64,000 nucleotides of DNA from an uncultured archaeon. GTDB taxonomy: Archaea; Iainarchaeota; Iainarchaeia; Iainarchaeales; JAAZKV01. A program made the position numbers and the translations under genes. The number at the start of each line of letters is the position of its first letter. Positions within the stretch are counted from its first letter, which is position 1. The stretch covers positions 224,621 through 288,620 of the forward strand of contig CAZHNO010000001.1 in assembly GCA_964534045.1 (NCBI GenBank), written 5' to 3'. Shown here piece after piece: positions 1 through 64,000 of the stretch. The notes beneath the pieces are model-generated. The model saw nothing but the letters and a program-made list of their open reading frames with translations, had not been told where the DNA came from and ran no database searches.

Positions 1-225
1 AAACAAATATTTATCACTGGGCACTCAGAATACGATTCTAACACACTAAAAAAAGAATATGATAGAGATGTTGGAAAGGGATTGCAAATAAAAATACCAA
101 AAAATTATTACCCAAATGATGATCCAACAAAAGAACCAATTGTTCAATGGAAAGGACACTCACATTTATTATTTAGTAATTGGTTAAATTATTATGTTTA
201 CCAAGAAACTCCAACAAAATTATAA
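1..225 (+). CDS. metA: homoserine O-acyltransferase (MetA/HTS family), C-terminal fragment; 5' end lies outside the window
   Basis: Frame 1 from nt 1 to TAA at 223-225 reads ..[70 protein letters not shown]. This matches the conserved HTS C-terminal motifs (GH.EYD, LF.NWLNY.VYQ.TP). Confidence 0.5.
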
Positions 226-277
226 TTTACTTAAAATAAATTTCAATTCAGAAAAAATTAATTATTTAAAAAATTGC

Positions 278-922
278 TCACTCTAAAAATTTTTCTATTT
301 CTTCAAAGTTTTTTGTTATTAAAATTGGGTTGAATTTTTTTAATTGATATTGAGTGGAAATTCCTGTTATTTTTCCAATAAATCTTACTCCAGCCCTTTG
401 ACACATTAAAGCATCTTGAGTAGAATCTCCAATAAAAATAACTTCACTCTTTTTTAATTTCAATTTTTTCAAAGTTTTTTCTAATGGTTCCACATCTGGC
501 TTTTTATGTTCAACATCATCACTAGTAATAATAAAACTTAACAAATTTTTTGTTTTTTTGTCAAAAACTTCATTTAAGAAAACCCATCTTGAACCAGTAA
601 CAACTGCTAAATCATATTTTTTTGACATTTTTTCTAAGAAAGGTTTTGCATCAACAAACCACTGCTTCTTTTGTTTTTCTAATAATTTCAAAAAAACTTT
701 TCTTCTATAATTAATAAAATCATAAACATTAAACGAAACCTTTTCTTTATCCATAAAATAATAAGCAATATCTCTAGAGTGTAGCTGTGATAATTCTCTT
801 AATTTTTGATTTGAACATTTAAAACCAAAATGGTGAATTGTTTCCTTTACACTTTTTGTAATTAAAGGAATGGAATCAATTAGCGTTCCATCCAAATCCA
901 TTAAAATGGCTTTCAAAGGCAT
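278..922 (-). CDS. HAD-superfamily hydrolase (phosphatase/beta-phosphoglucomutase-like)
   Basis: Motif I ILMDLDGTLIDS follows the internal Met (ORF-track residue 28), and motif IV is IFIGDSTQDALMCQRAG. I trimmed the start to the Met of MPLKAILMDLDG. Confidence 0.6.
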   Translation of the reverse strand: MPLKAILMDLDGTLIDSIPLITKSVKETIHHFGFKCSNQKLRELSQLHSRDIAYYFMDKEKVSFNVYDFINYRRKVFLKLLEKQKKQWFVDAKPFLEKMSKKYDLAVVTGSRWVFLNEVFDKKTKNLLSFIITSDDVEHKKPDVEPLEKTLKKLKLKKSEVIFIGDSTQDALMCQRAGVRFIGKITGISTQYQLKKFNPILITKNFEEIEKFLE

Positions 923-1077
923 GCAAACATTACGAAACAAAGCAATATAAAGTTTAGCTGGAACAAATTTTCTAATCAAACCATCAAAGATAGTTTTATG
1001 CAATTGTTTAGTCAGAGTGGCAAGTTGTATCGAGCAACAGCGAAGATACTACCCAAATGCCGCCTGGCTGGGCAGGC

Positions 1078-1226
1078 GCCCCGATAGTGTAGTGGTTAAG
1101 CATACTGCCTTCTCAGAGCCTTGCTAAGGCTCGCGAAAGAATTTGGCTATTTTCAATAGCCAGAAAGCGAAAATTAGTAAAAGCTAGAATTAGGCAGTGA
1201 CTCGGGTCCGAATCCCGGTCGGGGTA
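1078..1226 (+). tRNA. tRNA-Glu (anticodon CTC) with a ~76-nt intron at the canonical 37/38 position (approx. 1116..1191)
   Basis: Manual cloverleaf: acceptor GCCCCGA/TCGGGGT (G1-U72 wobble), D-arm GTGT/GCAT with AGTGGTTAA loop, anticodon stem CTGCC/GGCAG, loop TTCTCA|intron|A, T-arm TCGGG-TCCGAAT-CCCGG, discriminator A. Exon sequence resembles archaeal tRNA-Glu. Confidence 0.6.
1116..1172 (+). repeat. conserved two-hairpin RNA element, copy A, inside the tRNA-Glu intron
   Basis: GAGCC-TTGCTAA-GGCTC hairpin, then CGAAAGAATT, then TGGCTATT-TTC-AATAGCCA hairpin. It is near-identical to 17488..17540, with three compensatory base-pair changes in hairpin 1. Confidence 0.55.
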
Positions 1227-1365
1227 TAAATACAACTAATTAAAAATAATGTGTGATTAAACAAAAGCAAATCCATTTTTTAAAGATTTTTTAGAAAAAA
1301 CCGTGTAGTAATAAACTACTTAAATTCATGGTTAAAAATATAAACCAGGATAACTCATTTACATC

Positions 1366-1542
1366 ATGAAAAAAAGAATTATAAAAGCTCCAAAATTAGG
1401 TGGCTCACTTACTGCTACTCAAAAGCAAAAATTTGTTCAAGTTGGAGGAAAGTTAGTGCCTGTACAAAAAGCTCTTGCAGATGCTAAAGCTAAAGAAGAA
1501 AAATTGAAAACGTGGAGAGCACAACATACAAGAAAACAATAA
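1366..1542 (+). CDS. small basic hypothetical protein (58 aa)
   Basis: ATG..TAA ORF MKKRIIKAPKLGGSLTATQKQKFVQVGGKLVPVQKALADAKAKEEKLKTWRAQHTRKQ sits in an otherwise empty 440-nt gap. It has no recognisable family and is below the ORF-track length cutoff. Confidence 0.2.
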   Translation: MKKRIIKAPKLGGSLTATQKQKFVQVGGKLVPVQKALADAKAKEEKLKTWRAQHTRKQ

Positions 1543-1673
1543 TAAATAAACTAAAAATATAGAAAAATAAAATAATTCATCTGCGCTTCAACTTTTCTAT
1601 TGAACTTTTAACAACAATACTAATCCAAATTATATAAAAAGTATTAAATATTAATTAAACACAAATATGTTAT

Positions 1674-2432
1674 ATGCCTGTTGGAAATAGAAGAAGTGAT
1701 TTTAGAAAACCAAAAAAAGTTTTGATTGTTGATGATTCTTCACATATTCAACATGGAATTTCTAGAACAAGGGGTATTGTTGAAAGAAGAGGACATAAAG
1801 TTTACTCAGCAGCCAATTATGAAGAAGCAGTTAGATTGATTAGAGAGCATAAGCCAAATATTGTTTTAACAGACTTTCAATTGAGTAATAGTGGCCCAAC
1901 TGGTTTGCATGTTGCTAGAGAAGCTAAAAAAGTTAATCCTGAAGCCAGGGTTAGAGTTCATTCATTAGCAGCACAAGATTTAAAAAAAGCAGAAGATATT
2001 TTATCTAAATTTGGTTTAAGAAAGAAAAATATTTATTCTAAATCTGGTTTAGGAAGGTTATTGTGGCTACCACGCGGAGAAAGAGTTTACTTTGCACCAG
2101 ATGTATTGGAAGCAATATCAAAAGATAGGAAAAATTTTCCAGGCGGGGTAATAAAATTTGGTTTTAATATTCAAATAGCTGATATTAAAGAAAAAGCCAG
2201 AAATGGAGAAGTAATTTTTGTTGGAAAAGAAGGCTCCATTACAAACGCATTGTCTAAAGTTTGTGGTATAATGGGAGTAAAATTTTCTATGACAGGAAAT
2301 ATTAGTGAAGCAATTGAATTAGCAAAACAAGGAAAAACTTTAATGACAATAGACATTGGTGGAAAAAATGATCCTAGTGGAGTAGCAAGACATGATGCAG
2401 GCCATATTCTAAACAGATTAAGAAGAGAATAA
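1674..2432 (+). CDS. response regulator receiver (CheY-like REC) domain protein with uncharacterised C-terminal domain
   Basis: KKVLIVDDS ... IVLTDFQLSNSGPTGLHVAREAKKVNP ... VHSL matches the REC phospho-acceptor architecture. Confidence 0.6.
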   Translation: MPVGNRRSDFRKPKKVLIVDDSSHIQHGISRTRGIVERRGHKVYSAANYEEAVRLIREHKPNIVLTDFQLSNSGPTGLHVAREAKKVNPEARVRVHSLAAQDLKKAEDILSKFGLRKKNIYSKSGLGRLLWLPRGERVYFAPDVLEAISKDRKNFPGGVIKFGFNIQIADIKEKARNGEVIFVGKEGSITNALSKVCGIMGVKFSMTGNISEAIELAKQGKTLMTIDIGGKNDPSGVARHDAGHILNRLRRE

Positions 2433-2476
2433 CTTTTTGGATTAGCTTTTTATATTACTTAAAAAATATTTTTCTT

Positions 2477-2707
2477 ATGAAGCATTTTGTTTTTTTCAAA
2501 TATTTTAGGCGTAAAAAGAGCAACTTAAAACCCATTACTGAACAAGCAAAGGTAAGATTAACTTCTTACAGAACACATTTGTCTGAAAAAGAAGCTGAAA
2601 GACTAGTTAGTTTAGAATTATCACATGAGCACAATATTCGTTTAAGAAAGTCAGATTATGCAGAAATGCTTGCTTTGAAAGAAAAGTTCAATAAAGCTGT
2701 TAAGTAA
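2477..2707 (+). CDS. hypothetical protein (76 aa)
   Basis: ATG-initiated ORF with no recognisable motif. Confidence 0.3.
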   Translation: MKHFVFFKYFRRKKSNLKPITEQAKVRLTSYRTHLSEKEAERLVSLELSHEHNIRLRKSDYAEMLALKEKFNKAVK

Positions 2708-2739
2708 CAAATATAAATTAAATTCAACTTATTTTAATC

Positions 2740-3432
2740 ATGTCAAAGAAAAAAAAGAAGATAAAAGCAGTTGAAAAAAAAATCTCTAAAAAAAGCAGTG
2801 TAAGTATTGTTGAAACACTAAAAGAAAAAAAGGGTTTCACAATCGCAATTATTGTTTTTGTAATTGCTCTAATTTTATTAGTTTTAATTTATGCTCTTCC
2901 ACAACAAAGTCTTTCAGAAGAGTATGCATATGCTGCTCTTTATTACCAAGAAAATGATGCTTATTTGAATGAAGTTATTGCACAAGCAGATATTGAGTTG
3001 CAAGGCACTTTGGAAGAAGAACTTGATGAGTATTATTTAAATTCAGTAAAAAGTGATATGATTTGGTTGAGAGAAAAAAATTTTGATTCTTTAAATTCAA
3101 GCGATGAATTATTTTTGAGAGTTGCAGCGACAACTGTTTTTATTGATAGAATTATTGAACTAAATGAAAACTTTTCAATTGATTTTATTGAACCCGATTA
3201 TGAAATAATGATTGAATTGGCAAGCGAAATTAAATATTCTTTACCAAGCATTATTGATGCAGAGCTGGAAGTAGAATTGAGTGAAAAAGAATTAAACATT
3301 GTTAATGAAACTTTTGACAAATTAGCAAAAGAATATTTTAATTTAAAAATTAACATAATTAATAATTCTATTGATATAAAAGAAAAATTTGTTGAATCAA
3401 AAAAAATAGTTTATTTTTATTCTCAAGAATAA
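2740..3432 (+). CDS. membrane-anchored acidic hypothetical protein
   Basis: Lys-rich N-terminus, one TM helix (FTIAIIVFVIALILLVLIYAL), acidic extracytoplasmic remainder. Confidence 0.35.
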   Translation: MSKKKKKIKAVEKKISKKSSVSIVETLKEKKGFTIAIIVFVIALILLVLIYALPQQSLSEEYAYAALYYQENDAYLNEVIAQADIELQGTLEEELDEYYLNSVKSDMIWLREKNFDSLNSSDELFLRVAATTVFIDRIIELNENFSIDFIEPDYEIMIELASEIKYSLPSIIDAELEVELSEKELNIVNETFDKLAKEYFNLKINIINNSIDIKEKFVESKKIVYFYSQE

Positions 3433-3443
3433 TAAATTCCAAT

Positions 3444-4085
3444 TTATTTTATTTTGTGATTAGTCATTTTAATTAATTGCTTTAGTGTTAAGCCACCAAC
3501 AAGCAGTTCATTGAGAAAAAATTTTCCTTGTTTTGGGGGAAATTTCCAAATTTTTTCAAATCCTTTTTTGTCAATTTCTTTAAAATATTTTTTTAATTCT
3601 TTGGAATATCTTTTTGACATTACAGAGTAATCTTTTGTTTCTTTCCTGAATAATTCACAAAAGGGATATTGCTCTTCATAACCCGGAACAAACATAAAAG
3701 GAAACAATTTACAAGGATATGGTCTTTGTGAATAAATTTTGCATTTATTTTTTTTATCTAAATAGCGACAAATTCCATCATTTCTTTTTAGTGATATTTG
3801 GGGCAATACAAAAAAGCTTGGCGGTAAATAAGACAAATCTGTTGAAAGCATTTCTCCAATTCGCTTTGGAAAAAATGTGGTTAGATAGGTTAGTAAGCCA
3901 GGCGTACTTTTTGGAAAAACTTTTACGAATAATTCACAATGTTCTTCTAAAAACTTTTTTCTAGAAATTTTTAAAATTTTAGCAATTTTTTCAACCTCGC
4001 TTGGAAGGATAGTTATTGAATAGCGCTTACAACATTCTCCACAAGAAAGGCAAATAATTGATTCTTGCTTTGGGCTTAATTTCAT
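3444..4085 (-). CDS. YkgJ-family (CxxCxxCC putative Zn/Fe-chelating domain) protein
   Basis: CLSCGECC motif plus downstream C.YL...C.IY..RP.PC..FP pattern typical of PF03692. Confidence 0.55.
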   Translation of the reverse strand: MKLSPKQESIICLSCGECCKRYSITILPSEVEKIAKILKISRKKFLEEHCELFVKVFPKSTPGLLTYLTTFFPKRIGEMLSTDLSYLPPSFFVLPQISLKRNDGICRYLDKKNKCKIYSQRPYPCKLFPFMFVPGYEEQYPFCELFRKETKDYSVMSKRYSKELKKYFKEIDKKGFEKIWKFPPKQGKFFLNELLVGGLTLKQLIKMTNHKIK

Positions 4086-4162
4086 AAAAATTTTGAAAAA
4101 GGAAGTCTTTAAAAAGTAATTAAACTGAAATTAACTATCAATGAACTAAAAGTTCACAATAT

Positions 4163-4234
4163 GCCTTCGTAGCACAGCGGTAGTGCACGGGTTTTGTAAA
4201 CCTGAGGCCGGGGGTTCAAATCCCTCCGAAGGCT
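4163..4234 (+). tRNA. tRNA-Thr (anticodon TGT), intron-less
   Basis: Acceptor GCCTTCG/CGAAGGC, D-arm GCAC-AGCGGTA-GTGC, anticodon arm CGGGT-TTTGTAA-ACCTG, T-arm GGGGG-TTCAAAT-CCCTC, discriminator T. Confidence 0.75.
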
Positions 4235-4284
4235 TATTTCTTAATTCTAAAAAAAACAACATTATTTTGGGAATGCAAACACTT

Positions 4285-4331
4285 ACCTGAAAGGGTAAAG
4301 GGTTTGCGGCGTTAAAATCCCTCCGAAGGCT
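4285..4331 (+). pseudogene. degenerate duplicate of the tRNA-Thr 3' half (att-like remnant)
   Basis: ACCTGA..GGCGTTAAAATCCCTCCGAAGGCT repeats tRNA-Thr positions 39-73. The last 17 nt of the tRNA plus 12 nt of downstream flank (TATTTCTTAATT, through 4343) are identical to 4218..4246. Confidence 0.5.
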
Positions 4332-4451
4332 TATTTCTTAATTTAATTGTACATTTAACTGAAAAAAACTAGTTCTAAAAATAATGTTTTAACTTTGATT
4401 AATGAGAAAAGTTTTTATTATTGGCTACCCTGTTTTTAAGGTTGGTTAATT

Positions 4452-5783
4452 ATGCGTGCTCAAGGAACAATTGAATATTTAGTTATTATTGCTGTTGTTG
4501 TGGTTGTTGCATTAATTGTTGTGGGTTTGCTAGTAACTTTAATGGATTCGGGCGGAGATATTTCTGGAACAAGCAATCAAATTAATTATAATACACAAAC
4601 TCTCGCTTTAAATGACTATATTGTTTCAACTGATGGAAACTTTTTATTAGAAATAAAGTCAAATGAAGTGGGAAACATAACAATAGATAACGTGTCTATT
4701 GATAATGAAGAACAAGATTTTACAACAAACAATACAATCAACCTTGGACAAGAAAGATTAATAAAAATAGAATCTAGCACAACATGTGAAGAAGGGCAAA
4801 CTGTGACAGCACAAACAATCACAATAACCTATACTTCAGCAAACGGATTAACAAAAAAACAAATTTACGAAAATGTATCAATTCCTTGTCAAAATTATAC
4901 AAATCCAAACCAAACCCAACTACTGGGTGGAACAACAACACAATCAGAAGAAGATGCAAGTTGTGATGATTATGCCACAACAGATGGAGAAGATATTACT
5001 GATGATGGAACATATTGCACGGCAGTGTTTTTATCAGATGGAACTTTTACCGCACTAACTTCATTTAACGCAGAAGTTCTTGTTGTTGCTGGTGGAGGCG
5101 GTGGTGGTGGACCAGTTCATGCAGGTGGTGGTGGAGCAGGCGGTCTTGTTTATGATGATTCTTATTCCATTTCTCCAGGAGAAATTGAAGTTGTTGTTGG
5201 AGCTGGTGGTGCTGGTGGTGAAGGATGGAACATAACAACGAGCCCGGGGGAGAATGGTTCAAATTCAATATTCGATTCTATTGAAGCAATTGGTGGTGGC
5301 GGTGGAGCATATTGGTATCAAGGTGCATCCACTGCAGGAATAGGTGGTTCTGGTGGTGGTGCTGCACCTGAGCCAGAGGCAGCAACTGGTGCTATAGGGA
5401 CGGATGGGCAAGGATATGCTGGTGGTGGATCTTATGGTAGTACTAATGCTGGTGGAGGCGGCGGGGCTGGAGAAGCTGGAGAAAAAGCAGTATCTGGAAA
5501 AGCTGGTGACGGTGGGGATGGTGTCGAATATGATATTTCAGGAGAATCTGTTTATTATGCTGGTGGAGGCGGCGGAGGTGTTCACGAAGGTACTGCTACT
5601 ATTGGCCAAGGTGGTTTAGGTGGTGGCGGTGATGGAGGCGGAAATACGGTTGGTACTGCAAATGGCAATGATGGAACTGCTAACACAGGAGGTGGCGGTG
5701 GAGGTGCAGGGGGGACATCAGGGAGTTCTTATGCTGGTGGTGCTGGAGGATCAGGAATAGTAATAATTAGATACTTAAAATAA
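4452..5783 (+). CDS. type IV pilin-like protein (class III signal peptide, QGTIEYL motif) with Gly-rich C-terminal domain
   Basis: N-terminus MRAQGTIEYLVIIAVVVVVALIVVGLL is an archaeal prepilin-type signal. The C-terminal ~250 aa are poly-Gly rich (GGGGGGGPVHAGGGGAGG...). The N-terminal ~163 aa are ~85% identical to the pilin-like protein at 31289. Confidence 0.6.
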   Translation: MRAQGTIEYLVIIAVVVVVALIVVGLLVTLMDSGGDISGTSNQINYNTQTLALNDYIVSTDGNFLLEIKSNEVGNITIDNVSIDNEEQDFTTNNTINLGQERLIKIESSTTCEEGQTVTAQTITITYTSANGLTKKQIYENVSIPCQNYTNPNQTQLLGGTTTQSEEDASCDDYATTDGEDITDDGTYCTAVFLSDGTFTALTSFNAEVLVVAGGGGGGGPVHAGGGGAGGLVYDDSYSISPGEIEVVVGAGGAGGEGWNITTSPGENGSNSIFDSIEAIGGGGGAYWYQGASTAGIGGSGGGAAPEPEAATGAIGTDGQGYAGGGSYGSTNAGGGGGAGEAGEKAVSGKAGDGGDGVEYDISGESVYYAGGGGGGVHEGTATIGQGGLGGGGDGGGNTVGTANGNDGTANTGGGGGGAGGTSGSSYAGGAGGSGIVIIRYLK

Positions 5784-5908
5784 ATACTAATTTCAAGAAT
5801 ATGGTGTATTAAGTGATTTTAATCTTGTTTACATATCATAAAAACACAAAACATTAACTTTTTCCAGTTAAAGAAAGGTTTATATATTTTGTTTTGGAAG
5901 TATATAGT

Positions 5909-6091
5909 ATGGCTGATAAAGAAAGTAGAGATATTCCTTATGGAATGATTGCAATAATCCTTTCAGTAATATTTTTGATTTCAAGCATGGATTTGTTAGA
6001 GTTTAGTATTTTTAGTAGAGAATTTTCTAGCTTGGCAGCATTTATTCTTGTTGGAATTGGTGCTTATTTAATTGGAAAAGATGGAAAATAA
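5909..6091 (+). CDS. small membrane hypothetical protein (60 aa, 2 predicted TM)
   Basis: The track ORF starts with TTG. I trimmed to the in-frame ATG (MADKESRD...). Confidence 0.25.
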   Translation: MADKESRDIPYGMIAIILSVIFLISSMDLLEFSIFSREFSSLAAFILVGIGAYLIGKDGK

Positions 6092-6155
6092 TTTTCTCTT
6101 TGAAAAAATTTTCTAAATAGTTATACTTAAATAGTCCCTAAACACTTATTCCTTC

Positions 6156-6293
6156 ATGCCTCAAAAAAAGACAAATTTTAATGTTAGAAGAAGTGCAATT
6201 AGTATAACTACTCGTATTCAACCAAGAAAAGTTCGTGAAAGAATACGAAAACAAAATGCTGCTCTTAAAGCAAAAGGAAGACTAAAAAATTAG
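6156..6293 (+). CDS. small basic hypothetical protein (45 aa)
   Basis: MPQKKTNFNVRRSAISITTRIQPRKVRERIRKQNAALKAKGRLKN, with no recognised family. Confidence 0.2.
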   Translation: MPQKKTNFNVRRSAISITTRIQPRKVRERIRKQNAALKAKGRLKN

Positions 6294-6307
6294 AAAAAAA
6301 TATAAAA

Positions 6308-6610
6308 TTAATATTTGTGCATAAAGTTATGCTTCACAACTTCTTCATATAATATTTTTTCTCTTGATTGAATCGTATATTTTAAGTTTTCTTTTCTAAA
6401 TATTGTTTCTGGATTTATTTCAGTTGTTAAAATTGCAATTCCCCTTCTTGTTTCGTGTTCCAAATGAATTTGAATTATATCATCATTCAATAATAAATAA
6501 TATTGTTTTTGCGATGTTTCTTCTTTTGAATTTGATTGGAAAGAAAATTCCACCAATAAAACTTCTTTGAAAGGAAGTTTTCCAAATTTTGAATCATACC
6601 ATTGTTTCAT
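6308..6610 (-). CDS. hypothetical protein (100 aa)
   Basis: ATG ORF immediately downstream of the radical SAM gene on the same strand. Confidence 0.3.
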   Translation of the reverse strand: MKQWYDSKFGKLPFKEVLLVEFSFQSNSKEETSQKQYYLLLNDDIIQIHLEHETRRGIAILTTEINPETIFRKENLKYTIQSREKILYEEVVKHNFMHKY

Positions 6611-6626
6611 CTTTTATCTTTCCCAT

Positions 6627-8285
6627 TTATTTAAAGTATTTGTTCCCATTGTAAGCATTTTTGTACTCTTCACTTTTTTCCAATTGATCTGGAACTCTTT
6701 TATATTTTGACAAAGGATCTTTTGCTTTTCCTTTCCAATTTGTTTTAAATTCACTCCATGAAACAGAGTATTGTTTTTGTACTTTATCTCTATAAAGTTC
6801 TGGAACAACATTGAATGCACAGAAAGGAACTATTCTTCCATCAGGCATTGAATAATGAATATTACACCTTTCTACCCTTTGCTGGTCATAATTATATGGG
6901 TCCATAAAGTGCATCATCCCAATAAATAAAGAGTTTGTATGGAATTCCCCAAGCGCAGAATAATCATGTTTTATTAGTGCATTAAACAATAGTTTTGCTA
7001 AGTTAATATTTTTTGGAGCTTTTTTTAAATTAATAAAAGAATTTATTTTTAATAATAATTTTGCTGATTCTATTTTTTTATTTGAACCATTTTTTATTGC
7101 TTCTGCTCTTTCTTTTAAAAAAGCAAATAATCCATCTACATCAACAAACTCTGGCAAGGGCATTATTTTGTTTTTTTCTTTATCTAAGAACACATATGTT
7201 GCTGCTCCGCAAGCAAAGTGATTGTCTAGTGAATATTGCACATTTTCTGTTAGTGCTTCAATAAAATCAGTAAATGATGAAACACAAGGTATTGCAAAAA
7301 AATCTTTTTCTTTTATTGCTCCTTTTGTTTGTTTTTCAATTTTTTCTATTGCCCCTGGAATAGTAATTCTTTGTTTTTCTCTTTGTGATTTTGGCATTCT
7401 TCCAACAAACGAAACTGGTTGGAAATCTATTCCTCTTATTACATCAATATTTTGTAATGCAAAATCAATTATATTCCCAATATCGTTATCATTTATTCCC
7501 TTAATTAAAGTTGGTACTAAAACTATCCCTATTCCTGCTTTTCTACATTCAGCAATTGTTTTTGGCATTTCATAATGATTTTTTGGATTCGTTTTCTTTG
7601 TTGTTCCATCAAAAGAAAGATATAAAGTTGCAACTCCTGCTTTTTTTAATTTTTGAGCATAACCCGGATTGAATGCAATAGTCATTCCTGTTGTGTTTAA
7701 TTGTATGTGTTCAAATCCTTCTTCTTTTGCAACTTTAATTATTTCAAATAAATCTTCTCTTAAAGTTGGTTCTCCTCCAGTAAATTGTATTGCATTACAT
7801 GGAACTGGACTTTCATTCTTCAAATTTTTTAGCATTAATCGTATTTGTTCAATACTTGGTTCATATATTGGGTCGCCTTCTTTTGCATAAAAGAAACAAT
7901 ACCAACAACTCAAGTCACATCTATTTGTTAGAGCAATATTTGCTAGTGCTGTGTGTGAGTGATGATTTAAACACAAACCACAATCAAATGGACAATTAGT
8001 TCCACTATTTTTTATTAAACCAACATTATTATTCAATAAGCCCCTATTTGGAGAAGCATATTTTCTTGCTCTTTCAAATTCTTTTTCTGATTCCCAATAC
8101 ATTTCATCAAAGATTCCATGTTCTGGACAATTTCTTTTTATGTAAACTTTTCCTTTTTTTGCATATATTTCAGCTTCAAGAGTTTTTTTACACTCTGGAC
8201 AAATAGAACGTGTTTTATAAGGCAATTTTTTTCCATACGTGTCTGTAACTACACTTCGTTTATTTTTTTCCAAAATAAAAGACAT
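6627..8285 (-). CDS. radical SAM protein with N-terminal zinc-ribbon (large archaeal-type, function unassigned)
   Basis: CPECKK...NCPEHG zinc ribbon, then CPFDCGLC, then the canonical CDLSCWYC (CxxxCxxC) with FTGGEPTL glycine-rich SAM motif. Conserved C-terminal DGRIVPFCAFNVV region. Confidence 0.7.
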   Translation of the reverse strand: MSFILEKNKRSVVTDTYGKKLPYKTRSICPECKKTLEAEIYAKKGKVYIKRNCPEHGIFDEMYWESEKEFERARKYASPNRGLLNNNVGLIKNSGTNCPFDCGLCLNHHSHTALANIALTNRCDLSCWYCFFYAKEGDPIYEPSIEQIRLMLKNLKNESPVPCNAIQFTGGEPTLREDLFEIIKVAKEEGFEHIQLNTTGMTIAFNPGYAQKLKKAGVATLYLSFDGTTKKTNPKNHYEMPKTIAECRKAGIGIVLVPTLIKGINDNDIGNIIDFALQNIDVIRGIDFQPVSFVGRMPKSQREKQRITIPGAIEKIEKQTKGAIKEKDFFAIPCVSSFTDFIEALTENVQYSLDNHFACGAATYVFLDKEKNKIMPLPEFVDVDGLFAFLKERAEAIKNGSNKKIESAKLLLKINSFINLKKAPKNINLAKLLFNALIKHDYSALGEFHTNSLFIGMMHFMDPYNYDQQRVERCNIHYSMPDGRIVPFCAFNVVPELYRDKVQKQYSVSWSEFKTNWKGKAKDPLSKYKRVPDQLEKSEEYKNAYNGNKYFK

Positions 8286-8380
8286 TTTTGCTCAACCCAA
8301 CTAATAAAACTAGCTATTAAGTGTTTAAAAATATTTCATATTAAAACAAAAGACTATTTGATTTCATAAAAAAGCTATTT

Positions 8381-11300
8381 TTATTTTATGCACTCATTTG
8401 ATGCTTTTTTAATTGAGTTAGCGATGGTTTTTCCTTCAGAATTCTCTTTTTCGTATAAATATTCCTCTGACCACCAATAAATTTCTCTATTGCCTAATTT
8501 AGATACACAAACGCTCTCATTAGAAACAGCATTCATTAAGCTTGTTATGCCATCAATTTGGTTTGTTATTGCTGCATCATTATATAACATTCCTTTTATT
8601 CCTTCCAATGGAATCAAACCTGATTCTTCAATTGAATTTGTTGTTTCAATTATCATTCCTTGTGGAAAAGCCAAACCATAAAATGCATCTGCTGGAGAAT
8701 AAGCCATTGTTTTTGTAAATACTTTTCCTGAATTTTCAGCAGGCAAGAAACCAAAACCATATTTATCTCCTATTCTAAAATCCGGTGTTTCGTTTATATA
8801 AGAAAGCATATTCGTTCCAAAAAAGTCTTTGCAATTTGGCATAGCTGTTAATAAAAATAAATTGTTTGTTGTTGCTTTCAAATCAGTTTTTTCTTTTTTT
8901 AGCCAATAATTCATTATTGATTCTTGCCCTTGATTTGCATTTAATTCAAATAATAATGGTGTTGCTATTGTTGGTGAAAAAATTGTTTTGCTCATTGAGT
9001 AATCCAACAAAACTGCTCTTTTTGAAGCAAAAGAATTTAAGTTCAAAATATTTGACTCTTTCTTTACATTTATTTTTGAAAAAGCATCCTTTTGATTATT
9101 TCCAAGAATCATTCCTTCAGCAATTTTTAATTCTGAACCACTATTCAATGCAGTGCCATAATATCTTCTATCATTTGCTGCATTCAAGCCAACTTTTCCA
9201 TCAAATGGAGTGTAATAAAAAGGACTATAATTTTCTTTTATTGGTTCTTTTAAATACAAATCAATAATAATATTTGAATTTGCTACCCCATTTTCTATTA
9301 TTGGAAATTCAGTAAAATCCGCAATTATTTTTACTGAATATAATCCAGCATCAGGAATAACAAAATCATATTCTGGTTTAAAATCAGTTGTTTCATTAGT
9401 GAAATAAAATTTCTTTGGTTGTTTAAAATAAATATACCATCCTTTTAGTGGGTCAGTAAAATTAGGGCTTGAATCAAGGAAAACTCGTGTATAATAATTT
9501 GTAAAATCACTTTGAAATTCTAAACCATAACCATCCCTTATCAATTGAACATCAAACTTTAATAAGTCAAGCATCTGTTCTGCACTACTTATCAATGGTT
9601 CATCAAAAAAGGAATCATAATATTCAGGCACAATTGCTTCTTGTGAAGAGTGATAATAAATCGCTGGTTTTCCATCATAATAGCGAGTTGTTAAAGGTAA
9701 GAAACATGAAGCTTCTTGTTGTAAAGCAAACTCTGTAGGAGTCATTCTTGTTAGTGCAAGCATTGCATAATTTTGTGGACAATTAGTTGCTGCTGAACTA
9801 ACAAACTCATTTAAAACGCCTAATTTTTTGGTTAATAAAATTGAGAATTGTGTTGCATCCAAATAATTTTCTTTTGCTGTTTCTGAATTAATTGCATCCC
9901 ACTTCCAATCCAAAATTATTTTTGGCAAAGCTTCTTTTCCAGTATCTCCAATCAAAGAAGCTTTTTCACAAGTAGCATTTGATTCACTTGAATAATCTTT
10001 TCTTGGTTTGACATTTACTTTAAAGTGATATTTTTGTTCAATTAATTCAACACTATCATCAGGAATATTAAAAGGACCAAATTCACCAGTAACATTCATT
10101 GTTGGAGAATGAATGTGCTTTTCTGCATTCAATGAAACTGTAGCATAAGTATTTTCTTTTATTCCAGCATTAGAAAATATTACTCCAACTTCTTGTTTAT
10201 CAAAAACTCCAAAAACTTGTGGATCAGTGAAAGACCAATAAGCTAAAACATTTGGATTTGATACAACAACTTTTTTTGCATCTTGTAACAAATTAATTTT
10301 ATAATCAACTAATTTTAATTTTACTCTGTTATCACAATCTTCTAATAAATTTGCTTCACTAAAAAATAAATTATTTTTTTTATTTTTGTTTTCTTCAAGG
10401 TTACCAAATACAGAAACATATAATCCTTGCATAGTGTTTTCTGTAGTATAAACTCCCCCATCATATGCTCCATTCACAAAACCATTACTAATTAATGTTC
10501 CAATCATTCCAACTAATTTTTCTTTATCATATTCTCCAAAATCTGCTGGAATGTTTAAAGAATCTAGATAAGTTGAAGCATCACTAGAAAGTTTCTCTAA
10601 CTCCGACAAATGTTTTGCAGCTTCAATTGCAGCATCCAAACTAGTATTAAAATTTGCTAATCCTAGTTGTAATTCATACAACACATCTGTCATTTCTGTA
10701 AACTTTGTCATAGCATTTATCAAATCACTCAAATAATTTGCATTCAATGCTTTGTATAATTCCCAGGCTTGATAAATATTATTTAGTGTTGATAATAGAT
10801 TAGCTATTTTTGCTATATTTGCTACTGTATTACTTTGGGCTGAAGCTATTGCAGTAATCGCAAATTCAGAAGATGCAATGAACATTGGACACATACAACC
10901 AGCATTACAATATGTACCATTACAACACGAAGCAAAATAAGACATTGCTGTTGCTTTTGCCAAAACCATTTCTGTTTGTGCTTCTGTTAAACTTGTTTGT
11001 ATTATTGTGGCTTTTGTTTCTAACACTCCTATTTGTGTTAATATTTGTTGCATTAGTTGTGCTATTGCAATTATTAATTCTTCTTCAGATGCTTCGGAAT
11101 CATCTTGCAAAGTAGTTAAATCATCTAAAGTTTCTAAATGTTTTTTTAGAGAATTATCTAAAACCATTTGTGCATTATCTGCATCACTTTTTGCTAAAAG
11201 CAAGTATTCATAAGCTTCAAAATCTTCTTTACTAGATGTTGACAAATCATTTATTGCAGCTGATTCAAGAGCTAAATCCAAATAATCAGATAAAGAAGTT

Positions 11301-13390
11301 AAATTATCTTTTAGCTCAATTAACATTTCATTTGTTTCCTCAGCATTTTCTCTAGCGGATTCTACATCAATTGAACTATTTTTTGCAGTAAGTGCTTCTA
11401 ATTGTTGATACAAACTATACAACTGACTAGCAGTGGCAACAAGTTGAGTAACATCAGCAGCATAAGTTTTTGTTGTTCCATTTGCAACCAACATTGATTT
11501 TAGTGATAATGATGAACTTCCCATTGCCGGAGCACATGATGCTGACAAATTAGTAGCACTTGTTACTGCAGCAGTTGCGGTATCAACATTAGTTGATAGT
11601 ATTATTGCATCTGCAGATAGTGCAGAAATGCTAGTAACCAAACTTAGTATTTGACTTGCTAATTGAGTTTTTTGTGAAGTATCCAAATCACCAAGTGAAT
11701 CTTCAACTTCTTTTAATGATTCTATCGCGTCATTTAATTCATCTAATGTTTCATTAATATAACCATCAAATTCTTTTCCTTCTAAATAAGCTCTTTTTAT
11801 TTTTTCATTTTCTTGTATTGATGTTGAATATGCTGTGCTTCTAACTGAATCAATATAAGGAATGGTTTTGAAAAACATTGATTGGTATAAACCATTTCCT
11901 GCATATCTTTCTGGATTGTTGTATAAATCATTAGTCCAGTTTTTTGAATTAGTGAACGTTCCTGTTAGTGGTAAACCTGAACCAATTTCTGCGCCTAGTG
12001 AACTTTCATACAAATTACAAATACTTGAATCAATTTCTATTTCTTCAGATAATTCATTATTCATTACTCTAATAGAATCTCTTGAACCCCTTTCAAATAA
12101 AGAAATTGAAAATTTATCAGGAACTAATAATTCATTTGTTGGTTTTACAAAAATTTCTTTTTCCCCAACAAAAGTCTTGTTTATTCCTGGCAAAGAAGCA
12201 TGCACTGTTAAACCATAAATTCCAGCCAAATCAACTCTGTTAATAGTAATTGTTTTTGTTGGAGAAGATTTTGTTAAAGTAAAAGCTGATGTGTTTAGTT
12301 CAATTATTCCTTCTTCTGCTCCTCCGGAACAACCAGCATCATTGTTACACAAAAAAATATTTATTTTTTCTGAATGACATTTACTTGAATTAATTGTTAT
12401 TGTTGCAGAATCATTTTCATTTTCTATTATTGCATCAACAACATCAATTTTTATACATTGTTCTAAATTTTCATTTGCTACTTCAAAATTTATTTTTTGC
12501 TCAGAATTGTCAATTTTTAATATAACAGAAAACTTTCCTTTTTCACCTTTTTTATTTGCTAAAGGAACATAATAAATTATTGCTTCATAATCACCAATAT
12601 TTGGGGCTGAATAAACTGATAATTCATCAGGAGTTAACAAAGAACCTTTTCCATTAGAAAAAATTATTTCTACATTTCCAATTCTTTCACTACCCCATTG
12701 AACACTTGCTTTCAAATCAGAGTAAGTTTCACAAGCAACCCTTAATTTTATTGGAGCTTCTAATAAGCCAGCATGAGTAGAATCAGAAAAAAATCCTTTA
12801 TTTACTAACAAACAACCCGTGCCAATAAATTCTTCAAAAAATATTTGATAAGGAATTTGTATTGTCATTACTTCAGAACCATCTTCTGATTCAAGAGTAA
12901 TAACAAAATTAAATTCAAAAAAATTCCCATCAACTAACTCTGAGTCAATTCCCAAATCAGCAAAATCAACTGTAAAAGTTACTGAACCATCTTCATTAAT
13001 TATAATAAATTCTGATGAAATGTTTGCAACAATTACCCCCTCACTGTTTGTTATCACCACATTAGTTGGTTTTAATTGTACTCCACCAGCATCCATTCTA
13101 AGCGTAATATTTCTAGAACTATCTTGTCCAGCATTAGTTATTATTGGCCTTCCAGGATTAGAAAAAGTATCAACTAATTCTCCATTAATTGTTAAGCTTC
13201 CTGTAAAAGCAATATCATTTTGATCTGGACTAGTTATTTTTATTCTATTAGTGCCTTGTGAAGGAAAAGCCAATAAGGCAATTAATAAAATAACTATTAT
13301 TGCAACAACTATTCCAATAATTATTCTCTTATCTGGTAAAGGACTTCCTGCTTTAGGTTCCTCTCTGTTATAATAACTTTCAACCTGCAT
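8381..13390 (-). CDS. giant membrane-anchored surface protein (1669 aa)
   Basis: N-terminal signal-anchor helix (IIIGIVVAIIVILLIALLAF). The first ~550 aa are beta-rich Ser/Thr/Asn-rich extracellular sequence. Residues ~560-900 are S/T/A/L-rich alpha-helical low complexity containing a Cys cluster CCNGTYCNAGCMCP. The remainder is a large C-terminal domain. No catalytic motif recognised. Confidence 0.6.
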   Translation of the reverse strand: MQVESYYNREEPKAGSPLPDKRIIIGIVVAIIVILLIALLAFPSQGTNRIKITSPDQNDIAFTGSLTINGELVDTFSNPGRPIITNAGQDSSRNITLRMDAGGVQLKPTNVVITNSEGVIVANISSEFIIINEDGSVTFTVDFADLGIDSELVDGNFFEFNFVITLESEDGSEVMTIQIPYQIFFEEFIGTGCLLVNKGFFSDSTHAGLLEAPIKLRVACETYSDLKASVQWGSERIGNVEIIFSNGKGSLLTPDELSVYSAPNIGDYEAIIYYVPLANKKGEKGKFSVILKIDNSEQKINFEVANENLEQCIKIDVVDAIIENENDSATITINSSKCHSEKINIFLCNNDAGCSGGAEEGIIELNTSAFTLTKSSPTKTITINRVDLAGIYGLTVHASLPGINKTFVGEKEIFVKPTNELLVPDKFSISLFERGSRDSIRVMNNELSEEIEIDSSICNLYESSLGAEIGSGLPLTGTFTNSKNWTNDLYNNPERYAGNGLYQSMFFKTIPYIDSVRSTAYSTSIQENEKIKRAYLEGKEFDGYINETLDELNDAIESLKEVEDSLGDLDTSQKTQLASQILSLVTSISALSADAIILSTNVDTATAAVTSATNLSASCAPAMGSSSLSLKSMLVANGTTKTYAADVTQLVATASQLYSLYQQLEALTAKNSSIDVESARENAEETNEMLIELKDNLTSLSDYLDLALESAAINDLSTSSKEDFEAYEYLLLAKSDADNAQMVLDNSLKKHLETLDDLTTLQDDSEASEEELIIAIAQLMQQILTQIGVLETKATIIQTSLTEAQTEMVLAKATAMSYFASCCNGTYCNAGCMCPMFIASSEFAITAIASAQSNTVANIAKIANLLSTLNNIYQAWELYKALNANYLSDLINAMTKFTEMTDVLYELQLGLANFNTSLDAAIEAAKHLSELEKLSSDASTYLDSLNIPADFGEYDKEKLVGMIGTLISNGFVNGAYDGGVYTTENTMQGLYVSVFGNLEENKNKKNNLFFSEANLLEDCDNRVKLKLVDYKINLLQDAKKVVVSNPNVLAYWSFTDPQVFGVFDKQEVGVIFSNAGIKENTYATVSLNAEKHIHSPTMNVTGEFGPFNIPDDSVELIEQKYHFKVNVKPRKDYSSESNATCEKASLIGDTGKEALPKIILDWKWDAINSETAKENYLDATQFSILLTKKLGVLNEFVSSAATNCPQNYAMLALTRMTPTEFALQQEASCFLPLTTRYYDGKPAIYYHSSQEAIVPEYYDSFFDEPLISSAEQMLDLLKFDVQLIRDGYGLEFQSDFTNYYTRVFLDSSPNFTDPLKGWYIYFKQPKKFYFTNETTDFKPEYDFVIPDAGLYSVKIIADFTEFPIIENGVANSNIIIDLYLKEPIKENYSPFYYTPFDGKVGLNAANDRRYYGTALNSGSELKIAEGMILGNNQKDAFSKINVKKESNILNLNSFASKRAVLLDYSMSKTIFSPTIATPLLFELNANQGQESIMNYWLKKEKTDLKATTNNLFLLTAMPNCKDFFGTNMLSYINETPDFRIGDKYGFGFLPAENSGKVFTKTMAYSPADAFYGLAFPQGMIIETTNSIEESGLIPLEGIKGMLYNDAAITNQIDGITSLMNAVSNESVCVSKLGNREIYWWSEEYLYEKENSEGKTIANSIKKASNECIK

Positions 13391-13463
13391 TTTGCTCTTT
13401 CATAAATAGTGAATTGTTATTTATAATACTTTTATATACTAAAAAATATCCATCAAATTAGCT

Positions 13464-14429
13464 TTAATCTCTATCAATAATTTTTGTTTTGTATTCTGAT
13501 TTTTTATTCTTCAACAAAACAATTCTTGAATTTTCTTTCTCACTCTCAAATTTATAAGAAGGCATTTTTTCTAACAATTTCTTTGAAAAATCTTGAACTT
13601 CAAAATGCGTAGGCATATTTTCTTTTTTCAATCTTTTACGCGAAAGACCAAGCCACATATAACTTTTGATTTCAACAAAATCTGCTTCTACTACTTCTAA
13701 AAGCTCAGCAAACTCTTCCAAATCTTTTTCTGAATCATTCATTCCTTTTATCAAAGTCAAACGAATTACTATTCGTGTTGGGAGTAACTTCAATAATGCA
13801 AGTGTCTTCAAATAATTCTTCCAACCATTTTTTTCTGTATTGCAAGAAATTTTTCTATAAATTTTTTCGTTTGGTGCTTGCATTGAAACGTATAATTGAG
13901 TTGGTAATGCATTTTCTTTCCATAATTTAATTAAAGCATTAGGGTTTTGTCCATTTGTTACTAAGAAAACTGTTTCTGTTGCAGGGCGAGCTTTCAATAA
14001 TTTAATTAATTTTGATAAGTGTTTGTAAAGGGTTGGTTCTCCACTCAATGAAATTGCCCAGTGTTTTTGTTGCATTGATTTATCAACAACTTCTTTATCA
14101 AGCGAACCATAAAAACCTTGTAATAATTTTTTTCTCTCTTTAACTAAATTTTCAATCATTTTTTCAGGGTTAACTTCTTTTCTTTTTTGCAACGACATAT
14201 ATTCTTTTGGACGCCAACAAAAAATACAAGCATTATTACACCAAAAAGTTGTGGGAGCAATTTGATGACAAGAAAGAGTGTCAGCTCCATAAAAGTCTTG
14301 TTTGTAACATTTTTCTTTTCCATTAGTGCGAAGAGCTTTCTTATTCCACTCACAAATCTGAATACTTGAATGTTCAAAAAAACCATATTGCTTTTTTTTG
14401 AAATCATTTATTAAAGAATCCAATTTCAT
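13464..14429 (-). CDS. taw1: tRNA 4-demethylwyosine synthase Taw1 (TYW1, radical SAM)
   Basis: QICEWNKKAL..CYKQDFYG..CHQIAPTTFWCNNACIFCWRP..AISLSGEPTLY..LVTNG..PTQLYVSMQAP..IKGMND..FVEIKSYMWLG aligns along the full length with archaeal Taw1 (e.g. MJ0257). Confidence 0.75.
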   Translation of the reverse strand: MKLDSLINDFKKKQYGFFEHSSIQICEWNKKALRTNGKEKCYKQDFYGADTLSCHQIAPTTFWCNNACIFCWRPKEYMSLQKRKEVNPEKMIENLVKERKKLLQGFYGSLDKEVVDKSMQQKHWAISLSGEPTLYKHLSKLIKLLKARPATETVFLVTNGQNPNALIKLWKENALPTQLYVSMQAPNEKIYRKISCNTEKNGWKNYLKTLALLKLLPTRIVIRLTLIKGMNDSEKDLEEFAELLEVVEADFVEIKSYMWLGLSRKRLKKENMPTHFEVQDFSKKLLEKMPSYKFESEKENSRIVLLKNKKSEYKTKIIDRD

Positions 14430-14481
14430 AAAAATTCAATAAAACAAAACTAATTTAAATAGAAAAAATCAAACATTAATA

Positions 14482-16029
14482 ATGAATAAAAAATTGAATA
14501 ATATTGCACAAGGAACAATTGAATATTTAGTAATTATTGCAATTATTATTGTCATTGGTTTACTTGTCGTTCAATTATCTTTGAGTTTATTTGATTCTGA
14601 AAGTGTTTCTAACACTAGTAATAAAATTGGTTCCAAAATTGGTTCTGGGAGCATTAGTATTTTAGAAGCAGTTGCTGATGATAATTCTTTAGTAATTGCT
14701 TTATCTTCAATAGGAACAGATGGAATAAATTTAACCAAAATTACTATTGATGGAGTAGAAAATTATTATGAAAATCAATACTTACTTAATGCTCGTAGTT
14801 TTATATTAACAGAATTATCAAACAATTGTGCCTGTTCTAGTATGCAGAGTTCTAGAACTTGTTCATTTCAATTCACTTACACTACAAGAAATGGTTTAAC
14901 AAAAACAACAGACCCAATAAACGTTACTATTAATTGTACAACAAACATAAATCAAGAAAATCCAAATTATACTCAACCAACAATACAAGATTGTTATGAT
15001 TTAACAGAAGATCCAATCCAAATTTGTACGCTTAGTGATTTGAATAAAATCAGAGATGATTTAAGTGCAAATTATCAACTAATGAACAATATTGATGCTT
15101 CATCTACAAACACTTGGAATAATGGAGAAGGTTGGGAACCAATCGGAGATGGAGATGAATATTTTACTGGAACATTTGATGGACAAAATTTTGAGATAAG
15201 TAATCTTTACATAAATCGAACAAATACTTATGTTGGCATGTTTGGTTGGACAAGTGGCCCAATTTCTAATGTTGGTTTAACTGATGTAAATATCACTGGA
15301 AGTAGTGGAATTGGCGGAATTTCTGGAAGAAATCATTCAACAATAAGTAATTCAAATGTTTCTGGAAATATTAATGGAAATAATAAAATTGGAGGCATTA
15401 GCGGTTTTAATTTTAGTACAATAACAACTTCACATTCAAGTGCAAACATTACTGGAACTTATGAAATTGGAGGAATATCTGGGTACATTGATGGAGGGAC
15501 AATTACTTTATCTTATTCAACAGGAAATATTACTGGAACTGGTGATAATATAGGTGGAATTTGTGGGCGTAATGAAACTGGTTCAATAACAAAATCATAT
15601 TCAACAGGGAATATCTTTGGAGAAGACAAAATTGGTGGTTTACTTGGTTATAATGATGGTGGAACAATAAGTAATTCTTATTCCACTGGAAATATAACTG
15701 CCAGTGGCAGTAGTGTTGGTGGGTTGATTGGCTCAACAACAGGTGGAACAATTAATTATTCTTATTCCATTGGAGAAGCAAGTGGAGTTAGTAATGTTGG
15801 CGGATTAGTTGGAAATAATATTTTAGGAACAGCAACAAATTCATATTGGAATGTTACAACATCAAACTTAGACACATCAGCACTCGGAGAAGGAAAAACA
15901 ACATCTGAGATGAAAACACAATCAACATTTACTAATGGAAGCTGGGATTTTGACACTATTTGGCAAATTCAAGAAGACACAACATATCCATATTTAATAG
16001 ATAATATTCAAAACCCATTACCCCAATAA
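14482..16029 (+). CDS. type IV pilin-like protein (class III signal peptide) with C-terminal GLUG-type repeats
   Basis: N-terminus MNKKLNNIAQGTIEYLVIIAIIIVIGLLVV. The C-terminal half is tandem ~22-aa repeats of the form IGGISG.N.STI.NS.S.GNITG / VGGLIG...GGTI.YSYS.G. Confidence 0.6.
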   Translation: MNKKLNNIAQGTIEYLVIIAIIIVIGLLVVQLSLSLFDSESVSNTSNKIGSKIGSGSISILEAVADDNSLVIALSSIGTDGINLTKITIDGVENYYENQYLLNARSFILTELSNNCACSSMQSSRTCSFQFTYTTRNGLTKTTDPINVTINCTTNINQENPNYTQPTIQDCYDLTEDPIQICTLSDLNKIRDDLSANYQLMNNIDASSTNTWNNGEGWEPIGDGDEYFTGTFDGQNFEISNLYINRTNTYVGMFGWTSGPISNVGLTDVNITGSSGIGGISGRNHSTISNSNVSGNINGNNKIGGISGFNFSTITTSHSSANITGTYEIGGISGYIDGGTITLSYSTGNITGTGDNIGGICGRNETGSITKSYSTGNIFGEDKIGGLLGYNDGGTISNSYSTGNITASGSSVGGLIGSTTGGTINYSYSIGEASGVSNVGGLVGNNILGTATNSYWNVTTSNLDTSALGEGKTTSEMKTQSTFTNGSWDFDTIWQIQEDTTYPYLIDNIQNPLPQ

Positions 16030-16092
16030 AAATTAAAACAAGTTTTATAAACAATTCAAACATAATTTTGTTAAAAAGATAAGGGTGATTCA

Positions 16093-16533
16093 ATGGAAGA
16101 ACAAATACAATTAATCGCAAATTATAAAGATTGGAAGGCAATCAAAAAAATAACTATAACAGAATTAACAGAGCCTTTAGTAATAGCAGAATTTTTGGCT
16201 AGCTTAACATATAGTGTGGATGGAAAAATAGAAGATAATTTGAGAAAAGTTATTGAATTAGATAAAGTGGATAAAGCAATTGCTGAGCTAAAATTAGATA
16301 AGGGCGATGTTGGAAAAGCAATTGAAGAAGTAAATTCAAGAACAGTTAGCAAAGTAATAAATGAAATCATCAAATTAGATAAATTTGCTGGACCAGTTCA
16401 AAAAGAGTTAATGCAAATGTGTAAAATTTACGCAACAAAAAAAGCAATTAACACATGTGGTTTGTTAGTTGAATATTATCAAGCAGATATCCCAACATTA
16501 AAAAGAGCAAAGAAAAATTCAGCAAAGGAATAA
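16093..16533 (+). CDS. hypothetical protein (146 aa)
   Basis: ATG ORF with upstream GGGTGA RBS; no recognised motif. Confidence 0.35.
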   Translation: MEEQIQLIANYKDWKAIKKITITELTEPLVIAEFLASLTYSVDGKIEDNLRKVIELDKVDKAIAELKLDKGDVGKAIEEVNSRTVSKVINEIIKLDKFAGPVQKELMQMCKIYATKKAINTCGLLVEYYQADIPTLKRAKKNSAKE

Positions 16534-16593
16534 TTTGCGAAACCTAAACCAGTATAAAATAAAATAATTTTTAGAAAATTAAAAAGTGTTTAA

Positions 16594-17442
16594 ATGATTG
16601 GAGAATTATTTGTTGGAGAATTACTTGTCAATCAATTTTTACAAACATTTATGCCAACTTTTAACTTATTTTTTCAAACAATAACTTTTTTTGGACACCC
16701 TGCTTTATGGCTTTTAATTGCAGCATGGTTATTTTGGTTAGGCAAAGAAAAAAAAAGTTTTACTCTGGTATCAATTGTATTATTTTCTTCTCTTATTTCA
16801 GGAGCATTAAAATTTATTATTGCTAGACCTCGTCCAGAAGGATTAATTGTTTTAGAAAAAACACCCACACAATTATCAATGCCATCAGGACACTCTGTTT
16901 TAGCTGGAACAATTTATTCTTTTTTTGAAAAAAAGGTTTATCCAAAAGAAAGAATTTTACTTTTTATTTTAATGATGCTCACTGCAATTTCTAGATTGTA
17001 TTTAGGAGTGCATTACATTAGTGATGTTTTTGCAGGATTGCTGATTGGTTATTTTATTGGAAAACTAATGCTTGTGCTTGAAAAGAAAATCAAAAAATCT
17101 TCTTTAAAAATAACAAAATTCAAAGAAGAAAAAGAATTATTTATTTTATTTATAGTTTCTATCGCATCACTTGTTTTGTTACCAGAGACATTTGCTCTTG
17201 GCTACTCTGTTTTAGGATACTACTTTGGTTTTGTGATTTATAGACACAACAAAATGAAAATAAAAAATTCTTGCAACCAATTAATACTTGGAACTTTAAT
17301 ACTAGCAATACTTGCATACTTTGCTTTTACTTTGGAAGGATATTATAGCTTTATTTTATTCTTCGTTGCTGGAATGTTTATTACAATAATCTGGCCTACT
17401 GCCTTTAATAAAGGCTGGCGAAAAGAATTTGACATTTGCTAG
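16594..17442 (+). CDS. PAP2-family membrane phosphatase (phosphatidic acid/undecaprenyl-diphosphate phosphatase-like)
   Basis: PAP2 motifs KFIIARPRP, PSGHS, SRLYLGVHYISD in a polytopic membrane protein. Confidence 0.65.
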   Translation: MIGELFVGELLVNQFLQTFMPTFNLFFQTITFFGHPALWLLIAAWLFWLGKEKKSFTLVSIVLFSSLISGALKFIIARPRPEGLIVLEKTPTQLSMPSGHSVLAGTIYSFFEKKVYPKERILLFILMMLTAISRLYLGVHYISDVFAGLLIGYFIGKLMLVLEKKIKKSSLKITKFKEEKELFILFIVSIASLVLLPETFALGYSVLGYYFGFVIYRHNKMKIKNSCNQLILGTLILAILAYFAFTLEGYYSFILFFVAGMFITIIWPTAFNKGWRKEFDIC

Positions 17443-17449
17443 TGCAAAT

Positions 17450-17561
17450 GCCAGAAAACAAAAAACTAAACTTTAAAAACACCCCCACGGCTTTGCTAAA
17501 GCCGGCAAAAGAATTTGGCTATTTTCAATAGCCAGAAAACAAAAAAACTAAACTTTAAAAA
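17450..17561 (+). repeat. ~1.5-copy tandem duplication (two 30-nt direct repeats GCCAGAAAACAAAAAA(A)CTAAACTTTAAAAA) bracketing copy B of the two-hairpin RNA element
   Basis: The sequences at 17450..17479 and 17531..17561 are near-identical. The intervening 17480..17530 carries CGGCT-TTGCTAA-AGCCG and TGGCTATT-TTC-AATAGCCA hairpins homologous to 1116..1172. Confidence 0.5.
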
Positions 17562-17940
17562 TACTCTCACTTCCATTTCTTAGTAGGATGAAATCCGAAA
17601 GGAAAAAGTCCGTGTTCCGAACGAAAGTGAGGAAGAGGGATTGCAAAAAGCAATCGCTCCCAGATGTGAACTGGCTGGGCAGTTCCCCCCTTAGTTTAGT
17701 AGCTAGAACGCTTGGCTGTAGTTCCTGCTTTTCTTTAGGAAAGAAAAGCTAGGTTACCAAAAGAAAATTTGGTGATTTAAAGATTTTAGAGCAATCTGAT
17801 ACAAGCATTCGGTTCAAACTGGTAAAAAAAGGAATTCTCTAAAGTGCTAGTGTAAATAGCACAAAGCGTGTTCCGGACCAGCCGATCGGAAGCGGCTACC
17901 GAGAGATCCCCGGTGCAACTCTGGGAGGGGGGATTTTTTT
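17562..17940 (+). ncRNA. structured non-coding RNA: candidate RNase P RNA (SRP RNA not excluded)
   Basis: No ORF. GGAAAAAGTCCG resembles the RNase P CR-I/P4 5' strand GGAAAGUCCGG. ACAAAGCGTGTTCCGGACC near the 3' end resembles CR-V ACARAA..CCGG with a complementary CGGAC. Possible P1 pairing TCTC/GAGA. Multiple hairpins. Ends in a T8 tract (17933..17940). An RNase P protein Rpp29 gene is present at 58960. Confidence 0.4.
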
Positions 17941-17962
17941 AAACAAAAAAATCTAAAAGAAC

Positions 17963-18739
17963 TTATTTTTTGCTTTTTGGTTCTAAATATAAATAACGTG
18001 GTTCGTTTGGAACACTGGGCATTAAATCAATCAAAATTAATTCACCAGTTTTTCTATTATACAAAACATTTCTTGTAGTAAAATCTCTTGCTCCAAAAAC
18101 TTCTCGCACAATTCTTTCAACTTTTAAAAATCTTTTATACACTGAACCACTTGTAGAAATTGTTTTGTTTTTTATTAATTTTTCTAAAATTATTCCTTCT
18201 TCAAACCTTGCAATAACCATTGAAGAATCTTTTCTATTCCAAGCATACTCATATTGCAACACCCTTGCATTAAATTTTCTTAAGTGCCCTTGTGCTTTAG
18301 CCATCAAATCATGTGTAATGAATTGTGATACTGCATCAGCAGGATAACCCAATACTTTAACATTTTTAACAAAAAACTTTTTCCCACCAATTATAGTTAT
18401 GAACAATGCATCATGATGTGCTGATTCATCTTTTGGATCAAAATATTTTAAATTAAAATATTTTCCATTAACACTTCCTCTTAATTTTGCTTGAGAAAAT
18501 AATTCAGAAATCCTTTTTGGAAAATCAGGGTGCTTTTTCAATAATTTTGCAAAAGAATCTGTTACTTGAACAGGCTTTATTGTTCCTGTGGGTGAGACAC
18601 GAACATTTTCTGCATAAAAGCCACGAGAAAATAAACTTGAAATAAAACCTTCTCTTTTCTTTTTCTCCAAACCAACAATTTTTGGATTTGCTTTTTTTTG
18701 TCTTTTCGTTTGTCTTTTAGGAAAATTTTTTGATTTCAT
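17963..18739 (-). CDS. atypical protein-kinase-like (RIO/Bud32-type) protein with basic N-terminal extension
   Basis: ARDFTTRNVLYN resembles the RIO/Bud32 catalytic loop HGDLTTSNMI, and GELILIDLMPS resembles the metal-binding IDFG segment. Basic N-terminus. Confidence 0.35.
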   Translation of the reverse strand: MKSKNFPKRQTKRQKKANPKIVGLEKKKREGFISSLFSRGFYAENVRVSPTGTIKPVQVTDSFAKLLKKHPDFPKRISELFSQAKLRGSVNGKYFNLKYFDPKDESAHHDALFITIIGGKKFFVKNVKVLGYPADAVSQFITHDLMAKAQGHLRKFNARVLQYEYAWNRKDSSMVIARFEEGIILEKLIKNKTISTSGSVYKRFLKVERIVREVFGARDFTTRNVLYNRKTGELILIDLMPSVPNEPRYLYLEPKSKK

Positions 18740-18818
18740 AAAATAATATGCTTCAAAGGAGAATAAAAAACATACTCAAAAACTAAGCTATAAATACCCC
18801 AAAACACTATTTCTAAGG

Positions 18819-20045
18819 ATGAAAAAAGTATTTTTTGTTGTGTTGTTAGTTTTATTATTGCTTTTACTTTTTGGTTGCTCTAGTCCAGAAGAAATAGCAA
18901 AACAAAATTCAACAATAAATAATTTTATTGAAGAAAATCCTGATGTTGAATTTAAGAGTATAAAAAAATTGTCTGAAGATGATTTTAGAGAAGAAAGAGA
19001 TTTTTGGGAGAGTAATTGTGATCAAAATATTTCTTTAGCAGATTATTACAAAATTATTTTTGAGGGGGCTGAAGTAAAATTAACTACTCTTTTTGAAACA
19101 AGTCAAATGAAATTAATTTGTGGAGTAATAGAAGGAAAGGCTGAAACAAAAGCAATAAATATCAACACAAATTCTAATACAAAAAACGATAATCCAAATG
19201 ACATGCCAGAACAAGCTGATGATGAAAATGCTTTGCCAAATAATGAAACTCATTTAACTGAAGAGCCAGAAGAATGTGAAGAAACTTGGATTTGCACTGG
19301 TTGGAGTGATTGTGTTGTTGGAAAACAAACAAGGAATTGTCAAAAAATAGTTGATTGTGGATATAATTCAGAAGAAGAAATTGAGCGAAGTTGTGATAGT
19401 GTATCAACTTGCACTGAAGATTGGAGTTGTACAGAATGGAGTTATTGCGAAGGCGCAAAATGCAATTCCTATGGCTGTGTCGGAGGAATCAAAACAAGAA
19501 CATGCTTAGATTTAGCAAATTGTGGAACAACTGAAAATAAGCCAGAAGAGTCCCAAAATTGTGAATGGGAAATAACTTGTGTAAGTAATGATAACACCTG
19601 TCATGAAGGATGCATATACCAAAATGATAATGATTGTGATTGTATTACTGATTCTGATTGCTTAACTAATGATTCAGATGCTGCGGCAATTTGTGACTCC
19701 GGATATTGCATTGATTCTAGTGTGCCCCAACCACTTCAAATTGGAGGAAACTTGGATGCATTCTGCACAGCATATATGAATAACTGCCAAGAATCCTCAA
19801 CGATTGATTTAATCGGAGGCACTAATGGTTTTGATAATTTGCAAGCACAGGTGTATGAACCAACTAATAATCCAGGGGAATGTAATATCAAAGTTCTTTG
19901 GGATAATGGAAACCAATACATTGTAAATTTTTGGGTTGATATCGGAGACTCTGTAGAGATTTGCAAACATAATGTTCCAATTTATTTTTATAATTCAGCA
20001 AATGAAATTTGCGGATCATTTCCTTGTTATGGGGAATTCCCTTAA
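18819..20045 (+). CDS. secreted Cys-rich (lipo)protein with repeated C-x-W-S-x-C modules
   Basis: Signal peptide with lipobox-like LLLLFGCSS. Repeated modules CTGWSDCVVGKQTRNCQKIVDCG / CTEWSYCEGAKCNSYGCVGGIKTRTCLDLANCG. 38 Cys overall. Confidence 0.5.
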   Translation: MKKVFFVVLLVLLLLLLFGCSSPEEIAKQNSTINNFIEENPDVEFKSIKKLSEDDFREERDFWESNCDQNISLADYYKIIFEGAEVKLTTLFETSQMKLICGVIEGKAETKAININTNSNTKNDNPNDMPEQADDENALPNNETHLTEEPEECEETWICTGWSDCVVGKQTRNCQKIVDCGYNSEEEIERSCDSVSTCTEDWSCTEWSYCEGAKCNSYGCVGGIKTRTCLDLANCGTTENKPEESQNCEWEITCVSNDNTCHEGCIYQNDNDCDCITDSDCLTNDSDAAAICDSGYCIDSSVPQPLQIGGNLDAFCTAYMNNCQESSTIDLIGGTNGFDNLQAQVYEPTNNPGECNIKVLWDNGNQYIVNFWVDIGDSVEICKHNVPIYFYNSANEICGSFPCYGEFP

Positions 20046-20108
20046 TTTCATAAAAACATTTAAATATAAAATAAGCATTAATAAATGAAGAAGTGTAAAA
20101 TTACACCG

Positions 20109-20133
20109 AACAGCTCTCAACACAGCTGTTTTT
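20109..20133 (+). terminator. hairpin plus T-tract, putative terminator of the 18819 gene
   Basis: AACAGCT-CTCAACAC-AGCTGTT followed by TTTTT. Confidence 0.35.
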
Positions 20134-20287
20134 AGAAAAATTCAATTAGAAATTGTTTGAGTAGGACTTGAACAAAATTGTTTGGATTTCAAAGTAATTG
20201 ACAAGTAGTGGTTTGTTTTCAATAAGAACAAGCAATATTAGTCAACTTGCACTTAAGTAAGATGCCTTTACAGGAATTAAGAGAGGG

Positions 20288-20653
20288 ATGATGATGAGTT
20301 TAATAACAATGACATTTAGTGGTTCGGATTCTGTTGCACAAGTTGCTGCAAAAGGAAGAATTAAAGTACTAAAATCTGATTGCTTTTTCGGAACCGAAGG
20401 AACTTGTGTAATTGGAAAGCTAATTGAAGGAGCTGTTGCAAAAGAAATGTTTGTTCCAGGGACTGAGAAAAAAATAATTAGCGTTGAAAGTAATTATGGA
20501 GAAAATTGTTGCAATCACAGAGGAGCACAAGTTGTTCTAATGGTTTCTGAATCAACAAAAGAAGAATTCTCAGTAGGACAAGAGATTAGTTTTGAAAAAA
20601 TACAAGCACTACAAGAACAAGCAAAACCAAAAGGGAAACTAATAATTGCTTAA
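20288..20653 (+). CDS. hypothetical protein (121 aa)
   Basis: ATG ORF with GAGAGGG RBS-like sequence upstream; possible small beta-barrel. No firm family. Confidence 0.35.
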   Translation: MMMSLITMTFSGSDSVAQVAAKGRIKVLKSDCFFGTEGTCVIGKLIEGAVAKEMFVPGTEKKIISVESNYGENCCNHRGAQVVLMVSESTKEEFSVGQEISFEKIQALQEQAKPKGKLIIA

Positions 20654-20697
20654 AAATTTTACAAAACAATTAAATTGTCTAAAGTATATTATCTTTT

Positions 20698-21249
20698 ATG
20701 CTTTTTGAAAATATTTTTGTGTCTAAGGAAAGAAATTTTTTTGTTTTCCAAAACAAAAATTTAAATGAATTTTTTGAAATAACTTTGTATGCAACAATAT
20801 TATTTGCTTTGCCTTTATTTCACACTAATCAACTAATTGTTGGAACCATTGTAAATGCTTTGCTAATAAAAAGTGCTTTAAATCATTCAATGAAAAAAAT
20901 GTTTTTTTTAGCATTTGTTCCTTCATTAGGAGTTATTGCGACTGGATTTTTATTTGCGGAGCTAACACAATTTGTTTTGCTAATGGTGCCCTTTATTTGG
21001 GCAAGTAATTTGCTAATTATTTTTGGAGTAAAAAAGTTATTTTTGGAAAATAAAAAGAATTATTTTGTTTCAGGAATTATTGCTTCTTTAGCAAAAGTTT
21101 TATTACTAAGCACAAGCGTTTTTGCTTTATTCACATTATCAATTGTGCCTTTTTCTTTAATTGCAATATTTAGTATTAACCAATTAATTACTGCTGAAAG
21201 TGGATTAATAATTGCTGGAATTTCTAAAATACAAAGGAATAAAAAATAG
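20698..21249 (+). CDS. polytopic membrane protein (possible ECF-transporter S-component-like)
   Basis: About 5 predicted TM helices in 183 aa; no catalytic motif. Confidence 0.35.
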   Translation: MLFENIFVSKERNFFVFQNKNLNEFFEITLYATILFALPLFHTNQLIVGTIVNALLIKSALNHSMKKMFFLAFVPSLGVIATGFLFAELTQFVLLMVPFIWASNLLIIFGVKKLFLENKKNYFVSGIIASLAKVLLLSTSVFALFTLSIVPFSLIAIFSINQLITAESGLIIAGISKIQRNKK

Positions 21250-21266
21250 CGTTGTGTGAATTAATT

Positions 21267-21992
21267 ATGCTTATTGAATTATTTTTAACATTATTAATTA
21301 TTTCACTAGCTTCGCTTGTTGGGGCAATAACAATTTCCATAAAAAAAATTGATAATTATCTAAATTTACTGGTTTCATTATCTATAGGAGCATTGCTTGG
21401 CGGAGCATTTATTCATTTAATTCCTGAATTGGCTGAAGAGGGTATTATTGCTGAAATGTCAATTTTTATTTTAACTGGAATAATTTTATTCTTCATTTTA
21501 GAAAAATTTGTTTTCTGGCACCACTGCCATCATTCAGAACACCAACACCTATGCTTTTCCTATATGAATTTAGTGGGGGATACTTTTCATAATTTTTTAG
21601 ATGGTATTTTGTTAGCTGGGGCCTTTTTGTTAAGTGCAGAACTGGGTTTTGTTGCAGCAATAGCCATATTTTTACATGAAATACCCCAAGAAATTGGTGA
21701 TTTTGGAGTATTACTAAAAGGTGGCTTTTCAAAAAAGAAAGCATTGCTGGCAAATTTTTTAATTTCTTTAACAGCTTTTGCAGGAGCAATATTTACTCTA
21801 GTGTTTAATTCATTCGTTGAAGGAGCTATTCCAATATTAGTTGCAATTACTGCTGGTGGTTTTATTTATATTGCAGGAACTGATTTGATTCCTGAATTGC
21901 ATAAAAATCCAAAATTGAAAGAATCTATTTTACAATTAGTTTTCATTTTAATTGGAATTGCATTAATGTTCGCAATAACCTTTTTGGAATAA
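21267..21992 (+). CDS. zupT: ZIP-family divalent metal (zinc) transporter
   Basis: HHCHHSEHQH His-rich loop, FHNFLDGILLAGAF and LHEIPQEIGDFGVLL ZIP signature motifs. The track ORF begins with TTG; I trimmed to the in-frame ATG (MLIELF..). Confidence 0.7.
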   Translation: MLIELFLTLLIISLASLVGAITISIKKIDNYLNLLVSLSIGALLGGAFIHLIPELAEEGIIAEMSIFILTGIILFFILEKFVFWHHCHHSEHQHLCFSYMNLVGDTFHNFLDGILLAGAFLLSAELGFVAAIAIFLHEIPQEIGDFGVLLKGGFSKKKALLANFLISLTAFAGAIFTLVFNSFVEGAIPILVAITAGGFIYIAGTDLIPELHKNPKLKESILQLVFILIGIALMFAITFLE

Positions 21993-22018
21993 ACTTTTTT
22001 GAATTAATCTAATGAAAA

Positions 22019-22612
22019 TTATTTTTTATTTTCATAATCACTAATTCTTTTGTGTAAATCTTTCAAAAATTCTTTGTTAGGTTTCACATGGGAATTCCTA
22101 AGAGCTTTCCCAAGCAAAGAATTTTTCCCACCATAATTATGCCCTGGCCACATTTTTATTTTTGAATCAAGAGTTTCTAATAAATTTAAAGATTCTTCTA
22201 GCTTTTCTTCATTACCACCATAATTAGTTGTGCCAACTCCTTTCACAAATAAAGTATCACCAGTAAACAAATTATTTTCAATTAAAAAGCAAACAGAATC
22301 TGAGGTGTGTCCAGGGGTAAAAATTACTTTAACCAATAATGAACCAACCATGAATCCTCGCTCTTTTAAGAAATCTTCATATTGCAAAAAAGGAATTCCT
22401 TTTGATTTGAAATAAGGAACAAATTCTGTATGATCTGGATGTCTGTGAGTAATTAGTTGTAATGTTACTTTCAAATTGTTTTTTTGAATTTCTTCTTCAA
22501 TAGCTTCTTTGTTTCCAGTAGCATCAATTAATATTGCTTCATTATTTTCTCCAACAACTAAATAAGAAAAATTATTATCAAAACCGCCAACATCAATTTG
22601 AATTACCTTCAT
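22019..22612 (-). CDS. metallo-beta-lactamase-fold hydrolase (glyoxalase II-like)
   Basis: THRHPDHT (HxHxDH) zinc motif and downstream H/D ligands. I trimmed the start to MKVIQIDVGG. Confidence 0.7.
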   Translation of the reverse strand: MKVIQIDVGGFDNNFSYLVVGENNEAILIDATGNKEAIEEEIQKNNLKVTLQLITHRHPDHTEFVPYFKSKGIPFLQYEDFLKERGFMVGSLLVKVIFTPGHTSDSVCFLIENNLFTGDTLFVKGVGTTNYGGNEEKLEESLNLLETLDSKIKMWPGHNYGGKNSLLGKALRNSHVKPNKEFLKDLHKRISDYENKK

Positions 22613-22721
22613 AACAAAAAATAACTTGCAAATATTCAAATACTTTTGTAAAAAAATAATTAATTTATACATAACTCAAACAAAAGCTTTAAATAGAGTT
22701 ATGAATAATAATTCATTACTA

Positions 22722-22743
22722 ATATTGAATTATAATTCAATAT
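22722..22743. promoter_or_regulatory. perfect 10-2-10 palindrome ATATTGAATT-AT-AATTCAATAT, candidate operator upstream of the DUF5320/DUF134 genes
   Basis: Read directly; lies ~60 nt upstream of the ATG at 22802. Confidence 0.3.
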
Positions 22744-22801
22744 AAGGGTTACTGAAAGTGCCCAAAAGTGTGAACCAATTTTGCGGTTCGGGAGAAATAT
22801 T

Positions 22802-22876
22802 ATGCCAAGAGGAGATAAAACAGGACCAGAAGGAAAAGGTCCAATGACAGGAAGAAAAAAAGGAAAGTGTAAGTAA
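22802..22876 (+). CDS. DUF5320-like mini-ORF (24 aa, MPRGDKTGPEGKGPMTGRKKGKCK), truncated tandem duplicate of the next gene's N-terminus
   Basis: ATG with GGGAGA RBS. The sequence parallels MPGRDGTGPQGKGPMTGRKLGPC of the downstream ORF. Confidence 0.3.
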   Translation: MPRGDKTGPEGKGPMTGRKKGKCK

Positions 22877-22917
22877 ATTAAGCTTACAAGAAATTAATTA
22901 AAAAGGAGGCGAAAATT

Positions 22918-23109
22918 ATGCCAGGAAGAGATGGAACAGGACCACAAGGAAAAGGTCCAATGACAGGAAGAAAACTAGGCCCTTGTAATAAAGAAGGCAA
23001 AGCAGAACCAATATATGGAAGAGGCTTTGGCTGTGGACGAGGCTTCGGAAGAGGTTTTGGAAGAGGACAAGGATTTAGACAAGTAGGAAATACAGAAAGC
23101 AAAGAATAA
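22918..23109 (+). CDS. DUF5320-family small protein (MPRGDGTGP...GRGFG repeats)
   Basis: Strong GGAGG RBS. N-terminal MPGRDGTGPQGKGPMTGR and C-terminal GRGFGCGRGFGRGFGRGQGF are typical of DUF5320 proteins that pair with DUF134. Confidence 0.5.
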   Translation: MPGRDGTGPQGKGPMTGRKLGPCNKEGKAEPIYGRGFGCGRGFGRGFGRGQGFRQVGNTESKE

Positions 23110-23133
23110 ATAAAATAAAAGCGTGATTATGAA

Positions 23134-23433
23134 ATGCCCAGACCAAGAATGATGCGAAGAATTGCTTTTGAACCAGGAATAACTTACTTCAAGCCACAAG
23201 GAATACCCTTACGTGAACTTGAAGAAGTTGTTCTTTCTTTTGAAGAACTTGAAGCACTAAGATTACAAAATATTGAAGAATTAGGGCAAGAAGAAGCTGC
23301 AAAAAAAATGAATGTAAGCCAACCAACCTATTTTCGTGTGCTGAAAGATGCAAGAAAAAAAATTACTGACGCCTTAGTAAATGGAAAAGCAATTAGAATA
23401 GAAAAAAGTAATTATTCAAAAATGAAGAAATGA
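23134..23433 (+). CDS. DUF134 (UPF0251) family predicted DNA-binding protein
   Basis: MPRPR..RIAFEPGITYFKPQGIPLRELEEVVLSFEELEALRLQNIEELGQEEAAKKMNVSQPTYFRVLKDARKKITDALVNGKAIRIE is a near-textbook DUF134 sequence. It lacks the usual N-terminal CxxC. Confidence 0.6.
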   Translation: MPRPRMMRRIAFEPGITYFKPQGIPLRELEEVVLSFEELEALRLQNIEELGQEEAAKKMNVSQPTYFRVLKDARKKITDALVNGKAIRIEKSNYSKMKK

Positions 23434-23485
23434 TTTTTTATTCATAAAAAAGGTTTAATAAGTTAATTTACATTGAGTTGATAGA

Positions 23486-24595
23486 ATGAAGAAAATAATT
23501 TTCGCACTATTTTTGCTTTTATTAGTTGGTTTTGTTAGTGCCCTAACAATAGACGAAATTAATTTACAAAGTGGAGACAAAACATCTGTTGTTTTTTTTA
23601 AAACAGAAACTTGTCCAAATTGTGCAGCAGTTGATGCTTGGTTGCAAGGAATAGAGCCAGAATATGATAATGTAATTGTTTATAGATTGTATCCAAATGA
23701 AGAAACTGAATTGTTAATGAAATTATATGATATTTACAATGTTCCCCTTAATGAAAGAAATTATGTTCCAATAATTTTTCTTGCAGACAAATATTACTTG
23801 GGAAGGGATCAAGCAATTAATAATTTAGAAAATGATTTCAAAAGTTTTACTGAAAAAAAAGAATTACTAACAAGCACAAATAATGGAAATGAAGAAAACG
23901 AGATAAATATTTTTTATGTTTTGTCATTAGCATTAGTTGATGCTGTAAATCCTTGTGAATTAGCTGTGCTAATAATTTTGATGACAGCAATCTTAACAAG
24001 ATTCCCTGAAAAAAAAGGAAAAGCTTTGAAAGCTGGTTTGCTTTTTACTTTAGCAATTTTCATAATGTATTTTATTTTTGGGTTATTTTTAGTTGAATTA
24101 TTTTCTTTTGTGTCAAACACATTTGGTTATGCATTCATGATAATTATTGCAATTTTAGCAATAATTTTAGGATTACTAAATATTAAAGATTATTTTAATT
24201 ATGGTGGCGGAGGGTTCATAATGGAAGTTCCACAAAAATGGCGTCCAAGAATGAAAGCAATAATTAATGGAACTACTTCACCAAAAGGAGCTTTTATTGT
24301 TGGTTTAATTGTTTCATTTTTCTTAACCCCTTGCACTGCTGGACCATATTTTATTTTCAGTGGGATAATGTCACAAATTGGTTTGTTAAATGCACTTCCT
24401 TATTTGTTAATTTACATGATAATTTTTATTTCACCAATGCTAGCAATAACTTTCATAACTTACTTTGGTTTTGCTCAAGTGCATGACATGGAAGAATGGA
24501 GAGGAAGAAACTTAAAAAAATTACATTTGATTGCTGGAATAATAATGCTTGCAATTGGTGCTTGGTTAATACTCACAACATTTGGAATAATTTAG
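23486..24595 (+). CDS. thioredoxin-like domain fused to a DsbD/CcdA-type transmembrane thiol-disulfide transporter domain
   Basis: Signal peptide, then CPNC redox motif in a Trx-like domain, then a polytopic domain with conserved NPCE and TPCTAGP cysteines (DsbD_2/CcdA pattern). Confidence 0.55.
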   Translation: MKKIIFALFLLLLVGFVSALTIDEINLQSGDKTSVVFFKTETCPNCAAVDAWLQGIEPEYDNVIVYRLYPNEETELLMKLYDIYNVPLNERNYVPIIFLADKYYLGRDQAINNLENDFKSFTEKKELLTSTNNGNEENEINIFYVLSLALVDAVNPCELAVLIILMTAILTRFPEKKGKALKAGLLFTLAIFIMYFIFGLFLVELFSFVSNTFGYAFMIIIAILAIILGLLNIKDYFNYGGGGFIMEVPQKWRPRMKAIINGTTSPKGAFIVGLIVSFFLTPCTAGPYFIFSGIMSQIGLLNALPYLLIYMIIFISPMLAITFITYFGFAQVHDMEEWRGRNLKKLHLIAGIIMLAIGAWLILTTFGII

Positions 24596-24797
24596 ATGGG
24601 CTTTTTCATAAGCAATTTAATTGGAATAGATTTTGCAAAATAAGTGAGCTTTTTAAAACTTCTTAGTTAAATTTTCTTTAATAACATTTGATACATGGGA
24701 AAAGCTTTATCAAACAAAGATAAAATAATACCAAATTGTTCCGAATGAAATGAAGAAGACACCAAAGGTGTCCGATTCAATGCAACGGAATGCCGTT

Positions 24798-24950
24798 GCC
24801 CTGATAGTCTAGTGGTTAGGATGCACCCCTGTCAACTCGCGCAAGCGAGGTAGGAAATCCAAAGTTTTCTTTGGGCTACCCTACACCTTTCTTTTCCTAA
24901 AAGAAAGGGGCGGTTCGGGTGCGACTCGGGTTCGAGCCCCGGTCAGGGCG
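24798..24950 (+). tRNA. tRNA-Asp (anticodon GTC) with an ~81-nt intron at 37/38 (approx. 24835..24915)
   Basis: Acceptor GCCCTGA/TCAGGGC, D-arm GTCT-AGTGGTTA-GGAT, anticodon stem CACCC/GGGTG flanking CTGTCA|intron|C, T-arm TCGGG-TTCGAGC-CCCGG, discriminator G. The intron folds into several hairpins including a CTCGC-GCAA-GCGAG tetraloop hairpin. Confidence 0.6.
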
Positions 24951-25002
24951 TGAATTAGTCAATTTATCAACATTTAATAACTTTCAAAACACAATCTTAT
25001 TT

Positions 25003-25725
25003 ATGCCTAAGAAAAAAGATATTTTTCGAAACAAAAGGTCAAGAGCAAAATTCGTTGCAAAAAAGATTGGAAATCTTGGTTTTTATGAAGCAATTACTAT
25101 TGCTTCTACAAGAGTTTATTTTAGAAAAAAATTATCTCCAATAAGTAAGTGGAAATTAGTTGGAAATAATGCTGGCGCAACTTTTTTTGAATTACCTAAT
25201 GGAAAAAAAATTGTTGTAAAACCAGATAATTGGAAGCCTTATCCTTTTAGTAAATTTGGTGTGAAAAATGGACAAAGAAGTTTAATTATTGTCCTTGAAA
25301 AAGTTTTAAGAAAAAAAATTAGGTTTGAAGTCCCATTAGGAAGAATAAAAACTGGTGACGGAAATTTTTATTTTGTTAGTCAAGCTGTAAAAGGAATGCA
25401 ATTAAACAAATGGTTAGCCAATGCAAACACAATTGACGCAATCAAAGTTGCACGAAATATGGGCGAATACTTAGCTGACATGCACAATAAAGGTGTTGTT
25501 CATTTAGAGGCAAGTGCTCCAAATTGGATTATTGATGGCTTGAAGCCCACACTAGTTGATGCAAAATATTTGGCTTTCAAAGAAGAGTATGATTGGCGTG
25601 GACAAAGCGGAAAAAAATATGCTTGGGAAGACGAATTAGTTAAAAATGTTAGAAGTAGTGCTATTTGGTTACCAAAAACAACTCAACAAATATTTTTGAA
25701 TGCGTATAATGAAAAGCGAAAATAA
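25003..25725 (+). CDS. atypical protein-kinase-like (RIO/Bud32-type) protein
   Basis: MHNKGVVHLEASAPNWIIDG..LVDAKYL resembles the catalytic loop and DFG region. The track ORF N-terminus overlaps the tRNA-Asp 3' exon, so I trimmed to MPKKKDIF. Confidence 0.35.
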   Translation: MPKKKDIFRNKRSRAKFVAKKIGNLGFYEAITIASTRVYFRKKLSPISKWKLVGNNAGATFFELPNGKKIVVKPDNWKPYPFSKFGVKNGQRSLIIVLEKVLRKKIRFEVPLGRIKTGDGNFYFVSQAVKGMQLNKWLANANTIDAIKVARNMGEYLADMHNKGVVHLEASAPNWIIDGLKPTLVDAKYLAFKEEYDWRGQSGKKYAWEDELVKNVRSSAIWLPKTTQQIFLNAYNEKRK

Positions 25726-26025
25726 AAATGCAAAATAAATAAGTTTTCAAAATAAACAAATTTTATTAGAATAACAAATGTTTAAATATTAGTTTTTCTA
25801 ATTTCTTTTGATGGATATCATAATGACTTCAGAATTAGCACTTGCTTTATTGCTAACTCTGGTCTATGCTGCGCTATTAGTTTTGGCTTTTATTTATTTT
25901 AGACAGGATCCAAAAAAGAAAAAAGAAATAAAAAAATAATTCCAAAAAAATACTTTTTTGAAAATGAATTTATTATTTAAATAAGAAAGTTAGTGTTAAA
26001 TAAAAAAATATTTATTAGAAAGTAA

Positions 26026-26259
26026 TTATTTTGATTCATTAATTATTTTTTTTCTTATTTGTTCTGATTGGATTGAACGCATTTGTCTTGCTAATGCTGA
26101 CAAATCTGATTCTACTTTTCTAATATCTGCTAGAATTTGTCTTTCATAAGCAGGATCTGTTAAGTTGAGTTTCTTTCTTCTTTCATAATTCTTTTTCAAG
26201 TTGTCAAGTATTCTTGATTGTCTTTCATAATCTAATTTTAACTCGTCAATTGAAACCAT
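26026..26259 (-). CDS. coiled-coil hypothetical protein (78 aa)
   Basis: Heptad-rich sequence. The track ORF starts at a TTG that would overlap the divergent gene, so I trimmed to the internal ATG (MVSIDELKLDY..). Confidence 0.3.
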   Translation of the reverse strand: MVSIDELKLDYERQSRILDNLKKNYERRKKLNLTDPAYERQILADIRKVESDLSALARQMRSIQSEQIRKKIINESK

Positions 26260-26310
26260 ACCTATTCTTTGAAAACAATCATTTAAAAAAAGAATTTTTG
26301 AAAGCTCTCT

Positions 26311-27198
26311 ATGAAGAAAACCTATTTTCCGCAAGAATTTATTGACAAATACTCTGCTTTTTTAGGAAATGAATGGCAAGATTTTTTTGAAACAATAAAG
26401 AAAAAACAACCCAAAAGTGCTTGGATAAACACCAACAAATGTCAAATTGATGAAATTTACAAAAAAATTGAAGAAAAAGACATTGTTTTTGGGAAATACT
26501 CTTTTTCTAAGCAAGCTTTTGAAATAGAAATGGAAAAACCTTCAGAATTAGAAGAATTTACCCAAGGGGAGATTGCATTACAAGAGAAGGCAGCAATGCT
26601 ACCTGCCATTGCTTTAGGTGTTGGAAAAGAGGATGCTGTGCTAGATGCTTGTGCCGCACCAGGAATGAAAACTATTCAATTAAGTAATTTTGCCAAAAAA
26701 GTTATTGCATGCGATGTTAATAGCACAAGAATAACTGCATTGCTACATAACAAAGCTAAATATAATTTAGATAATGTTGAGGTTAGAAGAGTTGATGTGA
26801 GAAATATAAAAGAAAAATTTGACAAAATTTTATTAGATGCTCCTTGTTCAAGTGAAGGATTAGTGCGAAAGAAAAGAGATGCTCTTAAAGGATGGTCACA
26901 AGCCCTTGTTGAAAGGAAATCAAAAGCACAAAAAGAATTAATTTTACATTGTTTTGATTTGTTAAAGGAAGGCGGAGAAATGATTTATGCCACTTGCTCT
27001 TTTGCAAAAGAAGAAAATGAAGATGTTGTAAATTTTTTATTGAAAAAAAGAAACGCCAAAATAATGAATGTTAATTTAGAAGGAATCAAAATCCGACCAA
27101 ACAAATTTAGTAAAAATTGTGTTAGACTTTATCCACAAGATAATAACACACAACAATTCTTTTTTGCGAAGATTAAAAAACTGCGGGAGCTTAACTAG
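26311..27198 (+). CDS. NOL1/NOP2/Sun-family RNA cytosine-C5 methyltransferase
   Basis: SAM motif DACAAPGMKT, catalytic LLDAPCSSEG and IYATCS motifs. Confidence 0.7.
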   Translation: MKKTYFPQEFIDKYSAFLGNEWQDFFETIKKKQPKSAWINTNKCQIDEIYKKIEEKDIVFGKYSFSKQAFEIEMEKPSELEEFTQGEIALQEKAAMLPAIALGVGKEDAVLDACAAPGMKTIQLSNFAKKVIACDVNSTRITALLHNKAKYNLDNVEVRRVDVRNIKEKFDKILLDAPCSSEGLVRKKRDALKGWSQALVERKSKAQKELILHCFDLLKEGGEMIYATCSFAKEENEDVVNFLLKKRNAKIMNVNLEGIKIRPNKFSKNCVRLYPQDNNTQQFFFAKIKKLRELN

Positions 27199-27201
27199 AG
27201 T

Positions 27202-27792
27202 ATGCAACTAATAAAAGCTGTTCAAAATAGGCATAGTGTCAGAGCTTTTGAAAAAAAGAAAATTCCAAAAAGTACAATCAAAAAATTAGTCAAACTGGCC
27301 ACAATGGCACCTTCAGCAGGAAATAGACAACCTTGGATTTTTTATTGCATAGATAATAAAAATAAAAGAAATCAAATATCAGAATTATTAAAATCAACAT
27401 TAGAAATTTTCAAGGAAGACATTGAAAAAAAAGAAAATAAAATCAAAAACATTATTTTGAGTTTTTATTCTGATTTAGGAGGATCCCAAAATTTAATTTT
27501 TATATTTAGAAAAAAAAGCAAAAAAGAAGAAGCACACACCTGCCCTAACGATATTGCAAGCATTTCTTGTGCTGCACAAAATATTATGCTTTGTGCACAA
27601 GAGTTTGGATTAGGCACTTGCTGGATTGGAAGTTTTAATGGACCACAAATTGAACCCAAACTAAAGACAATTTTGAATGCAAAAAATGATGAAGAACTAG
27701 TTTGTAGCTTAATAATTGGTTTTCCAAAAAAAGGTTTCAAAAAATTAAAAAGGACAAAAAAGAAATTAAACGAAATAATCAAATTTATTTAA
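27202..27792 (+). CDS. nitroreductase-family protein
   Basis: VQNRHSVRAFEKKKI...ATMAPSAGNRQPW is the canonical nitroreductase N-terminal signature. Confidence 0.7.
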   Translation: MQLIKAVQNRHSVRAFEKKKIPKSTIKKLVKLATMAPSAGNRQPWIFYCIDNKNKRNQISELLKSTLEIFKEDIEKKENKIKNIILSFYSDLGGSQNLIFIFRKKSKKEEAHTCPNDIASISCAAQNIMLCAQEFGLGTCWIGSFNGPQIEPKLKTILNAKNDEELVCSLIIGFPKKGFKKLKRTKKKLNEIIKFI

Positions 27793-27934
27793 GGAATTAT
27801 TTCAGCGCATCAAAATGTTCAAGAGAACATTGAGAAAGATGAAATAATCAAGGAATTATTTCGGCGCAATTATATTTTCCCGAGGAAATATAATAAAGCG
27901 AAATTATGGAATAATTTCGCAGCAATTATATTTT
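27791..27934. repeat. three imperfect direct repeats (~27 nt, GGAATWATTTCRGCGCAATTATATTTT) between convergent genes; the last unit includes a 9-bp inverted repeat
   Basis: Units at 27791..27809, 27850..27878, 27908..27934. Hairpin CGAAATTAT-GGA-ATAATTTCG at 27899..27919 overlaps the stop codon of the minus-strand radical SAM gene. Confidence 0.4.
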
Positions 27935-29025
27935 AAAAAGTCTAAATCTTTTTCATTAATTATTTTTTTATCTAAAAGTTTTTGAACTTCTGGAGCAATT
28001 CTTTCCATTTCTCTCAAAAGGTGTTTTATTGTTACACAAACTTCTTCAATTCCTTTTTTTGGCCATGTTGGATAATGATTTGAGTACAAACATCTGCCGC
28101 CACAAAGAGCATAATCAGAACATGAAAGACAAGGTTCTTGTATTTTCAATTTATTCGGAAGAGTGTTTGGTAAAGTGTGTTTTATGTCACCCAAATATTT
28201 TTCTCTAATGCCTTGCATTATTGGACAAGCACTAATTCTTCCATTAGGAAGAATAGTAAAATTTCCAACCCCTGAGCCACATCTTAATGAGTAGGCCTTG
28301 CCAAATAGAATTGTATTTAGAACACCAATGAAAGGGTAAAAACGCAATAAATGCCCTTTTTTTGCTTCATTTAACCAATATTCAGCTAATTTTGTTATGT
28401 CTTTGTTGTATTCTATGCTCCATTTTGAGAAGTTTCTTTTCTCATAATCATGCCACATATTCGCATCCAATTGCCAATGAACACTATTGAAAGGAAACTC
28501 TGTGTTTTCCACGAGAAAAGTAATGTCTTTGTAAAAATTGGTTGGTTCTTCTACCGCCATTCGAGCAATTACCTCTCCATTAAAACCATTTTTTTTAATT
28601 AATTTTAAATTAGAAATTACTTTTTCATAAGTGCCTTCATTTCTATTCTTATTAGTGGTTTCTTTATCACCATCAATTGAAACCAAAATAGTATGAAATT
28701 TATTTACAAATTTTTTATCTAATTTATCTAACAAAGTTCCATTTGTTTGAATTAAAAAATTGTCAACAATTCCAAGTATTTGTTTCGAAGACATTATACT
28801 TTCAATAAATGGAATGTTAAGCAATGGTTCTCCACCATAAAAAATAACACTTATTGGTTTATCATTATCTTTTGAAAAAAATTTTGCTAATTGCCCAGGC
28901 ATATAATTGGGGGCGGTTGGAACATTTTCAAATTTAATATCCGACTCTGGTTCATCAAAAGCTTTTTCACAACAATAAGCACAGCACAAATTGCACTCAG
29001 GGGTTGTAACAATGTGGTAAATCAT
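27904..29025 (-). CDS. radical SAM / SPASM-domain enzyme (anSME-like maturase)
   Basis: N-terminal CNLCCAYC (CxxxCxxC) in a TTPECNLCCAYCCEK context resembling the anSME SGCNLKCTYC motif. GGEPLL motif. C-terminal Cys-rich SPASM region CGSGVGNFTILPNGRISACP...CLSCSDYALCGGRC. Confidence 0.7.
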   Translation of the reverse strand: MIYHIVTTPECNLCCAYCCEKAFDEPESDIKFENVPTAPNYMPGQLAKFFSKDNDKPISVIFYGGEPLLNIPFIESIMSSKQILGIVDNFLIQTNGTLLDKLDKKFVNKFHTILVSIDGDKETTNKNRNEGTYEKVISNLKLIKKNGFNGEVIARMAVEEPTNFYKDITFLVENTEFPFNSVHWQLDANMWHDYEKRNFSKWSIEYNKDITKLAEYWLNEAKKGHLLRFYPFIGVLNTILFGKAYSLRCGSGVGNFTILPNGRISACPIMQGIREKYLGDIKHTLPNTLPNKLKIQEPCLSCSDYALCGGRCLYSNHYPTWPKKGIEEVCVTIKHLLREMERIAPEVQKLLDKKIINEKDLDFLKYNCCEIIP

Positions 29026-29062
29026 AGTATCTACTGAATTTGGAATAAGAAAGTGTTAAAAA

Positions 29063-29911
29063 TTAGAATTGCTTTTCAAAATTCAATCCTTTAGTATATT
29101 TCTCTAATCCTTTTCTTTCACCAATTTTTTCTTTCTTTGCACTTTTTCTATAACCTAAAACAGAATATTTTCTCATAAAAATTGGTATGTTTGAAGCAAC
29201 TCCATTTCCACCAATACAACCACCATCACAAAATAAAATATCATAAAATATTTTGTTGGGGTATTTTTTCGTTATTGAGTTGAGTTTGTTAATTCCATCA
29301 CTTGAAATTATTTCATTTTCGTTCAAAATATCTTTTGCATGCAAGGTTTTTGCCAAGCCTCCAGCAAGAGGATAAATTTTTGTATAATCATTGTAAAATG
29401 AATCAAATTTGTGAGAAACTTTTTTGACTCTTATTCTTTCTTTCAAAAGCACTTTTTTCATTTCTTTAAAAGTTATAACACAATCAATTAAACGAGAATT
29501 TTTTGCTTCAACTTTTTTTGCCACACATGGTGCTAAAAAAACTATTTTGTTTTTTGGATATTCTTTCTTCAAAATTTTTGCCATTACTATCATTGGCGAA
29601 TCAAAAGGTAACAAATATTTTACTAAGTCTGGATGTTTTGCTTTAATCAAATTAACACTTGCTGGACAAACAGAAGAAATGAACTTTTCCTGCTTTGATT
29701 TATTTTCCGAAATATATTTATGGTAAAGCTCATTAACTATTTTTGCTCCAAAAGTTAGTTCTGTTACTACATCAAAACCTATTGCTTTCATTTTTGGAAC
29801 AAATGTTTTGTAATCAAAATCAACTACAAAAGAAGGAGCAACCATCAAACAAACATTCTCTTCATGTCCAAGCAATTCTAACATTCTAATTTGATCATCA
29901 TTGTATTGCAT
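29063..29911 (-). CDS. compact [FeFe]-hydrogenase H-cluster-domain homolog (282 aa, no accessory ferredoxin domains)
   Basis: MVAPSFVVDF..GFDVVTELTFGAKIV..E aligns with the HydA H-domain start (MVAPSVR..GFD..FGAD). L1-like SSVCPAS (TSCCPGW with the proton-relay Cys replaced by Val), L2-like APCVAKKVEAK (MPCxxKxxE), DCVITFKEMKKVL (DAVITTRELAKMI), L3-like DILFCDGGCIGGNGV (ExMACxGGCxxGGGQ). Confidence 0.6.
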   Translation of the reverse strand: MQYNDDQIRMLELLGHEENVCLMVAPSFVVDFDYKTFVPKMKAIGFDVVTELTFGAKIVNELYHKYISENKSKQEKFISSVCPASVNLIKAKHPDLVKYLLPFDSPMIVMAKILKKEYPKNKIVFLAPCVAKKVEAKNSRLIDCVITFKEMKKVLLKERIRVKKVSHKFDSFYNDYTKIYPLAGGLAKTLHAKDILNENEIISSDGINKLNSITKKYPNKIFYDILFCDGGCIGGNGVASNIPIFMRKYSVLGYRKSAKKEKIGERKGLEKYTKGLNFEKQF

Positions 29912-29967
29912 TATTTTAAGAGGAAAGAGAAGTATTTAATTCTTGTTTAACTATTAAAAGCAAAAAA

Positions 29968-31236
29968 TTATTTATTCTCAACTAATTTGAAAACATTATC
30001 ATTTATTCTAACTCTTTCTTTTACTTTGATTCCAACCATGTCGCCTTTTTTTGCACTTGTTCTTTCTTTATGTTCTGTTTGCATTGACTCTAATTTCTGC
30101 TCTAAAAAAGTTGTTACTCCTTCAATAATTAATGAATCACCAATTTGCACAGGTGCAAGGACACGAACTTCTGCAACATTTATTTTCGCATAATACTTTC
30201 TAACAATTCCAACCTGGACTCTTTTTTGCTTTTGATTGCTTCCTTGAATATCAGTAATATCTTTTTCTGTTGGTTTTGAGAGGTAGAAGCCTGTTGAGAA
30301 TTTTCTATTATACACTTTCCCAAGCTCTGTGTTCCAATTAGCAATTTTTTCTTTAGTGAATGTTTTGCTTGCAACTGAATCAATTCCTTCTCTGTAAACT
30401 CTTGTTACATAAGAAACATAATCACTTGGTTTTGTTCTTCCTTCAATTTTCAAAGCACAAACTCCAGCACTAATTATTTTGTCTAAGAAGTCAATTGTTT
30501 TCAAATCTTTTGCTGAAAGAATTGTGTTTCCAAAAATTTCAACTTCTTTTTTTTCAAAATTTGGTTTATCACCATCAAGGAAAAAGGCTCTCTGCGAAGC
30601 ATTCCCGCGCGCGGATTTTTCCTCAAGGAAAAATGGGCGCCTGCAAGGTTGTAAGCATTGCCCCCTATTAGCGCTTCTTCCAAATAATTCGTGCGATAAA
30701 AAACATCTTCCTGAAATGCTTATGCACATTGCTCCGTGAATAAAAACTTCTATTCCCATTTTCAATTTGTTTGCTTTTGAAACAATTTTTTTTATTTGCT
30801 CAAGCGAAAGTTCGCGTGCAAGCACAACTCTTTTTGCACCCAATTTTTTGTATTGTTCTAATGCTAATGTGTTTGCTATTGATGCTTGTGTTGAAACGTG
30901 TAATTCTAATTTATATTTTTTTACTAAATACATTACTCCTAAATCAGAAGAAATTACTGCATCTACTTTTGCTTCTTTTGCTTTTTTTAAAATTTGTTCT
31001 ATTTTTTTTAATTCTTCATCAAAAGTTGTTGTATTTAATGCTAAATATCCTTTCACTTTATTTTCATGCAAATAATTCATTAATTTTTTTAATTCATTTA
31101 AAGTAAAGTTTGTTCCAAGGTCACGCATATTGAAACCTTTGATTCCAAAATAAACAGCATCAGCTCCATTTTTCACTGCTACAATCGCGGTTGTAAAATT
31201 TGCTATTCCTGTAAGAAGTTCTGGTTTGTTTTTCAT
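29968..31236 (-). CDS. peptidase-U32-family protein (RlhA/UbiU/TrhP-like Fe-S enzyme family)
   Basis: N-terminal TIM-barrel-like GADAVYFGIKGFNMR and signature E.FIHGAMCISISGRCFLS with a downstream RGQCLQPCRRP Cys cluster. I trimmed the start to MKNKPELL because the longer ORF runs into the divergent pilin gene upstream region. Confidence 0.7.
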   Translation of the reverse strand: MKNKPELLTGIANFTTAIVAVKNGADAVYFGIKGFNMRDLGTNFTLNELKKLMNYLHENKVKGYLALNTTTFDEELKKIEQILKKAKEAKVDAVISSDLGVMYLVKKYKLELHVSTQASIANTLALEQYKKLGAKRVVLARELSLEQIKKIVSKANKLKMGIEVFIHGAMCISISGRCFLSHELFGRSANRGQCLQPCRRPFFLEEKSARGNASQRAFFLDGDKPNFEKKEVEIFGNTILSAKDLKTIDFLDKIISAGVCALKIEGRTKPSDYVSYVTRVYREGIDSVASKTFTKEKIANWNTELGKVYNRKFSTGFYLSKPTEKDITDIQGSNQKQKRVQVGIVRKYYAKINVAEVRVLAPVQIGDSLIIEGVTTFLEQKLESMQTEHKERTSAKKGDMVGIKVKERVRINDNVFKLVENK

Positions 31237-31288
31237 AAAACAATTTAATAGCGAAACAAATTTAAATAAAAAAGAGAAACAATTTGTG

Positions 31289-32506
31289 ATGGCAAAAAAA
31301 ATTTTTGAAAAAAAAGCACAAGGAACGATTGAATATTTGGTTATTATTGCAATTGTTGTGGTTGTTGCATTAATTGTTGTTGGTTTACTAATAACTTTAA
31401 TGGGTTCTGGAGGAGATATTTCTGGAACAAGCAACCAAATAAATTATAAAACACAAACACTTGCTTTAAACGATTATTTAGTTTCAACAGACGGAAACTA
31501 TTTGTTAGAAATAAAATCAAACGAAGTTGGAAACATAACAATAGATAATATTTCTATTAATGGAGAAGACACACCCTTCACAACAAACAATACAATAAAC
31601 CTCGGACAAGAAAGATTAATAAAAATAGAATCCAGCACAACTTGTGAAGAAGGACAAAAAGTAGCCACACAAAACATAACAATAACATACACCACAACAA
31701 ATGGATTAACAAAAAAACAAACATACGAAAGTGTATCAATCCCTTGTCAAAATTATACAAATCCAAACGAAAACCAACTACTGGGTGGAACGACAAGCGA
31801 AGCATCTGAAGATGAAATTGATCCGGCCATAACCCAATTAAGAAGTGGTTTGGTTGGATATTGGCCACTTGATGAAACGAGCGGAACGACCGCTTATGAT
31901 AATTCAGGAAATGGGTATAATGGGGAATTAATTGACGGGGCAGTATTTGCTAGTGGTGGTTTAATTGAAGGCGCAGTAGATGTTGATCCAAGAAATACAT
32001 CCAATTATAAAAGAGTAATGATTGATATACCAAAACAAAATAGTTTTACATATCAAATTTGGAGTAAAAGATCTGTAACTGGACACCAAGAGCTTATTTA
32101 TAGAAGCAGTGATTCTACTTCTAGCCCATTATCAATGCTTGGTTTTGGAAATAACTCTCAATTTTTTATAAAACCATTTGGTTCGGAGCATTGGGGGCCA
32201 TCTGTTTCTTGCCCAGGCGATTATTGTTTTAGTAACATAGATATTTGGTATCACGTTGTAATAACTTATGATTCGGCAACTGGTGAACTTAAAAATTATG
32301 TTAACACTTTACCAATAATAAATCAGTCTGTTGGAGCCAGTCAAAGTGAAAGTGGAGACATACTCTTCTTTGGGGGAAGAAATACTAGTTGGGGTGGTCT
32401 AAGTGGACTAATTAGCGAAGCTGCGTTTTGGGATAGAGCATTAAGTTCGGATGAAATAGAATCACTTTATAATGAAGGAAATGGATTAAGCTTAAAAATT
32501 AGTTAA
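31289..32506 (+). CDS. type IV pilin-like protein (class III signal peptide) with C-terminal LamG/concanavalin-A-like lectin domain
   Basis: MAKKIFEKKAQGTIEYLVIIAIVVVVALIVVGLL. The N-terminal ~170 aa are ~85% identical to 4452. The C-terminus (GYWPLDETSGTTAYDNSGNGYNG...DIWYHVVITYDSATGELKNYVN...LISEAAFWDRALSSDEIESLYNEG) is a classic LamG-type jelly-roll pattern. Confidence 0.6.
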   Translation: MAKKIFEKKAQGTIEYLVIIAIVVVVALIVVGLLITLMGSGGDISGTSNQINYKTQTLALNDYLVSTDGNYLLEIKSNEVGNITIDNISINGEDTPFTTNNTINLGQERLIKIESSTTCEEGQKVATQNITITYTTTNGLTKKQTYESVSIPCQNYTNPNENQLLGGTTSEASEDEIDPAITQLRSGLVGYWPLDETSGTTAYDNSGNGYNGELIDGAVFASGGLIEGAVDVDPRNTSNYKRVMIDIPKQNSFTYQIWSKRSVTGHQELIYRSSDSTSSPLSMLGFGNNSQFFIKPFGSEHWGPSVSCPGDYCFSNIDIWYHVVITYDSATGELKNYVNTLPIINQSVGASQSESGDILFFGGRNTSWGGLSGLISEAAFWDRALSSDEIESLYNEGNGLSLKIS

Positions 32507-32588
32507 ATTATTTTAAAAAAAATAACCCTTAAACAACAAAATTCTTTTTCTCAATTAGCTTTTTAAAAAGAAGCTTGTGAATTTTTTT

Positions 32589-33017
32589 ATGTCAAAGGTT
32601 TATTTTTCGTTGCATGAAGCTAATGAGATGGTTCCAAAAATTAAAGGTAAAATTAATCGAATTATGCAATTAAGAGATGAGTTGGAATTATTAGATAATA
32701 CTAAAATAGAATTTGATGAAGAAAAATTAGAAAACTATTTATTAGAAGTTGAGTTGAACAAAAATTTTCATGAAAAAAGTTTAGAGCTTTATTCTTTGCT
32801 TGGAGAGTTAATAAAGCAGGGTTGTGTTGTTAGAAAGTTAGATAATTTGGAAGTGGATTTTTATTCTAGTTTAGATAATAGAGATATTGTTTTTTGTTGG
32901 CAACCTGGTGAAGGTAGAATAAATTATTGGCACTTGCCTCATGAAGGAAGTAATGTAAGGCGCCCTATTAAAGAAATTGAGAAAAAATACTTGGAAAAGT
33001 TGAATGAATTCAAATAA
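32589..33017 (+). CDS. hypothetical protein upstream of rpoH (143 aa)
   Basis: The track ORF starts with GTG; I trimmed to the ATG (MSKVYF..). No recognised family. Confidence 0.35.
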   Translation: MSKVYFSLHEANEMVPKIKGKINRIMQLRDELELLDNTKIEFDEEKLENYLLEVELNKNFHEKSLELYSLLGELIKQGCVVRKLDNLEVDFYSSLDNRDIVFCWQPGEGRINYWHLPHEGSNVRRPIKEIEKKYLEKLNEFK

Positions 33018-33219
33018 TTCAAAAAATTATTCAAACTTACAAAAATCAGCTTTTTTGGAACTTTTGTAGCAACACTTTTAAAGCTTTGCAAGCAAAAATT
33101 GATTACAATTTAGCGATTGTTTTCGCTTTGAAATTTTGTGGTGAGCTTGAGTACTTTAGGGTTATTTTTTTATTTGAAAAAAATTTTCCTTGACTTAACT
33201 TTACAAAATTCTAAAAGAA

Positions 33220-33462
33220 TTGCCTGGTGATTGGTTGGCTGATGAAAAAAGACACTATTTAGTTCCTGAACATGTACTTATCAGGAAAGAGAAAGCCGAC
33301 GAATTAATGAATGAACTAGGAATAAAAAAAGCTTCTTTGCCAAAAATTTCTAAACTTGATCCTGCTGTAAAAATTTTGAAGGCAGATAGGGGAGATGTTG
33401 TAAAAATTATTAGAGATTCTTTAACAGCTGGACAAACTACTTATTATCGGAGGGTTGTTTAA
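33220..33462 (+). CDS. rpoH: DNA-directed RNA polymerase subunit H (Rpo5)
   Basis: HYLVPEHVLIRKEKADELMNELGIKKASLPKISKLDPAVKILKADRGDVVKIIRDS matches the RpoH fold. The only in-frame start is TTG (first ATG is at residue 30). Confidence 0.7.
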   Translation: MPGDWLADEKRHYLVPEHVLIRKEKADELMNELGIKKASLPKISKLDPAVKILKADRGDVVKIIRDSLTAGQTTYYRRVV

Positions 33463-34934
33463 TGGCTGAACTTGGTTGGGAATTAATTGATTCTTATTTA
33501 AAAAGTAAAAGAATTGCACAAATGGAAATTGAATCTTTTAATCAATTTGTTGATACTAAATTACAAGATATTGTTGAAGAAAACAAGGATATTGTTCCAA
33601 AAATTGAAGAAGTTAAAATTGAATTAAGTAATATTGAAGTTGAAAAACCAAAAATAATTGAAGCTGATGGTTCTCCTAGAGAACAATTTTTACCAATGGA
33701 AGCTCGATTGAGAAATAGAACTTATGCAGGTCCATTGTATTTGACAATGAGACTTTATAGAAGAGATGTTGAACAGGACGCTAGAAGAACTTTTATTGGA
33801 GATCTTCCACTAATGGTTAAATCTGCTAAATGTTGGCTTGCTGAAATGAATGAAGAAGAATTAGTTGGAGCTGGAGAAGACCCAATGGATATGGGTGGTT
33901 ACTTTATTGTTAATGGTTCTGAAAAAGCACTAATGACACAAGAAGTATTGTCAAGTGATAGAGTACTAATTTCTGAAAGTGATAAGGGAGTTGCTGCTGA
34001 AGTAATTTCTACAAGAGGAGCTTTCAAAGGAAGAGTAAGAGTAACAAGAAGTCCTGAAGGATTATTGTATGGAACATTCCCAACAAGCCCAAGAAAATTA
34101 CCTTTATTTACATTATTCAAAGCACTTGGATTAAAAACACAAAAAGAAATTTTTGATGCATTCCCTGAAGAAATAGAAGTTCAAAATGATTTACACTTAA
34201 ATTGGGAAGAATGTGATATTAAAAAACAAGAAGATGCGTTGGATAAAATTGGAAAATATGTTGCACCAGGACAAGTAATTGATTATAGATTAAGAAGAGC
34301 AGGAGAAGTAATTGACGGATTTTTATTACCACACATTGGACAAGATGATCCAGCAAGATTAGCAAAAGCATATTACTTAGCAATGATGGCAACAAAAGCA
34401 ATTGAAAGAAGTTATGGTTTAAGAGGAAAAGATGATAAGGATCATTACACAAATAAAAGATTAGAATTAAGTGGAAAATTAATGGAACACTTATTCAGAT
34501 ACTCATTCAAATATTTTGTAAAAGATTTAAGATTCCAAATTGACAGAACAGTTACAAGAAGAAGAAAATTAAATATTTCTACAATTGTAAGACCTGGAGC
34601 TGTTAGTGAAAGAATTAGATTTGCAATGAGCACTGGTAATTGGATTGGAAGAAGTACTGGTGTAGCAAAATTCATGGATAGAGTAAATTATTTAGCTCCA
34701 TTAACTGATATGAGAAAAGTAAAATCACAATTAGCAAAAACTAGAGAACTTTATGAAGCAAGAGATGTTCATGGAACACACTGGGGAAGATTAGATCCAA
34801 TTGAAACTCCTGATGGACCACAATGTGGATTAGTAAAAAATTTATGTTTCATGGCTGAAGTAACAACAGAAGCAAGAGAAGAACCTATTGAGGATTTCTT
34901 ACATCAACAGGGAGTAAAATTAAAGAAAATTTAA
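33462..34934 (+). CDS. rpoB2: DNA-directed RNA polymerase subunit B'' (N-terminal part of split Rpo2)
   Basis: Full-length similarity to the archaeal Rpo2N pattern; start overlaps the rpoH stop (ATGs... TAATGG). Confidence 0.85.
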   Translation: MAELGWELIDSYLKSKRIAQMEIESFNQFVDTKLQDIVEENKDIVPKIEEVKIELSNIEVEKPKIIEADGSPREQFLPMEARLRNRTYAGPLYLTMRLYRRDVEQDARRTFIGDLPLMVKSAKCWLAEMNEEELVGAGEDPMDMGGYFIVNGSEKALMTQEVLSSDRVLISESDKGVAAEVISTRGAFKGRVRVTRSPEGLLYGTFPTSPRKLPLFTLFKALGLKTQKEIFDAFPEEIEVQNDLHLNWEECDIKKQEDALDKIGKYVAPGQVIDYRLRRAGEVIDGFLLPHIGQDDPARLAKAYYLAMMATKAIERSYGLRGKDDKDHYTNKRLELSGKLMEHLFRYSFKYFVKDLRFQIDRTVTRRRKLNISTIVRPGAVSERIRFAMSTGNWIGRSTGVAKFMDRVNYLAPLTDMRKVKSQLAKTRELYEARDVHGTHWGRLDPIETPDGPQCGLVKNLCFMAEVTTEAREEPIEDFLHQQGVKLKKI

Positions 34935-34961
34935 ATTGAGGATTATGTGGGTTGATTAAAG

Positions 34962-36776
34962 ATGGCACGATTAGCAAAAGTATATATTAATGGAAGATTA
35001 ATTGGTTTCCACGAAGATGCAGAAAAATTAACAGAAATTGCAATCAATGCTAGAAGAGAAGGTGCTTTGCCAACTCAAACAAATGTTGCTTTCCACAAAG
35101 ACACTAATGAAATTTATATTAACACTGATGCTGGAAGATTACAAAGACCATTAATAGTTGTAAAAAATGGAAAGAGTGCTTACACAAAAGAAATGGCAGA
35201 AAAAGTTGACAAAGGAGAATTAAATTTCCACAAATTAATTGAAATGGGAATTGTAGAATATTTAGATTCTGAAGAAGAAGAAAATGCATTGGTTGCAGAA
35301 AAAGAAGAGGATATTACTAGTGAACATACTCACTTAGAAATTAATGGTGCGGCAATATTGAGTGTTATTTCATCAATGGTTCCGTTCATCCAACACGACA
35401 TGGCAGGAAAAGCTTTGCACGGAGACAAGATGTTCAAACAAGCAATTGGAATTGGAACAATAAATTATAAATTAAGACACGATACTGAAGGATATTTACT
35501 TTACTACCCTGAAAAGAGTATTACTAAAACAAAAACAATGGATGTTTTAGAATTAGATAAGAGACCACAACAACAAAACTTTGTTGTAGCGATTATGCCC
35601 TATTATGGTTTCAATACAATGGATGCTTTAGTATTAAATCAAGGCGCTGTAGATAGAGGTTTGGCAAGAGCTTGTTATTTTAGAGGTTATGAAGCTAACG
35701 AGCAAAGATATCCTGGTGGACAGAGAGATAAATTTGAAATTCCAACAGAAGAAAAGGTTGGTTTTGTTGAAGAAGAAAAATACAATAAATTGGGCGCTGA
35801 TGGTTTATCAGAAGTTGAACAAATTGTTGCAGAAGGGGATGCTGTAATTGGAAGAACAGCTCCACCAAAATTCTTTGAAGAAATGAATGATTTTGGAACT
35901 GAACAAGAACAAAGAAGAGATGCTAGTGTTTTGGTAAGAAAAAAGAAAGATGGTGTTGTTGACACAGTAATGGTAACTGAAGGCCCTGATGGATCAAGAT
36001 TAGTAAAGGTAAAAGTTAGAACAACTTTGAAGCCAGCAGTTGGAGACAAATTAGCTTCAAGACACGGACAAAAAGGTGTTGTGAGTTATATTGTTCCTGA
36101 AGAAGATATGCCATTCACAATTGATGGAGTAAGACCTGATTTAATTTTGAATCCACATTCAATCCCTTCAAGAATGACAATGGGACACTTATTAGAAATG
36201 CTTGGTGGAAAAGCAGCAGCAGCAAACGGAAAAATTATTGACGGAACACCATTCAATTCAACAACACAAGCAGAAATGGAAGAAATATTAAAATCACACG
36301 GATTTAGAGAAGACGGAATGGAAACTTTTTACGATGGAATAACAGGAAAAAGAATTGAAGGAGCAATCTTTACAGGAGTAATCCCTTACCAGAAACTTTA
36401 CCACGTTGTTGCACACAAAATACAGGCAAGAGCAAGAGGACCTGTACAAATGTTAACAAGACAACCAACAGAAGGAAAAGAAAAAGAAGGTGGATTAAGA
36501 TTTGGAGAGATGGAAGGTGAAACATTAGTTGGTCACGGAGCAGCAATGCTATTACAAGAAAAAATGATTGAAGATTCTGATAAATTTGTAGCATTAGTTG
36601 ATGAAGAAACAGGAATGCTTGGATTCAGAGATGATATTAGAAAGAAAAATGTTACACTTGGAAGCAAAGGTGGAAAAATGTATCCAGTTGAAATGTCATA
36701 CGGATTCAAATTATTATTAGAAGAATTGAAAGCGTTAGGAATTTGGGCAAAAATAAAATTAGAGGATAAGGTGTAA
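34962..36776 (+). CDS. rpoB1: DNA-directed RNA polymerase subunit B' (C-terminal part of split Rpo2)
   Basis: Conserved GDK.ASRHGQKGV and hybrid-binding/anchor motifs. Confidence 0.85.
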   Translation: MARLAKVYINGRLIGFHEDAEKLTEIAINARREGALPTQTNVAFHKDTNEIYINTDAGRLQRPLIVVKNGKSAYTKEMAEKVDKGELNFHKLIEMGIVEYLDSEEEENALVAEKEEDITSEHTHLEINGAAILSVISSMVPFIQHDMAGKALHGDKMFKQAIGIGTINYKLRHDTEGYLLYYPEKSITKTKTMDVLELDKRPQQQNFVVAIMPYYGFNTMDALVLNQGAVDRGLARACYFRGYEANEQRYPGGQRDKFEIPTEEKVGFVEEEKYNKLGADGLSEVEQIVAEGDAVIGRTAPPKFFEEMNDFGTEQEQRRDASVLVRKKKDGVVDTVMVTEGPDGSRLVKVKVRTTLKPAVGDKLASRHGQKGVVSYIVPEEDMPFTIDGVRPDLILNPHSIPSRMTMGHLLEMLGGKAAAANGKIIDGTPFNSTTQAEMEEILKSHGFREDGMETFYDGITGKRIEGAIFTGVIPYQKLYHVVAHKIQARARGPVQMLTRQPTEGKEKEGGLRFGEMEGETLVGHGAAMLLQEKMIEDSDKFVALVDEETGMLGFRDDIRKKNVTLGSKGGKMYPVEMSYGFKLLLEELKALGIWAKIKLEDKV

Positions 36777-36778
36777 AA

Positions 36779-37015
36779 ATGAAAAAAAGCATGAAAACCA
36801 TTTGGATAATTACATTAATCCTAACAATAATTTTTGCAACACTTGGTTTTGTTTTCGCACCAATACTTTGTTCAAGCACAAGTTCTTGTGGAGCATTGTC
36901 CTTAATGGGCGTTGGATTTCTTTTACTAGCTGTGTTAACATTCATTTTGTTAATAGTAGAAACGGCTTACGTCATAGTCAAAAAAATTACAAGAAAAACA
37001 GGTGAGAAAAAATGA
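36779..37015 (+). CDS. small two-TM membrane protein (78 aa) embedded between rpoB' and rpoA'
   Basis: ATG 3 nt after the rpoB' stop; its TGA overlaps the rpoA' ATG (ATGA). Two hydrophobic helices. Confidence 0.35.
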   Translation: MKKSMKTIWIITLILTIIFATLGFVFAPILCSSTSSCGALSLMGVGFLLLAVLTFILLIVETAYVIVKKITRKTGEKK

Positions 37016-39612
37016 TAATGAAAAAGATTGGAAGTATTGAGTTCACTTTGCTTGGGCCTGAAATGATTAGAAAAATGAGTGCTGTAGAAATCAAGACACC
37101 TGAAACTTATGATAAAGATGGTTTCCCAATGGAAGCCGGATTAATGGACGCACATTTAGGAGTAATTAATCCAGGAATAAGATGTAAAACTTGTGGACAA
37201 ACAATGAGAGAATGCCCAGGACACTTTGGACATTTAGAATTGGAAAGACCAGTTGTTCATTCTGAGTTTGGAAGAAAAATAGAACTTTTATTGAATGCAA
37301 CTTGTAAAGAATGTGGACACATACTATTACCAAGTGAACAAATAAAAAAAATGCAAGAAGAAACACACGGAAGAGTAAAAGATTTTTCAAAAAGAATTGT
37401 GTTAAAAGCAAAAACAATGAAAAAATGCCCAAATTGTAATGCTGTAGTTGGAAAAATTTTATTAGACAAACCAACAAATTTTTATTTTAATAAAGAAAGA
37501 ATTTATCCAACACAAATAAGAGAATGGGTAGAAAAAATTCCTGAAGACCAATTAAAAATATTAGGTTATGACACAAACAGAATCAGACCAGAATGGTTTG
37601 TAATAACAGTGTTACAAGTGCCTCCAATAACAATTAGACCAAGTATTTCTTTAGAAGGTGGAATAAAATCAGAAGATGATTTGACACACAAGCTAGTTGA
37701 TATTGCAAGAATTAATGCAAGATTAAAAGATAACATTGAAGCCGGAGCACCACAATTAATAATTGAAGATTTATGGGATTTATTGCAATACCATATAACA
37801 ACTTACTTTGATAATAACACAGCCGGAGTTCCTCCAGCAAAGCACAGAAGTGGAAGGCCATTGAGAACAATTATACAAAGATTGAAAGGAAAAAAAGGAA
37901 GATTCAGATATAACTTAACAGGAAAAAGAGTAAATCATGCCGCACGTTCAACAATTGTTCCTGATCCATATATTGATATTTCAGAATTAGGTGTGCCAGA
38001 AGAAGCAGCAAAAGAATTAACTGTTCCTGAATTTATTACAGAATGGAATTTAGCAACAATCAAAAAACAAATAAAAGAAACTTCTGATCCTGTTTACATA
38101 ATTAGACCAAACGGAACAAGAAGAAAAGTTACTGAAGAAAACAAAGAAGAAATTTTAACAGAAATTGATATTGGATACAGATTAGAGAGAAATTTGAGAG
38201 ATGGAGATATTGTTTTATTCAACAGACAACCATCACTACACAGAATGAGTATGATGGCACACACAGCAAGAATAATGCCTGGAAAAATATTTAGAATAAA
38301 TCCAATCGTTTGTGCACCATACAACGCTGACTTTGATGGAGATGAAATGAACTGCCACGTTCCACAAACAGAAGAAGGAAAAGCAGAAGCGAAAAGATTA
38401 ATGTTAGTAAGAGATCAAGTAATTTCTCCACGATTCGGTGCGCCAATAATTGCCCCTGCAGAAGATGGAATTTCAGGAATGTTTGCACTAACAATGCCAC
38501 AAACAGAATTCTCAAAAGAAGAAGCAATGCAATTAATGTATGAAATTGGAGTAACAGAATTACCAAAACCTGATAAAGGAAAAAATTATTCAGGAAAATT
38601 AATTTTCTCACAATTATTGCCAAAAGATTTGACTATGGAATTTGATTCATTCACAGGAAAAATATTAAAGGGAGTTGGCGTAGAGCACGAAATTGGAGAA
38701 AAAGTAATAATTGAAAATGGATTTTTAAAACAGGGAACAATTGATGCAAATGCTTTGAGTGGAGGAAGAGGACAATTAGTTGATAAATTAGCTAGAGAAT
38801 ATCCAAGCGAAATAATAGAAAAATTTTATCACGGATTGAACAGATTAATGGCATATGTATTAACATCAAAAGGAATGACTGCATCATTAGAAGAATACAA
38901 AACAAGCGATGAAATAAAGAAAGTGAAAAAGAGAGCTGTTGATGAAGCTTTCAAAAAAGGAAAAGCATTGGTTGATTCTTATGAAAGTGGAAAAATGGAA
39001 ATTATTCCAGGAAGAACACTTGACCAATCATTTGAACAATACATGATGAGAGTTGGTTTTGAAACAAAAGAAAAAGTAGAGAAAGAAGTAACAAAAGAAA
39101 AATTATCTTATGTGACAACAGAAAAACCAAAACTAAATACAATTGCAATGATACTAGCAAAATCAAGAGGAAGTACAATTAACTTAATGAACATTGCAGG
39201 GTTCTGGGGCCAAGCGAGTGTTCGTGAAGGAAGACCAAGGAAAGGATTCACTAAAAGATTAATCACATCAAACAGAAGAGGCGATGTGGGATTAGCTGCG
39301 GGTGGATTCATTGATAATAATTTCTTAGATGGAATGACAGCAAAACAATACTTCTACCACGCAATGGGTGGAAGACAAGGAGAAGTAGACACTGGTGTTT
39401 CAACAAAAGTATCAGGATATTTATATAGAAGACTAGCAAACGCATTGAAAGATTTGGTTGCTGCTCCAGACGGCACAGTAAGAACTGCAGCAAATTCATT
39501 AATACAATACAGATATGGAGAAGATGGAATTTTCCCAAAAAGTACTCAACATGGATTAAGTGTTGATGTAAAGAAAGAATATGAAGAATTAAAAAGAACA
39601 GGAGGAATTTAA
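37012..39612 (+). CDS. rpoA1: DNA-directed RNA polymerase subunit A' (Rpo1N)
   Basis: Zn motif CKTCGQTMRECPGHFGHLEL and catalytic NADFDGDEMN. Confidence 0.85.
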   Translation: MIMKKIGSIEFTLLGPEMIRKMSAVEIKTPETYDKDGFPMEAGLMDAHLGVINPGIRCKTCGQTMRECPGHFGHLELERPVVHSEFGRKIELLLNATCKECGHILLPSEQIKKMQEETHGRVKDFSKRIVLKAKTMKKCPNCNAVVGKILLDKPTNFYFNKERIYPTQIREWVEKIPEDQLKILGYDTNRIRPEWFVITVLQVPPITIRPSISLEGGIKSEDDLTHKLVDIARINARLKDNIEAGAPQLIIEDLWDLLQYHITTYFDNNTAGVPPAKHRSGRPLRTIIQRLKGKKGRFRYNLTGKRVNHAARSTIVPDPYIDISELGVPEEAAKELTVPEFITEWNLATIKKQIKETSDPVYIIRPNGTRRKVTEENKEEILTEIDIGYRLERNLRDGDIVLFNRQPSLHRMSMMAHTARIMPGKIFRINPIVCAPYNADFDGDEMNCHVPQTEEGKAEAKRLMLVRDQVISPRFGAPIIAPAEDGISGMFALTMPQTEFSKEEAMQLMYEIGVTELPKPDKGKNYSGKLIFSQLLPKDLTMEFDSFTGKILKGVGVEHEIGEKVIIENGFLKQGTIDANALSGGRGQLVDKLAREYPSEIIEKFYHGLNRLMAYVLTSKGMTASLEEYKTSDEIKKVKKRAVDEAFKKGKALVDSYESGKMEIIPGRTLDQSFEQYMMRVGFETKEKVEKEVTKEKLSYVTTEKPKLNTIAMILAKSRGSTINLMNIAGFWGQASVREGRPRKGFTKRLITSNRRGDVGLAAGGFIDNNFLDGMTAKQYFYHAMGGRQGEVDTGVSTKVSGYLYRRLANALKDLVAAPDGTVRTAANSLIQYRYGEDGIFPKSTQHGLSVDVKKEYEELKRTGGI

Positions 39613-40914
39613 ATGGCAAAAGACGAATTTGAAGAGAAAGATATTGGCGAAGAAGTTGAAGAAGCCGAAACAGAAGAAGAGACTCCTGAAGAAGAAGCAA
39701 TTGAAGAAGTTGAAACTGAAGAAGAAAAAATTGATGCTAAAGAAGCAAAGGAATTAAAGAAAAAATCTAAAGATGATAAAAGAATTTATGAAGAAGAAGA
39801 AAGAAGTTGGGAACAAGTAGAAATGCCAAAAAAACTTGTTGAAGAAATTGTTGCAATATCAGAAGTGTTTGGATTAAATAAAGAACAAGCAAATACACTA
39901 GCAGATATTGTAAAAAATAAGTACGATGCGGGACTAGTTGAACCTGGAGAAGCAGTAGGAATCATAGCAGCACAATCACTGGGAGAACCCGGAACACAAT
40001 TAATGCTAAGAACAAAACACTTTGCTGGATCAGCAGAAGTTTCTGTAGGTTCAGGAATACAAAGAGTAGAAGAAATTGTTGATGGAAGAAGCAAATCAAA
40101 ATACCCAACAATGACAATTTACTTAAATGATGACATAAAAAAAGACAGAACAAAAGCAGAAAAGTTTTCTAAAGAATTAATTGATGTAAGAGTAAAAGAC
40201 ATTACAAAATTAAGCGAAAATTTTGAAGAATTAAAATTTGCAATAGAAATTGACAAGGAGAAGGTAAAAGAATTACGACTTGATTTAGACGAAATTGTAG
40301 AAGTAATAAAAGCAGGATTAAAAGATTTGAAGTCAAGGCAACAAGAAAACAAAATTTATTTACAAATTGATAAAAAATCTGATTTATTAAAAGTAAGAAA
40401 AGATTTACTAAAAATACTTGAAGAAAAAGTACACGGAATAAAAGGAATCGAAAAAACTGTTCTAGTTGAAGAGGATGGAGAATTTGTAGTAAAAACATCA
40501 GGAAGCAATTTGAAAGCAGTAATAAAATTGGAAGAAGTTAATCCAGAAAAAGTATTCACAAATGATATTATAGAAACATCAAAAATACTAGGAATAGAAG
40601 CAGCAAGACAATTAGTTGTACAAGAATTAAAGAAAGTTTTAGATGATAATGGAATTGCAGTTGATGTAAGACACATAATGTTACTAGCAGATTTGATGAC
40701 ATTTAGTGGAGAAATCAAAGGAATTGTAAGAACAGGAATCAACAAACTAAAAGCATCTCCTTTCGCAAGAGCATCATTCGAAGAAACAACAAAACACTTA
40801 CTTGATGCAGCATTCAAAGGAGAAAGCGAAAACCTAACAGGAGTTGTAGAAAACTTAATTGTAGGACAACCTGTAAAAGTAGGAACAGGAATTGTTGAAT
40901 TATTGATGAAATAA
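39613..40914 (+). CDS. rpoA2: DNA-directed RNA polymerase subunit A'' (Rpo1C) with ~70-aa acidic N-terminal extension
   Basis: GGAGG RBS. GEPGTQLMLRTKHFAG trigger-loop region. The N-terminus is poly-E/K (EEVEEAETEEETPEEEAIEEVETEEEK). Confidence 0.8.
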   Translation: MAKDEFEEKDIGEEVEEAETEEETPEEEAIEEVETEEEKIDAKEAKELKKKSKDDKRIYEEEERSWEQVEMPKKLVEEIVAISEVFGLNKEQANTLADIVKNKYDAGLVEPGEAVGIIAAQSLGEPGTQLMLRTKHFAGSAEVSVGSGIQRVEEIVDGRSKSKYPTMTIYLNDDIKKDRTKAEKFSKELIDVRVKDITKLSENFEELKFAIEIDKEKVKELRLDLDEIVEVIKAGLKDLKSRQQENKIYLQIDKKSDLLKVRKDLLKILEEKVHGIKGIEKTVLVEEDGEFVVKTSGSNLKAVIKLEEVNPEKVFTNDIIETSKILGIEAARQLVVQELKKVLDDNGIAVDVRHIMLLADLMTFSGEIKGIVRTGINKLKASPFARASFEETTKHLLDAAFKGESENLTGVVENLIVGQPVKVGTGIVELLMK

Positions 40915-40969
40915 TTATTTTCTTCAAATAACCAAAAAGAATATTAAATGGATAAACTAAGATAATTTC

Positions 40970-41185
40970 ATGGAAATAAAACTTCTTGGAGTATTAGCAA
41001 CATACTTCTTAGTTGTACTTTTTGAATTCTTTTACACTTTCCAATTAGGCTTTTTTGGAATAATTAATGAAAGGACAAGTGATTTGATAATTATTATAAC
41101 AACAATAGTCTTTTTAGCAACTTATATTTTAATTTGGAAATATCCAAAAAAACAGAAAAATGTGGGCCAAAATGATAAAAAATAA
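40970..41185 (+). CDS. small membrane hypothetical protein (71 aa)
   Basis: Two hydrophobic helices; sits between rpoA'' and L30e. Confidence 0.25.
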   Translation: MEIKLLGVLATYFLVVLFEFFYTFQLGFFGIINERTSDLIIIITTIVFLATYILIWKYPKKQKNVGQNDKK

Positions 41186-41546
41186 ATATTTCTTAATTTT
41201 AAATTTGCTTCTAATCCTCCTCTGTTTTGGCCTTCTTTTAATTGGAGATCTTATTTTTTCAGGAGTTATTATTGCCATTAACATAATAATTTTAACAAAA
41301 TTCCTCCAAGATGACAAAAACCAAATTCATAGAGAAATTAAAAAATATTCAAAAATAATAGTGCTCTTTTTTGCAATTATTTTTGTAAGTGCTATTCTAA
41401 AAGCTTTGTTAGAAGGAGGCAAACTTTCAAGCGGAATGCCTATAACCCAAGATTACATTTTTATGCTATGGAGTGGTTTTAGCTGGATTGGATTGATGGC
41501 ATCAAATATTTTGCTTTTATTTATAATTCTTAAAATCAAAAAATAA
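41160..41546 (+). CDS. membrane hypothetical protein (128 aa, ~4 TM)
   Basis: ATG-initiated; overlaps the previous ORF by 26 nt in another frame. Confidence 0.3.
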   Translation: MWAKMIKNKYFLILNLLLILLCFGLLLIGDLIFSGVIIAINIIILTKFLQDDKNQIHREIKKYSKIIVLFFAIIFVSAILKALLEGGKLSSGMPITQDYIFMLWSGFSWIGLMASNILLLFIILKIKK

Positions 41547-41666
41547 CCTTTATAAACCTTCTATTAAAGAATTACTTTAACCTTGAGAAGTAACAAATGT
41601 TACGGAGTAAGGAAAAACCTTATTTTGTAATTGTTAATTCTCAAAATAATTGGTGAGCTGAATAAC

Positions 41667-41966
41667 ATGGTTGTAGATACAGGAAAAGAAATCAGACGTG
41701 CAGTTGACACTGGAAAAGTAGTTTTCGGTTACAAGCAATGCCATAAAGAATTGCTTAAAGGTAACGGAGAATTAGTTGTTGTGAGTACAAACATGCCAAC
41801 AACTGAAAGAGAAAAATTAAAACACGTTGCTGAATTAGAAGGAAAAAAGTATTTTGAATTTGATAAAAATGGTTTAGCATTAGGAAGTATTTGCGGAAAG
41901 CCATTTGTAATTTCAGCATTAATAGTATTAGATGCAGGAAAATCAAAAGTACTGGAATTACAGTGA
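41667..41966 (+). CDS. rpl30e: ribosomal protein L30e
   Basis: MVVDTGKEIRRAVDTGKVVFGYKQCHKELLKGNGELVVVSTNMP..; GGTGAG RBS upstream of the trimmed ATG. Confidence 0.75.
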   Translation: MVVDTGKEIRRAVDTGKVVFGYKQCHKELLKGNGELVVVSTNMPTTEREKLKHVAELEGKKYFEFDKNGLALGSICGKPFVISALIVLDAGKSKVLELQ

Positions 41967-41972
41967 AATAAA

Positions 41973-42368
41973 ATGAAATTAAGCATGGATGAAATCCTGT
42001 TAATTAATGCTCTTGAAGAAGTTTCAAGAGTTCAAGCAAAGGATTGTATTGCAGAGGGCAATATGGTGACTTACTTGGTTAATGGAAAAGAAGTTGGCAA
42101 AGCCATTGGAAAAAAAGCAACAAATGTTAAATTGCTGGAAAATAAAATAAAAAAGAAAATAGAAATAATTGGTTCTTTTAAAGAACCAGAAGAAATTTTG
42201 GCAAAAACATTTGACGTAAAAATAGAAGAAAAGGAAAAAAAGAGTGGAAAATTAATTTTGAAATTAAGTGCTTTGGATAAGAAAAAGGTTTTTAGTAAAG
42301 CAAGTAGATTCAAAAGAGTAAAAGAATTAGTAGAGAGAAATTATGGAGTAGAAATGATTCTAAATTAA
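41973..42368 (+). CDS. nusA: archaeal NusA homolog (two KH domains)
   Basis: Conserved position after L30e; KH-like GKAIGKKATNVKLLENKIKKKIEII. Confidence 0.7.
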   Translation: MKLSMDEILLINALEEVSRVQAKDCIAEGNMVTYLVNGKEVGKAIGKKATNVKLLENKIKKKIEIIGSFKEPEEILAKTFDVKIEEKEKKSGKLILKLSALDKKKVFSKASRFKRVKELVERNYGVEMILN

Positions 42369-42403
42369 AAAGGTTTTGTTTAGAAAATTGATATGGTGAG
42401 CAA

Positions 42404-42835
42404 ATGGGTTATGGAGAATTCGCAGCTTTAGGTCTTGAAAGAAGAAGAAAAAAGTGGCGTAAGAAAGATAGAAGAGTGCTGAAAAAACAAAAAGCTCAAA
42501 CTGGCAGACATGATGACTTGCTTGAGGGTTCACCACAAGGAAAAGGAATTGTTTTAGAAAAAAGAGGAGTAACTGCTAAACAGCCAAACTCTGGAATTAG
42601 AAAATGTGTAAGAGTTCAACTTATTAAAAATGGAAAAGAATTAACTGCACTTGCACCAAAAGATGGAGCAATAAAGTTTATTGATGAACACGATGAAGTA
42701 ATTGTTTCAGGAATTGGTGGAGCACAAGGCGGTTCAATGGGAGACCTATGGGGAGTAAAATATAAAGTTACTCACGTAAATGGAATATCTTTAGAAATGT
42801 TAAGAAGCGGAAAGAAAGAGAAGTCAAAGAGATGA
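42404..42835 (+). CDS. rps12: ribosomal protein S12 (uS12)
   Basis: [46 protein letters not shown]..; GGTGAG RBS. Confidence 0.85.
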
Positions 42836-42839
42836 TTAA

Positions 42840-43670
42840 ATGGTTAAAGAAGAAGGAATTATTGAAAAAATTGAAAATGCTGTTGAAGAAATTGCTGAAA
42901 AAGTAAGTGAAGTGGCAAAAAACACTGAAGAAAAGCAAGCTCCAAAAAGATTTGAAAAAAGAAATAATTTTAGGGGCAGAGGAAGAGACAGAGATGAATA
43001 TAAAGAAAAATATGAACAAAAAGAGTTTACTAAACCAGTTTTTGTAAAAAAACAAACTCCATTTTCTGATTATAAAATGTTTAACAAATGGTCAGCAAAA
43101 GATGTTATTGTTTCTGATTTAAGTTTAATAAATTATATGAATTTGGATCCAGTAATAATCCCTCATACATTTGGAAAAAGAACAAGAGGAAGATTTAGTA
43201 AAACACAAGTAAATGTTGTTGAAAGATTAATTAACAAAGCGATGCGTTCTGGACAAGGAAAAAAGAAATTATCTGGAAAATATATTAGAGGAAGGGGAAG
43301 TTGTGGGAAAAAATTACAAGTAATGAATATAGTTGAAGATGCTTTTGAAATCATTGAAGAAAAAACAAAACAAAACCCAATACAAGTACTGGTTACAGCA
43401 ATAGAAAATTCAGCACCAAGAGAAGATGTAACAAGAGTAAAAAAAGGTGGAGTTGCTTATTCAATTGCAGTTGATGTATCTCCTTTGAAAAGATTAGATG
43501 CTGCAATAAAAAATATTGCATTAGCAGGATTTGGAAATTCTTTTAATAATAAAACTGATGCCGCAAGTGCATTAGCTGAAGAAATAATTTCAGCAGCAAA
43601 CAATGATATTAAAAGTATCGCAATTAAGAGAAGAGATGAAGTAGAAAGAATTGCAAGAGCAAGCAGATAA
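42840..43670 (+). CDS. rps7: ribosomal protein S7 (uS7), possibly with a 79-aa charged N-terminal extension (alternative start 43077)
   Basis: Conserved S7 core from MFNKWSAKDVIVSDLSLINYMNL onward. The in-frame ATG is 4 nt after the S12 stop, and there is no RBS before the internal ATG. Confidence 0.8.
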   Translation: MVKEEGIIEKIENAVEEIAEKVSEVAKNTEEKQAPKRFEKRNNFRGRGRDRDEYKEKYEQKEFTKPVFVKKQTPFSDYKMFNKWSAKDVIVSDLSLINYMNLDPVIIPHTFGKRTRGRFSKTQVNVVERLINKAMRSGQGKKKLSGKYIRGRGSCGKKLQVMNIVEDAFEIIEEKTKQNPIQVLVTAIENSAPREDVTRVKKGGVAYSIAVDVSPLKRLDAAIKNIALAGFGNSFNNKTDAASALAEEIISAANNDIKSIAIKRRDEVERIARASR

Positions 43671-43686
43671 TAAATGGGTGATAATA

Positions 43687-45879
43687 GTGGGACGAAAAGA
43701 AGACATGGTTGATTTGGTAGAAACTTTAATGGGTGCAAGAGAAAATATTAGAAATATTGGAACTGTTGCTCACATTGACCATGGTAAAACTACTTTGTCA
43801 GATTCATTAATTGCTGCTGCAGGATTAATTAATTCTGATTTATCTGGTGACGTTCAATTAATGGATTATGAAGATCAAGAACAAGATAGAGGAATCACAA
43901 TTAACGCCGCAAACATTTCACTTAACTTTGAATGGGAAGGAAAACAACACTTAATTAATTTAATTGACACTCCTGGACACGTTGATTTTACTGGAGAAGT
44001 AATAAGAGCAATGAGAGCAGTTGATGGAGTAATATTAGTTGTTGATGCTGTTGAAGGAGTAATGCCACAAACAGAAACAGTAATCAGACAATCACTAAGA
44101 GAATATGTAAGACCTGTTTTATTTATTAATAAAGTTGATAGAATAATTTCTGAATTAAATGCTACTGAACAACAAATGCAAGAAAAATTCATTAAAGTAA
44201 TCGCGCATGTGAACACTTTAATTGAAAGAAATGCTCCTGAACAATTCAAAGAAGAGTGGAAAGTTTCAATAGAAAAAGGAACTGTTGCTTTTGGAAGTGC
44301 AAAAAAGAAATGGGCTGTTTCAGCACCATACATAAAAAAATCAAAAGTTAGTTTTAAACAAGTTTATGAATACATGAAAAACGATAAACAAGATGAATTA
44401 GCAAAAGTTTCTCCAGTGCACGAAGCAGTAATGCAAATGGTTATTGAACATTTACCAAGCCCAATAGAAGCACAAAAATATAGAATTAAAAAAATTTGGG
44501 CCGGAGATGAAAATTCAGAAGTTGGAAAACACATGGTAAATTGTGATGAAGTTGCACCACTATCAATGGTTATTACTGATGTAAGTGTTGACCCACACGC
44601 AGGAGACGTTGCAACTGGAAGAATTTATTCAGGAACAATAAAACCAGGCGATGAAGTAAAATTATCATCAGTAAATCAAACAATCAAAGTTCAAAAACTT
44701 GGAGTTTATATGAGTGGAGACTTCTTAACAATTGGTTCAGCAAGAGCGGGAAATATTGCAGCAATTGTTGGGGCAAAAGACATTTATGCTGGGGAAACTG
44801 TTTCAACAACAGAAATAAAACCATTTGAAAGTTTCATGAGTAATGTAAAACCAGTAATGACAATTTCAATAGAAGCAAAAAATCCAAAAGATTTACCAAA
44901 ACTAATTGATGTTCTAAAAAGATTATCAAAAGAAGATCCAAACTTACAGGCAACAATAAATCAAGAAACTGGTGAACACTTGCTTTCAGGAATGGGAGAA
45001 TTACATTTAGAAGTAAATATTTATAGGATAAAAGTTGGAAATAAATTGGATGTAGAAACATCACCACCAATAGTTGTTTACCATGAAGCAATAAAAGGTG
45101 AAAGTGAAGTGCTAGAAGCAAAGAGTCCAAACAAACACAACAAGTTCAAACTAAAAGCATCAAAAATGCCAGAAGAAATTTTCAAAAATTTAGCAGAAAC
45201 AGATTTTAATGGAAAAATAAAACCAAAACATGCAGAGAGTGTAGAAAAATTAAAAGCACTTGGCTTTGACACAGATACTTCAAGAAAAGTATGGGCAATA
45301 ACAAATCAATGCGCATTAATTGATAGAACAAGAGGAATACAAGCACTAACAGAAATCAGAGAATTAGTAATACAAGGTTTCATGGATGCAATGAATGCTG
45401 GTCCACTAGCAAAAGAAAAATGTCAAGGCGTAATAATTGAATTAGATGATGCAACTTTACACGAAGATTCAATACACAGAGGACCCGCACAAATATTGCC
45501 TTGTATAACAAGAGGAGTTTATGCTTGCATGTTACAAGCAGGAACTGAACTTTACGAACCAAAACAATTACTAACAGTAACTATTCCAGAAGACCAAATG
45601 GGTGCTGCAAGCAGAGAATTAGGTTCAAGAAGAGTACAAATAACAGAAATGAGAACAGAAGGAGACTCTTCAATAATAATTGGAAAAGCACCAGTAAAAG
45701 AATTAATTGGATTTAGTAATGCAATGAGAAGTGCAACACAAGGAAGAGCAGTATGGACTGCTGAGTACTATGGTTATGAAAAACTTCCTAGCGAATTACA
45801 ATTACCAACAACTAAAGAAATAAGAAAAAGAAAAGGAATGCCTGAAGAAATCAAAACATGGCAATTCTTTTTAGAATAA
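43687..45879 (+). CDS. fusA: translation elongation factor 2 (aEF-2)
   Basis: GTVAHIDHGKTTLSDSL G-domain and full-length EF-2 similarity. The start is taken at an in-frame GTG (MGRKEDMVDL..); the ATG at 43705 is an alternative. The track ORF starts at an upstream TTG that overlaps S7. Confidence 0.85.
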   Translation: MGRKEDMVDLVETLMGARENIRNIGTVAHIDHGKTTLSDSLIAAAGLINSDLSGDVQLMDYEDQEQDRGITINAANISLNFEWEGKQHLINLIDTPGHVDFTGEVIRAMRAVDGVILVVDAVEGVMPQTETVIRQSLREYVRPVLFINKVDRIISELNATEQQMQEKFIKVIAHVNTLIERNAPEQFKEEWKVSIEKGTVAFGSAKKKWAVSAPYIKKSKVSFKQVYEYMKNDKQDELAKVSPVHEAVMQMVIEHLPSPIEAQKYRIKKIWAGDENSEVGKHMVNCDEVAPLSMVITDVSVDPHAGDVATGRIYSGTIKPGDEVKLSSVNQTIKVQKLGVYMSGDFLTIGSARAGNIAAIVGAKDIYAGETVSTTEIKPFESFMSNVKPVMTISIEAKNPKDLPKLIDVLKRLSKEDPNLQATINQETGEHLLSGMGELHLEVNIYRIKVGNKLDVETSPPIVVYHEAIKGESEVLEAKSPNKHNKFKLKASKMPEEIFKNLAETDFNGKIKPKHAESVEKLKALGFDTDTSRKVWAITNQCALIDRTRGIQALTEIRELVIQGFMDAMNAGPLAKEKCQGVIIELDDATLHEDSIHRGPAQILPCITRGVYACMLQAGTELYEPKQLLTVTIPEDQMGAASRELGSRRVQITEMRTEGDSSIIIGKAPVKELIGFSNAMRSATQGRAVWTAEYYGYEKLPSELQLPTTKEIRKRKGMPEEIKTWQFFLE

Positions 45880-45962
45880 GGTTGTCAATTTTTAGCACAA
45901 TTTTACAATTAATTGAATGATTTTAAAAAAAATTATTCATTAATCTCAACACAAAAATAGAG

Positions 45963-45978
45963 AAGCTTTATAAAGCTT
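45963..45978 (+). promoter_or_regulatory. palindromic TATA-box-like element AAGCTTTATAAAGCTT upstream of tuf
   Basis: AT-rich TATA consensus ~100 nt upstream of the tuf ATG. The distance is longer than typical, so confidence is low. Confidence 0.25.
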
Positions 45979-46075
45979 TTTTAATCAAAATAAGTTAGTG
46001 CGTTGCTTGGTGAACGGCTTAAAATCTCATAGTAGCGCCATTATCAATACAATATAGGAGATTGGAGGAATTGAA

Positions 46076-47341
46076 ATGGCAAATAAAGAATTAATTAATG
46101 TAGTTTTCATTGGACATGTAGATCATGGTAAGTCTACAACAGTTGGTAGATTACTTTATGATGGAGGAGCACTTTCTGAACAAGAATACAGAAAGTTAGA
46201 AGAGATTGCAAAAGAAAAAGGAAAAAGTACATTTGCTTTTGCTTACGCAATGGATAATTTGAAAGAAGAAAGAGAAAGAGGAGTAACAATTGATGTTTCA
46301 TACAAAAGATTTGATGCGAAGAAACACCAATTCACAATTATTGATGCTCCTGGACACAGAGACTTTGTAAAAAACATGATAACAGGAACTTCACAAGCTG
46401 ATGTTGCTGTATTAGTAGTTGCGGCAAAAGAAGGACCACAACCTCAAACAAAAGAACACGCATTCTTAGCACAAGTAATGGGAATAAAACAAATTGTTGT
46501 TGCTATTAACAAAATGGATGAAGTGGGTTATGAAGAAGCAAAATTTACTGCTGTTAAAAATGAAATGGCAAAAATGCTAAAAGGAATTGGATACAAAGAT
46601 GATAATGTAAAATTTGTGCCAATATCAGCATGGAAAGGAGATAACATTGTTAATAAAACAGATAACATAAAATACGCACCAAAAACATTGTTAGAAACTC
46701 TTGATGATATGCAAGCACCACCATCACCAGTTGATAAAGCATTGAGAATACCAATTCAAGATGTATACAACATTAAGGGTGTTGGAGCTATTCCAGTTGG
46801 AAGAGTTGAAACAGGAATTTTAAAATCAAATACACAAGTAATAGTAATGCCTTCAGGAAAGAAAGGTGAAGTAAAAGATATTGAAGAACACCACGAAAAA
46901 CTTGCTGAAGCAAGACCTGGAAACAACATTGGTTTCTCTATTAGAGGACTAAGTAAAGAAGACATGGGAAGAGGTGACGTTGTAGGACCAATTACTGCTC
47001 CACCAACAGTTGCTAAAGCATTCACTGCACAAATTGTTGTGTTGAACCACCCAACAGCTATACCCGTAGGATACACACCAGTATTCCACTTACACACTGC
47101 ACAAATGTCAATGAGTATAACTGAAATACAAAAGAAATTAAACCCAAATACTGGAGAAACTTTGGAAGAAAATCCAAAATTCTTGAAAACAGGAGATGCA
47201 GCAATAGTAAAAATTGTTCCAACAAAACCTGTTTGTGCGGAAAACTTTAAGGATTTCCCACAATTAGGAAGATTTGCAATAAGAGATATGGGACAAACAG
47301 TTGCAGCAGGAGTAATCCTAAGTATAGAAAAAAGAGAATAA
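46076..47341 (+). CDS. tuf: translation elongation factor 1-alpha (aEF-1A)
   Basis: [21 protein letters not shown] motifs; GGAGATTGGAGG RBS. Confidence 0.9.
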
Positions 47342-47424
47342 ATAAATTAAAAATTTGAATTTGGTGTGAGGGCTATTCTTCACATCAATTTTATATTTAA
47401 TATAAAAAAAGTAGGTGAAAAAAA

Positions 47425-47733
47425 ATGCAAACAGCAAGAATAAAATTATCAGGAACAAACTATACGACATTAGAAGAAATTTGCAGCAAAATAATTGAGG
47501 TTGCTGAAAGAACTGGAGCAAAACACTCTGGAAAAATTGCTTTACCTACAAAAAAACTAATTATACCAACAAGAAAAAGTCCTTGTGGTGGTGGAACAGA
47601 AACTTACGAAAGATGGCGAATGAGAATCCACAAAAGACTACTTGATATACAAGCAGATGAAAGAACTTTGAAAAGAGTAATGCGAGTAGAAATACCAGAA
47701 GACATTCACATGGAAATTGAGTTAAAGGCTTAA
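47425..47733 (+). CDS. rps10: ribosomal protein S10 (uS10)
   Basis: ARIKLSGTNYTTLEEICSKIIEVAERTGAKHSGKIALPTKK..; AGGTGA RBS. Confidence 0.85.
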   Translation: MQTARIKLSGTNYTTLEEICSKIIEVAERTGAKHSGKIALPTKKLIIPTRKSPCGGGTETYERWRMRIHKRLLDIQADERTLKRVMRVEIPEDIHMEIELKA

Positions 47734-47897
47734 ACAATTTCCACCCTTTGATGAAACCTTACATCAACAGATGAAAAAGTTTCTAGAAATTGAATTGAAA
47801 GCATAAATCTAAAAATCAATTTATAATTTTTAAAAATTCCAAATTTTTGTGACGCTAATTTTAAATACAAGAGTTGTATTATTTTGTTGGTGATTGA

Positions 47898-48329
47898 ATG
47901 CTTGGTTTTGGAAAAGGAAATATTAACATTGTTTTAGAAAAAACTAATTTTGGTTATGGAGAAACAGTGAGTGGAAGAGCAACAATGACTCTGAAAAAAA
48001 TAGTTAATGCAAGAGGAGTAAATGTTATTTTATTTGCTGAAAGAAAAGTTAATGATGGTGATGGAGGAACAAGAACTCAAAGAACTTATGAACAAGTAAT
48101 TAATCTGGATAAAGAACAAGAATATCCAGCAAAGGATTATCTGTATGATTTCAAATTACAATTACCATATGATAATAAGGCAAATGTTGAAGGAAAGGTT
48201 GGTGCTGTGTTGAATGCATTTAATGCACTTGGAAAAATGATGTCACCATTAAAATGGTATGTTGAAGTAAAACTAGATATTCCAAAAGGTTTTGATGTTT
48301 CAAAAAGAATACAAATAAGTGTTGCTTAA
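47898..48329 (+). CDS. hypothetical protein (143 aa)
   Basis: ATG with GGTGA RBS; no recognised motif. Confidence 0.35.
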   Translation: MLGFGKGNINIVLEKTNFGYGETVSGRATMTLKKIVNARGVNVILFAERKVNDGDGGTRTQRTYEQVINLDKEQEYPAKDYLYDFKLQLPYDNKANVEGKVGAVLNAFNALGKMMSPLKWYVEVKLDIPKGFDVSKRIQISVA

Positions 48330-48407
48330 AATTAAACACAAAACATGTTGCTACATAACAACACTTTTTTATTCTCTTATTTCTTTTAATTAATTGTTGT
48401 GGAAAAA

Positions 48408-49559
48408 ATGAATTCAAAAAAAGTAAAAATATTTGCTAATGTTGATGAAAATACTTTAAAACAATTCACTGATTGTGTTGAAGAAAAATTTGTTACAGAA
48501 GCAGCACTAATGCCTGATGCACATTTAGGATATGTTGCACCAATTGGCTCTGTGCTAATAACAAAAGGCTTTGTTGTCCCAAGTTGGGTTGGTTATGATA
48601 TTGGTTGTGGAGTAACTGCAATACAATTAAAAGGAAAAAATCTTTTGAAAAAAATTAGAGATAATTCTGGCAACATATTTGTTGCTGTGACAGAGGCAGT
48701 GCCAATGGGATTGGGAAAATTACGAGCGGAGCATAAATTAACCCCTGAAGGAAAGGAGAAATATGACATTTTATTAGGGAAGTTAGAGAAAAATAAGGTT
48801 GATGAGGAGTTATTTAAATGGATTAAAAGAAAGGCAAAAAGCAACATTGGCTCTTTAGGGCATGGAAATCATTTTATAGAAATTGATTATTCTGGAAAAG
48901 AAGTTTGGCTAATAATTCATTCTGGCTCAAGAAATTTAGGACACAAATGTGCTTCACATTATATGGAGAAAGCAATGGATGAAAATGGCGGAACAGGAAA
49001 TGAAGAGAAAACATATGCTTTGAAAGCTAATTCAAAAATTGGAAAAGAATATTTAGCTGTGCTAGAATTTTGTTTAGAAATTGCTTTGCTTAATAGAATT
49101 GAAATTGCAAAAGAAGTTATTTCACAATTAGAAAAAGTTCTTGGTGAAAAAATTAATCATGAAGTGTGGACAAATAAAAATCACAATCATGCTGAACAAA
49201 TTGGAAAAGGAAAATTCATTCATAGGAAGGGAGCAACTCCAAGTAAGAAAAATGAGAAAGGAATAATTCCTGGGAATATGCGAGATGGAACTTATTTAAT
49301 TATTGGAAAAGGAAATAAAGATTTTTTGAATTCTTCAAGCCATGGTGCTGGAAGAAGAATGTCAAAAACACAAGCAAGAGCAGAAATAAAATTAAAAGAA
49401 TTTGAAGAAACAATGAAAGGAATAAAAGCAAATGTTGGAATAGGAACAATTGATGAAAGTCCTTTTGCTTACAAAAACATTAATGAAGTTTTGAAAGCCC
49501 AAAACAAAAGTGTGAAAATTGTAAAACATTTAAAACCAATTATTAATTGGAAGGGATAA
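48408..49559 (+). CDS. rtcB: RtcB-family RNA ligase (compact form, ~383 aa)
   Basis: MPDAHLGYVAPIGSV...GYDIGCGV, GHGNHF, NHNHAEQ, SSSHGAGRR are RtcB metal/GTP-binding signatures. The track start is GTG; I trimmed to the ATG (MNSKKV). Confidence 0.7.
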   Translation: MNSKKVKIFANVDENTLKQFTDCVEEKFVTEAALMPDAHLGYVAPIGSVLITKGFVVPSWVGYDIGCGVTAIQLKGKNLLKKIRDNSGNIFVAVTEAVPMGLGKLRAEHKLTPEGKEKYDILLGKLEKNKVDEELFKWIKRKAKSNIGSLGHGNHFIEIDYSGKEVWLIIHSGSRNLGHKCASHYMEKAMDENGGTGNEEKTYALKANSKIGKEYLAVLEFCLEIALLNRIEIAKEVISQLEKVLGEKINHEVWTNKNHNHAEQIGKGKFIHRKGATPSKKNEKGIIPGNMRDGTYLIIGKGNKDFLNSSSHGAGRRMSKTQARAEIKLKEFEETMKGIKANVGIGTIDESPFAYKNINEVLKAQNKSVKIVKHLKPIINWKG

Positions 49560-49623
49560 TGAAAGCTTTAAATAGTTCTTAATTCTTTTAAATATCAAAG
49601 CAAAGGCAAAGGAGGTAATAACA

Positions 49624-50298
49624 ATGGATATTGGAAATGCAATGAGACGCCCTTTTGGTAATGTGACTAATTTAATCATTGGAATTATTTTAATGATAAT
49701 CCCAATAGTTAATATTATTACAATGCCAGGATATTTTATGCGAGTTGCAAGAACAGCTATGAACAAAGACAAAAAGCTTCCAGGATTTAACGATTTTGGA
49801 AACTTAATAATTGACAGTATTAAAGCTATAGTCGTTTTGATAGTACACTATATCGTTTTGATTATAGTTACAATCATATTGGCGTTGATCCCTTATTTGG
49901 GACCAGTGTTAGTTTTAATCTGGACAATAGTTTTCGTTTTCATAATGCTATCTGGATTTTTAACTCTAGCAAAAACCGGCGATATTGTAGAATCAATACA
50001 TATTCCTAATCTGGCTAAGAAAGCAGCTAAAGCAAATTTCATTATTGCAGTAATTGTGGCAGGAATTATTTCTATGATCATAATGGCAATAATAATGACA
50101 ATCATTTTAGTTGGACTTGGCGGAGCAATGCTACCTACACTAATGGCAACAATGACTACTGGAGTAGCTGACCCAATGGCAATAGTTAACATGTTTGGAG
50201 CAATTGTTGGCGTTGGAATAATTGGTGGAATTATAGCAGCAATAATAGGATATATATTGCAAATATTCTCAATAACGCTAATTGCTGAAGAATATTAA
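49624..50298 (+). CDS. polytopic membrane protein (DUF4013-like)
   Basis: GGAGG RBS; 5-6 TM helices; N-terminal ...IIGIILMIIPIVNIITMPGYFMRVAR pattern. Confidence 0.4.
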   Translation: MDIGNAMRRPFGNVTNLIIGIILMIIPIVNIITMPGYFMRVARTAMNKDKKLPGFNDFGNLIIDSIKAIVVLIVHYIVLIIVTIILALIPYLGPVLVLIWTIVFVFIMLSGFLTLAKTGDIVESIHIPNLAKKAAKANFIIAVIVAGIISMIIMAIIMTIILVGLGGAMLPTLMATMTTGVADPMAIVNMFGAIVGVGIIGGIIAAIIGYILQIFSITLIAEEY

Positions 50299-50308
50299 TT
50301 TGAACAGA

Positions 50309-50340
50309 GTGAAGCGAAAGCTTCACTTTTTTTCTTTTTT
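50309..50340 (+). terminator. stem-loop plus T-tract terminator
   Basis: GTGAAGC-GAAA-GCTTCAC followed by T6CT7. Confidence 0.5.
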
Positions 50341-50380
50341 TTTAAAAACATTTAAATAGTGTCTTAAATATCTATCTGTA

Positions 50381-51283
50381 ATGGACGCTGGAAAATCCCT
50401 TGAAAAAATAGTTTCTTTTTCTTTTATTGAGTGGATAAAAAATAAAAAAATGCAAAAATATTTAGCAATTTCAATTATAATTAATTTAGCAATGATGTTT
50501 ATTTCCATATTTTCAGCAGCGCATTTTTTCTCAGGAATCACAGATAATACCTCATTTATGGAAGTTATGCTAATTATTGTAAATTATACAATATTTTTTA
50601 TAATTTTAATTTTACCATTGCTGCTTGTGATGACGGCATTAAATTATTTAATAATTGCAAAAGGATTAGAACTATCAAAAAAGAAATACATTGGAGTAAA
50701 TTTAATTAGATTTGTCAAATACCTGTTTTATCCACTATTTTCAATGATTGTGGCAATGTTATCTTTATACAATTTAAAATTTTTAGTCATTGGAATTATT
50801 GGATTAATAATAATGCTTATTTCATTTTTGCTCATGCCAATAATTGGTTTGGGGGCAATTGCATTAACATTAATAGGAATGCTTGTTTTGTTTGTTTATG
50901 GAATTGTTGTAATTTACAACACATTCAGACTGATTGTTGGAGAAATTATTTTTATTGAAAAAGAAGAGTCAATAATGAAATCTCTAAAAGCATCTTGGAA
51001 TAAAACAAATGGTGAAGTTTTCAATATCATAGCTATGATGATAGTTTTTATTGTAATTACAATGATAATTAGTTTCATTGCACAAATCCCATTAACTATT
51101 TATTCAATTATATTTAGTTTAAGCAGCGAAATTGTTGGACAAACAATGAATGATATTACAATGATGACTGATCCAATATTCATAATTTTAATGATACCAA
51201 CTTACTTAGTGAGCGCTTATTTGATAATTGCTGGCAATTTAATGGTTGTTGGAATTTACAATTCTTTAAATTCAAAAAAATAA
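50381..51283 (+). CDS. polytopic membrane protein (300 aa, ~8 TM)
   Basis: Hydrophobic helices throughout; no catalytic motif. Confidence 0.4.
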   Translation: MDAGKSLEKIVSFSFIEWIKNKKMQKYLAISIIINLAMMFISIFSAAHFFSGITDNTSFMEVMLIIVNYTIFFIILILPLLLVMTALNYLIIAKGLELSKKKYIGVNLIRFVKYLFYPLFSMIVAMLSLYNLKFLVIGIIGLIIMLISFLLMPIIGLGAIALTLIGMLVLFVYGIVVIYNTFRLIVGEIIFIEKEESIMKSLKASWNKTNGEVFNIIAMMIVFIVITMIISFIAQIPLTIYSIIFSLSSEIVGQTMNDITMMTDPIFIILMIPTYLVSAYLIIAGNLMVVGIYNSLNSKK

Positions 51284-51407
51284 AGGAAATAATCTTTTTC
51301 CTTAAAACAAACTTTTTTCAAAGTATTTTTTAAAGACTTTTTAATACAATTAATGAATTATTAACGGAAGTGTAATAATAACTTGTTCCAGTTAAAAAAC
51401 GAAAAGC

Positions 51408-51416
51408 TTTTATAAA
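51408..51416 (+). promoter_or_regulatory. TATA-box-like element TTTTATAAA ~32 nt upstream of the surface-protein gene start
   Basis: AAGCTTTTATAAAGG context, followed by an AGGTG RBS and ATG 51448. Confidence 0.3.
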
Positions 51417-51447
51417 GGTTGTGTGGGAAAATATTATAGGTGTTGAC

Positions 51448-53331
51448 ATGAAAAATCTATGGATACTTTTAACGATAGTTTCAGTTTTATTTTTATTAAG
51501 CACAGCTAATGCTTGTAGTATTAGCATAGATGATTTTGCAGTTGATTTAAGAAGTACTGGAGATTATGGCAATAGTATTTCAGCAGAAGATAATGATGAT
51601 ATTGATATTAGAATAAATTTTACAATTGATGATATTTCAGGCACAGATTGTGCAAGTAATATAAGTTCAAGAGCGAGAGTCTATAGATGGGACGAAGATG
51701 ACGATGAATGGGACTTATTCAGAACAACAACTACTAAAAGTCAAACACTAGAAGAAGACACTTTTTCATTTATTTGGTCAAATGATTTCTCTGTTGATGA
51801 TCAATATGAAAGATATAAAATTGAAGGGGAAGTTTTAGAAGGAACAAATCAATTAGAAATTGATGATGCTTATATTGATATTGAAAATAATTCTTGTTCA
51901 GGAATAAATTTGGTTACAACAAACTTTGTTATTGATGAAGGAAGAACTGTAACAAAAACATTCTACATTGAAAATAATACAAACACTGATTTTGAAGTAC
52001 AAAATGCTGATGTTACTTTCTCAACAAACATTGTGACAAATGGCTCAGTAGATTATGATGACACAGTAAGAGATGGAACAACTGAAAATGTTAGTGTTGA
52101 ATTAGAAGGAGTATATACTTCATACGATAGAACAGCAACCGGAACATTCAAAGTTTCTGGTTATTTAGGAAGTCAATTTTGCTCAGACACCGCAATTGGA
52201 AGAAAAACATTCACTGTAACTGTTGAAGATACTGGTTCAAGTGGATCAAGTAGCACAAGCACTAGCTCTGATTGTGATGATTTAGAAATTAAAGTTAGAG
52301 ACATTACTGTAAGAGAAAATGAATCAACACAAGAAGTGTTTTATTTGGAAAATAATAACACTAAAAGATTTGAAATAACTGATGTTGAAGTTATTGATTC
52401 TGGTGTTGAAGTAACAGATTATTACTTTGAGAAATATGCATTTCCTAATGGGATTGCTGACATTGTAGTGCAAGTTAATGCAGGAAATGTAACAGAAAAT
52501 AAGTCTTATGAAAATACATTAAAAGTTAAGGGAGAGTTTAGTGATGGAAAAACATGCTCTTTTGACAAAATTGATTCAAAAAAATTTATTGTAATAGTTG
52601 AGAATACAAGTGGTTCTTTCTACAAAAATTGTGAAGGATTTAATATTGATATTGCAAGCACAGTAGCAATAGAGAATTTTGGAGAAATTAATTTTACAAT
52701 AACAAATAATACAAACGAAACTGCAACAATAAATGTTGAAAGTGATTTACAAGTAAGCCCTAGTCAAATAGTGCTTCCAGCAAATAGTGTATTGTCAAGA
52801 ACATTAAGTGTTAGTGCAAGTAAAAAAGAGGGAAATATTTATTTGAGAACAAACATTTCTGGATGCAATACTGAAACAAAAACAATAAAAGTTTACAATA
52901 ATGCTGAAGGAACACTATCAGGGATTGAAATTAATACAAGAATTGAAAGAGATGCAAATAAAGCTAGCCTGATTGTTGAGTTTAATAATTCTACGAATAA
53001 AACCTTTGTTGGAATATTAAGAATCAATGTTGAGGGACAAGTAATTAATGATAGAACAATATCAATTCCAGCCGGACAAAGTTTTACTGAAATTGATTTA
53101 AATCCAAATAATTTAGTTATTGGAAAGATTAGCTTTGTTTCTGAAGGCGAAGTAATTGAAAAAGAATTTGATGAAAGAACAAATTCATTAACTGGCCTTT
53201 TCATGTTAGGCGGAATTGAAACAGCATTTGGAATAATTTTACTAGCAATAGTAATTGCAATAGTAATAATTATTGTTCTTACAGAACCACAAAGAAGAAT
53301 TAGAGAAAGATGGGAAGTAAGGGAAGACTAA
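51448..53331 (+). CDS. secreted surface protein with repeated beta-rich modules and C-terminal TM anchor (S-layer-like candidate)
   Basis: Signal peptide MKNLWILLTIVSVLFLLSTANA; ~100-aa repeats (..F.IENNTN..FE..); C-terminal hydrophobic anchor GIILLAIVIAIVIIIVL plus basic tail. I trimmed the start from the GTG track start. Confidence 0.5.
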   Translation: MKNLWILLTIVSVLFLLSTANACSISIDDFAVDLRSTGDYGNSISAEDNDDIDIRINFTIDDISGTDCASNISSRARVYRWDEDDDEWDLFRTTTTKSQTLEEDTFSFIWSNDFSVDDQYERYKIEGEVLEGTNQLEIDDAYIDIENNSCSGINLVTTNFVIDEGRTVTKTFYIENNTNTDFEVQNADVTFSTNIVTNGSVDYDDTVRDGTTENVSVELEGVYTSYDRTATGTFKVSGYLGSQFCSDTAIGRKTFTVTVEDTGSSGSSSTSTSSDCDDLEIKVRDITVRENESTQEVFYLENNNTKRFEITDVEVIDSGVEVTDYYFEKYAFPNGIADIVVQVNAGNVTENKSYENTLKVKGEFSDGKTCSFDKIDSKKFIVIVENTSGSFYKNCEGFNIDIASTVAIENFGEINFTITNNTNETATINVESDLQVSPSQIVLPANSVLSRTLSVSASKKEGNIYLRTNISGCNTETKTIKVYNNAEGTLSGIEINTRIERDANKASLIVEFNNSTNKTFVGILRINVEGQVINDRTISIPAGQSFTEIDLNPNNLVIGKISFVSEGEVIEKEFDERTNSLTGLFMLGGIETAFGIILLAIVIAIVIIIVLTEPQRRIRERWEVRED

Positions 53332-53506
53332 ATTAGGTTCCTTTTTAAAGCTTTCTTTGAAAAAAATATATTAAATGTTATTGTTTAGCAGATGCTAAAT
53401 AATTATCGAGTAGACTGTACTTGACAGGTGAGCCGAGTATAAATGCTTGTTCAACTAATTTTGAATAAGCCAGTTCTACATAACAAGTATTATTTGAGTT
53501 GAAAAA

Positions 53507-54517
53507 ATGGCAAGTTACAATTTTCCAAGAAAGGGTTCAATGGCTTTTTACCCAAGAGTTAGGTCTAGAAAAGAAACTCCAAGTATAAAAGCTAGCGGAA
53601 AAGAAGCGAAAGCACTTAGTTTTTTAGGATATAAAGCTGGAATGACACAAGTTATTGGGAGCAACACCCACAAAGGAAGTCCTTCATTTGGACATGAGGT
53701 TGCAGTACCAGTTACAATAGTTGAATGCCCAGCAATAAAAGTAATGGGAATTAGGGCTTATGTAAAAGATGAAATTGGATTTGCTGCTTTGGGTGATGTT
53801 TTAGCCGAAAATTTTGATAAAGAATTAAAAAGAAAAATATTAAATTTTAAAGAAAAAAATGGGAAAGAAAATAAGAATAAAAAAATTAAAAAAGAAGAAG
53901 AAAAAATGAAGTTAGAAGATTTGGATAAGGAATTAGAAATCATAAAATATTTTACACTTTTAGTTTACACTCAACCAAAATCAATTGAATTAAAGAAAAA
54001 GCCAGACATTGTTGAAATAAATATTGGCGGAACAAAAGAAGAACAATTAGCTTATGCTAAACAAGTTTTTGGAAAAGAAATTAATATTGAAGATGTTTTT
54101 TCTGAAGGAACATTCCTTGATATAAAAGCAGTCACTAATGGAAAAGGATTTCAGGGAGTAATAAAAAGATTTGGAATTAAACAACAAAGGCCAAAATCAA
54201 AGAAAAGAAGAGTTGTTGGTTCAATCAGTCCTTGGCACCCACACACAGTAATGTTTACTGTTGCACGCCCTGGACAAATGGGTTACCACAACCGAACTGA
54301 ATGTAATAAAAAATTATTAAAAATTTCTGATAAAATTGATGAAGTAAATGGAAAAAGTGGTTTTTCAGGATATGGAAAAGTAACTGGAAAATATATACTT
54401 ATTTCAGGAAGTATTCCTGGCCCAAGCAAAAGATGCGTTGCAATTAGAAAAAGTGAAAGACCCGCAGCAGTTTCTAAAGTAAAATTAGATAATATTACAA
54501 AAATTTTGGTGAATTAA
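53507..54517 (+). CDS. rpl3: ribosomal protein L3 (uL3) with K/E-rich insertion
   Basis: FPRKGSMAFYPRVRS...GYKAGMTQV and C-terminal conserved block. Internal NFKEKNGKENKNKKIKKEEEKMK insertion. Confidence 0.85.
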   Translation: MASYNFPRKGSMAFYPRVRSRKETPSIKASGKEAKALSFLGYKAGMTQVIGSNTHKGSPSFGHEVAVPVTIVECPAIKVMGIRAYVKDEIGFAALGDVLAENFDKELKRKILNFKEKNGKENKNKKIKKEEEKMKLEDLDKELEIIKYFTLLVYTQPKSIELKKKPDIVEINIGGTKEEQLAYAKQVFGKEINIEDVFSEGTFLDIKAVTNGKGFQGVIKRFGIKQQRPKSKKRRVVGSISPWHPHTVMFTVARPGQMGYHNRTECNKKLLKISDKIDEVNGKSGFSGYGKVTGKYILISGSIPGPSKRCVAIRKSERPAAVSKVKLDNITKILVN

Positions 54518-54518
54518 G

Positions 54519-55466
54519 ATGAAAGCAAAAATAATTGATATGAGCGGAACAAGCAAAGGAAATATTGATTTGCCAAGCGTATTTGAAACTGAATACAAAC
54601 CAAAATTAATTAAGAGAGCAGTTTTAGCTTTACAAACAACACAAAAACAACCAAAAGGAGCAGACCAAAGAGCAGGATTAAAGAATACAGCAGTTTACGT
54701 TGGTGTAAGAGGACAACCAACTCCAATGCGAACAATCAATGTTGGACACGCAAGATTACCAAGATTAAAAAACAGAACAAATTTGCTTTATGGAAGGGTT
54801 GCAAAAGTTGCACAATCTGTTGGTGGAAGAAGCCCAACAGCACCAAAATCTTGGAAAGTTATTGTTGAAAAAATAAATAAAAAAGAAAGAAAGCTTGCAT
54901 TAGCAAGTGCTATTGCAGCAACAACAAAAAAAGAAATTGTTTCAAAGAGATTTATTTTTGACAATGAATTGCCAATAATAATTGATGATAAATTTGAAAG
55001 CTTAGCAAAAACAAAAGAAGTTGTAAATACTCTTGAAAAAATTGGCGTTGGAATGGATTTAGAAAACGCAAAAAATAAAACAAAAAATAGATCTGGAAAA
55101 GGAAAGGCAAGAGGAAGAAAAAAAAGAGTTAAAAAAAGTGTTTTGATTGTTTCTGGAACAAATTCCCCAGTATTAAAAGCTTCAAGAAATTTACCGGGCG
55201 TGGATGCAGTAACAATAAGTTCATTAAATGTTGAATTGCTTGCACCAGGGGCAGAAGCTGGAAGATTAGTTGTTTGGACAAAAAGCGCAATTGAATTTTT
55301 AGGAAAAGAAAAGAAAAAAATCAAAGTTAAAGAAGAAAAGAAAGAAGGAAAAGAAATTAATTTAAAAGATAAAAAAAAGGCAATTAAAACTAAAAATAAA
55401 GAAGCAAGAAAGAAAAAAGAAACAAAGAAAAAATCAAGAAAAACAATAAAGAGTGAAGATGAGTGA
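54519..55466 (+). CDS. rpl4: ribosomal protein L4 (uL4) with K-rich C-terminal tail
   Basis: Conserved uL4 core; ~60-aa KKE-rich C-terminus. Confidence 0.8.
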   Translation: MKAKIIDMSGTSKGNIDLPSVFETEYKPKLIKRAVLALQTTQKQPKGADQRAGLKNTAVYVGVRGQPTPMRTINVGHARLPRLKNRTNLLYGRVAKVAQSVGGRSPTAPKSWKVIVEKINKKERKLALASAIAATTKKEIVSKRFIFDNELPIIIDDKFESLAKTKEVVNTLEKIGVGMDLENAKNKTKNRSGKGKARGRKKRVKKSVLIVSGTNSPVLKASRNLPGVDAVTISSLNVELLAPGAEAGRLVVWTKSAIEFLGKEKKKIKVKEEKKEGKEINLKDKKKAIKTKNKEARKKKETKKKSRKTIKSEDE

Positions 55467-55472
55467 TTTTAA

Positions 55473-55859
55473 ATGGTTAAATTAAACGAATTAGAAAAGA
55501 AACAACAGGCACAAGAAAATGCTCCAAAAGAAGAATTAAAGGAACATAAAGAAGTTAAGGCAGTAAAAGAAAAGAAAGCAGAAAAAATAAATTTAACTTT
55601 AGATGATTTAAATGTTGTATTTTATCCACTTGTTACAGAAAAAGCAGTAAATATGATTGATACTGAAAACAAAATAACATTTGTTGTTAATGATAATGCA
55701 TCAAAAAATGATGTAACAAAAGTTATTGAAGAAGCATATAAGGTTAAGGTCGCAAAAATAAATATAATAAGAGATAGAAAAGGAAGAAAAAAAGCAATAA
55801 TAAAATTGAAAAAAGAATTCAAAGCACAAGATCTTGCAACCAAATTAGGAGTATTATAA
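55473..55859 (+). CDS. rpl23: ribosomal protein L23 (uL23) with charged N-terminal extension
   Basis: VVFYPLVTEKAVNMIDTENKITFVV...KVAKINII core. Confidence 0.8.
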   Translation: MVKLNELEKKQQAQENAPKEELKEHKEVKAVKEKKAEKINLTLDDLNVVFYPLVTEKAVNMIDTENKITFVVNDNASKNDVTKVIEEAYKVKVAKINIIRDRKGRKKAIIKLKKEFKAQDLATKLGVL

Positions 55860-55872
55860 TTGGTGAGTTAAA

Positions 55873-56583
55873 ATGGGTAAGCGATTATACAGCCAGAGAA
55901 GAGGAAGAGGAACAAATACGTTCAAGGCTAAACTTAAGGGAATTAAGTCAGCATACCTATTACAAAATAATGAATTAATGAATGGTGAAGTTATTGAATT
56001 TATTAAAGACACAGGGAGAAATGCAATAATGATGAAAGTTTCTTTTGGTGAAGGACAAGAAGAAATGGTAGTTGCACCAGAAGGAGCATACCTTGGACAA
56101 AAAATACAACAAGGAAGCGGAGCACAAATTGAAATTGGAAATGTTGCACCTCTTGAAACTTTACCTGAAGGTTGTCCAATATTTAATATTGAAAAAGTTG
56201 TAGGGGATGGGGGCACAATAGCAAAAAATTCAGGAGCTTACGCATTAATTTTATCAAAAGATAAAAACAAAGCAACAATAAAATTACCATCAGGAAAATT
56301 AATTGTATTACCATTAACTGGAAGAGCAATGATAGGAAACGCTTCTGCAGGTGGAAGAGAATCAAAACCATTTGTAAAAGCTGGTGCAAAATTCTATGCG
56401 ATGAAGTCAAAGAAATTATTCTGGCCAATTGTAAGGGGAGTAGCAATGAATGCTGTTGACCATCCTTTTGGAGGAGCACAACACCACCCAGGAAAATCAA
56501 AAAGTACTTCAAGGAATGCTCCAGTTGGAAGAAAAGTTGGTTCAATTGCATCAAGTCGAACAGGGAGAAGAAAGAAAAACTAG
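55873..56583 (+). CDS. rpl2: ribosomal protein L2 (uL2)
   Basis: GGAQHHPGKSKSTSRNAPVGRKVG C-terminal signature; GGTGAG RBS. Confidence 0.9.
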   Translation: MGKRLYSQRRGRGTNTFKAKLKGIKSAYLLQNNELMNGEVIEFIKDTGRNAIMMKVSFGEGQEEMVVAPEGAYLGQKIQQGSGAQIEIGNVAPLETLPEGCPIFNIEKVVGDGGTIAKNSGAYALILSKDKNKATIKLPSGKLIVLPLTGRAMIGNASAGGRESKPFVKAGAKFYAMKSKKLFWPIVRGVAMNAVDHPFGGAQHHPGKSKSTSRNAPVGRKVGSIASSRTGRRKKN

Positions 56584-56613
56584 CTTTGCTAGAAATTATT
56601 GCAGGTGTTATTT

Positions 56614-57006
56614 ATGGCTAAAAAAGAATTTACATTTCAAGGAAAAAGTTTGGAAGAATTACAATCAATGAGTTTAGAAGAATTTGCAAAACTTTGTAAT
56701 TCACGAGCAAGAAGAACTTTGAAAAAAGGATTTGATAAACATATACTAAAAAAAATAGGAAAAGCAAAAGGAAATGAAAAAGCAAAACCAGTAAGAATAC
56801 ATAGTAGAGATTTGGTTGTTATACCAGCAATGGTTGGAATAAGATTTGCAGTTTATAAAGGAAACACATTTGAAACAGTGGATGTTGAAGAAAAAATGCT
56901 AGGACACTATATTGGAGAATTTGTATTAACAAGAAAAAGATTACAACACGGAAAAGCAGGAATTGGAGCAACAAAAAGCTCAACTGCAATAACGGCAAGA
57001 GGATAA
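56614..57006 (+). CDS. rps19: ribosomal protein S19 (uS19)
   Basis: IHSRDLVVIPAMVGIRFAVYKGNTFETVDVEEKMLGHYIGEF. Trimmed from a TTG track start to the ATG preceded by AGGTG. Confidence 0.85.
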   Translation: MAKKEFTFQGKSLEELQSMSLEEFAKLCNSRARRTLKKGFDKHILKKIGKAKGNEKAKPVRIHSRDLVVIPAMVGIRFAVYKGNTFETVDVEEKMLGHYIGEFVLTRKRLQHGKAGIGATKSSTAITARG

Positions 57007-57022
57007 AATTAGAAGTGATAAT

Positions 57023-57496
57023 ATGGTTAAGAAAAATTATCAAGCAAAAGTTGGAAAAGAAAGCAAAACTGCTAAAGCAGTTATTACTAATGCAAACATT
57101 TCACTTAAATATGCAACAGAAGCAAGCAATCAATTAAGAGGAATGTATGTAAATAAGGCAATTGCTTGGTTGACAAGAATAATGAATAAGGAAGAATATT
57201 TACCATTAAAAAGATATCACAAAAAAGTAGCGCATAGAAAAGGAGAAGCAAAAAGCGGAGAAAAAGCAGGAAGATATCCACAAAAAGTTACAAAAACACT
57301 TATCGAATTACTTGAATCTGCAAAAAATAATGCTGATTTCAAAGGATTAGATTCAGAAAAATTAAATATCATACATATGTTTGCATCGCCAGGTTTGGGA
57401 AGATACAGTCACCAAAGTAAAGGAAAAATTGGTGGAAAAGCAAGAAGAACAAATGCAACACATGTTGAAGTAATAGTTTCGGAAGTGAAAGCATGA
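57023..57496 (+). CDS. rpl22: ribosomal protein L22 (uL22)
   Basis: Conserved uL22 core with an archaeal-type extended loop. Confidence 0.8.
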   Translation: MVKKNYQAKVGKESKTAKAVITNANISLKYATEASNQLRGMYVNKAIAWLTRIMNKEEYLPLKRYHKKVAHRKGEAKSGEKAGRYPQKVTKTLIELLESAKNNADFKGLDSEKLNIIHMFASPGLGRYSHQSKGKIGGKARRTNATHVEVIVSEVKA

Positions 57497-58443
57497 TTGA
57501 AAGAACATTTATAAAAAAGAATTTCAACAAAATGGACTTGGAAAATTATTTAGAAAAAAAATTAGATAGGGCAGGATTTAGTCATTTGGAAATTATTAAA
57601 ACTCCACTAGTAACAAGAATTGTTTTACACGTAGCAAAACCTGGTTTGGCAATAGGAAAAAGTGGAGCAACAATAAAAGAATTAACAGAAAAAATCGCAA
57701 CAGATTTCAATATTGACAATCCCCAAATAGAAATACAAGAAATAAAAAATCCAAATTTAAACGCAAAAATTTTAGTAAACAAAATGGCATCAATGATTGA
57801 TAAAGGATATGCATGGAGAAGTGTAGCATTTAGAATGATTAGAGACATAATGGGTTCGGGAGCACAAGGAGTAGAATTAGTTTTCAAAGGAGCTCTTGGA
57901 GGAAAAGGAGCAAGAAAAAGAAAACAAAGAATTGCTTTAGGATATATGAAAAAAATTGGTGATCAAGCAAAATATGTTGACAGAGCAAAAGCACCATCAA
58001 ATCCAAAATGTGGAGCAATAGGAATCAAATTAAGCATTATTCATCCAGAAGTTGTTTTCCCAGACAAAATTGATGTTAATAAAGTTGTTAGTGAAATTAA
58101 AAAAATAAAGCAAGAAACAAAAGAACAAGAAGAAAAAAATGCAGAAGCAACTGGAAAGAAAGAAGAAATTGTAACAAAAAAAGAAGAAGTAAAAGAAAAA
58201 GCTGAAAATAAAACAGAAGAAAGCACATCAAAAAAAGAAATAAAAACCGAACATAAAAAAGAAGAAAATAAAGAAGGACTTTTAGAAAAAATAGAACATG
58301 CTGTAGAAAAAGTTGAAAAAACTGCAGTAGAAGTAGTTGAAGAAGTAGAAGCAGCTGCAGAAAAAGTTGTTGAAAAAATTGAAGAAAAAATAGAACCAAA
58401 AGTAGATGCAAAAAAACACGAAGCAAAAAAAGGAAAAAAGTGA
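57493..58443 (+). CDS. rps3: ribosomal protein S3 (uS3) with ~110-aa K/E-rich C-terminal tail
   Basis: KH domain IVLHVAKPGLAIGKSGATIKEL; C-terminal EEKNAEATGKKEEIVTKKEEVKEK... low complexity. Confidence 0.85.
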   Translation: MIERTFIKKNFNKMDLENYLEKKLDRAGFSHLEIIKTPLVTRIVLHVAKPGLAIGKSGATIKELTEKIATDFNIDNPQIEIQEIKNPNLNAKILVNKMASMIDKGYAWRSVAFRMIRDIMGSGAQGVELVFKGALGGKGARKRKQRIALGYMKKIGDQAKYVDRAKAPSNPKCGAIGIKLSIIHPEVVFPDKIDVNKVVSEIKKIKQETKEQEEKNAEATGKKEEIVTKKEEVKEKAENKTEESTSKKEIKTEHKKEENKEGLLEKIEHAVEKVEKTAVEVVEEVEAAAEKVVEKIEEKIEPKVDAKKHEAKKGKK

Positions 58444-58450
58444 TTGAACT

Positions 58451-58651
58451 ATGGTTAAAGCAAAAGATTTAACAGGATTAAGCAAGAAAGAGCTTGAAGA
58501 AAAAATTGTTGAATTAAAACAAGATTTAACAAAGGAAAGAGCAACAATTGCTTCAGGAACAAAAAGCGAAAATCCAGGAAAAATAAAAAAAATTAGAAAA
58601 GATATTGCGAGAATATTTACAGTAATAAATACAAAAAAGGAGAGCAATTAA
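58451..58651 (+). CDS. rpl29: ribosomal protein L29 (uL29)
   Basis: LSKKELEEKIVELKQDLTKERATIASG pattern. Confidence 0.8.
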   Translation: MVKAKDLTGLSKKELEEKIVELKQDLTKERATIASGTKSENPGKIKKIRKDIARIFTVINTKKESN

Positions 58652-58953
58652 TGCAAGAAATTGATAAAATCAGTGGGTTGCCAAAAGATTTGTTTGATAT
58701 TACAAACATAACAAAAGAGCAACAAAAAATCAAAATTGAGGTGAAAAGAATTAGGTTCAAAAAAATGATGACAATAATTAGCGGCATTGATGATAAACAA
58801 CAAGCAAAAGAATTGGGAAAAGAAATGAAACAAAAATTTGCTTGTGGCGGAACTGTTAAGGATGGAATCATTGAAATTCAAGGGGACCACAAAAATAAAT
58901 TAAAAGAATTTTTAATAAAAAAAGGATATAAGGAAGATTTGATTGAAATTTAG
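58651..58953 (+). CDS. translation initiation factor SUI1 (aSUI1/eIF1 homolog)
   Basis: KIEVKRIRFKKMMTIISGIDDK...KQKFACGGTVKDGIIEIQGDH SUI1 fold signature. Confidence 0.75.
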   Translation: MQEIDKISGLPKDLFDITNITKEQQKIKIEVKRIRFKKMMTIISGIDDKQQAKELGKEMKQKFACGGTVKDGIIEIQGDHKNKLKEFLIKKGYKEDLIEI

Positions 58954-58959
58954 GGAGAG

Positions 58960-59217
58960 ATGATGATTAAAGGCAAAGGATATGAAATCAATGACAAAAA
59001 TTTTCTAAGCCATGAGATGATTGGTTTGAAATTGAAAGTTATTGAAAGTTCAGATCCTAGCAGAAAAGGAATAACAGGGAAAATAATCAATGAAACAAAA
59101 AACACTTTTATTTTGGAAGATGGAAAAATTCTTCCAAAAAAAGAATGTGTTTTTGAATTTATTGATATTGGAATTGTTGATGGAAAAAAAATTTTGAAAA
59201 GGCCGGAAGATAGGTGA
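58960..59217 (+). CDS. rnp1: RNase P protein component Rpp29 (Pop4)
   Basis: Canonical position between SUI1 and S17; [46 protein letters not shown] matches the Rpp29 barrel. Confidence 0.7.
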
Positions 59218-59222
59218 TTAAA

Positions 59223-59567
59223 ATGGTTGAAAAAAAGAAAGCAAAAAAAGTCAAGACTGACAAAAAAGATACAAGCAATATACCTAAGGCACCAGCAAAA
59301 GAAAAAAAATATCCAATCAGAGGGAATATACTTGAAGGAATTATAACATCTGCAAAAGCACAAAGAACTGTGACTGTTAAGAGAGAAATTATACATTATA
59401 TTTCAAAATATGAAAGATACAAAAAAGTATTTTCAAAAATAAAAGCACACGTTCCCGAAGGAATGATGGTAAAAGAAGGAGATAAAGTAAAAATTGGAGA
59501 AACAAGAAGAATTAGCAAAACAAAAAACTTTGTTGTTATTGAAGTGTTAAGTGGGAGAAAAGAATAA
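59223..59567 (+). CDS. rps17: ribosomal protein S17 (uS17)
   Basis: [30 protein letters not shown]...[20 protein letters not shown]. Trimmed from a GTG track start to the ATG after AGGTGA. Confidence 0.85.
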
Positions 59568-59582
59568 TTTTAGGTGAGATAA

Positions 59583-59981
59583 ATGAAAGCATTAAGCATA
59601 TCAAACAACAGAGCACTTACGCTAAAGAGTTATGCAACTTGTGCTGATAATAGCGGAGCAAAAGAAGTTTATGTTATAGGTGTGTTCAAATATACCACAA
59701 AGAAAAAAGGAAATCCACAAGCAGGAATTGGCTCAATGGTTAATGTTGTAATTAAAAAAGGAAAACCTGAAATGAGAGGAAAAATAGAGAAAGCGGTTAT
59801 TATAAGAACAAAACAAGCATTTAGACGACCAAATGGAATGAGAGTACAATTTGAAGACAATGCAGTAGTATTAGTTGATGCTGATGGATTACCAAAAGCA
59901 TCAGAAATTAAAGGATGCGTAGCAAAAGAAGTTGGAGAAAGATATCCAAAAATAGTTGGAATCGCATCAGTGGTTATTTAG
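59583..59981 (+). CDS. rpl14: ribosomal protein L14 (uL14)
   Basis: Conserved uL14 sequence; AGGTGAG RBS. Confidence 0.85.
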   Translation: MKALSISNNRALTLKSYATCADNSGAKEVYVIGVFKYTTKKKGNPQAGIGSMVNVVIKKGKPEMRGKIEKAVIIRTKQAFRRPNGMRVQFEDNAVVLVDADGLPKASEIKGCVAKEVGERYPKIVGIASVVI

Positions 59982-59991
59982 GTGAATTAAA

Positions 59992-60357
59992 ATGAAAACA
60001 AGCAAACCAAGAAAATCAAGAAAAAATGCATTTACTGCACCAAAACATATAAAATCAAAATCAATTGCCGGGCATTTGAGTGAAAGATTAAGAAAAGAAT
60101 TAGGAAGAAGAAGTATTCCTTTGAAAAAAGGAGATATAGTTAAAATTGTTAGAGGAAATTTTAAAGGAAAAGAAGGAAAAATAACAAAGGTAAATAGAGA
60201 AACAAAAAAGATTTTTATTGAAAAAATAATTCGAAAAAAAAGCGATGGAACAGAATTTGAAGTTGCAATAGACCCATCAAAAATAATTGTTAGAGATATT
60301 GACACTAGCGATAAAAAAAGAATAAAAAAGAAAACGAGTGTGAAAAAAAATGAGTAA
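59992..60357 (+). CDS. rpl24: ribosomal protein L24 (uL24, KOW)
   Basis: KKGDIVKIVRGNFKGKEGKITKV KOW motif. Confidence 0.85.
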   Translation: MKTSKPRKSRKNAFTAPKHIKSKSIAGHLSERLRKELGRRSIPLKKGDIVKIVRGNFKGKEGKITKVNRETKKIFIEKIIRKKSDGTEFEVAIDPSKIIVRDIDTSDKKRIKKKTSVKKNE

Positions 60358-61066
60358 TAAAGGTGAAAAGAAAAAAATTAAGGCATTAAATGCTCCAAAA
60401 GCAGTTAAATTAAAGCGAAAAGAACAAGCGTGGACAATAAGGACAAGAGCTGGAGCCCATAAATTAAATGATTCAGTTTCATTAGGAATGGTGCTAAGAA
60501 ATTATTTAGGTTTAGCCGGAACAATGAGAGAAGCAAAAACAATTTTGTTAGCTGGTGATATAAAAATAAACGGAAGAATTAGAAAAGATTATAGATTGGG
60601 TGTTGGATTATTTGACACTATATCAATTGAAAAACAAAAAAAGAATTACAGAGTTATTTTTGATAAAAAAAGAAGAATTCAATTAAAAGAATTAGAAAAA
60701 AATTCAAATGAAAAAATTAGCAAAGTTGTTTCAAAAAAAGCAACAAGAAAAGGAGTTCAAATAACAACAAACGATGGAAGAATATTTATTAACGATAAAG
60801 CAAAAGTTGGGGACTCATTGAAAATAAAAGATCCTGAAGGAAAAATTGAAGAAATTTTAGAAATGAAAGAAGGAGCATTAGCATATATAACAAAAGGAAC
60901 ACATTGTTCAGAAAAAGGAAAAATAAAAGAAATTGTAAAGGGAACAGCAAAAAGAGAAAAATTAGTAAAAATAATACAAGATGAAAATGAATTTGAAACA
61001 ATAGCTGAAAACATAATGGTTATTGGAGAAAAAGAAGAAGCAATAGGAGATTTGAAAAAAATATAA
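60350..61066 (+). CDS. rps4e: ribosomal protein S4e (eS4)
   Basis: LNAPKAVKLKRKEQAWTIRTRAGAHKLNDSVSLGMVLRNYLGLA conserved N-terminus. Confidence 0.85.
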   Translation: MSNKGEKKKIKALNAPKAVKLKRKEQAWTIRTRAGAHKLNDSVSLGMVLRNYLGLAGTMREAKTILLAGDIKINGRIRKDYRLGVGLFDTISIEKQKKNYRVIFDKKRRIQLKELEKNSNEKISKVVSKKATRKGVQITTNDGRIFINDKAKVGDSLKIKDPEGKIEEILEMKEGALAYITKGTHCSEKGKIKEIVKGTAKREKLVKIIQDENEFETIAENIMVIGEKEEAIGDLKKI

Positions 61067-61079
61067 ATAAGGTATTGTT

Positions 61080-61577
61080 ATGATGCAAGATATTATAATA
61101 GAAAAAGTTGTTGTCAACATGGGAATTGGTGCTGATCCTGAAAAAATGAAAAAAGGACAAAAAGTTCTTGAGTTAATAACTGGAAGAAAAGCAGTAAAAA
61201 CTTCAGGTAAAAAAAGAATACCTGACTGGGGAGTAAGACCAGGACTACCATTAGGATTAAAAGTTACTTTACGAGATGAAAAAGCAAAAGGATTTTTGAT
61301 GGAAGCGTTTAAAGCAAAAGAAAACAAAATGAAGGCTAAAAGCTTTGATAAGGAAGGAAACTTTGGTTTTGGAATAGCAGAACACATTGATTTACCAGGC
61401 GTAAAATATGATCCAAAAACAGGAATACTTGGATTTGATGTTTTAGTAACTTTAAAGAAAAAAGGATTTAGAGTAAAAGTAAGAAAAATAAAAAGTACAA
61501 GAATAGGAAAGAAACAAAGAATAACAAAAGAAGAAGCAATTGAATTTGTTAAAACTCTTGGAGTTGAAATAATATGA
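61080..61577 (+). CDS. rpl5: ribosomal protein L5 (uL5)
   Basis: Conserved uL5 core (FGFGIAEHIDLPGVKYDPKTGILGFDV). Confidence 0.85.
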   Translation: MMQDIIIEKVVVNMGIGADPEKMKKGQKVLELITGRKAVKTSGKKRIPDWGVRPGLPLGLKVTLRDEKAKGFLMEAFKAKENKMKAKSFDKEGNFGFGIAEHIDLPGVKYDPKTGILGFDVLVTLKKKGFRVKVRKIKSTRIGKKQRITKEEAIEFVKTLGVEII

Positions 61578-61729
61578 CGCAAGAAAAAGAATATAAGTTT
61601 GAAAGAAGAAAAAAAAGATGCAAAATGTGCGGTGTACAAAAGGGAGTTATTAGCAAATATAAATTAAATATCTGTAGAAGATGTTTCAAACAAAATGCTG
61701 AAAGGCTAGGTTTCAAAAAATTTGATTAG
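61574..61729 (+). CDS. rps14: ribosomal protein S14 (uS14, zinc-binding type Z, 51 aa)
   Basis: Below the ORF-track cutoff: MTQEKEYKFERRKKRCKMCGVQKGVISKYKLNICRRCFKQNAERLGFKKFD with C-x2-C...C-x2-C. The ATG overlaps the L5 stop (ATGA). Confidence 0.8.
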   Translation: MTQEKEYKFERRKKRCKMCGVQKGVISKYKLNICRRCFKQNAERLGFKKFD

Positions 61730-61737
61730 GTGTTAAT

Positions 61738-62130
61738 ATGAGTATGAATGATCCAGTAACAGATGCCCTGACAAAAATCAGGAATGCAGAAGCAGTATCA
61801 AAAAAAGAATGTATACTAAAACCTGCTTCAAAATTTTTAGGAGAAGTTCTAAGAGTGGCAAAAGAAAATGAATATATTGCAGAGTACAAAATAAATGATG
61901 AAAAAGGAATAATTACTTACAAAGTAACACTTAACGGAAAAATGAATGAATTTAAGGGAATTAAACCAAGATATGCAGTAAAAAATAATGAGTTTGAAAA
62001 ATATGAAAAAAGATATTTACCAGCAAGAGATGTTGGATTGATAATTGTATCTACCCCCCAAGGTGTGATGAGCCACACTCAAGCTAAACAAAAAGGACTT
62101 GGTGGAAGGTTAATTGCGTATATTTATTAG
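61738..62130 (+). CDS. rps8: ribosomal protein S8 (uS8)
   Basis: MNDPVTDALTKIRNAE...GLIIVSTPQGVMSHTQAKQKGLGGRLIAYIY. Confidence 0.85.
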   Translation: MSMNDPVTDALTKIRNAEAVSKKECILKPASKFLGEVLRVAKENEYIAEYKINDEKGIITYKVTLNGKMNEFKGIKPRYAVKNNEFEKYEKRYLPARDVGLIIVSTPQGVMSHTQAKQKGLGGRLIAYIY

Positions 62131-62138
62131 GTGTTAAT

Positions 62139-62726
62139 ATGACTACAAAAGAAATGATAGAAACAATAAAAATTCCAGAAGGAATAAATTTTGAAGTAAA
62201 TGGAAATACATTAACACTTAAAAGTGGTAAAGGGGAATTAAAAAGAGAATTCAAAAGTCATAGAATAAAATTTGAAAAAAAAGAAAGTGCATTAATTGTT
62301 ATTGGAACACCAGCAAATAGACAAACAAGTGCTCTTTTGAATACAATAGTTGCACACACAATAAATATGGTTAAAGGATTAAAATTTGGATTTAAATATG
62401 ACTTACAAATTTCTTACTCACACTTTCCAATGACAGCTGAATTAAAAAACAAAGAAATTTTTATAAAAAATTTTTTAGGAGAAAAATTTCCTAGAAAAGC
62501 AAAAGTGGTAGGAGATACAAAAGTAGAAATAAAAGGACAAGATGTTAAAGTTAGTGGACATAACTTAGAAGAAGTAAGTCAAACAGCAGCAAACATTTCA
62601 CAAGCATCAAAAGTAAGAGGAAGAGATATTAGAAGATTCACTGATGGAATTTATTTAGTTGAAAGAGGAACTATTGAAAAAGTTCCTGAGGATTTCAAAG
62701 TTGAAGTAATAAGAGGAAGGGAATAA
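62139..62726 (+). CDS. rpl6: ribosomal protein L6 (uL6)
   Basis: Two uL6 repeats; AGGTG RBS. Confidence 0.85.
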   Translation: MTTKEMIETIKIPEGINFEVNGNTLTLKSGKGELKREFKSHRIKFEKKESALIVIGTPANRQTSALLNTIVAHTINMVKGLKFGFKYDLQISYSHFPMTAELKNKEIFIKNFLGEKFPRKAKVVGDTKVEIKGQDVKVSGHNLEEVSQTAANISQASKVRGRDIRRFTDGIYLVERGTIEKVPEDFKVEVIRGRE

Positions 62727-62727
62727 A

Positions 62728-63360
62728 ATGACTGAAACAAAAAAAGCAACAAAGAAAAAAAATGCACACACAACTGAAACTAAAGAAAAAGTTTCAAAAA
62801 CACTTTCTGCTAAAGAACACCCTGCCCCAAAACATGAAGAAAAAACACATCTTGAAAAGAAGCATGAAACAAAAGCAGAAATTAAAAAAGAACACTCTGA
62901 AAAAAAACACGAAACAGAAAAAGAAGTTAAAAAAGAAATCAAAAAGAAAAAATTTATTTTGGAAGAAAAAAAAGAAAATAAAACAAAGAGTAAGGAAGCA
63001 AAAGAAATTCAAAAAACTTTAGACAAAAAAAGATTACCAACATTTAGAGGAAGATTTGGAAAGAAAAATATTAGAAGAAAAAGCAAAAAGAAATGGCAAA
63101 AATGGAGAAAACCAAGATCAATAGATTTGGATAGAGGATTACAACACGGATTTAGACCAAAAATAGGATATAGAACTAAAGCTGAAACAAGAGGATTACA
63201 CCCATCAGGATATAAAGAAATTAGAGTTGAAAACTTAAATGATTTAGAAAAAGTTAATATAAAAACTGAAGCAATAAGAATTGGCGCAACAGTTGGAAAA
63301 AGAAAAAGGAATGATATTGTAAAAAAAGCAAATGAAAAAGGAATTTGGATATTGAATTAG
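62728..63360 (+). CDS. rpl32e: ribosomal protein L32e (eL32) with ~95-aa K/E/H-rich N-terminal extension
   Basis: C-terminal WRKPRSIDLDRGLQHGFRPKIGYRTKAETRGLHPSGYKEIRVEN...TVGKRKR core. Confidence 0.8.
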   Translation: MTETKKATKKKNAHTTETKEKVSKTLSAKEHPAPKHEEKTHLEKKHETKAEIKKEHSEKKHETEKEVKKEIKKKKFILEEKKENKTKSKEAKEIQKTLDKKRLPTFRGRFGKKNIRRKSKKKWQKWRKPRSIDLDRGLQHGFRPKIGYRTKAETRGLHPSGYKEIRVENLNDLEKVNIKTEAIRIGATVGKRKRNDIVKKANEKGIWILN

Positions 63361-63368
63361 GTGTTATA

Positions 63369-63815
63369 ATGAATGGAAAAAAAGCAAAAGAATTGGCAGC
63401 AATAATCTTGAAATGCGGTGTTGGAAAAATATATCTTGATCCAACCCAAATGAACAAGATAAACGAAGCCATGACAAAGGATGATGTTAGAGGTTTAATT
63501 GCAGATAGAATAATTAAGAAAAGACAGGATAATTATCAAAGCAAAGGAAGAACAAGAGAGTTAAAAATAAAAAGAAAAAAGGGAAGAAAAAGAGGATTTG
63601 GAAAAAGAAAAGGAACTAAAAAAGCCAGAGTTGGAAAAAAAGAAACATGGATAAAAAAAGTAAGAGCACAAAGAGCAATGCTTAATGAACTAAAAAAAGA
63701 AAATCCAGAAGCTGTAAAAGCAGTAGGTTATTCAAACGTTTATAAAAAAATAAAGGGCGGATTTTTCAAAGGAAAAAAATACTTAAAAGAATATGTTGAA
63801 GGTGGCAAAAAATGA
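63369..63815 (+). CDS. rpl19e: ribosomal protein L19e (eL19)
   Basis: KCGVGKIYLDPTQMNKINEAMTKDDVRGLIADRIIKKRQ. Trimmed from a TTG track start to the ATG after AGGTG. Confidence 0.8.
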   Translation: MNGKKAKELAAIILKCGVGKIYLDPTQMNKINEAMTKDDVRGLIADRIIKKRQDNYQSKGRTRELKIKRKKGRKRGFGKRKGTKKARVGKKETWIKKVRAQRAMLNELKKENPEAVKAVGYSNVYKKIKGGFFKGKKYLKEYVEGGKK

Positions 63816-63864
63816 ACACGGAAAAATCAGTAATTTTTCCTATTAATTTTTTAGGTGATAAAAA

Positions 63865-64000
63865 ATGAAAGATAAAACATTCGAAGTAAAATTCAAGCGA
63901 AGACGACAAGGACGAACAGATTATTCAAAAAGATTAGCTTTAGTTAAATCTAGAAAATTAAAAATAACTGTAAGAAAAACAAATACCCAAATTATTGCAC
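63865..64000 (+). CDS. rpl18: ribosomal protein L18 (uL18), N-terminal fragment; continues past the window end
   Basis: MKDKTFEVKFKRRRQGRTDYSKRLALVKSRKLKITVRKTNTQIIA matches the uL18 N-terminus; AGGTGA RBS. Confidence 0.7.
   Translation, partial: MKDKTFEVKFKRRRQGRTDYSKRLALVKSRKLKITVRKTNTQIIA

Follow-up and report, generated by a model that had tools for sequence, protein, structure and literature searches.

Canonical archaeal bulge-helix-bulge introns are cut by the tRNA splicing endonuclease EndA and ligated by RtcB. How such protein-spliced tRNA introns are gained, lost and moved in archaea is unknown; those of the Thermoproteales are presumed to transpose at the DNA level, by an unknown mechanism (PMC4090602). 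In Caldiarchaeum subterraneum, an integrating mobile element has been proposed to disrupt tRNA genes and scatter their fragments (PMC3293823), and in Haloferax volcanii the intron of tRNA-Trp also serves as a box C/D guide RNA (PMC4090602). The locus described here offers a rare glimpse of DNA-level copying. It unites intron-bearing and intron-less orthologues, extragenic paralogues that lack the splice motif, and sequence swapping in two sister genomes, which makes it suitable for testing models of DNA-level movement such as gene conversion and tandem duplication, and it could show whether a structured intron core acts beyond being spliced out.

The window, by which we mean the whole 64-kb stretch of DNA that was analysed, belongs to a tiny archaeon of the Iainarchaeota/Diapherotrites (DPANN) with an AT-rich genome. 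Its tRNA-Glu(CUC) gene is interrupted at 37/38 by a canonical bulge-helix-bulge intron, which extends over positions 1116-1191 and whose body is the first copy of the two-hairpin element, copy A. The gene and the parts of its intron are as follows.

1078-1225, plus strand: tRNA-Glu(CUC) gene, with the 5' exon at 1078-1115, the intron at 1116-1191 and the 3' exon at 1192-1225
1116-1132, plus strand: hairpin 1 of copy A (GAGCCTT-GCT-AAGGCTC), which has alternative folds and 5 of 7 pairs changed on both sides among the copies
1133-1141, plus strand: purine-rich conserved linker of copy A, GCGAAAGAA, whose last six bases are the start of AAAGAAUUU
1142-1164, plus strand: hairpin 2 of copy A (TTTGGCTATT-TTC-AATAGCCAGA), with a conserved UUUG/CAGA foot
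1165-1191, plus strand: intron tail AAGCGAAAATTAGTAAAAGCTAGAATT, in which GCGA pairs with UCGC (1131-1134) and GCT-AGAA is the 3' strand of the splice motif

The identity of the host gene, as proposed in the preliminary description of this DNA, is confirmed by three kinds of evidence. The Rfam tRNA model scores the gene at 42 bits; ARAGORN, run in its intron-permitting mode, reports tRNA-Glu(ctc) interrupted by a 76-nt intron; and the junctions carry the strict splice motif tactgcc-TTCT-[CAG]-agc ... gct-AGAA-[TTA]-ggcagtg (helix, 3-nt bulge, 4-bp helix, 3-nt bulge, helix). The splice points are fixed because the orthologues without an intron read TTCTCAAGGCAG. In its position and its strict motif, copy A resembles canonical 37/38 introns, but it differs from them in an interior that is unusually conserved between species and in a covarying two-hairpin core. 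The tRNA-Asp and tRNA-Tyr genes of the window contain the same kind of bulge-helix-bulge intron as tRNA-Glu, and a check of both introns for the motif did not find the element in either. A different hairpin, CTTTTCTTT/AAAGAAAAG, is common to the Tyr and Asp introns and to the tRNA-Glu intron of relative L027.

Copy A (1116-1172) and a second copy, B (17488-17540), are homologous, and the earlier claim of two near-identical hairpin copies was borne out. They share an exact 31-mer, AAAGAATTTGGCTATTTTCAATAGCCAGAAA, at 1136-1166 and 17508-17538, for which 100 shuffles yielded no match, even when three mismatches were tolerated, so that it is not expected by chance; BLAST aligns the two copies over 56 nt at 87.5% identity (E = 1.5e-13), and weak similarity extends past the core over the rest of the intron of about 76 nt. 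Nine of the 57 positions differ, and six of these nine make up three compensatory pairs of hairpin 1 (GAGCC/GGCTC in A vs CGGCT/AGCCG in B), with the same loop TTGCTAA in both copies, exactly as had been described. Each copy is predicted to fold into two hairpins, at -20.2 kcal/mol (z = -3.0) for A and -19.2 kcal/mol (z = -3.9) for B.

B is accompanied by a third copy, C, which lies directly upstream of it and scores 38 bits (E about 1e-7) with the covariance model, B itself scoring 89 bits. Between the PAP2 gene and tRNA-Tyr, these copies form a tandem array of units of ~86 nt, each consisting of one element and one copy of the tRNA-Tyr promoter.

17401-17455, plus strand: copy C, with hairpin 1 GCCTTT-AAT-AAAGGC (17401-17415), linker TGGCGAAAAGAA and hairpin 2 TTTGACATTTGC-TAGT-GCAAATGCCAGA (17428-17455)
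17456-17487, plus strand: putative promoter copy 1, AAAACAAAAAACTAAACTTTAAAAACACCCCCA, with the BRE/TATA-like sequence TTTAAAAA at 17472-17479
17488-17536, plus strand: copy B, with hairpin 1 CGGCTTT-GCT-AAAGCCG (17488-17504), linker GCAAAAGAA and hairpin 2 (17514-17536) the same as that of A
17537-17568, plus strand: promoter copy 2, the proximal promoter of tRNA-Tyr, TATA-like at 17554-17561
17569-17684, plus strand: 5' leader of tRNA-Tyr, of a leader family common to several tRNA genes, with a terminal hairpin that abuts nucleotide 1 of the tRNA
17685-17932, plus strand: tRNA-Tyr(GUA) gene, with a canonical intron of 176 nt at 17722-17897

The two promoter copies are 94% identical over 35 nt, and the likeness of copy 1 to the archaeal TATA consensus and to the site upstream of tRNA-Thr (4108-4115) suggests that it too acts as a promoter. 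The last codons of the PAP2 ORF and its TAG stop (17440-17442) come from copy C. The B/C region is identical at every base in a second, independent assembly from Logan (L001), which excludes an assembly artefact. The stretch at 17560-17684 had previously been labelled an RNase P-like ncRNA; it has no Rfam RNase P match, and the label gives way to that of the 5' leader of tRNA-Tyr(GUA). After in-silico removal of the intron, ARAGORN calls tRNA-Tyr(gta) under default settings, and it recognises the L040 and L039 orthologues as tRNA-Tyr too when the threshold is relaxed. Standard tools thus miss intron-containing tRNAs of DPANN archaea, as exemplified here by tRNA-Tyr and tRNA-Glu, and the leader preceding such a gene was taken for a separate ncRNA.

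The array varies among relatives. Upstream of tRNA-Tyr, the order is C, promoter, B, promoter in the window and promoter, B', promoter in L038, where B' is the orthologue of B and has both hairpins altered yet paired; L040 has one promoter and no element, and L039, like L038, has two promoter copies. The L038 contig stops just past promoter copy 2, in CACGGC, which resembles the beginning of a further unit. B, C and B' depart from canonical introns in lying outside any tRNA body and in lacking the splice motif. The tRNA body that intron membership of B and C would entail is absent around 17400-17570, and a strict scan of 17300-17960 found no splice motif bracketing either copy (10 motifs in total, against a shuffle mean of 5.9 +/- 2.8). 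The possibility that B and C are introns within the tRNA-Tyr leader was rejected because no bracketing splice motif was found. A CRISPR-like array was likewise rejected: the hairpin "repeats" vary, the promoter "spacers" are constant, and there are two units only. As with the transposed introns of the Thermoproteales (PMC4090602), closely related intron sequences are present at two or more loci, with relationships that depart from the host gene tree; unlike in the Thermoproteales, where the copies lie in other tRNA genes at splice-competent sites, the copies here lie in an intergenic tRNA-Tyr promoter/leader region, in tandem with promoters, are unspliceable and belong to a DPANN archaeon.

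The intron is patchily distributed. The same architecture (hairpin 1, AAAGAAUUU, and hairpin 2 on its UUUG/CAGA foot) is found in the orthologous introns of L009, L006/L018/L024, L014 and L026; the tRNA-Glu genes of L030-37 and L041-44 have no intron, and the L027 intron is unrelated. The preliminary description had named absence from the introns of close relatives as evidence against its proposal, and the outcome is divided, with the element present in several relatives and absent from many tRNA-Glu orthologues. A covariance-model search of the 64-kb window, with filters off, returned A, B and C and no further copies, and the same search of ~170 kb of relatives' loci returned the tRNA-Glu introns and B' only. 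One low-scoring hairpin (42169-42189; 16 bits, E about 0.06-0.16), which lies within an ORF and lacks the linker, was dismissed as chance. Pattern scans of 185,579 genomes and the JGI metagenomes gave true matches in tRNA-Glu introns only, the other 18 being coincidences in coding regions; divergent copies such as B' are missed in these public scans because the pattern required an A-rich tail. The intron family is restricted to the tRNA-Glu gene in a subset of relatives.

The paired structure of the element is conserved. When 8 copies, taken from 5 genomes, are aligned, 95% of cells are paired and both sides have changed in 10 of the 17 pairs. The sample is limited to these 8 copies, with 6 distinct versions of hairpin 2, and fitting the alignment to the model inflates the pairing counts. 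None of 500 shuffles gave covariation as high, and sliding the partners sideways brought it to about zero; the additional copies therefore covary, as opposed to the random drift that the preliminary description had set against its proposal. In hairpin 2, 5 of 10 pairs have changed on both sides and the UUUG/CAGA foot is invariant, including its U.G pair. AAAGAAUUU, which extends into this foot, is the same in 8 of 9 copies, the exception being L026 (AAAGGAAUUU). Wobble pairs do not settle the strand, since the plus strand has the invariant U.G pair and the A.C/C.A combinations at pair 5, seen in 3 of 8 copies, would be G.U on the minus strand. Compensatory change can be mimicked by quasi-palindrome correction or by gene conversion between alleles. 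The earlier claim that the covariation reflects selection on RNA structure stands as far as a conserved paired structure is concerned, but covariation alone does not demonstrate a function beyond self-folding; the hairpins may be constrained solely for proper presentation of the splice motif.

The same pattern bears on a reading at the DNA level, in which the palindromes would be protein-binding sites, for instance an operator through which a dimeric regulator controls the tRNA-Tyr promoter, and the intron copy an incidental duplicate. Hairpin 2 does contain a perfect 8-3-8 palindrome, TGGCTATT-TTC-AATAGCCA, ~30 bp upstream of the TATA-like box. An operator would, however, be expected to conserve its sequence, and here the stems are swapped wholesale with pairing kept (GGCTATT, ACATTTGC, ACCAA...), the conserved part is the non-palindromic linker, and the best-conserved copies are inside a tRNA intron with no promoter downstream. 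The covariation pattern largely refutes the operator, which we regard as very improbable.

The patchy distribution also invites comparison with the Caldiarchaeum case (PMC3293823), in which mobile-element integration was put forward as a source of tRNA introns and of dispersed tRNA fragments. As in that archaeon, introns have been gained or lost and stray tRNA-related fragments occur among close relatives, and this lineage has repeat scars flanking tRNA genes (tRNA-Thr in the window; tRNA-Glu in L014 and L006) and an integrase beside the tRNA-Glu of L043/44. A miniature mobile DNA element, or its footprint or scar (MITE/PATE-like, or an integrase remnant), might have landed twice, in the tRNA-Tyr promoter and in the anticodon loop of tRNA-Glu, there turning into an intron; the stems would then derive from inverted terminal repeats or be kept perfect by quasi-palindrome correction and would not reflect selection on RNA. 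Consistent with such an event, promoter direct repeats of ~27 nt flank the tRNA-Tyr insert in the window, L038 and L039, and the L040 site is empty; the same layout, with a hairpin-rich insert of ~60 nt between two direct repeats, is found at tRNA-Thr (4211-4340) and, as tandem 75-nt units, upstream of tRNA-Glu in L014 and L006; and a tyrosine integrase gene adjoins the intron-less tRNA-Glu in L043/L044.

We consider a mobile element quite unlikely nonetheless. In the 64-kb window and ~170 kb of DNA from relatives, the element occupies two loci only (with three copies in the 64 kb), and the window ORFs scanned included neither a transposase nor an integrase. The 27-nt repeat is over-long for a transposase target-site duplication and the 57-nt insert too short for an integrative element; two independently varying hairpins around an invariant linker would be awkward for a footprint; and tRNA-Glu exon sequence, which an att site would contain, is in none of the repeats. 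Unlike in Caldiarchaeum, the stray copies consist of intron sequence only, with no foreign DNA between them and no recombinase among the ORFs scanned there, and the 16-kb interval from A to B is syntenic core genome in relatives. The idea that A and B are att sites of an integrated 16-kb element was rejected on the same grounds: the interval is syntenic, the ORFs scanned contain no recombinase, and the repeat lacks exon sequence.

On a third reading, the element is a cis-acting RNA module with a function of its own. It would recruit a protein, for example an Sm-like archaeal protein, to the discarded portions of pre-tRNAs (the intron of tRNA-Glu and the leader of tRNA-Tyr), with the invariant single-stranded AAAGAAUUUG(G) between the hairpins as its binding site; alternatively, the excised intron would persist as a stable small or circular RNA. 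AAAGAAUUUG(G) resembles an Sm site (R-A-U3-6-G-R) flanked by stem-loops, and GAAUUUGG between the hairpins fits the loose consensus R-A-U(3-6)-G-R; it has three U only, which is short for an Sm site, and its UUUG is predicted to pair with CAGA at the base of hairpin 2. AAAGAAUUU is unchanged in 8 of 9 copies, all extragenic ones included, while both stems turn over, and the hairpins are maintained at the extragenic site in two genomes. All copies share the orientation of the tRNA genes that flank them, which makes their transcription plausible, and B lies downstream of promoter copy 1; judging from the TATA spacing, however, the predicted start site of that promoter falls within hairpin 1 of B, and no two-hairpin RNA would arise from there. 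The link of Sm-like archaeal proteins to pre-tRNA and RNase P processing is circumstantial only (PMC3710371).

Like the tRNA-Trp intron of H. volcanii, the element is a conserved, structured tRNA intron for which an RNA role beyond splicing has been proposed; unlike that intron, it has no C box (RUGAUGA) or D box (CUGA), has no Rfam snoRNA match and resides in another host tRNA. TGATGA and CTGA are absent from all 8 copies, and H/ACA boxes are absent or inconsistent, with no consistently placed ACA box. Rfam searches of the whole window at gathering thresholds and of both loci at E <= 10 returned tRNAs only, with no RNase P, snoRNA or other family; the best non-tRNA scores (SmY, mir-320; 15-21 bits) are far under the thresholds. 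No K-turn was seen on inspection, the loop GAAAGAA/AA between UCGC/GCGA and UUUG/CAGA having no GA opposite GA in register. The intron is missing in many relatives and the extragenic copy in L040, which makes the element dispensable. We view a functional RNA module as possible but rather unlikely.

Between the window and L009, the tRNA-Glu exons differ at 3 of 72 positions and the intron at 2 of 76; between the window and L026, the exons again differ at 3 of 72, and the intron at 48 of 76. Copy C is 89% identical to the L026 tRNA-Glu intron over 46 nt, with 33 of 37 core positions equal, and the orthologous site of L038 is without C. B equals A at 31 of 31 positions and its own orthologue B' at 22 of 35. 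Alleles have thus been swapped: the core of B is that of this genome's own intron, and C is close to the intron of a sister genome (89%), which argues for copying at the DNA level and gene conversion between the intron and the array.

We favour, with moderate confidence, a model in which a structurally constrained tRNA-Glu intron and its extragenic paralogues exchange sequence by gene conversion. The hairpins and the short UCGC/GCGA helix would fold the 76-nt insert upon itself, allowing the anticodon stem, the 4-bp central helix and the two 3-nt bulges to form and the splicing endonuclease to cut; the intron would be discarded once excised. Its stems would be free to vary, provided that pairing is kept, because the excised piece is discarded. 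In support, minimum-energy folds of the pre-tRNA have hairpin 2 at the tip of a rod closed by UCGC/GCGA (UUGC/GCAA in L014). B and C would be extragenic paralogues of the intron body, without exons or splice motif, that were born by DNA-level duplication, and ectopic gene conversion between them and the intron would have given B this genome's intron allele and C that of the sister genome. The homology, the identity of the intron, the covariation, the patchy distribution and the swapping of alleles are established by the data; we infer from them that it is the need to self-fold for splicing which constrains the intron, that gene conversion mediates the exchange, and that B and C are carried in or beside the tRNA-Tyr leader as by-products and not as functional RNAs. 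Among the roles offered in the preliminary description, a "small mobile, intron-derived module" fits best, with the extragenic copies understood as paralogues of the intron body that swap sequence with the intron.

Two sets of observations qualify the favoured model. The first concerns splicing, which in archaea is not known to depend on structure outside the splice motif. The 5' arm of hairpin 1 can also pair with 1183-1185, in the inner helix of the splice motif, and with 1174-1180, in a longer rod helix, and in the predicted fold of the full pre-tRNA a long-range helix takes the place of hairpin 1, which is therefore not obviously required for splicing. The second concerns the extragenic copies: the hairpins of B and B' are perfectly paired after many changes, and every extragenic copy has kept AAAGAAUUU unaltered even though its stems diverged. 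Decaying by-products should look otherwise, unless conversion from intron alleles renews B and B'.

We also speculate, while regarding it as unlikely, that an intron family has been caught in transit. The tRNA-Tyr array would then be a DNA-level donor or reservoir that passes alleles to tRNA-Glu, or receives them from it, by gene conversion, and/or the succession of hairpin, AAAGAAUUU and hairpin would be a new protein-binding RNA motif of discarded pre-tRNA parts in DPANN. If the transit reading is true, the array would provide the first concrete intermediate in a process that has long lacked an explanation, the movement of bulge-helix-bulge introns.

Copy A of the two-hairpin element (1116-1172) is the 5' three-quarters of a tRNA-Glu(CUC) intron, and copies B (17488-17540) and C (17401-17455) lie in an array upstream of tRNA-Tyr. 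The genes concerned are as follows.

1078-1225, tRNA-Glu(CUC), Rfam tRNA score of 42 bits
16594-17442, PAP2 gene, the upstream neighbour of copies C and B
17685-17932, tRNA-Tyr(GUA) with a 176-nt canonical intron at 37/38 (17722-17897), called by ARAGORN at default settings with the intron removed in silico

The window belongs to an AT-rich archaeon (~30% GC) and has genes for a wyosine-formation enzyme and for a DUF2666 protein; the nearest homologues of the neighbouring proteins are in Candidatus Diapherotrites/"ainarchaeum" MAGs. The tRNA-Glu gene went undetected in default ARAGORN and Rfam scans of the window, and its 76-nt intron was found by ARAGORN with introns allowed. A strict scan identified a canonical bulge-helix-bulge splice motif, tactgcc-TTCT-[CAG]-agc ... 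gct-AGAA-[TTA]-ggcagtg, and the intron bounds (1116-1191) are fixed because intron-less orthologues read ...TTCTCAAGGCAG.... Copy A therefore shows both defining properties of a canonical archaeal tRNA intron, and copies B and C do not: no splice motif brackets either of them in the strict scan, and ARAGORN and Rfam found no tRNA body around them.

The likeness of copies A and B reported in the preliminary description, including the compensatory pairs of hairpin 1, is real. The 31-mer AAAGAATTTGGCTATTTTCAATAGCCAGAAA has two exact occurrences (1136-1166 and 17508-17538) and was matched in none of 100 dinucleotide-preserving shuffles, even with 3 mismatches tolerated. By BLAST, the copies are 87.5% identical over 56 nt (E = 1.5e-13); of the 9 positions that differ over 57 nt, 6 make up three fully compensatory pairs of hairpin 1 (GAGCC/GGCTC versus CGGCT/AGCCG) around the same loop, TTGCTAA, and the likeness fades toward the 3' end of the intron. 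The predicted two-hairpin folds have energies of -20.2 kcal/mol for A (z -3.0) and -19.2 kcal/mol for B (z -3.9). Copy C, a third copy previously overlooked, shares the layout of A and B with different stems (GCCTTT-AAT-AAAGGC and TTTGACATTTGC-TAGT-GCAAATGCCAGA) and scores 38 bits with a covariance model built from A, B and the intron of a relative, L009. The B/C region is identical in the independent Logan assembly L001.

The same model recovered and aligned 8 copies. In this set of only 8 mutually related sequences, with 6 distinct hairpin 2 versions and an alignment fitted to the model, 95% of cells are paired and both-side changes occur in 10 of 17 pairs; none of 500 column shuffles reached the observed pairing and covariation, and the covariation signal collapses when partners are slid by 1-3 columns. 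The compensatory covariation first proposed from two copies holds with the added ones. Wobble pairs do not settle the folding strand: hairpin 2 has an invariant plus-strand U.G at pair 2, but pair 5 is G-C, C-G, A.C or C.A. The predicted minimum-energy fold of the full pre-tRNA is a rod comprising, from the outermost part inward, the splice motif, AGC/GCU, UUGCUAA/UUAGUAA, UCGC/GCGA, an internal loop (GAAAGAA/AA) and hairpin 2; hairpin 1 is a predicted alternative pairing of the 5' arm of this rod. The closing helix covaries (UCGC/GCGA in the window versus UUGC/GCAA in the relative L014), and the closest relative, L026, has the long-range helix GAUUUUUUU/AAAAAAAUC. In B, C and B', the last being the positional orthologue of B in the sister genome L038, neither the closing nor the long-range helix is possible.

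The GTDB genome set and JGI metagenomes were scanned with a pattern leaving hairpin 2 free, and the true matches were tRNA-Glu(CUC) introns only: L009 (Ca. ainarchaeum sp.), L006 (= L018) and L024 (archaeon SO_2017_LW4_146), and L014. The L026 locus was retrieved by synteny via the neighbouring HAD gene (90% identity), and its intron shares the architecture with wholly different stems, GGATTTTT-TTC-AAAAATCC and CCATTTGC-TAAT-GCAAATGA. In L018 and L014, additional hairpins separate hairpin 1 from the linker; the tRNA-Glu intron of L027-29 is unrelated in sequence to the element, and tRNA-Glu is intron-less in L030-37, L041, L042 and L043/44. Two parts are invariant across all copies: the linker (AAAGAAUUU, replaced in L026 by AAAGGAAUUU) and the hairpin 2 foot (UUUG/CAGA, replaced in B' by UUUA/UAGA). 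A functional RNA module, in which single-stranded AAAGAAUUUG(G) between the two stems binds a protein, an Sm-like site being one candidate, would better account for the persistence of the linker and both hairpins at an extragenic site in two genomes. Published evidence tying Sm-like archaeal proteins to pre-tRNA processing is only circumstantial (PMC3710371), and we regard this explanation, the main alternative, as rather unlikely. An operator was rejected, since the stems change wholesale and the constant part is a non-palindromic linker; a box search across the copies ruled out a C/D or H/ACA guide, and a CRISPR array was rejected for the B/C array.

The tRNA-Tyr gene was missed on the genomic sequence by ARAGORN and Rfam; its orthologues in L040 and L039 were also called as tRNA-Tyr by ARAGORN at a relaxed threshold. 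The "RNase P-like ncRNA" formerly placed beside copy B (17560-17684) has no RNase P match in Rfam and is instead the tRNA-Tyr 5' leader. Upstream of this gene, the loci are arranged as follows.

Window: C, promoter, B, promoter
L038: promoter, B', promoter
L039: two promoter copies flanking an unrelated 60-nt insert
L040: a single BRE/TATA-like promoter (AAACTTTAAAAATACTC), element absent

The A-rich "tail" common to B and C (AAAACAAAAAA...) is found at the empty L040 site and is therefore part of the target, not of the element. Copy C is co-opted as PAP2 coding sequence: over 17399-17442, the PAP2 ORF runs through its hairpin 1 and linker to a TAG stop in the hairpin 2 loop, so that C supplies the last codons and the stop, and the L038 orthologue is 6 residues shorter with an unrelated end.

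Comparison of the intron and array copies shows that paralogues within a genome are closer than orthologues between genomes, and that one extragenic copy holds the intron allele of a sister genome. Aligned with its L009 counterpart, the window's tRNA-Glu gene has 3/72 exon and 2/76 intron differences; against L026, the exon difference is again 3/72, but 48/76 intron positions differ. The C core matches the L026 intron at 33/37 positions (89% over 46 nt, E = 2e-10), and the B core matches the window's own intron at 31/31 positions, versus only 22/35 for B'. One position of the hairpin 1 loop is a G in copies A and B and an A in L009, L018 and B'. Such a pattern is characteristic of sequence transfer between intron and array, whether through ectopic gene conversion or through repeated re-copying. 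We consider it somewhat probable that the element represents a structurally constrained family of protein-spliced introns, whose body would have reached the region upstream of tRNA-Tyr by DNA-level duplication and would still be exchanging sequence with its extragenic copies; the hairpins would be maintained because the insert folds on itself, letting the splice motif form. The closest precedents are intron transposition among Thermoproteales tRNAs and the proposed disruption by introns of viral attB sites, in tRNA-Glu(CUC) among other tRNAs (PMC4090602); a third is a model for Caldiarchaeum that invokes intron gain and fragment scattering (PMC3293823). Unlike in these three cases, the extra copies here lie outside any tRNA gene, are arrayed in tandem with a promoter and swap alleles with the intron.

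Several features near other tRNA genes were also observed. The tRNA-Thr 3' end and trailer (4211-4243) recur at 4308-4340 (94% over 33 nt) around a hairpin-rich insert of ~60 nt, an arrangement that resembles either a small tandem duplication or a scar of the att type. Upstream of the L014 tRNA-Glu, three tandem 75-nt units (845-1095) each begin with the first 15 nucleotides of the tRNA (GCCCCGATAGTGCAG) and continue with a hairpin of variable sequence (GAGCC..GGCTC GCGAAAA, or AAAACTTTT..AAAAGTTTT) and a stretch complementary to the 5' end of the tRNA (CACTATCGG); L006 (minus strand, about 210-360) contains fragments resembling these units. In L043 (962-2131) and L044 (962-2044), from the Diapherotrites MAG GCA_026397015.1, tyrosine recombinase (Phage_integrase) and DNA methyltransferase genes lie directly downstream of the intron-less tRNA-Glu(CUC); tRNA-Glu thus serves as an integration target in this lineage, a point that bears on the suggested protection of attB sites by introns. 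This integrase, together with the repeat/hairpin-rich insert/repeat layouts at tRNA-Thr and in L014, would suit a miniature mobile DNA element or its scar, but the occurrence of the element at only two loci in the DNA searched (the 64-kb window and the retrieved loci of relatives) leaves a dispersed MITE unsupported, and we find this origin improbable. A and B were rejected as the att duplication of an integrated element: the intervening 16 kb are syntenic in relatives, the genes there are ordinary, and the ORFs scanned include no recombinase.

The tRNA-Tyr leader belongs to a conserved, structured 5' leader family common to tRNA-Glu, tRNA-Asp and tRNA-Tyr genes of several genomes (window 1020-1077, 17596-17684 and 24735-24797; L009, L026, L027, L030, L039, L041 and L042), with no Rfam match. 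Its order is ...CGAA..GAAGA, a hairpin (often CACCRAAGGTG), CCCAGATG and a terminal hairpin abutting the first tRNA nucleotide, whose stem covaries (GCCTG/CAGGC, AACTG/CAGTT, AACGG/CCGTT, ACTGG/CCAGT); this leader could bear on 5'-end maturation in the lineage. Another hairpin module, CTTTTCTTT-N-AAAGAAAAG, occurs in the tRNA-Tyr intron (17728-17748), the tRNA-Asp intron (24888-24906) and the otherwise unrelated tRNA-Glu intron of L027; a looser pattern has 2 matches in the window, both within tRNA introns (0.12 expected). This suggests that hairpin modules are exchanged among introns. Finally, a 300-nt direct repeat (4458-4757 and 31316-31615, 86% identity; weaker third copy at 14485-14599) joins the 5' ends of two ORFs, encoding a glycine-rich protein (4452-5783) and a Laminin_G_3/class III signal-peptide protein (31226-32506), and probably represents an N-terminal pilin-like signal region that they share.

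Follow-up and report, generated by a model that had tools for sequence, protein, structure and literature searches.

A short hairpin module between direct repeats of a tRNA-Thr 3′ end in an Iainarchaeota-like archaeon

The 3′ end of a tRNA-Thr(UGU) gene in the 64-kb stretch of archaeal DNA analyzed here (the window; ∼30% GC) carries an insertion that is bounded by direct repeats, is absent from close relatives, and contains a discrete conserved module. The reading that we prefer, with slightly better than even confidence, is that this insertion is a remnant, att-flanked and non-autonomous, at a tRNA gene that has served repeatedly as an integration site, and we infer an integrase origin for it. 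An earlier note on the window had proposed the footprint of an integrase-mediated insertion at a tRNA gene. Both the insertion at the tRNA gene and the polymorphism of the site are borne out by the comparisons below, while the integrase as maker of the scar is the inferred part of that proposal. The same note had placed the site in the context of Nanoarchaeota. The named relatives of the proteins encoded in the window point elsewhere, because they are Iainarchaeum/Diapherotrites; for YkgJ, which has 85 homologs, the closest named ones are Candidatus Iainarchaeum/Diapherotrites. By these similarities, the organism belongs to the DPANN archaea and is Iainarchaeota/Diapherotrites-like rather than nanoarchaeal.

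The tRNA-Thr(UGU) gene is intact (4163–4234, plus strand), as assessed by ARAGORN and by a match to the full Rfam model (RF00005, 70.3 bits). Its last 24 nt (tRNA positions 49–73) and a 12-nt trailer form copy 1 of an ungapped direct repeat of 36 nt (4211–4246, plus strand; TATTTCTTAATT). Copy 2, which resembles an attR site, lies on the same strand at 4308–4343, 97 nt away from start to start. The two copies are identical at 34 of 36 positions (94%), with a local-alignment z of 20–22 relative to shuffled sequences. The exact core of the repeat is a 29-mer, AAATCCCTCCGAAGGCTTATTTCTTAATT, found at 4218–4246 and 4315–4343. It has two copies in the 64 kb when both strands are searched with up to three mismatches, and 0 are expected (100 shuffles). 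The earlier note was thus right about a tRNA-Thr gene with a duplicated 3′ end, and its possible objection to an insertion, that the 29-mer might be a generic repeat, does not hold in the window. We rejected the idea that a 97-nt unit had simply been duplicated in tandem, because outside the 36 nt the units are unrelated. When the T-loop-to-acceptor part of the repeat (GTTMAAATCCCTCCGAAGGCT) was searched in the GTDB species-genome collection, which does not contain the source genome, it matched only six single-copy tRNA-Thr genes, all from other DPANN lineages. An exact 32-mer of the tRNA-Thr gene found no match in the JGI metagenomes.

Copy 2 starts 73 nt beyond the end of the complete tRNA-Thr gene. 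It begins with a sequence mimicking a T arm (GGCGTTAAAATCCC), in which the stem is broken (CGGCG versus CCCTC, with two of the five pairs lost) and an A replaces C56 in the T loop. From there on, copy 2 reproduces the acceptor 3′ strand exactly, together with the discriminator and the 12-nt trailer of copy 1. To the left of 4308, similarity to tRNA-Thr falls abruptly to chance, which makes copy 2 equivalent to the 3′ third of the tRNA, from the T arm onward, and not to its 3′ half. It had been described as a degenerate copy of the 3′ half plus 12 nt of flank; the flank is as described, but the similarity starts only at position 49. Because copy 1 is intact, the scar is not expected to disrupt tRNA-Thr. 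Copy 2 itself might act in cis, for instance as a reserve terminator.

Between the two copies lie 61 nt, hereafter module X (4247–4307, plus strand), with an A-rich start and a conserved ATTTTGGGAATGCAA, and no ORF. Module X forms a long hairpin (4264–4318), the 3′ outer strand of which (UUAAAAU) extends into copy 2. A homolog is present 3′ of a tRNA-Glu(CUC) gene in L055 (7393–7447, minus strand), a JGI metagenome contig encoding a YkgJ that is ∼50% identical. Directly 3′ of its tRNA-Glu(CUC), L055 reads ...AAAAAAATTTTGGGAATGCAAcaccttttcaaaaaaggggTTGCGGCGTTAGAATCCCaacccagggta, to which the window sequence ...ATTATTTTGGGAATGCAAacacttacctgaaagggtaaagggtTTGCGGCGTTAAAATCCCtccgaaggct can be aligned. 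The conserved blocks are identical at 15 of 15 and 22 of 24 positions, and the top of the hairpin is variable but still pairs. In the fold common to both, a 7-bp outer stem (AUUUUGG/UUARAAU) leads through a 3 × 3 internal loop (GAA/GCG) to a long inner hairpin, with z values of −2.5 in the window and −2.0 in L055. These values for the 61-nt core are mildly significant, and the whole 111-nt spacer folds no better than shuffled sequences (z = −0.35). The earlier note had taken the segment between the copies for a scar or remnant. It is indeed an insertion scar, but not a random leftover, because the 61 nt are a discrete and conserved hairpin module. In both lineages module X is equally long and folds coherently into one hairpin, as would suit a discrete unit, functional or mobile, better than the remnant of a random deletion. 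A covariance model of module X (R1) identified only these two copies in 437 kb of window plus loci (50 sources).

The comparison with L055 also reveals how copy 2 is composed. After a shared AATCCC, the window reads TCCGAAGGCT, which matches its own tRNA-Thr at 10 of 10 positions, and L055 reads (AA)CCCAGGGTA, which comes from its tRNA-Glu. In L055, CCAGGGTA is identical to the tRNA-Glu at eight of eight positions, with two or three differing bases before it. The homology of module X in L055 therefore indicates that the left part of copy 2 (GGCGTTAAAATCCC) is part of the inserted module and that only the right part is local tRNA. The second copies of the window, L055, and another related locus (L041) all start with GGCGTT. 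A weaker similarity had been traced upstream of copy 2 as far as the 3′ strand of the anticodon stem (ACCTGA). That match is 13 nt out of register with the repeat and lies inside the hairpin of module X, and the homologous module in L055 reads ACCTTTTC in its place. We regard it as a chance match.

Module X has no significant similarity to the tRNA introns of the window (76, 81, and 176 nt) or to its leaders, and no K-turn or C/D-box motif was found in it by inspection. IMG/VR contained zero matches to the core, to module X, to the module of another related locus (L022), or to the GGCGTT...GGCT mimic, and the spacer matched nothing among INPHARED phages and PLSDB plasmids; none of these collections yielded an episomal form. 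Scans for sigma-70 promoters and terminators are uninformative for an archaeon.

Could the whole tRNA have been duplicated in tandem and copy 2 be what is left after decay, or could copy 2 encode the 3′ half of a trans-spliced (split) tRNA-Thr? The 97-nt period is close to the length of one tRNA with 25 nt added, copy 2 retains an intact acceptor strand and discriminator, and tRNA genes are highly disrupted both in DPANN archaea and in this window. Nanoarchaeum equitans and Caldivirga have split tRNAs with separate 3′ halves (PMC3218864 for context), which copy 2 resembles in being a free-standing piece with a tRNA acceptor 3′ strand. Unlike these halves, it covers only positions 49–73 with a broken T stem, lies 73 nt beyond a complete gene of the same tRNA, and belongs to an Iainarchaeota-like host. 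It also has no partner in the window, where GCCTTCG as a 5′ strand belongs to the intact tRNA alone and no other GCCTTCGKAG is present. The drop from 34 of 36 identical positions to chance at 4308 is not the gradual decay of a whole tRNA. Furthermore, with its altered stem and C56, copy 2 gave no tRNA match in Rfam, even at E ≤ 10, and the left part of the supposed half is module X, which is common to the tRNA-Glu locus. No bulge-helix-bulge motif, in which a 4-bp helix at the intron boundaries separates two 3-nt bulges, was seen in module X on inspection of the fold, which has a symmetric 3 × 3 internal loop and no staggered bulges. We consider this explanation very unlikely, and the suggestion of a tRNA half or split tRNA made from the letters of the window is not supported. 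In annotation, copy 2 should be labeled an att-type fragment instead of a tRNA or a pseudo-tRNA.

The closest relative that we found lacks the insertion. To locate syntenic loci, we used as a conserved left anchor the ykgJ-type gene encoding a CxxCxxCC cysteine cluster (3444–4085, minus strand; Pfam PF03692, E = 4.9e-14), which is divergent from tRNA-Thr. In L007 (Logan SRR13427962), YkgJ is 90% identical to that of the window, and the DNA is identical over the ∼80 nt upstream of tRNA-Thr and through the last base of the tRNA. Beyond the tRNA, L007 has ∼11 nt and then the homolog of window positions ∼5823–5840 onward. By blastn, L007 positions 2424–3198 correspond to window positions 4234–3460 and L007 positions 2120–2412 to window positions 6141–5840. 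As assessed by blastn and alignment, the segment that is present in the window and absent from L007 spans 4235–5822 and comprises the trailer, module X, copy 2, and a pilin-like gene. It is ∼1.59 kb long, with a right edge that is approximate (5822–5840). Neither its edges (4235/5822) nor the ends of module X show terminal inverted repeats.

The pilin-like gene (4452–5783, plus strand) encodes a protein with a class III signal peptide (Pfam PF04021) and a Gly_rich_2 domain (PF21722), confirming that such a gene lies beyond copy 2, with its start at 4452. It has a paralog at ∼31289–32506, which is 85% identical to it at the nucleotide level across the first 500 nt, and a second, weaker paralog at 14482. 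To its right, a gene encoding a 60-aa membrane protein (5909–6091, plus strand), with homologs in L007, L008, and L009, serves as the right anchor and is the first conserved gene on that side of the variable region. L008 (76%) and L009 (74%) have other genes between tRNA-Thr and the conserved genes for the 60-aa and radical-SAM proteins. The 3′ side of tRNA-Thr is thus a variable slot. Because the native flank found in L007 follows the pilin-like gene and not copy 2, the pilin-like gene needs a second event. For the same reason, at least two events are required in the window, where copy 2 is followed by the pilin cassette instead of an L007-type flank. Since that cassette is absent from L007, the comparison of native flanks has no empty-site flank in this pair. 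The pilin-like gene may have come to the hot spot as cargo; alternatively, L007 may have lost it.

Besides the window, we examined 50 metagenome loci collected via the YkgJ family, plus loci retrieved by exact-protein look-up; in about 33 related loci, tRNA-Thr(UGU) adjoins ykgJ. The last 40 nt of each tRNA and 15 nt of trailer were aligned to the next 245 nt, and a second copy was considered strong when z ≥ 5, with 0 of 100–200 shuffles as good. Second copies at this level follow tRNA-Thr in at least six lineages other than that of the window (36-nt second copy, period 97) and tRNA-Met in two (L021 and L054). At tRNA-Thr, the lineage of L014/L062/L063, represented by three independent assemblies, has a second copy of 39 nt, made of 10 nt of tRNA and 29 nt of trailer, with a period of 94. 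L041 has a 32-nt second copy with the GGCGTT start and a period of 107, and L030 has two extra copies with a period of 48. Second copies are also present in L032 (period 100), L022 (period ∼91), and L044 (period 74), and weaker ones in L051 and L038. All of the repeats span the junction between tRNA and trailer, with repeats of 8–39 nt and inserts of 29–107 nt. The inserts are rich in hairpins and fall into several unrelated sequence families.

These loci also bear on whether the arrangement is an assembly artefact of a metagenome-assembled contig. The exact junction is known from one assembly only, and the Logan contigs L010 and L011 (SRR11845624 and SRR11845625), which match other parts of the window at 100%, break around it; L011 carries the exact 60-aa protein and the 3′ end of the pilin-like gene. 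However, a chimeric join at the shared 29-mer would give one copy, not two in series. Moreover, the analogous arrangement in the L062 lineage occurs in three independent assemblies, and the homologous module X in L055 comes from an unrelated sample. An artefact is extremely improbable.

Pairs of filled and empty sites in related lineages indicate how the junctions are arranged. L031, the sister of L041, has an identical tRNA without an insert. The end of the second copy in L041 and the flank beyond it match the tRNA end and native trailer of L031 at 24 of 24 positions, and the same comparison between L022 (filled) and L021 (empty) gives 22 of 22. Together with L007, these pairs speak against the earlier note's other possible objection, that relatives might show no insertion polymorphism. 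In L041, the bases to the left of the 17-mer shared by both copies are those of the tRNA in copy 1 (GGGGTCCGA) and foreign in copy 2 (GGCGTTCGT), and to the right the trailer is foreign in copy 1 and native in copy 2. This partition is the reciprocal pattern expected of attL/attR after a single crossover between attB and an attP that mimics the tRNA. A transposon that duplicates its target would leave native outer flanks too, but a T-arm-mimicking end would not be expected and the length of the repeat would be fixed. A transposon or MITE with target-site duplication does not fit repeats that differ in length between loci (8–39 nt), nor the lack of visible terminal inverted repeats.

An integrase is found at the same tRNA in one set of homologous sites. 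L038, L067, and L068 encode an intact 408-aa tyrosine recombinase (PF00589, E = 7e-23) on the same strand as the tRNA; among the homologous sites, only these three have an integrase. The gene starts 162 nt after tRNA-Thr(UGU), and the contig ends 6.8 kb further on, short of the far junction. An integrase gene directly after a tRNA on the same strand is the layout of pNOB8-type elements (PMC3293823). In L009 and L012, a 12-mer consisting of the acceptor end and a T-run recurs 1.8 kb downstream, bracketing a fragment of an ABC-ATPase gene and an unknown ORF. A tblastn search of the 64-kb window with the L038 integrase found nothing at E ≤ 1, a search with a single query that would miss other integrase families.

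A different explanation is that module X and copy 2 form a functional small RNA or a cis element of the tRNA transcription unit. The RNA could be a co-transcribed trailer RNA that ends like a tRNA at its 3′ side and has a back-up terminator. Alternatively, it could be a minus-strand sRNA with a 5′ end antisense to the 3′ end of the pre-tRNA, which would stop at the T8 run complementary to 4249–4256. Conservation of module X (15 of 15 and 22 of 24 positions, with the hairpin kept) between lineages in which YkgJ is only ∼50% identical would suit such a function, as would the fold z values of −2.5 and −2.0. In addition, none of the repeats lacks the tRNA/trailer junction or a T-rich run, and the tRNA-Glu of L055 has no T-run before module X, making read-through into it plausible. 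On the other hand, the element is absent from L007, as inserts are from the sisters of other carriers (L031 and L021), and module X has only two copies in the 437 kb, at different tRNAs. Unrelated inserts occupy the same position in other lineages, and the A-run that would end the minus-strand RNA is missing in other insert families. The folding of the whole 111-nt spacer (z = −0.35) and the absence of an Rfam match also argue against a functional RNA, which we regard as unlikely.

Another explanation dispenses with a recombinase altogether. At the 3′ end of the tRNA, which is structured, a template switch or microhomology-mediated repair could copy in a short patch, for instance from a tRNA intron or flank, and duplicate the junction. 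This would account for inserts as short as 29–107 nt and for a repeat length that varies between 8 and 39 nt, and L030 is a simple tandem reduplication of a 48-nt unit. The insert of L022 shares 19 of 19 nt (∼35 of 41) with the 3′ part of the tRNA-Tyr intron of the window, and the tRNA-Glu intron has a 31-mer that is found again between genes, in a region with a 34-nt direct repeat on either side. Nevertheless, module X is discrete, and its ends coincide although the two lineages are distant and the neighboring tRNAs differ. The T-arm mimic is at the right end in three independent cases (GGCGTT...ATCCC), which counts against this explanation because it is a property of an attachment site and not of random filler. 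An integrase-bearing element is present at the same site in L038. We give template switching a low probability, comparable to that of a functional RNA.

We therefore return to the preferred reading, a non-autonomous, att-flanked remnant, and outline how it could have arisen. Copy 1, which completes the functional tRNA, would be the attL-like junction and copy 2 the attR-like one. They would originate from a reciprocal, site-specific (Campbell-type) crossover between the tRNA 3′ end, acting as attB, and, on an integrative element, an attP imitating the 3′ part of a tRNA. The carrier element would have encoded a pNOB8-type tyrosine integrase like the one at this tRNA in L038. The att-flanked miniature left behind would be what a deletion has spared or, alternatively, a minimal module that was mobilized in trans. 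A 97-nt unit is too small to replicate freely, to recombine as a circle, or to be plausible as a substrate for recombination, which requires either that the interior was lost before the module spread or that it moves in another way. Because the repeat includes 12 nt of a lineage-specific trailer, the donor site must have matched that trailer, or gene conversion must have evened the copies. The pilin-like gene would have been gained or lost separately at this hot spot.

This scheme makes explicit predictions for three junctions. An empty junction would read ...GAAGGCT followed directly by TATTTCTTAATTTAATTG, or by an L007-type flank. The circle junction of an excised form would read GTTTGCGGCGTTAAAATCCCTCCGAAGGCTTATTTCTTAATTCTAAAAAAAAC. 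The attP of the donor would resemble GGCGTTARAATCCC plus the acceptor.

Cis-mobilizable elements (CIMEs), described in Streptococcus, are att-flanked derivatives of integrative elements that lack an integrase; they are bacterial and kilobases long. The window resembles them in having two att-like repeats around DNA without recombination genes and in the occurrence of the same internal module at another att site, the tRNA-Glu of L055, although this is one further copy only. Another likeness, reminiscent of accretion, is an element or cassette beyond the distal repeat, i.e. the pilin cassette in the window and the integrase element in L038. It differs from these kilobase-long bacterial elements in that it is an archaeal module of ∼100 nt, for which mobilization in trans would be hypothetical.

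Among archaea, partial tRNA copies resulting from the integration of mobile elements are documented (PMC9897764, PMC3293823). The att repeats concerned include those of pNOB8-type and SSV-type integrases and the 44-bp repeats of PYG1 in Pyrococcus yayanosii (PMC9897764, PMC3293823). The window shares with these attL/attR repeats an intact tRNA, a partial direct copy of its 3′ end, and an insertion polymorphism between relatives. The related loci add a native flank after the distal copy (L041 and L022) and an integrase beside the reconstituted tRNA on the same strand (L038). The differences lie in the 61 nt between the copies, compared with 9–23 kb in published cases, in the lack of an ORF between the copies and of an L038-like integrase in the window, and in a repeat that extends 12 nt beyond the tRNA. 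The window case is a miniature variant of the known att duplication, without an integrase of its own.

Mobile elements are also known to disrupt archaeal tRNA genes, in which introns are gained and transposed (Sugahara et al. 2012, PMC3293823; reviewed in PMC4090602 and PMC4033280). As in those cases, the tRNA-Thr locus is heterogeneous in the population and insertion has produced tRNA fragments, and one related insert (that of L022) shares sequence with a tRNA intron. Here, in contrast, the insert follows a complete tRNA instead of lying inside it, and no spliceable motif was seen.

That integrating elements leave partial tRNA copies behind is textbook knowledge, so the bare duplication is ordinary. 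Less ordinary are the 61-nt scale of the segment between the copies, the conserved and foldable insert that is found again at a different tRNA with an acceptor part matched to that tRNA, and the recurrence of mini-inserts at tRNA-Thr and tRNA-Met across a DPANN phylum with heavily disrupted tRNA genes. It is a tentative possibility, which we rate well below an even chance, that module X and the other short hairpin inserts belong to an undescribed class of miniature elements in Iainarchaeota. Such elements would be non-autonomous, target tRNA 3′ ends, carry a T-arm-mimicking end, duplicate the end of the tRNA, and possibly supply raw material for non-canonical tRNA introns and fragments. This last idea comes from the tRNA-Tyr intron sequence shared by the L022 insert and from the recurrence of intron modules in the tRNA flanks of this genome. 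If these inserts are mobile, they would offer a concrete, testable route from the attachment sites of mobile elements to tRNA fragments and introns, and tRNA-Thr(UGU) would be a hot spot of gene exchange with turnover of genes for surface proteins such as the pilin-like one.

Long introns are found in three of the four tRNA genes of the window. The tRNA-Glu(CUC) gene (1078-1226, + strand), with an intron of 76 nt, was identified by intron-aware ARAGORN only, and tRNA-Asp(GUC) (24797-24951, + strand), with an intron of 81 nt, was identified by Rfam and by intron-aware ARAGORN but not by default ARAGORN. The longest intron (176 nt) is that of tRNA-Tyr(GUA) (17685-17933, + strand; exon 1, 17685-17721; exon 2, 17898-17933), and it occupies the canonical 37/38 position. 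No call was made at this locus by default ARAGORN, intron-aware ARAGORN, or Rfam at its gathering threshold. When the exons were spliced by hand, the resulting 73-mer was called tRNA-Tyr by ARAGORN.

Hairpin modules of the tRNA-Glu and tRNA-Tyr introns recur in inserts near tRNA genes. An exact 31-mer hairpin module, AAAGAATTTGGCTATTTTCAATAGCCAGAAA, occurs both in the tRNA-Glu intron (1136-1166) and in the intergenic region upstream of tRNA-Tyr (17508-17538). The latter copy lies inside an insert bounded by a 34-nt direct repeat (17455-17488 and 17537-17570, period 82 nt). The layout of this region (17455-17570), i.e. repeat, hairpin insert, repeat, is the same as at tRNA-Thr. A two-hairpin module, GTGCTnn..nnAGCAC AAAGCGTGTTCCGG..CGGAA, is located 3'-terminally in the intron of tRNA-Tyr (17846-17895). 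In L022, a related metagenome locus, the short insert that separates tRNA-Thr from the second copy (~535-600, - strand) displays an identity of ~35/41 to this module, including an exact 19-mer, and the first hairpin is also found, with compensatory stem changes, in the corresponding inserts of two other loci (L041 and L044).

Conserved structured leaders are found 5' of tRNA genes in the window (17606-17682 and 24739-24796) and before tRNA-Met in three related loci (L054, L055, and L021). One leader, GTTCCGAAYGAAA..GAAGA, precedes both tRNA-Tyr and tRNA-Asp, and another, CCCAGATGTGAACTGGCTGGGCAGTTC, precedes tRNA-Tyr in the window and tRNA-Met in L054. As assessed from the inverted-repeat listing (4158-4162 and 4235-4239), the leader AATA of tRNA-Thr (-5 to -2) is complementary to its trailer TATT (+1 to +4), a potential pairing that would lengthen the acceptor helix of pre-tRNA-Thr by 4 bp. 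The trailer TATT is present again after the downstream copy of the tRNA 3' end. A tRNA-Thr-type 3' end, GGTTCAAATCCCTCCGAAGGCT, was also seen in a Nanoarchaeia MAG (L006, ~4432-4500, - strand), where the preceding sequence looks unlike a normal tRNA 5' part; the gene at this locus may contain an intron or be split. Elsewhere in the window, a 33-nt intergenic direct repeat is present in three copies with a period of 56-59 nt (27787-27934), and this array sits between two convergent or divergent ORFs.

In three related loci, an intact tyrosine integrase of 408 aa, with a zinc-ribbon-like tail at its C terminus, is encoded directly 3' of tRNA-Thr(UGU) (L038, 4443-5666; L067, 5463-6689; L068, 913-2139). 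Downstream, as far as the contig end, are several uncharacterized membrane or secreted proteins. The region probably represents an element that has integrated in an Iainarchaeota-like archaeon.

The window encodes three pilin-like paralogs with class III signal peptides (4452-5783, 14482-16029, and ~31289-32506), and in L055 a pilin-like gene likewise follows tRNA-Thr. The first and third genes share 85% nt identity across their first ~500 nt and diverge beyond, with a Gly_rich_2 domain at the C terminus of the former and a Laminin_G_3 domain in the latter. Because of this pattern, sequence comparison suggests that these two paralogs consist of a conserved N-terminal module joined to swapped C-terminal domains.

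Follow-up and report, generated by a model that had tools for sequence, protein, structure and literature searches.

Modular pilins have been described in bacteria such as Streptococcus sanguinis, in which PilB carries a vWA module and PilC carries a concanavalin A-like lectin module (Raynaud et al., 2021, PMC8179133; PMC9934059). The survey of bacterial modular pilins lists fusions of pilin with PF13385 and of pilin with GLUG/M26, many of them from CPR bacteria (PMC8179133; PMC9934059; PMC10191384), and it covered bacterial IPR012902 proteins only (PMC8179133). In archaea, large proteins with class III signals have been noted as candidates for an 'adhesin or minor pilin' (PMC4858521; bioRxiv 10.64898/2026.04.22.720090). 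LamG-like surface proteins are abundant in DPANN archaea and have been proposed to function in host contact, some of them being tied to type IV pilus loci (Mia14, PMC5498576; Undinarchaeota, PMC7414124); unlike the proteins considered here, those in these reports are not described as fused to a defined pilin module or as shuffled. In the literature searched, there was no report of the present pilin-module family, of its scale or shuffling, or of an archaeal pilin bearing a phage tail-fibre glycine-rich domain.

In this study, we analysed a 64-kb stretch of archaeal DNA (the window), which is AT-rich (30.5% G+C) and carries the archaeal core genes rpoH, split rpoB, rpoA, EF-2 and EF-1alpha and a ribosomal protein operon. 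Three genes, designated A, B and C, encode putative modular pilins with the following features:

4452-5783, + strand: gene A, putative modular pilin of 443 aa (open reading frame with leader MRA, pilin module, linker and glycine-rich domain)
4455-4955, + strand: shared module of A, aa 2-168, delimited by alignment with B
4956-5780, + strand: C-terminal glycine-rich domain of A, aa 169-443, with a fold of the phage tail-fibre type
14482-16029, + strand: gene C, putative modular pilin of 515 aa (leader MNKKLNNIA, divergent module at aa 10-165, GLUG-repeat region)
31289-32506, + strand: gene B, putative modular pilin of 405 aa counted from the ATG (leader MAKKIFEKKA, pilin module, linker and LamG domain)
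31313-31813, + strand: shared module of B, aa 9-175, paralogous to 4455-4955
32030-32458, + strand: Laminin_G_3 domain of B, aa 248-390 (Pfam PF13385, 1.2e-14)

The mechanical open reading frame of gene B reaches further upstream, to a TTG at 31226. The products of A and B match the database proteins P0009 and P0008, respectively, at 100%. All three are stand-alone genes dispersed among housekeeping genes: A is flanked by tRNA-Thr and a radical-SAM gene, C by a wyosine-synthesis gene and the DUF2666/PAP2 genes, and B adjoins a U32 peptidase gene, with the RNA polymerase operon downstream. The raised G+C content at 4800-5800 is caused by the Gly codons of A.

Several other features of the window were recorded. 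Upstream of A, an exact 29-bp direct repeat (4218-4246 and 4315-4343), consisting of the 3' end of tRNA-Thr (4163-4234) and the bases downstream of it, looks like an att-type scar of integration or excision. Carriage of gene A on an integrated element was considered and rejected: the repeat copies lie 97 bp apart and a third copy is absent from the window, so there is no evidence of a mobile element carrying A. A 153-nt tRNA at 24798-24950 (Rfam, 43 bits), which was missed by ARAGORN and overlaps the start of the mechanical open reading frame 24919-25725, presumably contains an intron. Two ORF-free stretches of 520-670 bp (1004-1673 and 17443-17962), with a G+C content of 0.34-0.36 against 30% for the genome and no Rfam match, could be unrecognised structured RNAs. 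Small open reading frames for predicted membrane proteins of 78, 71 and 128 aa (36779-37015 and 40970-41546) interrupt or follow the RNA polymerase operon, falling in the rpoB'-rpoA' gap and downstream of rpoA''.

The modules of A and B are 84.4% identical in nucleotide sequence over 501 ungapped positions (4455-4955 versus 31313-31813), or 86.3% over 483 nt by blastn (E = 2e-150); the 85-90% over about 490 bp given by an earlier reading of the sequence alone was thus essentially right, if slightly high. At the protein level, 140 of the 167 residues are identical (84%; BLASTP E = 7e-73), and the identity spans the entire module instead of being confined to the signal peptide. The similarity starts at the codons for Ala-1 and Gln+1 of AQGTIEYL, with no relatedness found between the leaders or the upstream DNA of the two genes. 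It stops past the linker ..QLLGGTT(T/S)..SEED, downstream of which no similarity is detectable by nucleotide or protein comparison, in agreement with the complete divergence that the sequence-only reading had described. Gene C, which that reading had named as a third member with GLUG-type repeats, indeed combines such repeats with the same module, 34% identical to that of A over 159 aa (E = 3e-8).

All three modules open with the motif AQGTIEYLVIIA, and QGTIEY is found exactly three times in the six-frame translation of the window, once in each gene. Although the C module is otherwise only 34% identical in protein sequence, the block of 36-39 nt encoding AQGTIEYLVIIA is near-identical (92-94%) in all three genes (4457-4492, 14505-14544 and 31316-31354); homologous exchange could take place there. 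The module is not a generic secretion signal, since the surface or secreted proteins encoded at 8381-13390, 18819-20045, 23486-24595 and 51421-53331 carry other N-termini. The first of these, a 1669-aa open reading frame on the - strand between A and C with an N-terminal membrane anchor and zero Pfam matches, is probably a further large surface protein.

The short leaders of A, B and C all end in Ala and are followed by Glu at +5 and a hydrophobic stretch. The predicted cleavage sites are MRA↓QGTIEYLVIIAVVVVVALIVVGLLVTLM in A (that is, RA↓QGTIEYL), ..EKKA↓QGTIEYL.. in B and ..NNIA↓QGTIEYL.. in C. The charged residue at -2 is absent in C, where its orthologue P0017 has Lys. The Pfam model for the class III signal (PF04021), which has just 27 positions, scores 24.7 bits in B, above the cut-off of 23.7, and 21.3 bits in A, below it; in C it gives no match at E<=0.1. 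In many relatives, a degenerate second cleavage motif (KAQGTIEPPKVASIGQGTIEYL, GQGVVGQGVVGQGVVGQGTIEYL or AQGLHCAKAQGTIEYL) occurs 8-25 residues upstream of the real one, examples being L001 (9639-11960 and 15598-17601), P0013, P0277, P0279 and L067. These doubled motifs could represent true extended leaders, over-extension of the start codon or recombination scars at the AQGTIE-coding block.

In A, the module comprises a hydrophobic helix (aa 3-32), a seven-strand beta-sandwich (aa 51-146), the cysteines Cys112 and Cys146 and the polar linker NYTNPNQTQLLGGTTTQSEED. The cysteine pair is kept in at least 90% of relatives, several N-X-S/T sequons occur in the module and linker, and the linkers consist of 15-25 polar residues. 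The product of a gene at 23486-24595 (+ strand) combines an N-terminal signal with a CPNC thioredoxin-like motif and a DsbD_2/SfLAP membrane domain; it may be an extracytoplasmic disulfide system, consistent with the conserved cysteine pairs in the pilin modules. The predicted model of the module is a lollipop, an N-terminal alpha-helix with a beta-sandwich head, as in solved archaeal pilins; this fold rests on the first AF2 model, which is of moderate confidence (pLDDT 75). In alignment A5, module fragments align poorly to A (11-16% identity), and the full-length model is therefore trusted for the C-terminal domain only. As modelled, the shared module is a complete archaeal pilin and more than a signal peptide. 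Its identity to the solved pilins of Pyrobaculum arsenaticum (6W8U), P. calidifontis (8FK7) and Saccharolobus solfataricus (8FJS), to FlaF/FlaG and to archaellins is just 10-15%. The solved pilins differ in having 130-140 aa and no grafted C-terminal domain, and the module family of A, B and C is set apart by its cysteine pair and by QGTIEYL at the mature N-terminus.

The C-terminal domains that had been called poly-Gly, LamG and GLUG are recovered by Pfam as Gly_rich_2 in A (PF21722, 6.6e-27), Laminin_G_3 in B and Glug in C (PF07581, 4.3e-17); C also gives a weak match to Peptidase_M26_N, the N-terminal region of M26 IgA1 proteases. The payload of B is a LamG/concanavalin-type fold. In the full-length model of A, pLDDT exceeds 90 over residues ~170-443, and a fold search with this domain returned the following as its best matches, each given with its score and percentage:

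mycobacteriophage Bxb1 tail wing brush gp33 (9D93): 15.3, 30%
cyanophage Pam3 tail fibre (7YPX): 15.1, 27%
Bxb1 tail spike gp29: 9.9, 17%
human ALK glycine-rich domain: about 7, about 20%

By sequence, the domain has no match in the PDB, structural matches emerging from the fold search only, and it matches phrog_2295 at 6e-69. In comparison with the phage glycine-rich domains (Bxb1 gp33, Pam3 fibre) and with ALK/LTK, the domain is here carried by a cellular pilin module and not by a virion protein. Its nearest database homologues belong to a cluster of myovirus-like tail-fibre genes (L130), arranged in the order T4 gp13-like, S74 fibre, Gly_rich_2+LamG_3 protein, Gly_rich_2 protein and sheath. 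Within this cluster (4547-10325), a single phage protein (Gly_rich_2+Laminin_G_3) combines both payload types, that of A and that of B. LamG_3 is also present in ten of the 118 best Gly_rich_2 matches, and the payload types of A and B are therefore partnered elsewhere. Among homologues of the LamG region of B, archaeal class III N-termini are found in 45 of 73 matches, and bacterial Sec signals also precede such regions. Judged from domain type, all three payloads are of types used in cell-surface binding, and the grafted domains may mediate adhesion.

The family was delimited with a profile of the globular part of the module alone, without signal or helix, against 1.84 billion cluster representatives. 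Copies of the module, for which the sequence-only reading had proposed a genome-wide search, were found as 757 clusters at E<=1e-3 (351 at E<=1e-10) in this profile search and as 78 loci in a scan of one genome per species. The named loci are from MAGs of Iainarchaeota (DPANN), on which the family is centred. Individual genomes hold 3-10 copies within the fetched flanks alone. The module lies nearly always at about residues 35-165, in proteins of 300-1200 aa. A word-index search had returned seven short proteins and suggested a stand-alone pilin; that interpretation was overturned by the exhaustive profile search and the genome scan. At least 100 aa follow the module in 179 of 228 complete members (79%), the median extension being 350 aa (set of 248), and 31 of the 228 are bare pilins. 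In 72 long members, Pfam identifies Glug (18), Laminin_G_3 (17), Big_7 (6), SBBP (5) and Lcl_C (5); RCC1, FG-GAP, NHL, DUF285, Flg_new and Gly_rich_2 are also found on long members.

By a wide margin, the A and B modules are mutually nearest (84.6%, versus at most 49% to all other members), with unrelated payloads. Among pairs with a module identity of at least 55% and usable C-termini, 187 have unrelated C-termini versus 169 with homologous ones. In the MAG CAZOVD01 (L001), two genes 6 kb apart have 563 bp in common at 98.4% identity and nothing beyond; one product is a LamG protein (773 aa) and the other a beta-propeller protein (667 aa). The break in each inspected pair falls in the polar linker, directly past the last conserved Cys. 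These observations bear out the proposal that a conserved pilin module is recombined with variable domains, and shuffling of the module among C-termini is supported as a general pattern in the family. Searches for orthologues or strain variants of A and B, including full-length protein searches, found none, the best identity being 50% in genome contigs and 45% in metagenome contigs. A close orthologue was retrieved for C only (P0017/L079; syntenic, 81-84% identical), and B has an identical copy, L129.

The family closely resembles bacterial modular pilins in that a short linker joins the N-terminal pilin module to a grafted domain that is not pilus-specific. The payloads LamG_3 and GLUG/M26 are the same, and Gly_rich_2 is also found behind bacterial prepilin N-termini (five of the Gly_rich_2 matches, with three behind archaeal class III N-termini). 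The two differ in the signal, which is archaeal [KR][AG]↓QGTIEYL here versus the bacterial N-methylation motif G↓FTLIE, and in the head, which is an Ig-like beta-sandwich versus the bacterial alpha-beta roll; moreover, modular members form the majority of the archaeal module family. The prepilin N-terminal methylation motif (PF07963, IPR012902) gives no Pfam match in A, B or C. Lacking it, the three proteins fall outside the published bacterial set, though they may work like modular pilins.

The module pair of A and B has a dS of 0.50 and a dN of 0.10 (dN/dS = 0.20), very similar to the values for C and its orthologue P0017/L079 from another sample (dS = 0.51, dN/dS = 0.19); the Taw1-like gene adjoining C has a dS of 0.87 against its counterpart. 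The split between A and B, or their last conversion, is therefore about as old as a species-level split, which indicates that A and B are old paralogues under purifying selection. Since the source is a metagenome-assembled contig, a chimera formed at repeated sequence was considered. The copies differ at 16% of positions, too many for assembly collapse, both reading frames are intact, and the same architecture occurs in hundreds of unrelated assemblies; moreover, the B locus is reproduced base for base over 2956 bp (100% identity) in an independent Logan assembly (L129), so an assembly artefact is very unlikely indeed. It is possible, though we would not presume it, that the resemblance reflects gene conversion (concerted evolution) between two old genes instead of duplication followed by domain replacement. 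The edges of homology are sharp at both ends of the module, the pair in L001 is 98.4% identical in DNA when a third paralogue is 68% identical in protein, and young module pairs occur in several genomes among copies that are otherwise 25-50% identical. However, the substitutions between A and B are fairly even (19-29 matches per 30 nt), and their dS equals that of the sister-lineage orthologous pair, so that any conversion was not recent. No frequent recent conversion tracts are found in A/B, recent exchange being seen in the related MAG only. The very recent exchange in L001, together with the common 5' module, the divergent 3' parts and the near-identical AQGTIEYLVIIA-coding block in all three genes, could also recall programmed cassette switching, in which heads are swapped on an expressed pilin locus as in Neisseria pilE/pilS. 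That system likewise has a conserved 5' pilin part, variable 3' parts and several genomic copies, but the genes here differ in showing no silent partial copies in the window, in varying by an entire unrelated domain and in having diverged long ago. In the window, tblastn and blastn with A, B and C recovered the three complete genes only, each with its own start and an unrelated leader, and no silent, promoterless or partial copy; there is no recombinase or repeat structure at the junctions. With no silent copies there is no evidence for programmed switching, which, given also the A/B dS, is very improbable. The description 'cassette-like' therefore applies to evolution by domain shuffling or gene conversion and not to silent cassettes with recent exchange between A and B.

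We consider it probable that A, B and C are archaeal modular type IV pilins. According to this proposal, the prepilin would be inserted into the membrane through its hydrophobic helix of about 25-28 residues, and an A24-type prepilin peptidase would remove the leader at A↓Q, leaving Gln at +1 and Glu at +5. An ATPase and two platform proteins would then recognise the module as a common handle and lift it into a filament or a short pseudopilus, with the helices forming the core and the disulfide-braced beta-sandwich head of ~100 residues lying outside. The sequon-rich linker, if glycosylated, would keep the binding head off the shaft, and the C-terminal payload would be displayed at the tip or on the surface of the pilus, or on the cell surface, where its targets would be glycans or proteins belonging to a surface or a partner cell. 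A and B would stem from one ancestral module, by duplication and replacement past the linker or by conversion of the module between older genes, and purifying selection has since maintained both copies. The architecture and folds, the modularity and shuffling across the family and the assembly genes of related genomes are findings of the analysis, whereas cleavage, polymerisation, position in the filament and adhesion, including attachment to a host, are steps that we infer for these three proteins. Of the pilus machinery for which the sequence-only reading had suggested a search, part was found, in relatives. L031 encodes a T2SSE ATPase, after which come two platform genes (one a match to T2SSF), and in L007 a family member is immediately preceded by T2SSE. 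Pfam detects no pilus assembly gene among 20 open reading frames neighbouring A, B and C, motif scans find no T2SSE-type Walker A motif in the 64-kb window and no A24 prepilin peptidase (FlaK/PibD/EppA type; motif GxGD[KR]) in the window or in 1.38 Mb of fetched loci, and the window holds no further open reading frame of class III type and hence no short candidate major pilin.

The absence of prepilin peptidase, assembly ATPase and platform genes from the window, the scattering of the three genes, the PF04021 score below the cut-off in A and missing in C, and the lack of a charged -2 residue in C all count against the pilin assignment; in addition, a family with a majority of modular members fits poorly with one major pilin and a few minor tip pilins. 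These proteins might instead be pilin-anchored surface-display proteins that never polymerise, with the signal and helix serving for export and for tethering in the membrane or in a short pseudopilus and the sandwich serving as a stalk. The excess of modular members (179 versus 31 bare pilins, of 228), the stand-alone genes distant from assembly genes and the absence of a major pilin nearby agree with such a role, and class III signals on non-pilin archaeal proteins are established (PMC4858521; bioRxiv 10.64898/2026.04.22.720090). A comparable arrangement has been proposed for the Sulfolobus bindosome, whose sugar-binding proteins likewise rely on an archaeal class III signal for placing a binding domain on the cell surface, but these proteins are without the pilin beta-sandwich, whereas the complete pilin fold is conserved here. 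This conserved part reaches beyond the signal and matches filament-forming pilins in its predicted fold, it is under purifying selection along its whole length, and in L007 a family member lies directly downstream of the T2SSE ATPase. We therefore regard display without polymerisation as unlikely and prefer the assignment of A, B and C as modular pilins.

To our knowledge, little has been established about how the ultra-small DPANN archaea recognise, and stay attached to, surfaces or partner cells, and we know of no cultured member of the Iainarchaeota. The module family supplies sequence-defined candidate attachment determinants for this uncultured DPANN lineage. Archaeal modular pilins will not surprise a pilus specialist; they would extend the grafting strategy of bacterial pili to archaeal pilins, with payload domains common to CPR bacteria and phage tail fibres. 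A profile of the module allows adhesin repertoires to be catalogued in metagenomes and links between head types and co-occurring hosts to be sought. A more speculative and rather doubtful extension is that Iainarchaeota use the module as a standard docking handle for receptor-binding domains that they keep exchanging through homologous recombination in the module and linker, CPR bacteria doing likewise by convergence with bacterial-type pilins; the domains would be drawn from a pool of glycine-rich and LamG domains shared with phage tail fibres. If true, this would allow a quick re-tooling of attachment specificity, a cellular analogue of the host-range switching of tail fibres, and could set the partner or host range of DPANN archaea.
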